A DNA stretch of 38,812 nucleotides from the sequence record DRR723986_28180, one strand, 5' to 3'. Under the pieces are notes generated by a model. That model was not told the DNA's origin, searched no databases, and saw only the letters and a program-made list of their open reading frames with translations. The position numbers and the translations under genes are program-made. Within the stretch, counting starts at the first letter, position 1; each line of letters starts with the position of its first letter. Positions 1 through 38,812 of the stretch are shown here, piece after piece.

Positions 1-35
1 CTTGGTTCTTGGTTCTAAGTTCTTGACTCTAAAAT
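1..35. repeat. Degenerate 7-bp tandem repeat (CTTGGTT-like), truncated by window start
   Basis: Five phased heptamers: CTTGGTT CTTGGTT CTAAGTT CTTGACT CTAAAAT. They lie directly after the stop of the minus-strand gene at 36. Confidence 0.75.
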
Positions 36-1358
36 CTAAACCCCCAATCGCTCGCGATAGATAAACTTCTTCTGAATGGACTCGTAAGGCCGGTAGATAT
101 AATAAATCTCACCATCAATTAACTGAACGCCTTCTACATATTTATAAAACAACCTGAACGACTTTTTGATATGTCCAGAGGTTTGATCAATTTCGCTCAA
201 ATAGGTAAATCCTCTTTTTTCAAAAACGGCATAAACCTTTCCATTGGCTTTATCCTGAATCAAAGGCTGTTCCCAGCCAGATTTTCTGTCGTTAAGATGA
301 TATGAAATTCTAGCGCTATCAATAAACCCTTCTTCCGGCGTATAGCGATACATTTTATTCACGTAATGATCAAAAACAATTAAGCTGTCCTCTCCTACTT
401 TAAATAACGGCGCATAGAGCGGTGTATAATAAATAGAATTGGTAAAAACGGTAGCTCCAACCCAGATCTCCTTATCTATTCCAGTTTCGATTTGCTTTTG
501 ATGCGCCCACAATTTAGTTCGTACATCTACATACTTATATTCTGCACGATAAAACTCCATCATAAGGGTATCCTCAATTTCTAGAATTACTTTGTAGGTC
601 GAGTCTTTTCTATTGAATTCATAATAATCGAATGCTGGGTAGATATCTGAGTAATTAGAAAAGTAAATATTGTCTTGAATGGTGTCGATTACGGGCGCCG
701 TATATTTGAAATAATAATCTCTATCTTCCAAATTAACGCGGAATTCGTCTCCTTTAATCCCAATTAAAAAAACACGTTCCTCACATAATAAGTGTACTTG
801 CCCTCTAAAATCCTTCGTCAATTCTACAGCATCACCTGCAACATAATATTTATCAACTTCCTCTAAATCTTCATTCATTAAACGAAGAATGCTGCCTTTC
901 GCTAAAGTTTTTTCATAAGTCAATAGCACTATCCTATTTTCACTGATAAATTCAAAATCTTGGATACTATACTCATCACTTCCAATCAAAGTATCAGGCG
1001 TATTAGGCGTCACCACTATAAGGTTGGTTGTTTTATCAGGCATCACCACTTCAAGCTCCATTTTATAGCCATTTTTAACTGCTTTTTTCTCAAAACGTTT
1101 GCCTAATTCAATCGCAAAAGGGTCAAAAGCTATTGATCTAAAAAACAGGCTATCCTTTGAACCCAAATCATATTCAACAGCATACAATCCATCTCTTCCG
1201 GTTCTAAAAGTCGGCTTTTTATCCTTATCAAAATAGATAGAAACGTTGGGTACCGGATCACCGTCAACATCAGTGATAACTCCTGATATTTTAACGGTTT
1301 GTGCCTCAGAATTCAGGGCACTAAAAAATAATATGAGTATGAAAAAGCGCTGTAGCAT
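36..1358 (-). CDS. Secreted protein with N-terminal carboxypeptidase-regulatory-like domain and beta-rich C-terminus
   Basis: ORF 36..1385, likely start ATG 1358 (MLQRFFILILFFSALNSEA|Q signal peptide). ISGVITDVDGDPVPNVSI..T..DG.Y is the typical CarboxypepD_reg-like pattern. Confidence 0.7.
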   Translation of the reverse strand: MLQRFFILILFFSALNSEAQTVKISGVITDVDGDPVPNVSIYFDKDKKPTFRTGRDGLYAVEYDLGSKDSLFFRSIAFDPFAIELGKRFEKKAVKNGYKMELEVVMPDKTTNLIVVTPNTPDTLIGSDEYSIQDFEFISENRIVLLTYEKTLAKGSILRLMNEDLEEVDKYYVAGDAVELTKDFRGQVHLLCEERVFLIGIKGDEFRVNLEDRDYYFKYTAPVIDTIQDNIYFSNYSDIYPAFDYYEFNRKDSTYKVILEIEDTLMMEFYRAEYKYVDVRTKLWAHQKQIETGIDKEIWVGATVFTNSIYYTPLYAPLFKVGEDSLIVFDHYVNKMYRYTPEEGFIDSARISYHLNDRKSGWEQPLIQDKANGKVYAVFEKRGFTYLSEIDQTSGHIKKSFRLFYKYVEGVQLIDGEIYYIYRPYESIQKKFIYRERLGV

Positions 1359-1443
1359 AATGTGTGTTGTTAGAAGTATCCTCATAACATAGATGCATCA
1401 TCTAAAAGTATTCCATAAATCTTTTTGTTCTATTTTTATCGCA

Positions 1444-2388
1444 GTGCGAACTTTTGTCCAAGATATAAAAAACTACTTCAAGCAAGATTTTAGCTGGGCT
1501 GCTCATATCAGCATTTTTCTTTTTTTGACGGTTTGCGTTTTGCTCAACTACACCATAAAATTAGGTGACGAAGACTATTTCTATGATGAAATGCTCAATG
1601 TCAATTATCGCAGTCTAGAATCTATCCTTTACCTTTTTCTGTTTTATTCTTTTGCCTTTATTGGAAGTATATGTGTGCTGAGCTTAAGTACTAAAAACTC
1701 CAAATTATGGAACAAAAAGTACATTTTCTTCGGATTGTTAGGCTTGGCATTCTTGTCTTTGGACTCAAGCTATTATTTGATGAAGTTTGTCAAGCATTAT
1801 TTACCAACTGATTGGTTTGTTCATCAATGGGCACATCATTGCGTTAGTAATCTATCCTCCTTTGTAACAGTTATCATCCCATTATATATTGCTTACTTCC
1901 TTACCAAGACGTTCAAACCTGAACTGTTCGGTTTTACCCTAAACGGCGCTAAAATCAAGCCCTATTTTTGGTTAATACTGTGCATGATTCCTTTAATTTA
2001 TCTGGCATCTTTTAGACCTGATTTTTTAGAAACCTACCCTACATATGTAGATCGCTATGAATACAAGTTCTTGGAAATGGAACAATGGCAAACCGTTGGC
2101 ATTTATGAATTGTGTTATGGCTTTGATTTTGTTTCGGTAGAATTGTTTTTTAGGGGATTTTTAGTGGTAGGCTTATCTAGAATTGTAGGTAAAGAAGCCA
2201 TCTTGCCTATGATCACGATATATTGTTTTTTGCATTTCGGAAAACCAGCTGGAGAAGCCATCAGTTCAATTTTTGGCGGCTATATTTTGGGGATTCTTGC
2301 CTATACCTCTCGTAACATATATGGAGGACTTATCGCCCACCTTGGAGTGGCATGGGGCATGGAGTATCTTGCCTATCTTCAATCATAG
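1444..2388 (+). CDS. CPBP (CAAX/Abi) family intramembrane glutamic endopeptidase
   Basis: Multi-TM protein with ELFFRG, FLHFGKP and AHLGVAW motifs. ORF is open from 1393; GTG 1444 is the more plausible start. Confidence 0.8.
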   Translation: MRTFVQDIKNYFKQDFSWAAHISIFLFLTVCVLLNYTIKLGDEDYFYDEMLNVNYRSLESILYLFLFYSFAFIGSICVLSLSTKNSKLWNKKYIFFGLLGLAFLSLDSSYYLMKFVKHYLPTDWFVHQWAHHCVSNLSSFVTVIIPLYIAYFLTKTFKPELFGFTLNGAKIKPYFWLILCMIPLIYLASFRPDFLETYPTYVDRYEYKFLEMEQWQTVGIYELCYGFDFVSVELFFRGFLVVGLSRIVGKEAILPMITIYCFLHFGKPAGEAISSIFGGYILGILAYTSRNIYGGLIAHLGVAWGMEYLAYLQS

Positions 2389-2484
2389 CACCAAACCATT
2401 TTCAAACTTATAACGTTTGTATTGTTGAAAGCTTTTAATGTTAAGTTAACAATATTAGTTTTTTTAAATCGTATATTTAGACAA

Positions 2485-2871
2485 GTGATAACTGCATTAA
2501 CATATGGCGTCAAGATAAGCGTAGAGAGCATCTATCGTAAAGATCTTTCAAATGCTGAGAATGGTTTGTACTTTTTTAATTACAGAATTGTAATAGAAAA
2601 TACCAACGATTTTGACATCCAATTAAAAACAAGATATTGGTTTATCTTCGATTCATTGAATCCGGCTCGAGAAGTTGAAGGAGACGGGATTGTAGGTGAA
2701 CAACCGGTTCTTGAACCAGGCAGAAAACACGTTTATGTATCAGGTTGTGACTTACACTCAGAAATTGGATACATGCGCGGTCACTATGTATTCGAAAAAG
2801 TAGGTACGACAGAAACTTTTGAAGTTGCCGTTCCGAGATTTGATTTGGTGACACGACCAAAGTTAAACTAA
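2485..2871 (+). CDS. apaG: ApaG family protein
   Basis: YFFNYRIVIEN, QLKTRYWFI, EVEGDGIVGEQPVLEPG and GYMRGHY are canonical ApaG motifs. GTG 2485 gives a typical ~128-aa length; ORF is open from 2422. Confidence 0.93.
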   Translation: MITALTYGVKISVESIYRKDLSNAENGLYFFNYRIVIENTNDFDIQLKTRYWFIFDSLNPAREVEGDGIVGEQPVLEPGRKHVYVSGCDLHSEIGYMRGHYVFEKVGTTETFEVAVPRFDLVTRPKLN

Positions 2872-3036
2872 AACAGCTGTAATCTTCCTATAATATTCAA
2901 GCGATTTCCTCGATTTTAAGAGAACAAAGAATCTGGAATTCAATTTTCCGAAACCTTAAGAACAACCATTCTGCGCCTTAGTGAAATTTGATTATTTTTG
3001 TCATTCAATTTATTGAGATAAAAATCTAAATCAACT

Positions 3037-4665
3037 ATGCCAAACGCAATCTATAATGTTCCAACACCAGTTAACGAGCCGGTGAAGGGGTATGCCCCAA
3101 ATTCAAAAGAAAGAGAAAGTTTATTGAACAAGTACAAGGCTATGAGAAGCCAAGAACCAATTGATGTTCCAATGTATATCGGAAATCAAGAAGTGCGTAC
3201 TAACAATAAAGTTAAAATGTCACCACCTCATGATCATCAACATGTATTGGGGCATTTTAATATGGGAGATGCAAGTCACGTGCAAGCGGCAATTGATGCT
3301 GCAATGGCGGCAAGAAAAGAATGGGCAGCACTACCTTGGGAACAAAGAGCTGCGATATTTTTAAAAGCGGCTGACTTATTAGAAGGTCCTTTTAGAGATA
3401 AAATGAATGCTTCTACCATGCTAGCGCAATCAAAAAACGCTATGCAGGCCGAAATTGACGCAGCTTGTGAGTTGATTGACTTCTTTAGATTCAACGTTGC
3501 TTATATGCAACAAATATATACTGACCAGCCAGGATCAAACCCGGGAATGTGGAACAGATTAGAATACAGAGGACTTGAAGGATTCGTATTTGCGATTTCT
3601 CCATTCAATTTTACATCTATTTGCGCAAATTTATGCGCTGCTCCTGCAATGATGGGTAACGTAGTTGTATGGAAACCGGCAGATTCTCAAGTGTATTCTG
3701 CGCAGGTAATTATGGAATTATTTAAAGAAGCTGGAGTACCAGATGGTGTAATCAACATGATTACAGTAGACGGACCAGTTGCTGGTGACGTAATTTTTAA
3801 AGATCCAAATTTCGCAGGATTACACTTTACAGGTTCTACTGGCGTATTCAGACACTTATGGCAAGAAATTGGTAATAACATAGCTGGATACAAGACTTAT
3901 CCTAGAATTGTTGGAGAAACAGGAGGAAAAGATTTTATCATTGCGCATAAATCAGCCGTTGCAAAACAAGTTGCTGTAGGAATTTCAAGAGGAGCTTTTG
4001 AATTCCAAGGTCAAAAATGTTCTGCTGCCTCAAGAGCTTACTTGCCGTCTAACATTGCAGATGAGATCTTGAATTATGTGGTTGAAGATGTGAAATCATT
4101 TAAAATGGGATCACCTAAAGAGTTTGAAAACTTCATCAATGCAGTGATTGACGAAAGAGCATTTGACAAAATTGCTGCTTTCATTGATTATGCTAAAGAA
4201 GCTTCAGATGCCGAAATTTTAGTAGGTGGAACTTATGACAAATCAGAAGGATATTTCATTTCACCTACTGTGATCAAAACAAGTAACCCAAAATTCAAAA
4301 CCATGTGTGAAGAAATTTTTGGGCCAGTTATCACAGTTTATGTTTATCCTGAAAACGAGTGGAATGAGACCTTGGAGCTATTAGATTCAACTTCTGAATA
4401 CGCATTAACAGGTGCTGTTTTCTCTAGAGATAGATACGCGATTAACCACGCTTCTAAAGTATTAGAAAATGCAGCAGGTAACTTCTACATCAACGATAAA
4501 CCAACAGGTGCTGTAGTTGGACAACAACCTTTTGGAGGATCTAGAGGATCAGGAACCAATGACAAGGCTGGTTCATACATGAACTTGTTGAGATGGGTTT
4601 CTCCTAGAACTATTAAGGAAACTTTTGCTCCGGCTGAAGACTACAGATATCCATTTTTAGGATAA
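3037..4665 (+). CDS. pruA: 1-pyrroline-5-carboxylate (L-glutamate gamma-semialdehyde) dehydrogenase
   Basis: ALDH motifs AISPFNF, FTGST, GETGGK, GQKCSA (catalytic Cys) and EEIFGP, plus P5CDH-specific NDKPTGAVVGQQPFGGSRGSGTNDKAG. Confidence 0.95.
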   Translation: MPNAIYNVPTPVNEPVKGYAPNSKERESLLNKYKAMRSQEPIDVPMYIGNQEVRTNNKVKMSPPHDHQHVLGHFNMGDASHVQAAIDAAMAARKEWAALPWEQRAAIFLKAADLLEGPFRDKMNASTMLAQSKNAMQAEIDAACELIDFFRFNVAYMQQIYTDQPGSNPGMWNRLEYRGLEGFVFAISPFNFTSICANLCAAPAMMGNVVVWKPADSQVYSAQVIMELFKEAGVPDGVINMITVDGPVAGDVIFKDPNFAGLHFTGSTGVFRHLWQEIGNNIAGYKTYPRIVGETGGKDFIIAHKSAVAKQVAVGISRGAFEFQGQKCSAASRAYLPSNIADEILNYVVEDVKSFKMGSPKEFENFINAVIDERAFDKIAAFIDYAKEASDAEILVGGTYDKSEGYFISPTVIKTSNPKFKTMCEEIFGPVITVYVYPENEWNETLELLDSTSEYALTGAVFSRDRYAINHASKVLENAAGNFYINDKPTGAVVGQQPFGGSRGSGTNDKAGSYMNLLRWVSPRTIKETFAPAEDYRYPFLG

Positions 4666-4687
4666 AACGCAGTTGAACAATAACATT

Positions 4688-4720
4688 AAACGTCTCTATT
4701 TTTTAGAGACGTTTTTTTTT
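4688..4720 (+). terminator. Rho-independent terminator after pruA
   Basis: AAACGTCTCTA-loop-TAGAGACGTTT followed by a T-run. Confidence 0.85.
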
Positions 4721-4786
4721 CCAACTGATGCGAAAAATGGTAAAAATTGGATTTTAAATAAAGTTCACAACAATATAAATGTGGAT

Positions 4787-4825
4787 AAAAACGTCTTCAT
4801 GCTTAAATGCTGGGGACGTTTTTTT
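4787..4825 (+). terminator. Second terminator-like hairpin upstream of the acyltransferase operon
   Basis: AAAAACGTCTTCA...TGGGGACGTTTTTTT, a stem with G-U pairs followed by T7. Confidence 0.5.
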
Positions 4826-4846
4826 GTAATTTCACATCCTCAAAAC

Positions 4847-5665
4847 ATGACTGACGAAGAGAAAATAATTGACATCAAACGACTCATTGAGAGTAAAAAT
4901 GCGACTGCAGCCAAATGGATCCCTGGCTTTGTCATCAATTATTTAAAAAAAACTCTTCATGAAGATGATGTCAACAAGAGTTTGAGAGATAATAAAGGTG
5001 CACAGGCCATTGAATTTTCTGATTACGTAATTGAAAAATTCAACATGAAAGTGCAAACACATGGCATTGAAAACGTCCCCAAAACTGGCGGAGTAATTCT
5101 TGCCATGAATCATCCATTAGGCGGAACAGATGCCATGGCCATGGTGACAGAATTTAAGCATGTGCGTACAGATTTTAAATTCGTGGTCAATGATATCCTA
5201 ATGAACATTGATAATTTGAAGGATATTTTTGTCGGCGTAAATAAACACGGTACCAATTCAAAAGAATCCTTAAAAATTCTGAATGATTTATTCGCCTCAG
5301 ACCAAGCTGTATTTGTGTTTCCAGCAGGATTGGTCAGCAGAAAGAAAAACGGAAAGGTACGTGATTTAGAATGGAAAAAAACGTTTATAACACGCTCTAG
5401 AAAGTTTAAACGAGATATCATCCCTGTTTATATTGATGGAGAATTGAGTAATTCATTTTACAGATTATCCAATCTAAGAACTAAATTAGGTATCAAGGCA
5501 AACATAGAAATGTTGTATCTTGTAGATGAACTTTACAAACAAGAAAACAAGGAATTGGATATTATTTTTGGAAAGCCAATACCGCATACTACTTTTACTA
5601 ACGAAAAAAAGGACCTTGAATGGGCTCAATGGGTCAAAGACAAGGTTTACCAATTGAAAAAATAA
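4847..5665 (+). CDS. PlsC-like acyltransferase (probable amino-lipid O-acyltransferase)
   Basis: NHPLGGTD (HxxxxD) and VFPAGLVSR motifs. Start ATG 4847; the longer ORF runs through the terminator. Confidence 0.85.
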   Translation: MTDEEKIIDIKRLIESKNATAAKWIPGFVINYLKKTLHEDDVNKSLRDNKGAQAIEFSDYVIEKFNMKVQTHGIENVPKTGGVILAMNHPLGGTDAMAMVTEFKHVRTDFKFVVNDILMNIDNLKDIFVGVNKHGTNSKESLKILNDLFASDQAVFVFPAGLVSRKKNGKVRDLEWKKTFITRSRKFKRDIIPVYIDGELSNSFYRLSNLRTKLGIKANIEMLYLVDELYKQENKELDIIFGKPIPHTTFTNEKKDLEWAQWVKDKVYQLKK

Positions 5666-5667
5666 AC

Positions 5668-6597
5668 ATGTCGAGTAAAGATATTTCACATATTATCGAT
5701 CCTATTGACAGAGAAATTCTTAAGTCAGAATTAACTCCTGACAAATTAGTCCGGAAAACCAATAAATTGGACAACCTGGTTTATATCATCAATCATCACA
5801 ACTCACCCAACGTGATGCGTGAAATTGGTCGATTAAGGGAATTGACATTTACATTAGCTGGTGGAGGAACTGGCCAAGAAGTAGATATTGATGATAAAGA
5901 CACGGCTGAGAACTGTTACCAGCAATTAATTGTGTACAGCCCTGAAGATGATGAAATTACTGGCGGTTATCGATTCTTTGATTGCGCAAAGTCAACCGAT
6001 CCTAATCAAAAAGAATTATCTACTGCACATTACTTTAATTTTTCAGATCAGTTCATACAAAATTACTTGCCCTACTCTATTGAATTGGGAAGATCTTGGG
6101 TGAACCCAAAGTTTCAGCCATCTGTTAATCCAAGAAAAGGATTGTTTGCTTTAGATAATTTATGGGACGGCTTAGGTGGAATTGTGGTTAAACATCCACA
6201 TATGAAGTATTTTTTCGGAAAAGTCACCATGTACACTTCGTTTGAAGAACAGGCAAAGCGCGCTGTATTAGGCTTTATGAAAACATATTTTCCTGATAAA
6301 GAAAAACTGGCTTGGCCAAAACAAGCCATTTATACTACAGTAGAACAACATGAAATTGTGGACCTAGTAAAAGGCTTAGACTTTAAAGAAGGATTAAAAG
6401 TATTGCAAAAATATTGTCGTGAAAGAGGTGAAAACGTTCCACCACTGATCAATAACTACATGCAATTATCTCCTACAATGAAATCTTTCGGAACGGCTCC
6501 AAATAAGGACTTTGGAGGTGTTGAAGAAACTGGTATTTTAGTTTCTTTGGCCGACATTTTTGACTTTAAAAAAGAGCGCCACCTACAAGGATTGTAG
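5668..6597 (+). CDS. GNAT-fold N-acyltransferase (OlsB/GlsB-like, amino-lipid synthesis)
   Basis: EIGRLRELTF, GGYR, IELGRSWV, YFFGKVTMY and PPLINNY motifs. Lies 2 nt after the acyltransferase gene. Confidence 0.8.
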   Translation: MSSKDISHIIDPIDREILKSELTPDKLVRKTNKLDNLVYIINHHNSPNVMREIGRLRELTFTLAGGGTGQEVDIDDKDTAENCYQQLIVYSPEDDEITGGYRFFDCAKSTDPNQKELSTAHYFNFSDQFIQNYLPYSIELGRSWVNPKFQPSVNPRKGLFALDNLWDGLGGIVVKHPHMKYFFGKVTMYTSFEEQAKRAVLGFMKTYFPDKEKLAWPKQAIYTTVEQHEIVDLVKGLDFKEGLKVLQKYCRERGENVPPLINNYMQLSPTMKSFGTAPNKDFGGVEETGILVSLADIFDFKKERHLQGL

Positions 6598-6683
6598 TTT
6601 TCAACACACAAACGGTAAATCTCATTGAGTAAATGGTAAGCTTTAGCCCGTTTTATTTCCTATTTTTGTAGCAAAATTATTAC

Positions 6684-7754
6684 ATGCGTAAATTATTTAG
6701 TTTTTTAGCAATCGCTATTGGTCTTTCAAGTATCACTTCTTGCGAAACTGATTTTAGCCTGAACGGGAATTATGAAACTCAACCAGTAGTTTTTGGTTTA
6801 TTAGATAACACTGATGATGTTCATTACATTAAAGTCACAAAAGCATTCTTAGGTGATGGAGACAACTTAGTTTACGCTCAAAATCCTGATTCTAATTATT
6901 TTGCTTTTGTTGCTGGGACTGTATCTGAATATGACAGTGAAGGAGAAGCTACGGGAAGAGTTTGGAATTTAAGAGATACAGTTATCACTAACAAAGATTC
7001 AGATGGAATTTTTTACGGGCCTGAGCAAAAAGTCTATGTATTTTATGAAAGCAATTTAGATTCAACAATGACTTATGATTTATTTATTGATATCAATAAT
7101 GGTGGACATGAAGTTACAGGTAGAACAGAGTTGATTCCTAAATTTAGAGTATCTGCTTCGTTATTTTTCCCTGGATACACTATTCCTTTCGCTCCTAAAA
7201 CAGTGGATGAAGATAGCGATTACGGTAAATGGAATTTTGAAGTAATTGAAGGCACGAACGCCAGTACGTATAACTATAAATATACCATGCGCTGGACAGA
7301 AGAGTATTTAGATGGGTCGCAAGCTTCTTTTTCTGCCACTCGTGATAATGGATCAGAAACACAACAATCACCTAACTCACCAGGTGCCCAAACAGCAAAT
7401 TTTCAAGGACTAGATTTTTATAACTGGATACCTTCTGTAGTTCAGCCAGATCCGAATGTAGCTAAACGAAAAGTAGACGGTATTGATTTAAGAATATCCG
7501 TAGCACATTATGAGTTTGCCCAATATTTAGCAGTTGGCGAACCGGTAACTGGTATCGCTCAAGTTCAACCTGAATTTACCAATTTGAATGGCGGAAGAGG
7601 TTTATTTTCTTCAAGAATCATTTATGAATTACCAGGTATGTCGTTAGATGCGAACTCAATAGAGCACTTGTGCACTGGTGCAAACGGCAGAACATCTGGA
7701 TTAATTTTTAGATCTACCCTACCACAGCACGCTGGAGAATCGTTTGCTTGGTAA
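6684..7754 (+). CDS. Lipoprotein (DUF4249-like)
   Basis: Lipobox ITSC, PVVFGLLD near the N-terminus and FTNLNGGRGLFSS near the C-terminus. A TATTTTTG -7 element is at 6661-6668. Confidence 0.65.
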   Translation: MRKLFSFLAIAIGLSSITSCETDFSLNGNYETQPVVFGLLDNTDDVHYIKVTKAFLGDGDNLVYAQNPDSNYFAFVAGTVSEYDSEGEATGRVWNLRDTVITNKDSDGIFYGPEQKVYVFYESNLDSTMTYDLFIDINNGGHEVTGRTELIPKFRVSASLFFPGYTIPFAPKTVDEDSDYGKWNFEVIEGTNASTYNYKYTMRWTEEYLDGSQASFSATRDNGSETQQSPNSPGAQTANFQGLDFYNWIPSVVQPDPNVAKRKVDGIDLRISVAHYEFAQYLAVGEPVTGIAQVQPEFTNLNGGRGLFSSRIIYELPGMSLDANSIEHLCTGANGRTSGLIFRSTLPQHAGESFAW

Positions 7755-7760
7755 ACCATC

Positions 7761-8498
7761 ATGAGAACTTATAGTTTGCTATTTCTTTTGACAGGGATTT
7801 TTTCTTGTTCGTCAAATGAAAAAGCTGAAAATGCCGAATCCGTTGCTCCGGTAGAATTTTACGAATTTGAAGACGGTCCAGGTTTAAATGTTGCTTTCCT
7901 TATAATGGATGGCACCTACAATACTGAATTCACAGCACCTTGGGATATTTTTCACCACACTCGTTTTAGAGAAGGGATAGCGCCCATGGATTTATTTACC
8001 GTAGCAAAATCAACCGATCCGATCACTACCTTTGAAGGCATCAGCATAACTCCTGATTTCAGTTATCAAAATCCTTATAGCCCTAACATAGATATTTTAG
8101 TAATCCCAAGTGCCGAGCATCATTTAGATTCAGATTTAGAAGATGAGGCCCTGATTAACTTTATCATTGAAGCAGATGGGTATACGCAATACATGACCTC
8201 ACATTGTGATGGGGCGTTTTTGTTGGCTGAAGCAGGACTTTTAGACCAAAAACACTGCACCACTTTTCCAGGAGATATCGCCGAGATGAAAAATCGCTAC
8301 GCTGCTCCAATTATTCATGACTCAGTTTTATTTGTGCATGATGGCAAATACATCACATCAGCCGGCGGTGCAAAGTCTTTTGAAGCCGCATTGTACCTCT
8401 GCGAAATCCTTTATGGAAAAGAAAATGCCGAGCAAATTGCTGAAGGCATGGTGATTGATTGGGATTTAGAAACACTTGATTATTTGGTAATTGAGTAA
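7761..8498 (+). CDS. DJ-1/PfpI family lipoprotein
   Basis: Lipobox IFSC, conserved E in YNTEF, nucleophile SHCDGAFLLA, and DGKYITSAG. Confidence 0.85.
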   Translation: MRTYSLLFLLTGIFSCSSNEKAENAESVAPVEFYEFEDGPGLNVAFLIMDGTYNTEFTAPWDIFHHTRFREGIAPMDLFTVAKSTDPITTFEGISITPDFSYQNPYSPNIDILVIPSAEHHLDSDLEDEALINFIIEADGYTQYMTSHCDGAFLLAEAGLLDQKHCTTFPGDIAEMKNRYAAPIIHDSVLFVHDGKYITSAGGAKSFEAALYLCEILYGKENAEQIAEGMVIDWDLETLDYLVIE

Positions 8499-8558
8499 AA
8501 TCCTCTTTTGTCATTCAAGACAATCAATCAGAATAATTTTCAAGGCCTAATCAAACAT

Positions 8559-8589
8559 AAAAAAGGCTCTTCATTTCTGAAGAGCCTTT
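8559..8589 (-). terminator. Rho-independent (probably bidirectional) terminator between convergent genes
   Basis: Perfect 12-bp stem AAAGGCTCTTCA-tttc-TGAAGAGCCTTT, with an A-run on the left (U-tract on the minus strand). Confidence 0.85.
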
Positions 8590-8611
8590 AATATCTTGAA
8601 TATATCAAATC

Positions 8612-9289
8612 CTAGAAGTTAGGTTTTAATTTATTTGATTCATAGAAATCATTGATGTGTTTCACTGCTTCAGCGGGATCATCTGTCATGATTAAATACC
8701 CCATATCATCTGGAGAGATATTCCCTTCCTTATTCAACATGGTTTCTTCAACCCATTTTACCAATCCTGACCAATAAGCAGTACCGAACAAAACAACAGG
8801 TCTTCTTTCAATTTTCTTGGTCTGCATCAAGGTGATTGCTTCAAACAACTCATCCAGGGTCCCAAATCCACCAGGAAAAGTAATAAATCCTTGGGAGTAT
8901 TTGACGAACTGAACCTTTCTAACAAAGAAATAATCAAAATCTACCGGATGGTTCACCCAGTCATTACAAGACTGCTCAAAAGGCAGAACAATATTTAATC
9001 CTACCGAAATACCTTCAGCCTCATCAGCTCCCTTGTTACCTGCTTCCATAATTCCAGGTCCTCCACCGGTAATTACACCATATCCTGATTCAACCAATAA
9101 TCTTGAACATTCAACCGCTTGCTGATAATAGGGGTTATCTGTTTTTGTTCTTGCAGATCCAAACACTGAAACGCATGGACCGATTTGAGCCATTTTTTCA
9201 TATCCTTCAACAAATTCAGACATGATTTTAAAAATCGCCCAACTGTCGTTTGTTTTTATTTCATTCCAATTCTTATGTTCTAACGCCAT
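8612..9289 (-). CDS. LOG family (TIGR00730) nucleotide phosphoribohydrolase
   Basis: SVFGSART, ITGGGPGIMEA, YFFVRK and FPGGFGTLDELFE motifs. Confidence 0.92.
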   Translation of the reverse strand: MALEHKNWNEIKTNDSWAIFKIMSEFVEGYEKMAQIGPCVSVFGSARTKTDNPYYQQAVECSRLLVESGYGVITGGGPGIMEAGNKGADEAEGISVGLNIVLPFEQSCNDWVNHPVDFDYFFVRKVQFVKYSQGFITFPGGFGTLDELFEAITLMQTKKIERRPVVLFGTAYWSGLVKWVEETMLNKEGNISPDDMGYLIMTDDPAEAVKHINDFYESNKLKPNF

Positions 9290-9441
9290 AGTAAGTATGT
9301 TATTTATTTTACCACTTTCTAAAAGAAACCTGAAAGTGCTCGATTTATTTTAAGCAAAATTATTTTGCGGCTGACAAGATAGGTATTTTTTGTTCAATGC
9401 CGCTTAATTAAATGATTAAAGAATTCGGACTATATAAAGAC

Positions 9442-9468
9442 AATTAGGCCCCTGATCGGAGCCTAATT
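9442..9468 (-). terminator. Possible terminator hairpin
   Basis: AATTAGGC...GCCTAATT inverted repeat ~25 nt downstream of the 9494 stop, with a weak U-tract. Confidence 0.4.
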
Positions 9469-9493
9469 CATTTAATTCTTAACTGAACAGTGC

Positions 9494-9832
9494 TTATTCA
9501 AACAAACCTTTCTTATCTGTCTTTTTCCATCCAGCGTTGTATGATGATGATTCGTAATAAATTACAATATCAGCATTGTACTTACTGTCAACAAAGCGTA
9601 TTTTAAAATCTGCATTGTACCGATCAGCCTCTAAATACCATCTCCCCTCGTTGCCTTTGGCACTTGAATATGATGATACTTTGTATACTCGTAAATCAAC
9701 TGAACTGTCATCATAATCTGAAACGTAAACGTCTATTGTTCCACTTCCAGAATATTTATCTACAAACATTGATTGTGCATTTGAACTAAAACCTGCAACA
9801 ATAAGGGCTGTGCCCAAGATTATTTTTTTCAT
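9494..9832 (-). CDS. Small secreted protein (DUF6150-like)
   Basis: Signal peptide ending SNA|Q, internal AD-x-x-(V/I)-(Y/F) repeats and GNEGRWY. Confidence 0.7.
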   Translation of the reverse strand: MKKIILGTALIVAGFSSNAQSMFVDKYSGSGTIDVYVSDYDDSSVDLRVYKVSSYSSAKGNEGRWYLEADRYNADFKIRFVDSKYNADIVIYYESSSYNAGWKKTDKKGLFE

Positions 9833-9877
9833 AATAGAGTTTTTAACAGCTTACAATTTACAAAAAATAAGTTCAAC

Positions 9878-10780
9878 TTATTCAAAAATCCGCTTCGCTT
9901 CTTTAAAGGTATTTGCATGTGCATCAATAATATCAGCAATTTGCGGAGAATAGCCCCCTCCCATTGAAACCACAACCGGTATCTCTAACGACTTACACAT
10001 TTCAAACACAAACGTATCCCGTTGCTTGCAGCCTGTTTTACTCACCCCCAGACGGCCCAATTTGTCAGAGCTTAGAATATCTACTCCACTCAAGTAAAAA
10101 ATAACATCAGGCTGCGCAATGGCCACCGCATTAGGTAAATGTTCTTTGAGCAAGTTCAAATAGGACTCATCTTCTATTCCATCCGGCAAACCAATATCCC
10201 AATCAGATTGTTCTTTTCTGAGCGGATAGTTGTTCTCGCCATGCATGGAGAATGTCAGCACATCTGATCTATTCTCAAATATCTTTGCGGTTCCATTGCC
10301 CTGATGCACATCTAAATCTACAATCATCACTTTTTGAACCTTTTTGGCAAAAAGTAATTCGTTTGCCGCTATGGCGAAATCATTAAATAAACAGAACCCC
10401 TCTCCTCTGTCGGCATAGGCATGATGGGTTCCTCCTGCAATGTTCAAGGCCACACCATCCTCAAGAGCATAATCATAACAAGCCAAAGTGCCCTGTGATA
10501 TGTGCCGACCTCTTTCTATCAAGGTAGGATGATAGGGAAACCCCATGGTTCTGATCTCCTTAGCACTGAGCTGACCAGTTTTCAGTTTTTGCCAGTATTC
10601 ATTCGTATGTGTTCTTAATATCTGCTCTTCAGTGAGCGCCACCGGATGAAAAAAATCGGATTCAGTCAAAGTACCTTCATGCAAAAGTTGCCTGGGCAAC
10701 AAATCATATTTATCCATAGGAAAACGGTGCTTTTCAGGCAAATGCTGATAACGATATATGGGGCTGAATGCAACGCGCAT
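9878..10780 (-). CDS. Histone deacetylase family protein
   Basis: HRFPM, GGTHHA, GFCLFND, VDLDVHQGNGT, D-LGRL and MGGGY motifs. A TATATTTG -7 element lies on the minus strand at 10791-10798. Confidence 0.93.
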   Translation of the reverse strand: MRVAFSPIYRYQHLPEKHRFPMDKYDLLPRQLLHEGTLTESDFFHPVALTEEQILRTHTNEYWQKLKTGQLSAKEIRTMGFPYHPTLIERGRHISQGTLACYDYALEDGVALNIAGGTHHAYADRGEGFCLFNDFAIAANELLFAKKVQKVMIVDLDVHQGNGTAKIFENRSDVLTFSMHGENNYPLRKEQSDWDIGLPDGIEDESYLNLLKEHLPNAVAIAQPDVIFYLSGVDILSSDKLGRLGVSKTGCKQRDTFVFEMCKSLEIPVVVSMGGGYSPQIADIIDAHANTFKEAKRIFE

Positions 10781-10845
10781 AAAGAATCATCAAATATATT
10801 GAGAATTTGTTTTAGGTGAGATGTGTGAATACGTATCAAGAAAAG

Positions 10846-10917
10846 TTAATACATCACTGACTTCACTTCACTCATTTTTGAGGAGAGGCCAGATTTGTAC
10901 ATGACTTTGATTTAATA
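10846..10917 (-). pseudogene. Remnant duplicate of the 3' end of the Fn3 gene (direct repeat of 12294..12365)
   Basis: 63/72 nt identical. Translates Y*IKVMYKSGLSSKMSEVKSVMY* versus YKIKVTYKSGLSSKMSEKKSVMY*. Confidence 0.9.
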
Positions 10918-10949
10918 TTCATGACCAGGTAATCCAAAAGGCCCAACAA

Positions 10950-12275
10950 TTATCTCTTTTGAATCTTCTTTGTTTGAGCGCCGAATTTAAGGACGTAGCT
11001 GCCTGAGGGCAAACCCGCTACATCTATTGCATGAAATCCTGATTCACTATTTATTTGCTCGCTTAAAATTAATGCTCCGTTTATGTCATAGAGTAAGAGC
11101 ATATTTTCTCCAATATTTCCATTCCAACTTATATTGATAATATCTGAAGTTGGATTTGGAAACGTCTCAATTGAAATAGATTCGTTTTCTTCTAATTTAG
11201 CACTAAATTTTTCTAGTTTGAAAACTTTCAGATATATTTCGTCTACTGTCCAGTAGATATTGCCATCTGAATCTGGATGTATTACACTAAATTGATCCAT
11301 ATTTGCATCTTCAAGCGCTACACCTGAAGTGCTTCCATTATAATATTTAATACTGTAATCGTTATTTGAATTGAGACCTTTTATATTAAATAAAATATCA
11401 CCATTCAATTCATTTAAAAATCCTCCACTCAAATCAACAAGGTATGGAGTATTAATTTGGTCATCAATTACTGTAATCCCATTTGTAACTAAGTTTATAT
11501 AACAAACTCTATAGTGATGAACTCCATTATAACCAAAAGAAGCACTTACATATAACCTGTTTTGAGCAACATCACAATCCAAATTCACACCTGTGTAATA
11601 TAATGGAGATTGACCCGAAACATTTGAAATATAAGGCGTCCAATTTGTCCCATTATACAAAATAACAGCAGGGTTACTATTCACCATCATAGTAAAATAC
11701 ACGTAGTTATTCGAACTGTTAAAAGCCATATCCATGTTTGTGGCAGAATAGTGCGAATGAAGAATTGGATCATCTAAGGCCGTTATACCAATAACTGGAT
11801 CAAACTCAAGGAATTTATATTGGTTATTCACATAAGTCATAATGTAAACTGATCCGCTATTAGTATTACATAAAGTTTTAATAACGTTAGGTGATGATCC
11901 CGAATAAAATGAGGGACTACCAAATGTTGTTCCATCATAAACAATGGCATACACCCCGTCAGATTTAGTATAAAAAATAAAAAGAGAATCTCCAGTTAAT
12001 GAAGATTCCAGTGCCACATTAGAAACATCATCTTCAAGATACCCACCGCCTGGTCCTATTAAATTCCATGCACTATTCTCCTTTTTAAACAATTTCAATC
12101 GATCGTTATCACTGTCTATCGCCCCAACATAAAAATCATCATTTGGAGAAATGTGAAGAACATTCTTATATCCTAACAAATTATTCTCAATGTTATCTCC
12201 AAATTGAACCTCTTGAGACTGAACATTTAGCGCACAAAACAGACTAACTAGCCCAATTATATATTTCGATTTCAT
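10950..12275 (-). CDS. T9SS type A sorting domain protein (beta-propeller-like passenger)
   Basis: Signal peptide VQS|Q and C-terminal FPNPTSDIINI...LYDINGALI...LPSGSYVLK...KKIQK. Confidence 0.85.
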   Translation of the reverse strand: MKSKYIIGLVSLFCALNVQSQEVQFGDNIENNLLGYKNVLHISPNDDFYVGAIDSDNDRLKLFKKENSAWNLIGPGGGYLEDDVSNVALESSLTGDSLFIFYTKSDGVYAIVYDGTTFGSPSFYSGSSPNVIKTLCNTNSGSVYIMTYVNNQYKFLEFDPVIGITALDDPILHSHYSATNMDMAFNSSNNYVYFTMMVNSNPAVILYNGTNWTPYISNVSGQSPLYYTGVNLDCDVAQNRLYVSASFGYNGVHHYRVCYINLVTNGITVIDDQINTPYLVDLSGGFLNELNGDILFNIKGLNSNNDYSIKYYNGSTSGVALEDANMDQFSVIHPDSDGNIYWTVDEIYLKVFKLEKFSAKLEENESISIETFPNPTSDIINISWNGNIGENMLLLYDINGALILSEQINSESGFHAIDVAGLPSGSYVLKFGAQTKKIQKR

Positions 12276-12293
12276 AATTCGTTTTTATATTAT

Positions 12294-14267
12294 TTAATAC
12301 ATCACCGACTTCTTTTCACTCATTTTTGAGGAGAGCCCAGATTTGTATGTTACTTTTATTTTATAATGGTATTCGTTGTTAATCATTAAAGATTTATCTT
12401 CAAAAGTATTGATGTTTTCCCACTTAGTTTTAAGCAATTTAAATTTGCTTTCCCCTTTCGCTCTGTAGATTTGAATTGAAAAAACATCTCCCTCAACTTG
12501 TTCCCATTTCAGCGAGATACTTTTATCTTCTCGATTTACAATTAGGTCTTCTAGAATCGGAGCCGGTCTGTAGCCAATTTCATAAACAACCTTCATTCCT
12601 TTTGAAAAATTAATATTGCCAGACTTGTCTTTAGCCATTAAGTAATACTCATATGAGCTACCTAATTCTCCGGAAATATCTATCGTGCTATCATATTCTG
12701 CTTCAAATATCATTATTGTATCTAATTGATTCGTTGATGTCCTGAATAGTACTTGAGAAACTAAATCGACACTCGGAGAATTATGCCACTTAAGTAAAAC
12801 ACCTTCTTCAGAGACAGAGTATTTCGTTAAAACACCGGGCACGGGAGGGATTGTATCTGGTTTAAGCAATAAAATTGGTTCGGTTAATTCACCACAATTA
12901 TAATTTGCATCAATAGCACCAACTTTATAATAAATTTCAGTCGTTAGGGTATTCAAATTTAAGGTATCACTAAAAACAGGTTGCTTAGATAATCTTGTGG
13001 TAATTTCAACAAACTCTTCATCTAAACTGTTTGACCGATAAACTTTATATCCGATCAGATCATTGTCCTTAGGTTCGTCCCAACTTAATTTCACTAACCC
13101 TAAACTATCAACTTTACCATTTAAGTTCACTGGAACACCCGGAGGTTCCTGATCAAGTGAAAAATGATAGTAGGGAAATGAATAAGCAGTATCCCCATCA
13201 ACCGAAACAGCTGCAACTTTAAAAAATTGACGATCACCAGTTCTTAACTCTGACACTAAATTAAACTCAAAATCTGTACCGTTAGATCGTAATTCATCAA
13301 TAGGCCTAAAGACTGAATCCACTTTCTCTCCCTTGTAAAGAATATATTCTGCTACATCTGAGACATCCTCACCTACATAATAACCCAGTATTTTTCTTTC
13401 AAATTCATTATTCTCTACAGTGTCAATCACACAATATCCGGTAAGTCTTTTTTGAATATACACCTCAACAGTATTAGATTCAATACCTTGATCTGAAAAA
13501 TGATTTATGGGTAGAACCTTATAATAATAAGTTTTCCCTTCGGTAACATTTGTATCCACGAAGTCAACAATGGTTTTTTCTTTTTCAAATTCTGATGTAA
13601 AATAATACACTGGTACATCATTTAGCAAATCAAATTTTTTGTTATCAATTGATTTATAAATGTAGTAAGCTGAATAATCCATATTCAGCTGTTTTGCCTC
13701 CCATTTTAAATAGACTTCCTTTAAATCAATTCTTGATTCACCGATCAACTCGGTCATATTTGCATTCTCACTTAGTAGGCTTGTTTGTAACGAAACGGCA
13801 TTTGATTTGTGCCCAGTTTTGGATACTTCAATCTGGTATTGAACATTGTCACTTATAGATCGGAGATCTTCAAAATAAAGGCCGCATAATTCTGAAATTA
13901 TTCGGTTAGGCCCTGAAGATAAACTTAATAGGCTAAAGGCAAATGACTTAAACTGATCGTCTTTACTGATTCTAAAATCTTCAATATATTCTATCATATC
14001 TAGAATAAATTGGTCCGTTGAGTTTTCAAACTTTTTCTTTGTCTCATTAAAAGGACTTATATCAATAAATTCCGTAGTTTGATTACTTAAATCTGTTTTA
14101 GAAATAGAGAAACCATTATTTAAGCCTTCAATAAATACATCAACATCATAAGGTAACCAACGTAATTGAATCGTGTCTTTTTTAACAAATGTGGTCAAAT
14201 GAATATCCGTTTGTGCGTTCGCGCAAATTTGAAAAAATACTACAATAATTAAAACTAACCTACTCAT
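12294..14267 (-). CDS. Secreted multi-fibronectin type III domain protein (toxin-locus accessory)
   Basis: Signal peptide ANA|Q and repeated Fn3 motifs (LKW, GYKVYRS, YYYKV, DTIPP). Start overlaps the upstream stop (TAATG). Confidence 0.8.
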   Translation of the reverse strand: MSRLVLIIVVFFQICANAQTDIHLTTFVKKDTIQLRWLPYDVDVFIEGLNNGFSISKTDLSNQTTEFIDISPFNETKKKFENSTDQFILDMIEYIEDFRISKDDQFKSFAFSLLSLSSGPNRIISELCGLYFEDLRSISDNVQYQIEVSKTGHKSNAVSLQTSLLSENANMTELIGESRIDLKEVYLKWEAKQLNMDYSAYYIYKSIDNKKFDLLNDVPVYYFTSEFEKEKTIVDFVDTNVTEGKTYYYKVLPINHFSDQGIESNTVEVYIQKRLTGYCVIDTVENNEFERKILGYYVGEDVSDVAEYILYKGEKVDSVFRPIDELRSNGTDFEFNLVSELRTGDRQFFKVAAVSVDGDTAYSFPYYHFSLDQEPPGVPVNLNGKVDSLGLVKLSWDEPKDNDLIGYKVYRSNSLDEEFVEITTRLSKQPVFSDTLNLNTLTTEIYYKVGAIDANYNCGELTEPILLLKPDTIPPVPGVLTKYSVSEEGVLLKWHNSPSVDLVSQVLFRTSTNQLDTIMIFEAEYDSTIDISGELGSSYEYYLMAKDKSGNINFSKGMKVVYEIGYRPAPILEDLIVNREDKSISLKWEQVEGDVFSIQIYRAKGESKFKLLKTKWENINTFEDKSLMINNEYHYKIKVTYKSGLSSKMSEKKSVMY

Positions 14268-17125
14268 TAATTTTGCACAATATTACAATCTGTTCCTGCG
14301 TCAAATTCAGCGTTCACATTGACGTTTATCACGTTTAAGATTTGAGCTTGTAATGCAACTCCTCCATAAATATAAGAGGGTTTAGGAAATTTACCTGATA
14401 AAAGCATTGCCATAGAGCAATTAATCAAAACATAATCTTGCTTGACTTCTCCATCCACAACTTTCTTTACTCCCGCCGCCATGCCTCCATAAGCATATAA
14501 CTGTCCTTGTAAAAACCAATATTTTGCACCGAATGGACCCGTTTCTCCCTCGCAATGGTACGAAGGTGCATATTTATAAAGAGTTAAATCGAACCCACAA
14601 CCCATTCCTGCTGATGCATACGCCATCCATTTACCAGTAAAATTAATTTCACCGTCGAATCCAATATTTATACTCATTCCTGTACCGATTCCACTTCCAG
14701 AAGCAATTGACGCATTATCGCGTGTCGTTGTTATCCCTCCTAAAACAGAAGAAACTTGTGGTGGCGGCGGAGGCATAGGCGGCAAATTTTGTCCAAACAT
14801 GAAATAGGCATTAACAGTCACTAAATCAATGACATTTACTACGCATGGATTATTAGGTGTTCCTAAATGAAAAAACCAAAGAGAAGGAGAGATATACAAT
14901 TGTGACCAAATATTGGCATAAATTGCATCAGCAAAATCTGCTTCTGCCTGCATCTGCATATCAAAAATTTTATTCTGATTATCAAAAAATACGGCAACAG
15001 TGCCTTTTACATAGTTATCTGCTCCTGCTCGTTCAGATCTCTTTACCATCATGTATGCTTCACCAGCCAACAGCACCGAAGCTAAACCACCATTCGAATT
15101 GAATTGTATACTGAAAACCACATCTCCATTCAGCAGTTGTTCTTGCGTATAGACAAACTGAACCCCGGCCCTGAACCCTAGAGAGATTGTATTATCTGGA
15201 ATAAAAGTAGGGGACAATACCGAAGAATTTGTTCCCGCACTGGCTTGATCCATTATACTTTGAGCTGACCGGGTATCTCTCATGTGATAGGATATTCCAC
15301 CACTAATTTGAGTTAAGGTGACACCTGTATTACCTATTGGGATTGTAACAGGTACGGAGGCATCTACGGCAAAATATCTGTAACCATCAACTTTGCCAAA
15401 AATACATGACAAACCGATCCCTTCTATTACATCTCCTATTCCGACCTCTAAAAATCCTGCAAAGCCATCTCCATAAATTGGATCATCATATCTGAAAAAC
15501 ACACCCCCTTTAACGCTAATGGCTTGAGTATTAATATCAATGATTATCGAGTCAATTCTAAACGAATCGTATTCCCATTGCATCTTACCGTTTGAATCTT
15601 GTGAAATAGTTGACCAAACTTTGAATCCTCCTGCTACCCCAAAATTCTTTCCAATAGTTAAATTGGCCCCTATTCCCAACGCCACTTTACCTCCACCAAA
15701 ACCAAGTACTAGGTTATTCAAGGATATACTAAATCCTGACATTTTTGCACCAATTGAACCCACCAAAGAAAATTGACCCGCACTGATATAAGGAGACTCA
15801 GTAATCAAGGTGACATTTTGAAAACCAATCCCTTGAAAGGTCCCTTTTGGTGCGTCTAACTTCCAATCACCATTCAATACCAATTGAGGTTTGAACGAAT
15901 TATTTGTAACTGTCATTGTTAAAGCCGAACTTGGGTCAATTGTTAGCGTGGATTTGAATGCCCTTACCTCTGCTGATACGTTGGCTGTCATTGAAAAGCT
16001 GTAATCTAATTTTCCTGAGGATTCATTCTTTGAAAGCGCTGCCTGATAATCGATAGCTTTATCATCTAAAAAAGGAACAGCTAATTGTCCATTTATTTCG
16101 CCTTGTACAATCGAATTTGTTACAATATCTACAGCAATATGCTCTACTGAAAAACCCCAACCTCCTTCTACTTCACCAGTTGACAAAGCAAGTACATTAT
16201 TCGCACCAAATTCTCCGGTAACTCCAGCGTCATCTATGAAAAGATGATTTGCATAAATCTCAGTTCCCCCTCCATTTGGTGATAACTTGTTGGGTAATCC
16301 CACTGTAAAAGTTTCGACATAAAAACCGCGCCAAAGATCTATGTCTCCCCCATAAATCTGACCGAAATTTTGAGGCATTGGAGCTCCTTGCGGATTATAG
16401 TTATCACTCATATCAACTACAGCAGTTGAAATTTCAAAAGACACATCTTCCATCCCTTTTACGGCGAACTTTGTAAAACTAACCTCAGTCATGATATTAT
16501 TGACATCCTGAACATTCACTTCGAATTCTGCTTCTACCTTTGCTTTATCATCTTTCGGTATTAATATTTCTTTAGAAAATAAAAATTTACCATGCAGATT
16601 TACGGATTCAAATCCGTTACAATTCCAATTCACATAATTTGATCCATCACCCGGAATATAAAGTTCGGTGTTAGCACCAATTCGAATCGTATGTTCACTT
16701 ACTAGTTGGAGTTTGGACTGTGCGCCACCTATAACTCCTTCTGGATTAAACTTAATATCTTTTGCAGCAAAGGCCAAGGGATTCTCTGCATTGGGCAATT
16801 CAACTGACATATAAGCCGAAAAATATGCGCCATCCTTCAAAAAATACGCACTATCAATGCATATTACATAAAGATTCCCACCTATTTCTTTCGCCAATCC
16901 TATCGGCAATGAAGGAAAGTTGCTCACATCAAAATTCCCTATATGTTTATCTGGATCCATCACTGAATTCACTTTAGACATGACCTCATTATAGCGAGTC
17001 ATATCCGTGGCGGGTTCCAATCCTTGCGAAAAAATAGGTTTAAACACATAGGTATTAACACCTAGAAATGCAACAATCATCACCATCCGCTTGATAATTT
17101 GGGATGTTTTTATACATTTGAACAT
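14267..17125 (-). CDS. Large beta-strand-rich secreted protein of unknown function (toxin-locus accessory)
   Basis: 952-aa ORF with an N-terminal signal-like segment, Gly/aromatic amphipathic strands throughout and a PPMPPPPPQ stretch. Alternative starts are 17086 and 17080. Confidence 0.7.
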   Translation of the reverse strand: MFKCIKTSQIIKRMVMIVAFLGVNTYVFKPIFSQGLEPATDMTRYNEVMSKVNSVMDPDKHIGNFDVSNFPSLPIGLAKEIGGNLYVICIDSAYFLKDGAYFSAYMSVELPNAENPLAFAAKDIKFNPEGVIGGAQSKLQLVSEHTIRIGANTELYIPGDGSNYVNWNCNGFESVNLHGKFLFSKEILIPKDDKAKVEAEFEVNVQDVNNIMTEVSFTKFAVKGMEDVSFEISTAVVDMSDNYNPQGAPMPQNFGQIYGGDIDLWRGFYVETFTVGLPNKLSPNGGGTEIYANHLFIDDAGVTGEFGANNVLALSTGEVEGGWGFSVEHIAVDIVTNSIVQGEINGQLAVPFLDDKAIDYQAALSKNESSGKLDYSFSMTANVSAEVRAFKSTLTIDPSSALTMTVTNNSFKPQLVLNGDWKLDAPKGTFQGIGFQNVTLITESPYISAGQFSLVGSIGAKMSGFSISLNNLVLGFGGGKVALGIGANLTIGKNFGVAGGFKVWSTISQDSNGKMQWEYDSFRIDSIIIDINTQAISVKGGVFFRYDDPIYGDGFAGFLEVGIGDVIEGIGLSCIFGKVDGYRYFAVDASVPVTIPIGNTGVTLTQISGGISYHMRDTRSAQSIMDQASAGTNSSVLSPTFIPDNTISLGFRAGVQFVYTQEQLLNGDVVFSIQFNSNGGLASVLLAGEAYMMVKRSERAGADNYVKGTVAVFFDNQNKIFDMQMQAEADFADAIYANIWSQLYISPSLWFFHLGTPNNPCVVNVIDLVTVNAYFMFGQNLPPMPPPPPQVSSVLGGITTTRDNASIASGSGIGTGMSINIGFDGEINFTGKWMAYASAGMGCGFDLTLYKYAPSYHCEGETGPFGAKYWFLQGQLYAYGGMAAGVKKVVDGEVKQDYVLINCSMAMLLSGKFPKPSYIYGGVALQAQILNVINVNVNAEFDAGTDCNIVQN
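17091..17120 (+). promoter_or_regulatory. Bacteroidota housekeeping promoter (TTG-N19-TAnnTTTG) for the rightward operon
   Basis: TTG 17091-93, exactly 19 nt, then TACATTTG 17113-20. ATG follows at 17126. Confidence 0.7.
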
Positions 17126-20100
17126 ATGACTGTTGGTAAAAAGCCAAATATAGCAAAAGGAATTTATATCACATTTATCCTATCATTTTTTAGCCTTTTC
17201 GGGAAAGGTCAGGAATTGATAGAGATGAATATAACGCTAGAACCTGGTGGGAAAATTTATGATGTTGTCGAATCCCCATTTGGTGACGCCTACATTATTG
17301 TAGGAGATTTTGTCATGACATCCCCTTTTAGCAGGAAAAATTTTATTGTAGTTAATAAAAGTGATTTTACAGTAAATGATGACGCATTTTATCAACTACT
17401 AAATGGTGGTGCTGGTGTAAATGGTATAATTCGTTCGGTTGAAGTCGCAACAAGAAATATTACTGATGGGTTTGGGGCCATTATTGCTAAGCATAGGTAT
17501 ATATTCTTTGGTGGTGAATTCACTTGGATCAACGAAGGTGGAAACAATGATACCGTTAATGGTTTCGCAAGTTTTAGGTCAATAGAAAATTTCGGAGGCC
17601 CTTTTCCTGGTGTCAATGACTTCGCTCATCAAAATATCGCATTAGATTTTGATTATTCAGGAAATCCAAATAATGTAATTCAACCTGGTTGGAACCAGGG
17701 AATTTATGATATGATTGTGGATGAAGACTCGTTGTATATTTCTGGTGATTTTACGCTGGATCAATTTTCAACCCCCCCATTTGGTTCTTCTTTTGATATT
17801 GGTAAAATAAATATAAATGGATTTAATTATAGTCCATTCCCTCCTACGACTGGAGGACCTCTTGGAAATGTTACACCATTAAAATTCATCCATAAACATG
17901 ACGGATATATCTACACTGGAGGTGATGATGGAATCCAATCCCGAATTGCCCCTGATGGTAGCTCGGGCCCTACTCCAACACTGGTTATTTCTTCATTACC
18001 TAACAATACTTACAATGGCTTTTATGACGCTAAAACGTATCAAGACTCATTGCTTTTAATGCGAATTGACATGCATTCAGATGAAAACAGAGGAGATGAA
18101 GTGTACGTAATAAACGCAAATACAGGTATGTTTGAGGGTTCTCATCCAATCATGAACTACAGCCCAGACAATTTAAATTTAGCTAGTGTAACTCCATATA
18201 AAAATTGGCTTTATGGTTTTGATGAATCTCTCCTAAATCGCGGGCTAATTGGCTATAAAAATGATGGTATCCCATTCGTAAATGTTCAACCCATTAACTG
18301 GTCTGGACAAACGAACTTATTGACACTGGGCTCTTTTTCTCATATTGACGAAGCTGAATGTCAGTGGATAGAAGAAAACAGGTTTTTTGTATATAGTTCA
18401 GATTTAACTTCAACTTTTGGTCAAGCTAGAGATGGCTTTGCAATATATTGTCTTGAACCAGGAGATGCAGAACCCTTCATTTTATATGACTCAACAATTT
18501 GTCAAGGAGATACCATTACCTTTTCAGTTGGCGATTCTGATTTTGCAGATGGATACGAATGGTCTTATTCCGGAACGGGAATTGACCTCATTAATCAGGG
18601 ACCTCCAACTACCTTTCTCAGCACTGAAGCTCCAACAGTGAATATTGCTTTTTTTGACAATTTTACTCCTGGAACTTTAACTGTATCCCCATATTCAGAT
18701 TGTGATAGCAATACCATCAACTATAACCGTGTTTATTCAACTTCAGTATCATTAAATATCACCACCAACCCCCTACCCAATGCTATTGCAGGACTTGACA
18801 CTATACTAAACTGTTATAATGATACCATTAATTTATTTGGATTTTCGGACACTGCGAACGTGACTTATTCTTGGAACAAACTTAACACACCATTCATAGC
18901 TGACTCTTCAGGGCAAACACTGACGGTAACGGACTCAAACTACTATATTCTAACTGTTGAAAACCCTATAGGGTGTAAGGCTTTTGATACAGTTCGGGTA
19001 GATGAAGATAAATTAATGCCTACATTTGACCCTGTAACTTCAGGAATTCTAGGCTGCGGAGACACTATCTTTCTTTTAGGCCATTGTAATAATCTGACCG
19101 ACACACTTTCATGGTGGCAAAAATCGGGAAGTCCGGACACCTTAGTGAATCCTGCTCCGGCAACAACTGAAGGAAATTATGACTTTTATACCCAAAATCT
19201 ATCCAATGGATGTGTCGCTCAAATAATTCCGGCAATTTATGTTGGCGAAAACATAAATCCGCCAAATATTGAAATGGTAGGATATGCCTCTATTCCTGTG
19301 CTGACAGACCTATTTGTTTTGGATTGTAATAACCCTTCCGTTGATTTAAAACTCTATTCTGACACCTCTAATACAGTCTTGAATTACGTAGACAATAGTT
19401 ATAATAATCCAATTGGTGATAGTATTACAACTGATTCAGCTGGTACTTTTTATGTTCATGCAGTAAATCTAGATAACAACTGCGAAACCACAACTATTTT
19501 CACAATCGGCATAGATACCATAGCTCCCAATATCCTGTTCGATCCAATTACCGCCTTAAATTGCTCTAATGACTCTCTGATTTTAAATGGAAGCACCAAT
19601 TTTAATGACACAGTAATGACTTGGACAAATCCTTTAATTCCGCCTTCACAAAATCCGTTAACAGTGCATACCCCTGGATATTACACCTTAACTATTTCAA
19701 ACAATGCTAATGGTTGTTCTCGAGCAGACAGTATATTGATAATACAGGACAATTCAATTGACGTCATTGCATCAAACGATACAATTGTATGTGATCAGGC
19801 GGTGGCAACATTATTTGCAAACTATTTAGGAACAATTTCTGGAATTACTTATTTATGGAACAATGGTGCCACCACTCCTTCCACTACTTTTTTAGGAGGC
19901 GCAAACTCACAAGCCATTATAGAAATCAATGGGGATGGTGGTTGCTATGGCACAGACACAGTTCAAATTGATATCCCTCCTTTTCCGGTGGTTGATTTTA
20001 CTAGTTTTCAACCCTGTGGCGATCCCAATTCAGGATATATTGTCGCCAACCCGATTTCAGGCTGGACGCCTTTTGATTACTCTAAAGATAGTGGAATAAC

Positions 20101-20755
20101 CTATCAAACAAGTAATACCTTGACTAATCTGAGTATTGGTAATCATACAGTTTTTGTTAGAGATACACTAAATTGCGAGTATTCTTATCCTGTTTCGATT
20201 AGCGAAAACAGCAGTATTGCAACACCTCAATTTTTATTTTCAACTTATAATTATCAATCTGATACGGTTATTGTGGTCAATGTCAGCAGTCCCCCCACCG
20301 ATTCAGTGGATTGGTACTTTTCTCCTGAAGTAGTATTACTAGATGATAACAATGGTGATCCGATTATTATTCTTCCAGACACTGGAAGTTTCACTATCAC
20401 TATGGATGGTTATTATGGAACTTGCATTAGTTCAATTACAAAACAAATATTTGTTTCAGAGATTGACACGAATGCCGCAAACCCCTATAATGACAATGGT
20501 ATCAAATCTTTGACCTTATATCCTAACCCTACTAATGGGACTTTTACAGTTGACTTAGAATTCTTTGCTTCGCAATCTTGCACAATCGCAATTCAGGACA
20601 TGCCTGGTAACTTGATTGATCAAATTGATTACCCTGAAAGCATATCAATTTCTCAGAATTTTAGCATGGATTTATCGCTGAATAATGGCACCTATATTTT
20701 AAGGGTTTTCTCAGAGTTTGACAGCGCTTATATCACATTCATCTTGAACAGGTAG
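17126..20755 (+). CDS. T9SS type A sorting domain protein with Cys-containing Ig/SprB-like repeats (adhesin-like)
   Basis: Signal peptide GKG|Q, repeats of L-x-C-x-N...W...G-x-Y...NGC, an SprB-like GWTPFDYSKD..NLSIGNH motif, and C-terminal LYPNPTNG...GTYILRV. Confidence 0.85.
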   Translation: MTVGKKPNIAKGIYITFILSFFSLFGKGQELIEMNITLEPGGKIYDVVESPFGDAYIIVGDFVMTSPFSRKNFIVVNKSDFTVNDDAFYQLLNGGAGVNGIIRSVEVATRNITDGFGAIIAKHRYIFFGGEFTWINEGGNNDTVNGFASFRSIENFGGPFPGVNDFAHQNIALDFDYSGNPNNVIQPGWNQGIYDMIVDEDSLYISGDFTLDQFSTPPFGSSFDIGKININGFNYSPFPPTTGGPLGNVTPLKFIHKHDGYIYTGGDDGIQSRIAPDGSSGPTPTLVISSLPNNTYNGFYDAKTYQDSLLLMRIDMHSDENRGDEVYVINANTGMFEGSHPIMNYSPDNLNLASVTPYKNWLYGFDESLLNRGLIGYKNDGIPFVNVQPINWSGQTNLLTLGSFSHIDEAECQWIEENRFFVYSSDLTSTFGQARDGFAIYCLEPGDAEPFILYDSTICQGDTITFSVGDSDFADGYEWSYSGTGIDLINQGPPTTFLSTEAPTVNIAFFDNFTPGTLTVSPYSDCDSNTINYNRVYSTSVSLNITTNPLPNAIAGLDTILNCYNDTINLFGFSDTANVTYSWNKLNTPFIADSSGQTLTVTDSNYYILTVENPIGCKAFDTVRVDEDKLMPTFDPVTSGILGCGDTIFLLGHCNNLTDTLSWWQKSGSPDTLVNPAPATTEGNYDFYTQNLSNGCVAQIIPAIYVGENINPPNIEMVGYASIPVLTDLFVLDCNNPSVDLKLYSDTSNTVLNYVDNSYNNPIGDSITTDSAGTFYVHAVNLDNNCETTTIFTIGIDTIAPNILFDPITALNCSNDSLILNGSTNFNDTVMTWTNPLIPPSQNPLTVHTPGYYTLTISNNANGCSRADSILIIQDNSIDVIASNDTIVCDQAVATLFANYLGTISGITYLWNNGATTPSTTFLGGANSQAIIEINGDGGCYGTDTVQIDIPPFPVVDFTSFQPCGDPNSGYIVANPISGWTPFDYSKDSGITYQTSNTLTNLSIGNHTVFVRDTLNCEYSYPVSISENSSIATPQFLFSTYNYQSDTVIVVNVSSPPTDSVDWYFSPEVVLLDDNNGDPIIILPDTGSFTITMDGYYGTCISSITKQIFVSEIDTNAANPYNDNGIKSLTLYPNPTNGTFTVDLEFFASQSCTIAIQDMPGNLIDQIDYPESISISQNFSMDLSLNNGTYILRVFSEFDSAYITFILNR
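17145..17174 (-). promoter_or_regulatory. Candidate promoter for the leftward operon
   Basis: Minus strand ATG-N19-TATATTTG (CAAATATA at 17145-52). The -33 element has one mismatch to TTG. Confidence 0.5.
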
Positions 20756-20758
20756 CAA

Positions 20759-22507
20759 TTGAACTCAGCATTTAAATACTTAATAATCCTCCTTACATTG
20801 GCCACAAATGTTTATGGACAAAACCTAGATAAAATTGGGAAAGAAGGAATGTTAAAAGTTTCTGGCGGATTATCATTTAACACAGTTACCTACGCTCAAT
20901 CTGGATTGATTATTCCTACAAGAGATCCTTTTGCATGGTACGCATCTGGCAACCTTAATTTATCAATTTTAGATGTTTCCCTACCTTTCACATATACCTA
21001 TTCTAATTTAGCTGGAGGTAACTTCAGACAGCCTTTTAATCGAGCCGCAATTCATCCTTCATACAAATGGATCAAAACGCACATTGGACTTGTAAATATG
21101 AATTTTTCTCCATATACCCTTTCGGGTCATTTATTTTTAGGAGGAGGAATTGAACTCACACCGGGTAAATGGAAAATTCAAGCCATGGGCGGCAGGTTAC
21201 AGAAAGCTGTTCAATATGATGCGCTACTTAACAACATTGATCAGATGACTTATCAGCGATTTGGCTACGGTTTAAAAGTCGGGTATGAAAATAAAGGATA
21301 CAGCGGTGAGGTTATTTTGCTGAAAGCAAATGACCAATCTAATTCACTCAATTTCATCCCCTTAAACAGCACAGTAAGACCACAAGACAATTTGGTAATG
21401 AGCATTAAAGGGAAGGCAAAAATCATAAGTGGATTAAATATAGAGGCAGAATACGCTCTATCAGGATTAACGCAAAACGTAAATGAAATAAACGATTTAA
21501 ACTCAGGTTCACAAAACTTTATTCATCCACTAATCAATGGAAATGCAACCACCGATTTTTTTAACGCTTACAATGCATCAATTAAGTATAGTTTGAAATT
21601 TATGAAACTTGGATTTAAGTATGAGCATGTTGACCCGGGTTATTTAACTCTAGGAGGATACTATTTCAATAATGATATTGAGAACATCACTTTCACACCG
21701 GCCTTCACTCTATTCAAAAAAAAACTAAACATAGCATTAAATACCGGTTTCCAAAGAAACAATCTTGACAATACTAAAGAAGGTACAACAAACCGTTGGA
21801 TAGGAAGCGCTACAACTACTTATATTCCATCTTCGAAATTTGTCTTGACTGGGACATACTCAAACTTTAGCACGTTCACCCAAAACAGACCAGTATCTGA
21901 TCCTTTTTATTATCAGCCGGCAGACACATTAAATTTCTTTCAACTCACACAATCAGCATCTGGTATGATCTCTTATAATTTTGGAGAAAAGAGTATTAAA
22001 AGTGTCATTCAATTATTATATAATTATCAAGAATCTACAAATCTCTCTGGGAATGTCCAAAACGCAGGAGCTTTCGGAACAGGGGTCCAAACAAGTGAGG
22101 CAGGCATCCCTTCGAAAGTACACATGACAAATGCGTCCTATACTGCACAACTCGCTTCAATTGAATCTAATTTGACATTTGCCGCAAATATGAATAGAAC
22201 AAACATGTTAGATCAAAAATCTACTTTTTTTGGCCCTACTTTAAATTTTCAAAAAGGTCTGTTTAACAAAAAAGGAAATTTAGGTGCAGGAGTAACTTAC
22301 AACAGACAATACACAAATGCAGACTTAGCAAGTAACATCATGAATTATAGACTTTCTTTTCAGGTAAATCCGGAATTGAAAAACCCAAAATTTGGAAAAT
22401 TTGGAATTACGGCAAACGCCAATTTGATGCAACGTTTTGCTGTTTTAGCCACACAAACTAATGTGAGTGAATTAAATGTAACGATAAATTTGAATTATAA
22501 TTTTTAG
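20759..22507 (+). CDS. Outer-membrane beta-barrel protein
   Basis: Signal peptide VYG|Q, alternating amphipathic strands and C-terminal INLNYNF (BAM-type terminal Phe). TTG start lies 3 nt after the upstream stop. Confidence 0.75.
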   Translation: MNSAFKYLIILLTLATNVYGQNLDKIGKEGMLKVSGGLSFNTVTYAQSGLIIPTRDPFAWYASGNLNLSILDVSLPFTYTYSNLAGGNFRQPFNRAAIHPSYKWIKTHIGLVNMNFSPYTLSGHLFLGGGIELTPGKWKIQAMGGRLQKAVQYDALLNNIDQMTYQRFGYGLKVGYENKGYSGEVILLKANDQSNSLNFIPLNSTVRPQDNLVMSIKGKAKIISGLNIEAEYALSGLTQNVNEINDLNSGSQNFIHPLINGNATTDFFNAYNASIKYSLKFMKLGFKYEHVDPGYLTLGGYYFNNDIENITFTPAFTLFKKKLNIALNTGFQRNNLDNTKEGTTNRWIGSATTTYIPSSKFVLTGTYSNFSTFTQNRPVSDPFYYQPADTLNFFQLTQSASGMISYNFGEKSIKSVIQLLYNYQESTNLSGNVQNAGAFGTGVQTSEAGIPSKVHMTNASYTAQLASIESNLTFAANMNRTNMLDQKSTFFGPTLNFQKGLFNKKGNLGAGVTYNRQYTNADLASNIMNYRLSFQVNPELKNPKFGKFGITANANLMQRFAVLATQTNVSELNVTINLNYNF

Positions 22508-22510
22508 TGT

Positions 22511-22595
22511 GTTCTCGATACATCCGCCTGAGGCGAATATTCGAACAAACAAAAAATAAACTTCTTTTCTCCCACTTTGGTGGGATTAAAGGGGA
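22511..22595. repeat. Two short palindromic REP-like elements in the spacer before the toxin gene
   Basis: GTTCTCGATAC-ATCCGCC-tga-GGCGAAT-ATTCGAAC and TCCCAC-tttg-GTGGGA-TTAAAGGGG. Both are GC-rich hairpins in an AT-rich background. Confidence 0.45.
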
Positions 22596-22602
22596 TGACA
22601 AA

Positions 22603-25600
22603 ATGAAAAATTGGATAAGAAATACCGTATTGATGATTTTGCTGTTATTGGCAAGCATTGGTCGTGGACAAAATTATCCTGTTCAAGCATTTGTGCAATT
22701 GACACCTCCCTACTCTTCTTATTTACCTGATTATTCTGACCCATTCAACAATCAATTAAAAGTTCTTCTTACGCTAACAGATTTTTCTGTTCCATCTTAT
22801 CAAGTCAAATTAAGATTGCGTATTGAAGGACAGGGATATACCATTCAATCTGCAGATCTGACAAACTTCCCAGCTATATTGTTGAGCCCTGGTGTACCTG
22901 TAGAAATTTCGGGATCTGATCTGGCACCCTATTTAGCCACGCAAAATTTAATTTTCAATGGTATTGATGTCGCTAATTATGAGCAGAGCAAAATTCTTCC
23001 TGAGGGCCCTGCGACTATTTGTATTGAAGTGGTAGACATTCCAACGGGTGCGATTCTTGGAAACGAATCATGCGCTCAAAGTTGGTTTTACAAGCACCAA
23101 ACGCCTTTACTGAATTTACCAATTTGTGGTAGCGAAATCACTCCAACAAGCCCTCAATCAGTTATGTTCCAATGGACTCCAATGCACATGTCTATTGGGC
23201 AAAACACAAATTATCAATTCGAACTTTTCAAAGTATATCCAGAAGGAGATGACCCGAATGTTGTTGTAAGCAATCCATTTTTAAAAATAGCAGACATTAC
23301 AACAAGCAATACGTTTGTGTTGTATGACCTTACAAACACTCCATTAGAAATTGGAGAAGAATATGTTTGGCGGATTAGAGCCTCAGATATTACTGGTCGA
23401 GATTTGTTCAATAACAGCGGCTATTCGCAAGTATGCACGTTCACTTATGGCAATGTCGCTGGTTCTCTTTTAGATGGATATAATATTCAATTAAATTCAG
23501 TAGGCACGTCAAAAAGGCAAGGTAAAGCCACCTGGAACACTTCTGGAATTATTGATGAATACATTCTAGAAGTTAGAAAAACTGGAAACCCAAACTATCA
23601 ATGGTTCCCTTACCCTACAACCAACGGAGAATTAAAAGTTAATAATCTTGAACCAGAAACAGAATATGAATGCCGTGTTAAAGGAAAATTAGCTGAGGCC
23701 GAAACAGATTGGAGTAATACTTCTGTTTTTACAACCTTGGCTCAACAAGATTATGCTTGTAATAACGAAGCAATTCCTGGACTTCCACCAGTTTTTAAAC
23801 CAGCAAGCTCTGTAGGAACTGGAAATATTGTTCAAGTTGGGCAATTTGAAATGATAGTTGCAAGTGCTCAACCATCTGGGATTCAAGGATCTTTTACTGG
23901 CGAGGGAGTGATTTTTATTCCTTTCATGATGATGCCATTAGCTGTAGAATTTGAAAATGTCATGATTGATGAAAACCTTACTGTTCATGCCGGACGTGTA
24001 AACGCAATTACAAAAGGAGTTGCAGCTTGGGTTAATGAAGGAGTAACCCATTCCATCCCTGGCACCGTTGACAGCTATACTTCTGATCAACAAGATTCAA
24101 TCGTTGTCTTTTATTTTGGCAATGAATCATTAGAATTTGATTGGCCAACTCCAGGCAATACAGTAACGGTAACAGACGAATCTAACAAGCAATATGTTAT
24201 TGACGAATATGGTAATGTAACAGAGAGCTACATCATTGAATACGACAGTGAAAGCTTAGATGCAACAGCCAATTATCAGGTTATTTTCAAAGAAGCTTCT
24301 TCAGATCAATTTGGATTTGATGAAAAAGAATATGACCCTTGGACGCTTTACTATCCTTGTATCCTATTATCCGACAGCAGCAAATACTTCACATCATATA
24401 AGGCGATCAAGGATGGTCAAACGGACCAGGTTAAGGCAGAATTAATTTCTGATCAATCAGCCACCACCATCACCTTCAAAGATGAAGATGGGTCGACCTA
24501 TTCATCTTCAGTTGCTGGCAACACCTACACCATTGATTTAAACACTCTTAGTGACCCCGAATATCTATATGCCTATGATAATAATGGCTTAAAACTCGGA
24601 AAGCTGAACCTTATCGCCTATGAACAAAAAGATATAGATGTAGTTTTAGTTCCGGTTAACGGAGCAACGGCAACAAATGATGCAAATTTGACGAGCTATC
24701 TCAATAATATCTACAGAGCTGCTAACCTTAATTTCAACATCTCAACTGATTCGAATTTTCAATCGACATTTGATATAGATGGTAACGGCTTGCAAAGTGC
24801 ATCAGATGAAGAGCTGAGTAATTACTCAACTGAAATGAAAGCCTTACGTGACGAGTATTTTGACGCTAATCCAAGTGCGAATAAAGATGCCATGTATCTG
24901 TTCGTGGTTCCAAGTTTTGATGATCCTACAGCTGACGGATATATGGTGAGAGGCAAATCAATGGGCTTTATAAAATCAGGGGCAGCCGATAGAACTTATG
25001 CACATGAGTTGGGTCATGGTTTTCAGCTGAAGCACAGCTTTCCAGCAAATGTAAGCGGCTCAACAACAAATTTAATGGATTACAGCAATGGAGAAGATTT
25101 AGCAGGTTTTCAATGGAAAGGAATCCGTGACTTTTCTTTTGCATTCAGTTTTTTGGATGATGCTGAGGATGGGCAATACGCGGTTCAAACTTCATCCAAC
25201 AACAGGTCTGTTTACAAATGGTATAATGAAAATACGATTACCAGCTATGGCTTTAATTCCATTTACACACCAGGTGGAGATATTATTACCTTAAATAACC
25301 CTTCTTCGATTGACAATATTTCATTTGATGTATTGACCGGTGGAGTTGCTAGCTTTCATTACGGATCAAACCAATATTACGCCCAATATTCAATAATTGA
25401 GGGGGTCGGAGATTTAAAATTTATTGGTTATTTTATTTTTGAATATCAGGATATTTTAAGAAATGTACTAGCTGCTGACGACCCAACTTTTACAGATGTG
25501 TCGCAACCTTTGCCTGGTTCGATCACTTTGCAAGCTAACGAGCTCAAGAACAATCATGAAGCCTATTTTTCTGATTACAGCTTTGGTCAAACTGGCGCCA

Positions 25601-28293
25601 TAGCACTTGGAATGATTGCAGGTTCAGATGAAGATTGCCAACGAGAGATTGTAAAATGGAATGATAACAGTAATAGTGTTGGAACAACCGAATTTGATCC
25701 AGACGGAATTTATCAATATCCACTGAAGAAAGATTTTAACGCATTGTTGGCAACAGATATCAGCTCCATGAATCCAGTTCGACTTGATAGCACAGTGATT
25801 TCTGATCCTTCTGTTAACCAAGTAAAAAAAGATCTGATGTGTGAACTCATACAAATCTATGGCAAGCCTAGAGGTTGGGCAAGAGAATATGTGGAGCAGA
25901 ATTTGGCAATCAATAATATGTCAACCATTTATGAATTCGTCAATCAATCAGAAGACTTTTTAGATTATATCGTTGAAACGGCAAAAATTCATGAGCAAAT
26001 TGGAGATGATGTTTTTGTTCAATATTCAATTGAAATAAAAAAGCCTTACCTCACATTTATTGAAAGCTTGTTAACTGGAACTTTAGAGAAAAAATATGGT
26101 GATGAAAATTTGTCATGGGCAGATAAAAAACTCAAATTCCAGAATTTAGCAAACAACCTCAGGATTAAGCTAGACAAAGTAAAGCTAGCAAAACCAGGAG
26201 GGATGGACGATTATGATATAGTTTTAGGCATTCTCAGTGAATTTACGGATAATGAACTGACTTTGCTATCAACTACAGACAGATTAAAGTGCTTATCATT
26301 CCTGACTTCTGACTGGATGATATCCGATAAATCAGAATCTATTGCCAATCGTTTATTGGCTACATCACCTACTACTGAGGCTATCGCTTTGCTAGATGGA
26401 TTAAGGCAAGTACCCTATTTTGAAACAGGAGAAGCTACCTTATTTGAATGGCTGATTTATAGAATTGACTTTTCTGACTATACAGAATTTTGGCAAATTA
26501 TCCTTGAAAAGTATCAGTATTACGTTGATGATAAGTCAGGAGCGGCTACAGATGTTTACTTTATTCAATACGGTTCAGATAACAGTGGTGTAAATGGAGA
26601 TTGCGCAGATGTTGGTGATTGTATTTTAACAGATTTTGAGTTCAGGGCAAATAACAAAGTTTTTTATTCATTTGATGTGGTGACTGGATGCAATACCAGT
26701 TCTACAGGTTCTGGATCATACGGAAACAATACAAATACCTTCAACAATGTTTATGGAGAAACAGTAAGCTATGAAATTGACATTTATGAACCGGTGTTAT
26801 TTTTGAATAATTCAGATTTAAATTTAGTTGGTGATGCACTGCCTACTGGCGATTTTATTCCGGCAGTTCCAGCTATCTTTTTAAAATATGTGTATGACAA
26901 AGAATTTGAGCAAAGTACTTATGATATAATTGAAGTTGTTGCGGTAACAGCTGATTTTTTGACACTGGCTACTGGGCCTGGCCTAATTTGGAAAGCAGTT
27001 AGGACAGGCAAAGAATTGTTAGTGGTTTATGAAGGGATGCAAGTGGTAGCATCAACGGCTAATTTAGCGTTAAATGCAAGCGGGTCAGAATCTGACTTGG
27101 TAAATGCGTTTAATTTAATTGTAGGTGGCTGGGGAATTATTAAAGGTGGTACTAAACTGGTGAACAAATGGACGGATTTAAAGTCAGTTACTGATGAATC
27201 TACTGGGTTTAAACCGGTTTCGCAGGCGGATGCACAAGGGTATATTACTAAATATGATGATTATGCTAAAAATAGTACACCTACACCTGAGCAGACTAAG
27301 TTGTATGATTATTTGAAGGCGAAGGTGGGATTAAACAATTTTTCTTGGGTGGATAACTTATCTGGAAATGGCTGGACTGAAGCATTGAAAAACGCCTTGA
27401 AAGCTGATTTGAATTCTAACCCAAACTTTTTTGGCAATCTAAACAATGTGGATGGTGCTGAGGCGTGGAAGCTGGTTAGAGAATCAATCGGAAATTCTAC
27501 AAATAATGGCTTTACAAAATTTGCTGTTGATCCGAAAACCTTAGAGAAGGTATCTGAAATTATGCAGTCAGGGTCTAGTTTGCGAAATAAGTTTCCAAAT
27601 ACTTGGGAACAAGAATTTTCAGATATCTTGTACGCCAACAAAGATATTGGTTGCGCAACTTGTGATGGAACCGGAATTACGAGAGTTCCTAAAATGGATG
27701 AAATGTTGGATAACGTAGAACATATTATGCAGTTCGGAAACAAGCCGGGTTTCAATACGATAATGACTAACCTAAAAAGCAATATTCACAATCGAGATGG
27801 CATTCATCATATGATCACTTATATGAAGAATAATCAAGGAGAGTTTGCTAATGTTATTGAGTTTGAGTTTCGTTATGCAGATGACATAATGAACAAAGCG
27901 GATGTTTTGGTTGGCAATGTGAAGTATGAATTTAAAAGTTGGACTCCAGATATACCAAATCCATGGAACTCATTTTTTAGTGGTTCAGGAAGTTCTTATA
28001 CGCAAATGATCCGATACTTTGAAAATTCTACTAATATAAATCAAGTCAAATATGTATTCAATAGTCTGAAAGCTACGGAAAGTCAAGTTAAAAATGCTTT
28101 TAAGAGTTTGTTTATTAGCAGAGCAGATGACATGTTCAAACCCATTAGTCAAGGAGGACTTGGTGAAGCAAAAATGAAACAGCTCTTCGAGTTTGACAAT
28201 TTTCAATTTCAAAATGCAACTGAATTCAAAGGCTTATTTAATAATAATCAGACGTTCAGAGATAATGCTTTGAAATTTATAAAAGTTGATTAA
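22603..28293 (+). CDS. Putative polymorphic toxin: TANFOR-like domain, Fn3, zinc metallopeptidase, hydrophobic helices, C-terminal PD-(D/E)xK nuclease-like domain
   Basis: Signal peptide GRG|Q and YPVQAFVQLTPPYSSYLPDY (TANFOR-like). Also NLEPETEYECRV (Fn3), HELGHGFQLKH plus NLMDYS, CATC, and E..KADVLVGNVKYEFKSW. Real start is ATG 22603. Confidence 0.8.
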   Translation: MKNWIRNTVLMILLLLASIGRGQNYPVQAFVQLTPPYSSYLPDYSDPFNNQLKVLLTLTDFSVPSYQVKLRLRIEGQGYTIQSADLTNFPAILLSPGVPVEISGSDLAPYLATQNLIFNGIDVANYEQSKILPEGPATICIEVVDIPTGAILGNESCAQSWFYKHQTPLLNLPICGSEITPTSPQSVMFQWTPMHMSIGQNTNYQFELFKVYPEGDDPNVVVSNPFLKIADITTSNTFVLYDLTNTPLEIGEEYVWRIRASDITGRDLFNNSGYSQVCTFTYGNVAGSLLDGYNIQLNSVGTSKRQGKATWNTSGIIDEYILEVRKTGNPNYQWFPYPTTNGELKVNNLEPETEYECRVKGKLAEAETDWSNTSVFTTLAQQDYACNNEAIPGLPPVFKPASSVGTGNIVQVGQFEMIVASAQPSGIQGSFTGEGVIFIPFMMMPLAVEFENVMIDENLTVHAGRVNAITKGVAAWVNEGVTHSIPGTVDSYTSDQQDSIVVFYFGNESLEFDWPTPGNTVTVTDESNKQYVIDEYGNVTESYIIEYDSESLDATANYQVIFKEASSDQFGFDEKEYDPWTLYYPCILLSDSSKYFTSYKAIKDGQTDQVKAELISDQSATTITFKDEDGSTYSSSVAGNTYTIDLNTLSDPEYLYAYDNNGLKLGKLNLIAYEQKDIDVVLVPVNGATATNDANLTSYLNNIYRAANLNFNISTDSNFQSTFDIDGNGLQSASDEELSNYSTEMKALRDEYFDANPSANKDAMYLFVVPSFDDPTADGYMVRGKSMGFIKSGAADRTYAHELGHGFQLKHSFPANVSGSTTNLMDYSNGEDLAGFQWKGIRDFSFAFSFLDDAEDGQYAVQTSSNNRSVYKWYNENTITSYGFNSIYTPGGDIITLNNPSSIDNISFDVLTGGVASFHYGSNQYYAQYSIIEGVGDLKFIGYFIFEYQDILRNVLAADDPTFTDVSQPLPGSITLQANELKNNHEAYFSDYSFGQTGAIALGMIAGSDEDCQREIVKWNDNSNSVGTTEFDPDGIYQYPLKKDFNALLATDISSMNPVRLDSTVISDPSVNQVKKDLMCELIQIYGKPRGWAREYVEQNLAINNMSTIYEFVNQSEDFLDYIVETAKIHEQIGDDVFVQYSIEIKKPYLTFIESLLTGTLEKKYGDENLSWADKKLKFQNLANNLRIKLDKVKLAKPGGMDDYDIVLGILSEFTDNELTLLSTTDRLKCLSFLTSDWMISDKSESIANRLLATSPTTEAIALLDGLRQVPYFETGEATLFEWLIYRIDFSDYTEFWQIILEKYQYYVDDKSGAATDVYFIQYGSDNSGVNGDCADVGDCILTDFEFRANNKVFYSFDVVTGCNTSSTGSGSYGNNTNTFNNVYGETVSYEIDIYEPVLFLNNSDLNLVGDALPTGDFIPAVPAIFLKYVYDKEFEQSTYDIIEVVAVTADFLTLATGPGLIWKAVRTGKELLVVYEGMQVVASTANLALNASGSESDLVNAFNLIVGGWGIIKGGTKLVNKWTDLKSVTDESTGFKPVSQADAQGYITKYDDYAKNSTPTPEQTKLYDYLKAKVGLNNFSWVDNLSGNGWTEALKNALKADLNSNPNFFGNLNNVDGAEAWKLVRESIGNSTNNGFTKFAVDPKTLEKVSEIMQSGSSLRNKFPNTWEQEFSDILYANKDIGCATCDGTGITRVPKMDEMLDNVEHIMQFGNKPGFNTIMTNLKSNIHNRDGIHHMITYMKNNQGEFANVIEFEFRYADDIMNKADVLVGNVKYEFKSWTPDIPNPWNSFFSGSGSSYTQMIRYFENSTNINQVKYVFNSLKATESQVKNAFKSLFISRADDMFKPISQGGLGEAKMKQLFEFDNFQFQNATEFKGLFNNNQTFRDNALKFIKVD

Positions 28294-29312
28294 TGAAAAA
28301 TATAAAGCAAATTGACAAAGTTAACCACTGTGTTATTGACGACAATTTTGAAATCATTTGGTCGGACACAAAAATAACTGTAAATCAAGAAGAAATAATC
28401 AATGGAGAGATCTCTAGTTTCCATAGAGTTAATGACATCATTTTTATTCAAATGAACAGTGGAAGATACAGCATTGTCTATGATTTGATTACCAAATTGA
28501 AAAAAAAAATTGACTACGCTGGTAAAAACATTGGTGAAGAGGTGATATTGATTGGAAAATGGAATGATAGTTATACCGAAAGAATAACAACTGCAATTAA
28601 ATGGCAAAATGGGGCAGAATTATGGCAATCAAAAAGAGTTTATTTTCAGTGTGAGTTTATGGATGAAAATTTTATTTCAGTCGATAAAGGAGTAATATCT
28701 AAAAACGAATTATCAAGTTCTAAACCCTATTGGAACTTTGATTTAAACCAGCTGGGCAATTATAAAAACCAAGCAAATGAAGAGTGTTCCTACGAAGTCA
28801 AACATTTCATTGGAGTCTTAGATGATAAATTAATTGCACAGCTGTCGAATGCTACTTTTATATTTTTAAGTTTGGACAAGGGGGAGTTAATTGAAAAAAT
28901 AAATTTAAATGAATCTTTCGCCTTACCAAGTCCAGTTTTTTATGATGACGAGTTTAAAGCTCACTTGGTGGATATGGAGTTATTTTGGCTTTCTAATCAA
29001 AGACTTTTAAAAATAAATTTATCAAGTTTTCAGATTTCGGTAGTAAAAGACTATTTCACTGACCCCAAAGACCTTCAATTCCGTTTCATGAGCAACACCT
29101 ACTTTGATGGAAATATTTATTTTGTAGCAGATTTTGGTTGGCAGTATGTTACACCATCTTATGTCGGAGTGATGGATAAGGAATCAGGGGAAGTACTTTG
29201 GTATGAACAATTGAAGAACACGGGAGGTTTACCCGAAGCACCTCAAGCGACAGAAAATAGACTTTATGTAAGAACATCTAAAGGAGTTCTTCACGTCTTT
29301 GGGCAAGAATAA
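28293..29312 (+). CDS. Putative cognate immunity protein (cytoplasmic, PQQ-like beta-propeller motifs)
   Basis: Start overlaps the toxin stop (TAATG), and there is no signal peptide. Propeller-like motifs NGAELW, DKESGEVLW and RLYVRT. Confidence 0.65.
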   Translation: MKNIKQIDKVNHCVIDDNFEIIWSDTKITVNQEEIINGEISSFHRVNDIIFIQMNSGRYSIVYDLITKLKKKIDYAGKNIGEEVILIGKWNDSYTERITTAIKWQNGAELWQSKRVYFQCEFMDENFISVDKGVISKNELSSSKPYWNFDLNQLGNYKNQANEECSYEVKHFIGVLDDKLIAQLSNATFIFLSLDKGELIEKINLNESFALPSPVFYDDEFKAHLVDMELFWLSNQRLLKINLSSFQISVVKDYFTDPKDLQFRFMSNTYFDGNIYFVADFGWQYVTPSYVGVMDKESGEVLWYEQLKNTGGLPEAPQATENRLYVRTSKGVLHVFGQE

Positions 29313-29385
29313 CAGCACCAACTTCCGCTCGATAATATCACGTGTACACTAAACCACTTCTCCGAATTTCGGCATATTCAACCTA

Positions 29386-29499
29386 ATGTCTGGAATAATA
29401 AATACCATAAACCTTTGGATCGCGAAAGGACGATTTGACTATGTTCTTAAAGTCAGTCAAAAGATTGATTACAAGAAATAGACAAAATTTATTGGCTCT
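29386..29499 (+). pseudogene. Truncated paralog of the 29561 gene (immunity remnant)
   Basis: WIAKGRFDYVLKVSQKIDYKK*TKFIGS aligns ungapped to WIAKEAFENISKIKQKLDYNKWVDFIES (14/28 identical). TAG at 29479 replaces the Trp codon. Confidence 0.8.
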
Positions 29500-29560
29500 G
29501 GAAAGACCTGAATTAACTTTTAAAATAAATACAATTGAGGAATTCGTAAATTAAAAAAAA

Positions 29561-29992
29561 ATGAAAATCTCGGACCCCTGGATAGCTAAAGAAGCTTTTG
29601 AAAACATATCGAAAATAAAACAAAAACTGGACTACAATAAATGGGTTGATTTTATAGAATCAAATCTAGACTATTTTACATGGCTCGAAAACACTGACAA
29701 GGGAAAAAAAACTATGAAGAACATTAACCTTATACCAGAAGGTTTTAAAAAAGCCGTTATTGAAGGACATAAAAAGAAACAAGTCTGCGCAGAATTTAAT
29801 GATCGAAAGGGGTATCATGAGGTTATAATAAAATTCAACGAGGAGTTAGGCGTTCTTGGTACAACATTTCAAAAGCCTATTACAAAATTTCATCTTAAGT
29901 GGCTAATTGAAATGGCCGAGCATTTAGACGCATTTGTTTTGAACAATGGCAGGGTAATTATTGATGAAAGTTTTGTAAAAAAAATGAGCTGA
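29561..29992 (+). CDS. Hypothetical protein, putative orphan immunity protein
   Basis: Small, AT-rich cytoplasmic ORF downstream of the toxin/immunity pair on the same strand. Confidence 0.6.
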   Translation: MKISDPWIAKEAFENISKIKQKLDYNKWVDFIESNLDYFTWLENTDKGKKTMKNINLIPEGFKKAVIEGHKKKQVCAEFNDRKGYHEVIIKFNEELGVLGTTFQKPITKFHLKWLIEMAEHLDAFVLNNGRVIIDESFVKKMS

Positions 29993-30137
29993 CTATGATT
30001 CCCCTCTCCGCAACAACTAAGCTGCTACACCCTTTCAAACAATCAAATAAACAAATCATTATCTCCCAAAAACCAGCATAAACACCTACTAAAAAATACT
30101 TGCTATTTTTGAGCCTTGAATTAATCCAAAACAATAA

Positions 30138-31757
30138 ATGAAAAAAATCTTCTTTCTACTTACAGCCTTACTGTCTTTAAACACTTACGCCCAAAACGCA
30201 TCTTTTGAATGGAGTAGCATTCAATCTAACAGTGATTTAAAATTAAAACCAAGAGAATTTATTGGTGAAACAAGCACTCACTTTTTCAATCTTAGACATA
30301 ATATGGGGGCTGGTGATGTCGGTTACGCATCAGAATTCAGTATGGATGTTACCAACAAGGAAACTCAACGAACTGAAATTGTTTATTTAAATATTCGACC
30401 TGTAGGTGAATTTGGTTCTCGAATGGTTCACTCAATGATGACCATAAAAGACGAACTCTATGTGTTGAGACAAATTAAAAACAACAAGGACAAACACTTG
30501 AGTTTAACAGTAAATGCTGTAGATCTCAATGGAAAGATTGGGGAAAGCAAAGTTTTAGCTGAACATAATTTTGAGAAAATATTATTCCCGGGTAAATTCA
30601 GTACTGCATTGAGTGCTGACAAAAGTAAATTGGCGATTTTAAAATTGCCCAATTATAATAAAAAAGCTACTGATTATAAAGCCGTGGTTTACTGCTACAG
30701 CACATCTGATTGGAGCTTGGTGTATCAAGAAGAAGTTAACTTAGAAATTCCCCCTCAAAAATCTCCTGATTTTCAGCTAAGCGCATCAAACAATGGCGAT
30801 ATTTTATTTGGACTTGTCCACAAGTATGAAAAAAAGCAACGGAATGACTTTTACGCCTATAATGCAACAAAAAAAGAATTCACGCATTTGGACCTTGGTT
30901 TCGGTTTAAGCATTAATAGCCAGCAGTTCAGTATTAAAGTACTAGCTGATGGTAATTTCAATATTGTAGGCTCCTATTTTGATGAAGCAATTGGTAAAGG
31001 AGTGGCTGGCACATCTGAAAGTCAAGTAAATGGTATTTTCTCTGCTTACATAGCAGAAGCTAAAATGGTCAACAACGTCACCTTTCACCCATGGACAAAA
31101 GAACTTTTGAAATTCAAATTGGGCGACATTAAAAAACTAGATGAAACGAAAGATTTTGCAAAGGAAAATATAACGGGGCACCACATCATGAATGATGGCT
31201 CGGTAGTCTTGGAGTTTTCAAATGCTCGCGTAAGTAGTCAAACCATGGGCTCAGGTGAAAGTGCTTACAAGGTTTATTGGATGCGTTTTAGGCAAATTAA
31301 AATGTGGTCAATAAATCCAAAAACGGGTCAAATCAACTGGACGCTTTTACACGAAATCGATCAAGACACAGAAAATAAAACAAGAAATGCAGGACCGGCA
31401 TTCTTTGGACAGCAGACTTTCACTGATGGAATTAACATTTATTTCGTTTATAACAATCAGGCAATACTGAGTGGAAAATGGACCGAATCAGATGGAACCG
31501 CATATAGTAAAAAGGAAATATTTGGAAATTATGGCGGAGCGGCTACCTTCTTGAAAACCATCAATCAAAATGGCGAATTACAGAACCCTAACTTAAAATT
31601 TGGAACACCTCTGAAAGATATGTATACAGGACGTATTACAAGTCCAATGATTTTTGACGCAGATTTCTCGGCTAAATTGGAAGACGGTTTTCTAATTCGT
31701 TGCATGAATGGTAACGGGGCTAATTTCAGCTATGGAAGAATGAAGGTTGTGCAATAA
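30138..31757 (+). CDS. Secreted hypothetical protein (beta-rich)
   Basis: Signal peptide TYA|Q, a TATTTTTG -7 element at 30104-11, and no T9SS CTD. Confidence 0.7.
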   Translation: MKKIFFLLTALLSLNTYAQNASFEWSSIQSNSDLKLKPREFIGETSTHFFNLRHNMGAGDVGYASEFSMDVTNKETQRTEIVYLNIRPVGEFGSRMVHSMMTIKDELYVLRQIKNNKDKHLSLTVNAVDLNGKIGESKVLAEHNFEKILFPGKFSTALSADKSKLAILKLPNYNKKATDYKAVVYCYSTSDWSLVYQEEVNLEIPPQKSPDFQLSASNNGDILFGLVHKYEKKQRNDFYAYNATKKEFTHLDLGFGLSINSQQFSIKVLADGNFNIVGSYFDEAIGKGVAGTSESQVNGIFSAYIAEAKMVNNVTFHPWTKELLKFKLGDIKKLDETKDFAKENITGHHIMNDGSVVLEFSNARVSSQTMGSGESAYKVYWMRFRQIKMWSINPKTGQINWTLLHEIDQDTENKTRNAGPAFFGQQTFTDGINIYFVYNNQAILSGKWTESDGTAYSKKEIFGNYGGAATFLKTINQNGELQNPNLKFGTPLKDMYTGRITSPMIFDADFSAKLEDGFLIRCMNGNGANFSYGRMKVVQ

Positions 31758-31758
31758 A

Positions 31759-32196
31759 TCACTCCTCACCAAAACCGCACTGAGCATCTCCTTTTACAGG
31801 CTCTGCTTCTACTCTATCGTGTTCTGTGGGACCTATCATACCGTAAACTTGTTTGCTGCCGCAACCAACTAAAATTAGGAACAAAGCCATGATCGGCAGC
31901 AGAATAGCAAAGCGTTTATTAGTACTTGCTTTTCGTATGGTATTTCGATAAACACGAGTCGCTCCTTCACGCCAATCACCATAAGCACCTTCAACTTGAT
32001 ACGCCTTATAAATGCCACATGCAGATATTTCTGCATTTGAAATGGCTGCTTGCTCAAATTCAGTCAGGTTTTTATTTGAGTAGTCAAACACCTTTTTATG
32101 ACATTGCTGACAAGCATAGCCTCCGTCACATTTAGGCATGTTTTTGACCTCTACCGGGCAATTGAATTCTAATTTAAAGTCGTCCTGCTTATTCAT
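31759..32196 (-). CDS. Small membrane protein with N-terminal Cys-rich (probable Zn-binding) motif
   Basis: C-x5-M-x6-C-x2-C-x-K-x-V-x-D...CG motif, which is common at the N-termini of Bacteroidota TonB/CarboxypepD_reg proteins. It is followed by a hydrophobic segment ending LVGC. Confidence 0.6.
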   Translation of the reverse strand: MNKQDDFKLEFNCPVEVKNMPKCDGGYACQQCHKKVFDYSNKNLTEFEQAAISNAEISACGIYKAYQVEGAYGDWREGATRVYRNTIRKASTNKRFAILLPIMALFLILVGCGSKQVYGMIGPTEHDRVEAEPVKGDAQCGFGEE

Positions 32197-32274
32197 AACA
32201 TATGGTTTTTCTAATTTGATGGACTTATTAAAGAAAGGGTTGCATGCTTTTAAAACGACTATAGCATAAATACT

Positions 32275-32304
32275 TTGCCTGCATGGTCAAAGATGTTAAC
32301 TTTG
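32275..32304 (+). promoter_or_regulatory. Bacteroidota housekeeping promoter for the AsmA gene
   Basis: TTG 32275-77, 19 nt, TAACTTTG 32297-304, then ATG at 32311. Confidence 0.7.
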
Positions 32305-32310
32305 GGTAGA

Positions 32311-35300
32311 ATGAAATTTGGATTTTTAAAACGGTGGAAATTTTGGAGGAGGCTGATCATCTGGTCGCTACTTGTTCCAATACTTCTCTTTTTTACCGTG
32401 GTCATGATAGTTTATTGGAAGCAAGACGCCATTGTACAAAAATTAATTTCAGATCTGAATGAAGACTTCGTGGGAGAAATTGAAATTGAAGATTCTCATG
32501 TTAGCCCTTTTGAAAACTTCCCTTACATCTCTATAGATCTTGATCACGTTAAAATTTATGAAGACAAGGAAAATCATAAAGATCCAATTTTAGATATTGA
32601 GGATGTTTATGTAGGATTTGATTTATGGACACTGATAGCGGGAGATTATGACATCAAACTGCTTGAATTAAAGAACGGTTATATCCATGCGATTCAGCAT
32701 GAAGACGGAGAACTGAACATTTCTAAAGCCTTGTCTTCTACTAAACCCGTTGAGGAAATAGAAGAAGATTTTCATATCCATTTAAAGTCAATTGAGTTGA
32801 TCAATGTAGATATCTACAAGCTCAATGAAGCCAACGGAATGATGATTGAATCATTCGTTGAGCATGCCGATCTTGGTTTCAAAACAAATGACGAGCATGT
32901 GCTGGCCTCAATTGATGCACAATTAGAAATGAACATCATTCAACACGGCGATACGAGCTTTTTTAAGCATAAACATTTGAATATCAAAGGAGATATGGAA
33001 TATTTGAAGGAGGAGGATATCATTATGATAAACCCTTCTGAATTAGAATTAGAGCATGCGACCTTTAAAAGTGAGGGAATGATAGATGTAGCAGATGACT
33101 TCAATGTGGATGTAGTTTTATATGGCCATAAAAAGAACTTTGAATTATTCATGGCTCTTGCCCCTGAAGAGCTCAACCCTGTGTTGAGTAAGTATGATAA
33201 TGCAGGAGATATCGAATTTGAAGTGCAAATTCAAGGAAAAGCAATAAACGGCTCTACACCATATGTTGATGCGACATTTAGTTGTAAAGACGCGCATTTT
33301 GAGAATAATCTCACCCATAAAAAAGTGGATCAACTTAACTTTTCTGGTCATTTTACAAACAACGGAATGCCTGGTCTTGAAGGGATGGAGTTTAGTTTGA
33401 AGGATTTTACAGCACGACCCGAAGCAGGAGAATTTAAGGTCAATCTTGAAGTCAAAAATTTTGAATCTCCAGATATAGACCTCACCCTTGATTCGGATTT
33501 CGATTTGGAATTTTTAACCTCCTTTATCAATGCTACGAGCTTTGAAGAGATCCACGGAAAAATTCAAATGCACATGAAATTCCACGACATTATTGATTTA
33601 TCCAAACCTGAACGCTCAATTGAAAAAATGAATGAGGCTTACTATTCTGAAATCCTGGTAGAAGATTTGGGATTCAAAACACCGGCTTACCACTTAGGGC
33701 TTGACAATTTCAACACGAAAATCACGGTAAAAGGTCATGAAGCGACAATAGAATATTTTAAAGCACAACTGGGAGGTTCAGATATCGATATATCGGGCCA
33801 CATTTCAGATTTACCGGCTATCATTCATCATTCATCAGACGAAGTGACTGCTGATTTGAGTATTAATTCAAAATTACTTGACATCCTTGAGATGACGAAA
33901 TCTGACGATCCGGAGAAAGAACCTGTAGATGAAAGAATTCATGGATTAAAAATGAACCTGAAATTTGTTTCGTCTGCAAAGAATTTTACTGAGTCCCCTA
34001 ACCTTCCTGTTGGCGAATTTTTTATTGAAGATTTATATGCTAAGCTGGATCACTATCCGCACACATTCCACGATTTTCATGCAGATTTGTTTGTTGAAGA
34101 TTCCAATTTCAAAATCATTGATTTCTCGGGGATGATTGATGAATCAGATTTTCATTTTAATGGCAAACTTTTAGACTATGAAAGATGGTTAGAAGAACAT
34201 CCAAAAGGAGATACCAAAGTTGAATTTGATCTGACTTCAAAGCACTTAGAATTAGATGACCTGTTTTCGTATAAAGGAGAAAATTTTGTTCCGGATGATT
34301 ATCGACATGAAGTGTTAAGCAACATGAAGTTACACGGTTCTGTTGAGCTTCATTTCAATGATGGCTTGCAATCCACAGATGCCCAATTAGAAAATGTTTC
34401 TGCTAAAATGAAAGTGCATCCAATGAAAATGGAAAATTTTAATGGTAGAATTCACTTTGAGGATGAACATATCGTTATCGAACAGTTAGCTGGTAAAATT
34501 GGAAAATCTCGTTTCTCAGTTGACCTCAACTATTATTTAGGAGAAGATGAATCCATCAAAAAAAGGGACAATCATTTTGGAATCACGGCTTCATGGCTAG
34601 ACTTTGATGAACTGTTCAATTACAATGCGCAACCTACAGATTTAGCTGAGTCCCCTTCTGAGCATGAAGATGTATTCAATATTTATGAACTGCCTTTCAC
34701 CACCATGACTTTTGATTTAGATATTGATCATCTCAACTATCACAGGTACATGCTTAAGAATTTTCATGGAAGATTCAACACCACACCTGAGCATTATATC
34801 TATATCGATACGCTGCGTACCAATGCTGCAGGAGGATCAATTGCTTTATCAGGTTACTTTAACGGCTCAAATAAAGACAAAATTTACTTCAGTCCGAATA
34901 TGAAGATGAAGAATGTGGATTTAGACAAACTCCTTTTCAAATTTGAGAATTTCGGGCAAGATCATTTAGTTTCTGAAAACTTACATGGACGAATCACGGC
35001 AGATATCAAAGGAAAAATTCATGTTCATGCTGATATGGTTCCAATTCTGGACGATTCAAAAATCAATATGGATGTATTGATCATCAACGGGCAATTACTC
35101 AACTTCGCACCGATAGTTGACATGAAAGAATACTTTGTAGATAAAAACGTGCATAAAGTGAAATTCGACACCCTTCAAAATCACATTGATTTTGATAACG
35201 GCACCATCAACATTCCCAATATGTCAATCAATTCTACGCTTGGGTTCATTATGATTTCTGGAACTCAAGACATGAATTACAACATGGAATACTATCTAAG

Positions 35301-35502
35301 AGTCCCACTTAAGCTTGTTGCCGGCACTGGATTCAAGGCATTATTTGGTAAAAAACAAGAAGAAGTTGACCCAAATCAAGAAGATGAAATTGAATACGTA
35401 GATCCAGAGAAAAAACAGGCCTACGTGAACATTAAAATTGTAGGTGACGAAACCGATTACAAAATCACATTAGGCAAGGATAAAAAGAATAGAAAAGATT
35501 AA
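32311..35502 (+). CDS. AsmA family protein
   Basis: N-terminal TM anchor, FENFPYISIDL, DGELNI, a long beta-groove-type sequence and C-terminal INIPNMSINS..ISGTQD..MEYYLRV. Confidence 0.8.
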   Translation: MKFGFLKRWKFWRRLIIWSLLVPILLFFTVVMIVYWKQDAIVQKLISDLNEDFVGEIEIEDSHVSPFENFPYISIDLDHVKIYEDKENHKDPILDIEDVYVGFDLWTLIAGDYDIKLLELKNGYIHAIQHEDGELNISKALSSTKPVEEIEEDFHIHLKSIELINVDIYKLNEANGMMIESFVEHADLGFKTNDEHVLASIDAQLEMNIIQHGDTSFFKHKHLNIKGDMEYLKEEDIIMINPSELELEHATFKSEGMIDVADDFNVDVVLYGHKKNFELFMALAPEELNPVLSKYDNAGDIEFEVQIQGKAINGSTPYVDATFSCKDAHFENNLTHKKVDQLNFSGHFTNNGMPGLEGMEFSLKDFTARPEAGEFKVNLEVKNFESPDIDLTLDSDFDLEFLTSFINATSFEEIHGKIQMHMKFHDIIDLSKPERSIEKMNEAYYSEILVEDLGFKTPAYHLGLDNFNTKITVKGHEATIEYFKAQLGGSDIDISGHISDLPAIIHHSSDEVTADLSINSKLLDILEMTKSDDPEKEPVDERIHGLKMNLKFVSSAKNFTESPNLPVGEFFIEDLYAKLDHYPHTFHDFHADLFVEDSNFKIIDFSGMIDESDFHFNGKLLDYERWLEEHPKGDTKVEFDLTSKHLELDDLFSYKGENFVPDDYRHEVLSNMKLHGSVELHFNDGLQSTDAQLENVSAKMKVHPMKMENFNGRIHFEDEHIVIEQLAGKIGKSRFSVDLNYYLGEDESIKKRDNHFGITASWLDFDELFNYNAQPTDLAESPSEHEDVFNIYELPFTTMTFDLDIDHLNYHRYMLKNFHGRFNTTPEHYIYIDTLRTNAAGGSIALSGYFNGSNKDKIYFSPNMKMKNVDLDKLLFKFENFGQDHLVSENLHGRITADIKGKIHVHADMVPILDDSKINMDVLIINGQLLNFAPIVDMKEYFVDKNVHKVKFDTLQNHIDFDNGTINIPNMSINSTLGFIMISGTQDMNYNMEYYLRVPLKLVAGTGFKALFGKKQEEVDPNQEDEIEYVDPEKKQAYVNIKIVGDETDYKITLGKDKKNRKD

Positions 35503-35576
35503 ATAATTTTTTCTGTTTTGAAATAATATGGGGCACTCAACGTTTTAGCTTCATATTCATTTCAAAATCTTCAATT

Positions 35577-36287
35577 ATGATTGCCCAAATAAAATCAATG
35601 CTTTTAGTTTCGTTTTGTTGTTTCATTACTATCGGAACTCTAGCCCAAAAAAAATCAGATATTGGCTTAATATTTTCCCCATTTTATCCACTTTCAGGCG
35701 CCTTTGAATATCGAGTTCCCATCAAAAAAAATAACAAGTTCCTTCTGAAGTATGGACTTTATCATACTCAGCACAGCAATTTCGAATGGTACAACTCTGA
35801 AATTATTGCCGCCAATGACTCAACTGTAACTGAGCGTCAATTAGGCAATAACAATAACACTTTTGAATTCAGGTTTGGCTCAGAATATCAGATCAAGGAG
35901 ACAATTTTTTCAATCTACTCTGATATTAATGTAGGATATAAACATGAGAAATTATTCTACAACACCATGTCTTATCAATTGCAAGGTGGAGAGTGGGTTT
36001 CACCTCAAACTACAATCTACCCTGAAGGACAAGACCCTTCACAATCAAGAGTAACAAGACATTACTTAACAACAAATTTAAGAGCAGGGGCAGCAATGAA
36101 TGTACCAATTGGCAAACTATTTTTATTGAATCTTTATGTAGGAGGATCTTTCGGCTTGCCAATTTATATGGGTGAAACGAACAAAATAGGTCCAGAAGAA
36201 GATTTCAAAGGTGTTCCTATCACTTTTGATTTCTTTACAAATGCAGGTATTGGCTTGAGATACAAAATTGGAGTGAACAAGGAATAA
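35577..36287 (+). CDS. Small outer-membrane beta-barrel protein
   Basis: Signal peptide TLA|Q, amphipathic strands and C-terminal AGIGLRYKI. Confidence 0.65.
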   Translation: MIAQIKSMLLVSFCCFITIGTLAQKKSDIGLIFSPFYPLSGAFEYRVPIKKNNKFLLKYGLYHTQHSNFEWYNSEIIAANDSTVTERQLGNNNNTFEFRFGSEYQIKETIFSIYSDINVGYKHEKLFYNTMSYQLQGGEWVSPQTTIYPEGQDPSQSRVTRHYLTTNLRAGAAMNVPIGKLFLLNLYVGGSFGLPIYMGETNKIGPEEDFKGVPITFDFFTNAGIGLRYKIGVNKE

Positions 36288-36356
36288 GACTCCATATTAC
36301 TTAAAGAATTCCAACCGATACAGAGAAAATCTCGTTTTGATAAGAAATCACCCAAA

Positions 36357-37280
36357 ATGAGAAAATTACTTGTCATCATCTGCTTAGTTTCAAGCTTCAA
36401 TTATTCTTGGTCACAATTCGTAGAATGGCCTGATTCAGCGGCAAGTTGGGTTAACACGCATTCAACTTTCGTTTACAACTCAGATATATGGGGAAATTCA
36501 TGGTATACCGTTGAACAAGATCACCTCGCGGGCTATTGTGTGAACGGTGAAGACACACTAATTGGAGTAGAAACGTATACGAAAGTTGACACTTGCTTAA
36601 CAGAAGGTTACAAAGGTGCTTTGCGTTCAGAAAACAGGATCGTTTACTATGTCCCTAAAGACAGCAGTCAAGAGTATCTCATTTATGATTTTAATGTCTT
36701 ACCAGGGGATACTGTTAATTTTTATTATGAAGATTTCTATGCCAACTATTCATTGCAAAGTGGTCAACATATTTTACAACCTGGCTCGGTAGACTCTAGC
36801 CTCTTTCATGGAAAATGGCGCAAAACTATTGACATGGGAGGTTCACGCTGGATAGAAGGAATTGGAAACTCTTATGGCCTGTTCTTAGAGCACTGGGATA
36901 ACGTTTCAATGTATTTGGTTGAACTAAATTGCATGAGCTTAAATGATACTGTCCAATTCGCAAATCATGACACAACATATATAGCAGGAAATTGTCAATA
37001 TGATTTGGGCTTTGGAAAATCATCATTTAATGATACAGAATTACTCGTTTTCCCCAATCCAGCACATAACACGGTCAATTTAACTTTTGATTCACCAACC
37101 GTTTTAACAAATCAAGTGATATTGAGAATGTTTGATATACAAGGCCACCAAATTGCAATTGAGACCAGACAAACCAGCGAGGGCTTCACAATTCCCTTAG
37201 ATGATATAGAACAAGGACTTTACTTTTTGGATATCCAAATTGAAGACTCCCATATCTCAAAAAAAATCACAAAACTTTAA
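36357..37280 (+). CDS. T9SS type A sorting domain protein
   Basis: Signal peptide SWS|Q, passenger motifs EYLIYDFN..GDT and WIEGIG, and CTD VFPNPAHN...GLYFL...SKKITK. Confidence 0.88.
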   Translation: MRKLLVIICLVSSFNYSWSQFVEWPDSAASWVNTHSTFVYNSDIWGNSWYTVEQDHLAGYCVNGEDTLIGVETYTKVDTCLTEGYKGALRSENRIVYYVPKDSSQEYLIYDFNVLPGDTVNFYYEDFYANYSLQSGQHILQPGSVDSSLFHGKWRKTIDMGGSRWIEGIGNSYGLFLEHWDNVSMYLVELNCMSLNDTVQFANHDTTYIAGNCQYDLGFGKSSFNDTELLVFPNPAHNTVNLTFDSPTVLTNQVILRMFDIQGHQIAIETRQTSEGFTIPLDDIEQGLYFLDIQIEDSHISKKITKL

Positions 37281-38657
37281 CTACTTGATCAGTTTTTGAA
37301 TTCTGTCAATTTGAGCTTGTTTGTTGACTTCTCTTAAGCGGTTAGAGGTATCCGTATAGAATTGGTGAGCTGATAAAAACTTGATTTGCAATTCGTTCCA
37401 AACATTGATATCGTTCATAATTCCCATTGCCTCCAACTCTTTAAACAGTTTATTAGATGTTGGAATAAAGTCTGATCTTCCTAAATAGTCTAGGTCTGAA
37501 TCGCACATAATTCGTTGCAACAAGGTTTCAGGGTTTGGTGGCATTTGTGTTGCCATGATGATATTACAAATTTCATCAATCTGATGTTCTGAATAATTGT
37601 AAGCTGTTAACCACTCTCTGGCAATCACACAACTATGCGCCTCATGTCCAGCAGATTCAATGGTATGTCCAGTATCATGAAACAAAGCAGCCGTTTTCAA
37701 CAAAAGAATCTGCTCGTCAGATACGCCTTCACCATAACCAATTAATTCAACCTGATTCACGACATCAATTGTATGTGTATAATCATGGTAATACAGATGT
37801 TCGGGTAAATTCTTAATTAGAAAATCAATCACCTTAGCTTCTAAATCATTGAACTCTTTCAAATGATATTTCAGCATGAACTCATCATTTGGAACAATTC
37901 CGACTTTTCGATCTTCGGAATATGCCTTTTTAATTCGTTTTAAGCGATACAGCTCCAAGTTACCTCTGTATTTAATGGGTAATTCGCCAGAATATTCGCA
38001 AGTGAAGTATCCTTTAACTATTTCATAGGTATAATCTGAAAGGATAATTTCTCCAATTTCACACATGGCCGCAATTCTTGGAGCAGAGTTAATCACCTCT
38101 CCAGTCAAACTGAATGAAGCTTTCTTCTTACGAGATTTCTCTTCTTCCACTACTCCATTTCCTGAATGAATACCGATTCTTAAATCCCAAAAGTATTTCC
38201 CTTCTTTGTTGAATTTTTCTTGTAGTGATTTTACATATGCGGTGATTTCAAGAGCTGCCAAGCAAATATCAATAAAGTTGGTTGAGCGCTTTTCAGTAAT
38301 TCCACCGGCTAAAACATAATCATCTCCTATAACTTTGATACGCTCTAACTTATGCTTGTGCGCTATATCATCAAACTTGATATAGATTTCATCTAAAACA
38401 TCATATAAGTCATCCGCAGCTTCACCTTCTTTGATGGTTTTAAATCCACCAAAGTCAACGTAAAGTACTGAAATACCTTTCTTCTTGACAGAAAGCTTAT
38501 TGCCAGATTTTTTCTGAATCTCTTTTATAGTAGATTCAAGGTCACGATTCGATTCAATCAATTCCTCATTTTGAAGTGTTAACTCCTTGATCTGTTGATT
38601 CAAACGTTGATTTGTCTTTAATAAATCGTCAATATTGAGTTTATTGTCTTTATCCAT
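37281..38657 (-). CDS. Class III adenylate/guanylate cyclase domain fused to HD domain
   Basis: Coiled-coil N-terminus. Cyclase motifs VLYVDFGGF, IKVIGDDY, LRIGIHSG and GEVINSAPR. HD motifs YHDYTHT, LFHDTGH, HE and CDSDLDYLG. Confidence 0.85.
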   Translation of the reverse strand: MDKDNKLNIDDLLKTNQRLNQQIKELTLQNEELIESNRDLESTIKEIQKKSGNKLSVKKKGISVLYVDFGGFKTIKEGEAADDLYDVLDEIYIKFDDIAHKHKLERIKVIGDDYVLAGGITEKRSTNFIDICLAALEITAYVKSLQEKFNKEGKYFWDLRIGIHSGNGVVEEEKSRKKKASFSLTGEVINSAPRIAAMCEIGEIILSDYTYEIVKGYFTCEYSGELPIKYRGNLELYRLKRIKKAYSEDRKVGIVPNDEFMLKYHLKEFNDLEAKVIDFLIKNLPEHLYYHDYTHTIDVVNQVELIGYGEGVSDEQILLLKTAALFHDTGHTIESAGHEAHSCVIAREWLTAYNYSEHQIDEICNIIMATQMPPNPETLLQRIMCDSDLDYLGRSDFIPTSNKLFKELEAMGIMNDINVWNELQIKFLSAHQFYTDTSNRLREVNKQAQIDRIQKLIK

Positions 38658-38741
38658 TTTTAAGAATCCCTGAAACTTTCAGACTAATTTAATAATATTG
38701 AGGAGTTTAGATCGGTTGAAACTCGTTTTTCGCAATTCATA

Positions 38742-38812
38742 GATCGAAATACGTAAATCGAAGTACGAGAATCGAGAATCGGAAATCGAGAATCGAAAAT
38801 CGAGAATCGAAA
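38742..38812. repeat. Degenerate 7-bp tandem repeat (AATCGAG/AATCGAA), truncated by window end
   Basis: Ten phased heptamers: GATCGAA ATACGTA AATCGAA GTACGAG AATCGAG AATCGGA AATCGAG AATCGAA AATCGAG AATCGAA. Confidence 0.85.

Follow-up and report, generated by a model that had tools for sequence, protein, structure and literature searches.

A predicted PD-(D/E)xK nuclease domain of the BaCT family, with a candidate immunity gene, at the end of a putative TANFOR-class toxin

In a 38,812-nucleotide stretch of DNA (sequence record DRR723986_28180, one strand; called the window here, and numbered throughout at its full length), a long reading frame ends in a D..ExK motif followed by a Q..Y helix, and a second gene begins where it stops. 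The locus raises the question of whether this C-terminus is a DNase toxin, to which family it would belong, and whether the downstream gene protects the producer. The original prediction, made from the sequence alone, answered that it is a toxin of the restriction-endonuclease (REase) fold resembling Tox-REase effectors, possibly of an unnamed family, which the gene at 28293 would counteract.

A family with these properties, BaCT (Bacteroidetes C-terminal Toxin), was described with its immunity protein, BaCTic, by Jana, Salomon and Bosis in 2020 (Life Sci Alliance; PMC7073777). According to that paper, the Flavobacterium hydatis BaCT (tested domain, residues 1542-1841 of WP_081912444.1) is toxic in E. 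coli, induces the SOS response, and is an Mg-dependent DNase that breaks down DNA in vivo and, when given Mg, in vitro; the substitutions E1724A and K1726A abolish its toxicity and DNase effects, and the protein encoded downstream (the tested BaCTic, of the main cluster, is WP_035620349.1) binds BaCT and rescues cells.

The toxin gene and its upstream neighbors

The toxin reading frame (22507-28293, + strand) is open from a GTG at 22507 and encodes 1928 aa (P0001), from which residue numbers are counted; the true start is likely the ATG at 22603, where a signal-peptide-like N-terminus (MKNW...) begins. The following features were located in this gene and upstream of it:

17099..20755, + strand: T9SS-substrate gene upstream of the toxin (PF18962, E 1.3e-8, residues 1140-1206)
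20759..22507, + strand: 582-aa ORF between the T9SS-substrate gene and the toxin gene, of no known family
22603..28293, + strand: polymorphic toxin gene, 1896 aa from ATG 22603
22675..23040, + strand: TANFOR-like N-terminal domain, below threshold (TIGR02542, E 0.022, 14.6 bits against a cutoff of 67)
23530..23727, + strand: fibronectin type III (Fn3) domain (PF00041, E 5e-6, residues 342-407)
24667..25053, + strand: zincin-like metallopeptidase region (weak match to PF13688, Reprolysin_5, E 0.0022, residues 721-849)

The TIGR02542 match, which covers model positions 2-128 of 145 and lies far under the cutoff, was the only one obtained for the toxin's N-terminus; the same model also matches the Olleya protein WP_101018251.1 (P0008; E 6.8e-4) and P0090 (E 3.2e-7). 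The toxin is collinear with WP_101018251.1, which the 2020 paper lists as a TANFOR protein, across residues 38-1013 (27% identity, E 2e-73) and again from residue 1427 on (32% identity, E 4e-60, in an alignment listed to about residue 1764). The zincin-like region contains HELGH at 25003-25017 (residue 833), and HE[LIVMFA]GH, always in the form AHELGHG, occurs in 8 of 23 BaCT-bearing representatives of at least 1000 aa; this region may serve as a releasing peptidase.

The gene at 17099..20755 also matches TIGR04183 (E 2.3e-5), and neighbors of the T9SS-substrate type are likewise reported beside TANFOR/BaCT genes (PMC7073777). The toxin itself has no Pfam or NCBIfam match to a T9SS sorting domain (Por_Secre_tail; PF18962 or TIGR04183); T9SS export of BaCT proteins that lack a sorting domain is put forward as a hypothesis in the same paper. 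For the 582-aa ORF nothing was recovered in Pfam, NCBIfam, or PADLOC; for some BaCT loci the paper's table gives upstream proteins of 593-815 aa.

A BaCT-family domain and its predicted PD-(D/E)xK core

Every residue named in the original prediction was found in place: the D at 27901, E at 27928, and K at 27934 are D1799, E1808, and K1810, CATC corresponds to C1716..C1719, and AEAWK, EFEFRY, and YTQMIRY begin at residues 1651, 1785, and 1831, respectively. Only the start of its span (27300..28293) needed adjustment, as the frame begins at 27301 and runs into a stop if read from 27300. Three features are distinguished in this part of the protein:

27379..28290, + strand: BaCT toxin domain, residues 1625-1928 (A1 profile match to 1625-1927, E 4.5e-94)
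27652..27663, + strand: CxxC (CATC) in a loop of the BaCT helical N-terminal module (conservation; between model helices 102-112 and 132-145)
27784..28059, + strand: predicted PD-(D/E)xK catalytic core (AlphaFold2 secondary structure and conservation)

The motif taken by itself carries little information: P0001 has eight occurrences of D-x(6-12)-[DE]xK, where 1000 shuffles average 6.2, which is the chance level, and the longer pattern with a downstream QxxxY occurs once, at 1799, yet appears at least once in 14.5% of shuffles. Since the bare motif is no rarer than chance, it is the conservation of its residues among relatives that indicates a real motif. We aligned 76 domain regions with MAFFT, taking the query and those among the 127 library matches in which 150 or more query residues are covered. 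D1799 and K1810 are kept in 76/76, E1808 in 75/76, Q1833 in 75/75, and Y1837 in 70/75; farther upstream, C1716 is kept in 58/59, C1719 in 57/59, and W1654 of AEAWK in 49/58.

The AlphaFold2 model of the 330-aa tip (pLDDT 92.9, pTM 0.89) and that of the core folded alone (93.1 and 0.88) are both confident, and the predicted topology of the core is alpha-beta-beta-beta-alpha-beta, as in nucleases of the restriction-endonuclease fold. D1799 is placed on strand 2, E1808 and K1810 on strand 3, and Q1833 and Y1837 on the next helix, after which strand 4 follows; as modeled, the domain thus has the core topology, the acid on strand 2, and the (D/E)xK on strand 3 that characterize PD-(D/E)xK enzymes, and the REase-like fold that had been anticipated is borne out by a canonical core. 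The N-terminal part of BaCT is predicted to be a helical module of about 160 aa bearing the CxxC, which is retained also in a divergent D..ExKNK subfamily. The idea that the CxxC belongs to a full zinc site was set aside, though not rejected: the alignment contains just two conserved cysteines and no conserved histidine nearby. We also considered whether this module is a separate adaptor domain and rejected this, as matches limited to query residues 30-145 carry a divergent D..ExK core behind them.

The fold prediction and Foldseek comparison by which the claim was to be checked came out differently, the former producing an REase-like core and the latter returning no PDB matches at E<=0.001 for either the 330-aa or the core model. 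In VIA, which is independent of Foldseek, a wide search with the 330-aa model recovered mostly designed helical repeats matching the N-terminal half (best Z 5.0), and because these repeats dominated, the core was folded and searched alone. Among the best 50 VIA rows for the core, the leading ones were Upx (9wuf_A; Z 5.8, rmsd 3.2, 108 aligned) and 2okf_B (Z 5.8, rmsd 3.6, 107 aligned), with BstEII (9ibq_A) at Z 5.3 (rmsd 3.6, 114 aligned); 31 of the 50 are restriction enzymes or other nucleases by title, including the toxins CdiA-CT (4g6v) and TseT (7dym), and we take all 31 to have the PD-(D/E)xK fold. Every VIA Z is below 6 and short of what the tool regards as trustworthy for one match alone. 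The modeled BaCT core shares its fold with BstEII (9ibq), XisH-like 2okf, SfsA (4da2), Can2 (8q3y), CdiA-CT (4g6v), and TseT (7dym), for which Z ranges over 3.9-5.8 and rmsd over 3.2-4.5 A, with 99-114 residues aligned; it differs from these six in that their sequences are 7-18% identical to it, every Z stays under 6, and nothing is significant in Foldseek.

Queried with the last 330 aa of the protein, Pfam, NCBIfam, PADLOC, and the PDB sequences yielded only noise. A 58-member profile found nothing better among PDB sequences than a de novo designed protein (E 0.013), so that these searches identified no close relative of the BaCT domain among solved structures, and no Pfam family matched more than 3 of the 58 members. 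The domain does not fall detectably into a Pfam Tox-REase family, none of which matched any of the 58 members (E<=0.05) or the window's domain (E<=0.1). Tox-REase-5 (PF15648) was found in none of 201 genomes of the class and equally in none of 14 control genomes, and that search is hence uninformative. Tox-REase-1 to -10 are, like BaCT, restriction-endonuclease-fold C-terminal domains of polymorphic toxins (Zhang et al. 2012, PMC3482391), and the motifs given there for Tox-REase-6 ("E, D, ExK, Q, Y") and Tox-REase-1 ("E, D, ExK, Q") follow the order seen here; BaCT differs in that a CxxC-bearing helical module of about 160 aa is added at its N-terminus and in that its immunity protein is propeller-like, where Tox-REase-1 and -6 are listed with Imm49.

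The family assignment comes from WP_101018251.1, in which residues 1646-1889 match query residues 43-275 (E 1.3e-55, 49% identity) and which is annotated "1646-1947: BaCT" in Supplemental Data 1 of the 2020 paper and appears again in its Supplemental Data 3 (PMC7073777). By this homology we assign the window's C-terminal domain to BaCT, a family named in 2020 and not a new one; the expectation of an unnamed family stands for Pfam, NCBIfam, and PADLOC and falls for the literature. BaCT is described from the C-termini of secreted Bacteroidetes proteins in which TANFOR, Fn3, PT-HINT, or DUF4157 comes first. The architecture agrees with published BaCT in its approximately 300-aa domain at the very C-terminus of Bacteroidota proteins that carry a signal peptide and Fn3 and measure about 1,600-2,200 aa, in the invariant ExK of a PD-(D/E)xK-like core, in the family's occurrence after PT-HINT, and in the surrounding genes, namely a gene encoding about 300-390 aa (some PQQ-like) a few bases downstream and a T9SS-substrate gene upstream. 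The window's copy differs in coming from another lineage and in a TANFOR match that is under threshold. PoNe (polymorphic nuclease effector) is likewise an antibacterial PD-(D/E)xK DNase domain that also occurs on a TANFOR-containing protein, but the 2020 paper keeps it apart as a family of its own, against which BaCTic gives no protection (PMC7073777).

BaCT representatives in our library number 127 at E<=1e-3, 51 at E<=1e-10, and 13 at E<=1e-30. The domain envelope lies within 20 residues of the protein C-terminus in 103 of the 127 matches, and the window's copy ends at the last residue. Among 28 longer relatives scanned, eight carry Fn3 and two have PT-HINT just before the domain. Distribution is sparse (4 of 401 sampled Bacteroidota genomes), the closest relatives of the window's BaCT are in Crocinitomicaceae and Saprospiraceae MAGs, and a related-loci search with the closer alignment set A2 recovered 3 loci.

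The candidate immunity gene and a cassette exchanged between strains

Two further features extend to the downstream side of the toxin:

28293..29312, + strand: candidate immunity gene (BaCTic-like), 339 aa, PQQ/beta-propeller-like (TAATG overlap, linkage)
25174..29490, + strand: swappable cassette, comprising the C-terminal 1039 aa of the toxin, the immunity gene, and about 180 bp

On the same strand, the gene's ATG at 28293 shares one base with the TAA that ends the toxin (TAATG), well within the distance of at most 50 bp used to define BaCTic. The 339-aa protein is 54% identical to the product of the gene after BaCT in one related locus (L002) and 44% in another (L003), and a 44%-identical homologue adjoins a BaCT of only 37% identity. 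Downstream DNA is visible for 9 BaCT genes, and in 7 of them the next ORF matches a 27-sequence immunity profile, reaching E 2e-22, 4e-18, 1.8e-6, and 9.8e-4 in loci L010, L011, L012, and L004; the two downstream ORFs that miss it are those of L014 (E 0.039) and L013 (E 2.2). The protein has a weak match to PF13360, which is precomputed on 13 of its 26 homologues, and a profile search for remoter homologues returned the same 26 proteins again. None of the accessions recovered for these homologues is in the BaCTic tables of the 2020 paper. The length of 339 aa falls in the range of 302-390 aa given there for BaCTic, some of which share the PQQ-like annotation (PMC7073777). The gene at 28293-29312 is likely the immunity gene of the BaCT toxin, and we propose, from that paper and the gene linkage, that its product binds the toxin domain.

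A near-identical strain (G001, contig C239) is 99% identical through toxin residue 889 and then unrelated, and DNA identity returns (97%) at window position 29491; a 1030-aa C-terminal query was absent from all of G001. In this strain the end of the toxin has thus been replaced together with the immunity gene, and the boundaries are clean. The swap point lies just after the HExxH peptidase motif. A word search of the 2020 paper's main text found no cysteine, CxxC, zinc, metallo, or QxxxY, and we accordingly count the CxxC module, the Q/Y helix, and the HExxH at the swap point as additions to the published description and not as contradictions of it (PMC7073777).

Proposed mode of action and competing readings

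Taken together, residues 1625-1928 are very probably the BaCT warhead of a secreted, TANFOR-class toxin of Bacteroidota, an antibacterial Mg-dependent PD-(D/E)xK DNase with its immunity encoded downstream, the DNase function being transferred from one tested member, the F. hydatis BaCT. The prediction of a C-terminal DNase toxin with a rescue partner at 28293 is thus supported by the invariant D..ExK..QxxxY, by the AlphaFold2 core, by the extreme C-terminal site in large secreted proteins (two with PT-HINT), and by homology (E 1.3e-55) to a listed BaCT, of a family with a tested Mg-dependent DNase and immunity (PMC7073777). In the course we propose, the Sec signal alone is read from the sequence, and we infer the remaining steps. 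This signal would carry the toxin protein into the periplasm, where the TANFOR-like/Fn3 front part would aid in export or display, perhaps together with the T9SS as hypothesized for BaCT (PMC7073777), and the warhead would enter the cytoplasm of a competitor. There D1799, E1808, and K1810 would hold metal and nucleophilic water in place, Q1833 and Y1837 would stand on the following helix, and chromosomal DNA would be cut. The 339-aa propeller-like protein, whose translation is coupled to that of the toxin, would bind the toxin domain and so shield the producer. Toxin C-terminus and immunity gene are exchanged between strains as a single cassette.

The same fold could instead equip a toxin whose substrate is RNA (tRNA or rRNA), as some PD-(D/E)xK toxins cut RNA, for example CdiA-CT of Burkholderia pseudomallei. 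The catalytic motif does not reveal the substrate, and the tRNase CdiA-CT, in complex with CdiI (4g6v_A), turns up in the structural searches (Z 4.6, rmsd 4.5, 109 aligned for the core; Z 3.2 in another VIA search). That match is, however, no better than many DNase matches. A tested BaCT breaks down genomic DNA both in vivo and in vitro and induces SOS (PMC7073777), and the window's domain has 49% identity to a listed BaCT where the two match; we consider an RNA substrate quite improbable.

A secreted or surface nuclease that feeds on or clears extracellular DNA, with a downstream gene unrelated to immunity, would fit the signal peptide, Fn3, and peptidase-like parts, which are found in many Bacteroidota surface enzymes, as well as the T9SS substrate next door. 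It would leave unexplained why the gene downstream shares a base with the toxin's stop codon and accompanies BaCT from family to family (44% identity beside a 37%-identical BaCT), why it is swapped jointly with the toxin end between near-identical strains, and why relatives carry PT-HINT pretoxin domains; with binding and rescue demonstrated for one family member (PMC7073777), this reading is very improbable. We give next to no credence to the motif being a chance match in a noncatalytic C-terminal region: the frequency of the bare pattern in shuffles and the absence of a significant Foldseek match in the PDB are what it would predict, but the residues are kept in 75-76 of 76 relatives, a confident model puts them in canonical positions, and ExK is essential in the tested BaCT (PMC7073777).

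Within the preferred reading of a BaCT warhead, a two-part arrangement is conceivable in which the CxxC module is a redox- or metal-controlled element and the HExxH zincin is a releasing peptidase. A CxxC disulfide would form outside the cell and be reduced in the target, gating translocation or nuclease activation, and the zincin at the swap point (residue 889) would free the whole 1039-aa variable part. We regard this joint reading as unlikely; if true, it would give each part of the BaCT warhead a previously undescribed feature.

Our result is chiefly useful for annotation and leaves the knowledge of how BaCT works unchanged. Genome pipelines label such genes "fibronectin type III domain-containing protein" because no Pfam, NCBIfam, or PADLOC model covers the domain. 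The range of BaCT now includes Crocinitomicaceae- and Saprospiraceae-like lineages and spans at least 127 clusters at 50% identity, and the family gains a first structural model, in which a canonical nuclease core is predicted to follow a conserved, CxxC-bearing helical module.

Identity of the toxin tip

The features discussed here lie in a window with 36% G+C over its 38,812 bases.

Features of the toxin locus (coordinates, strand, description)
22507-28293, + strand, toxin gene ORF, open from GTG
28293-29312, + strand, candidate immunity gene of 339 aa, starting inside the toxin stop codon (TAATG)
25174-29490, replaceable cassette (toxin end and immunity gene), defined by comparison with the genome of a near-identical strain (G001)

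Residues are counted from the GTG at 22507, although the true start is likely the ATG at 22603, which begins a signal-peptide-like sequence (MKNWIRNTVLMILLLLASIGRGQ). The last 330 aa of the toxin, our query, matched WP_101018251.1 of Olleya sp. Bg11-27 (library protein P0008) at an E value of 1.3e-55 with 49% identity over residues 1646-1889 of that protein, which is entered as "1646-1947: BaCT" (Bacteroidetes C-terminal Toxin) in the supplement of PMC7073777 (Jana, Salomon and Bosis 2020). Along the whole window protein the two are also collinear, residues 38-1013 showing 27% identity and those from 1427 to at least ~1764 showing 32%. The match, its annotation, and this collinearity together identify the toxin tip, at the sequence level, as a BaCT domain. 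BaCT is described as a ~300-aa C-terminal domain of Bacteroidetes proteins, preceded by TANFOR, Fn3, PT-HINT, or DUF4157 and carrying an invariant (D/E)xK in a PD-(D/E)xK-like setting (PMC7073777). According to the same report, the F. hydatis BaCT domain is toxic in E. coli, induces the SOS response, and degrades DNA both in vitro, with Mg, and in vivo, effects abolished by E1724A and K1726A, and a downstream protein, BaCTic, binds the toxin and rescues cells.

The original prediction placed a PD-(D/E)xK DNase toxin at this C terminus, possibly of an unnamed family. Conserved residues, predicted fold, and BaCT membership all argue that the toxin assignment was right. The domain indeed had no match in Pfam, NCBIfam, PADLOC, or PDB sequences, and neither a 58-member family profile nor the 58 members scanned singly recovered one, but the family was named BaCT in 2020 (PMC7073777), the sole paper dealing with it that our literature search found. 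With the BaCT family already described and experimentally tested, the domain in the window is a further member and not a new family.

Conserved residues and predicted fold

The motif residues lie where the original prediction had them (D1799 at 27901, E1808 at 27928, and K1810 at 27934), and the same holds for CATC (27652-27663), AEAWK (residue 1651), and YTQMIRY (residue 1831); the start it gives, 27300, is off the reading frame by one base. By itself the motif is no more than chance, since D-x(6-12)-[DE]xK occurs 8 times in the window protein versus 6.2 expected (1000 shuffles) and 14.5% of 1000 shuffles of this protein contain the extended pattern that includes QxxxY. We count it as real because it is conserved across the family and placed in the predicted structure.

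A full HMMER scan of the query against 1.84 billion representatives recovered 127 proteins at E≤1e-3 (51 at ≤1e-10 and 13 at ≤1e-30), of which 23 have at least 1000 aa, 11 have 500-999 aa, and 93, including many contig-end fragments, are below that. For 103 of the 127, no more than 20 residues separate the end of the matched envelope from the C terminus. We aligned 76 domain regions, comprising the query and the matches spanning 150 or more of its residues, and found D1799 kept in 76/76, E1808 in 75/76, K1810 in 76/76, Q1833 in 75/75, and Y1837 in 70/75; upstream, the CxxC cysteines C1716 and C1719 are kept in 58/59 and 57/59 and W1654 in 49/58. Partial matches confined to query residues 30-145 have this CxxC module followed by a divergent core (D...ExKNK), and the module and core therefore belong together. 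Six such proteins (P0023, P0031, P0039, P0078, P0107, and P0117) form a divergent BaCT-like subfamily that keeps the CxxC helical module with a D-x(8-12)-E-x-K-N-K core, and in these single-sequence HMMER aligned just the N-terminal module.

An AlphaFold2 model of the query (58 sequences; pLDDT 92.9, pTM 0.89) has helices up to query residue 182, followed by strands 185-191, 199-204 (with D201, equivalent to D1799), and 207-212 (with E210 and K212), a helix at 230-241 (with Q235 and Y239), a strand at 249-253, and then more helices; a separate model of the core agreed (pLDDT 93.1). Foldseek returned no match at E≤0.001, and searches of PDB sequences with the domain and with the 58-member profile found no BaCT-family structure. 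A VIA-align comparison of the core model with 48,161 chains placed Upx 9wuf_A (Z 5.8, rmsd 3.2, 108 aligned), the XisH-like 2okf_B (Z 5.8, rmsd 3.6, 107 aligned), and BstEII (Z 5.3, rmsd 3.6, 114 aligned) as the best rows, each a weak match on the tool's own scale. Judged by title, 31 of the best 50 rows are restriction enzymes or other nucleases that we take to have the PD-(D/E)xK fold, including BglII, PspGI, SfsA, NucS, Can2, Card1, TnsA, Hjc, Vsr, RecE, and Cas4 as well as the toxins CdiA-CT and TseT. Although each row is weak, this preponderance of such nucleases supports the originally predicted PD-(D/E)xK fold for the modeled core, without a close solved relative.

The candidate immunity gene

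The 339-aa candidate immunity protein has a weak PQQ_2 match and 26 homologues of 313-351 aa, 13 of which carry a precomputed PF13360. We compared three loci from reference genomes (L002, L003, and L004) and five obtained by sampling 401 Bacteroidota genomes, 4 of which contain BaCT. In L002 the BaCT is 80% identical to that of the window and the gene after it 54% identical to the candidate immunity gene; in L003 (Saprospiraceae) the values are 37% and 44%. The matched BaCT ORF of L004 lies at a contig end, and a second BaCT ORF of 609 aa in the same locus was counted instead. An ORF of 328-364 aa directly follows all nine BaCT ORFs with visible downstream DNA, and the immunity profile matched seven of these nine at E≤1e-3, one of them at just 9.8e-4. 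The two that missed the profile (E 0.039 and 2.2) fit the diversity remarked for BaCTic proteins (PMC7073777). Word searches of the tables of that paper gave no accession link between its BaCTic list and the window's immunity homologues.

Two loci have further arrangements. On the Saprospiraceae contig of L004, an array (1583-6411) comprises an immunity-like ORF (E 8e-16), the 609-aa BaCT ORF, and a 337-aa ORF (E 9.8e-4), and closes at the contig end with another BaCT ORF, of 150 aa. In the Crocinitomicaceae MAG of L002, a second gene (1825-2571) begins right after the BaCT immunity gene, and its product resembles, by eye, window toxin residues ~440-520 (VQVGQFEM...), which suggests tandem toxin genes.

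Export and exchange of the toxin end

Pfam and NCBIfam searches gave no T9SS sorting domain for the toxin; one is present on the gene two upstream, which matches the neighborhood of the BaCT loci in PMC7073777, where T9SS export is proposed for such toxins as a hypothesis. For TANFOR, the toxin scored 14.6 bits, below the cut-off of 67, although this was the sole hit of that search and took in nearly the full model. Residues ~1465-1545 (window 26900-27150), which precede the toxin domain, are hydrophobic and rich in glycine (VVAVTADFLTLATGPGLIW...IVGGWGIIKGG). They align with the Olleya protein WP_101018251.1 and could form a membrane-interacting pre-toxin segment.

G001, the nearest genome compared (32% of the window's sampled words in common), has the same toxin gene with 99% identity over residues 1-889 and then an unrelated 357-aa end; the last 1030 aa of the window toxin were not found anywhere in this 93% complete genome. 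DNA identity (97%) restarts at 29491, and 25174-29490 is therefore a replaceable cassette. Its left edge comes shortly after a zincin-like region (weak Reprolysin_5 match, residues 721-849, HELGH at 833) that may be a releasing peptidase of the kind described by Zhang et al. 2012; HE[LIVMFA]GH, always in the form AHELGHG, is found in 8 of the 23 BaCT proteins with at least 1000 aa. Neither the HExxH motif beside the swap point nor the conserved CxxC module nor the Q/Y helix came up in a word search of the main text of PMC7073777.

The alternative end in G001 (L001:4072-5145 on contig C239) has no Pfam match at E≤0.1 and is followed by a 206-aa ORF (L006:649-1269), with which it may form a second unnamed toxin-immunity pair. 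Directly after both cassette versions lies a 143-aa ORF (29561-29992), 97% conserved in G001 and without a known family in Pfam, NCBIfam, or PADLOC; it could be an orphan immunity gene or have an unrelated role. A further ORF (30138-31757) encodes 539 aa that begin like a signal peptide and likewise match no family in these three databases. It is absent from G001, where identity ends at window position 30059 and restarts at 31758, and the two strains thus differ by an indel right next to the toxin cassette. G-C skew reaches about 0.27 over the distal toxin gene (26500-28000), and the toxin tip and immunity gene have a lowered G+C of 0.31-0.33, shifts that would fit a cassette whose history differs from that of its surroundings.
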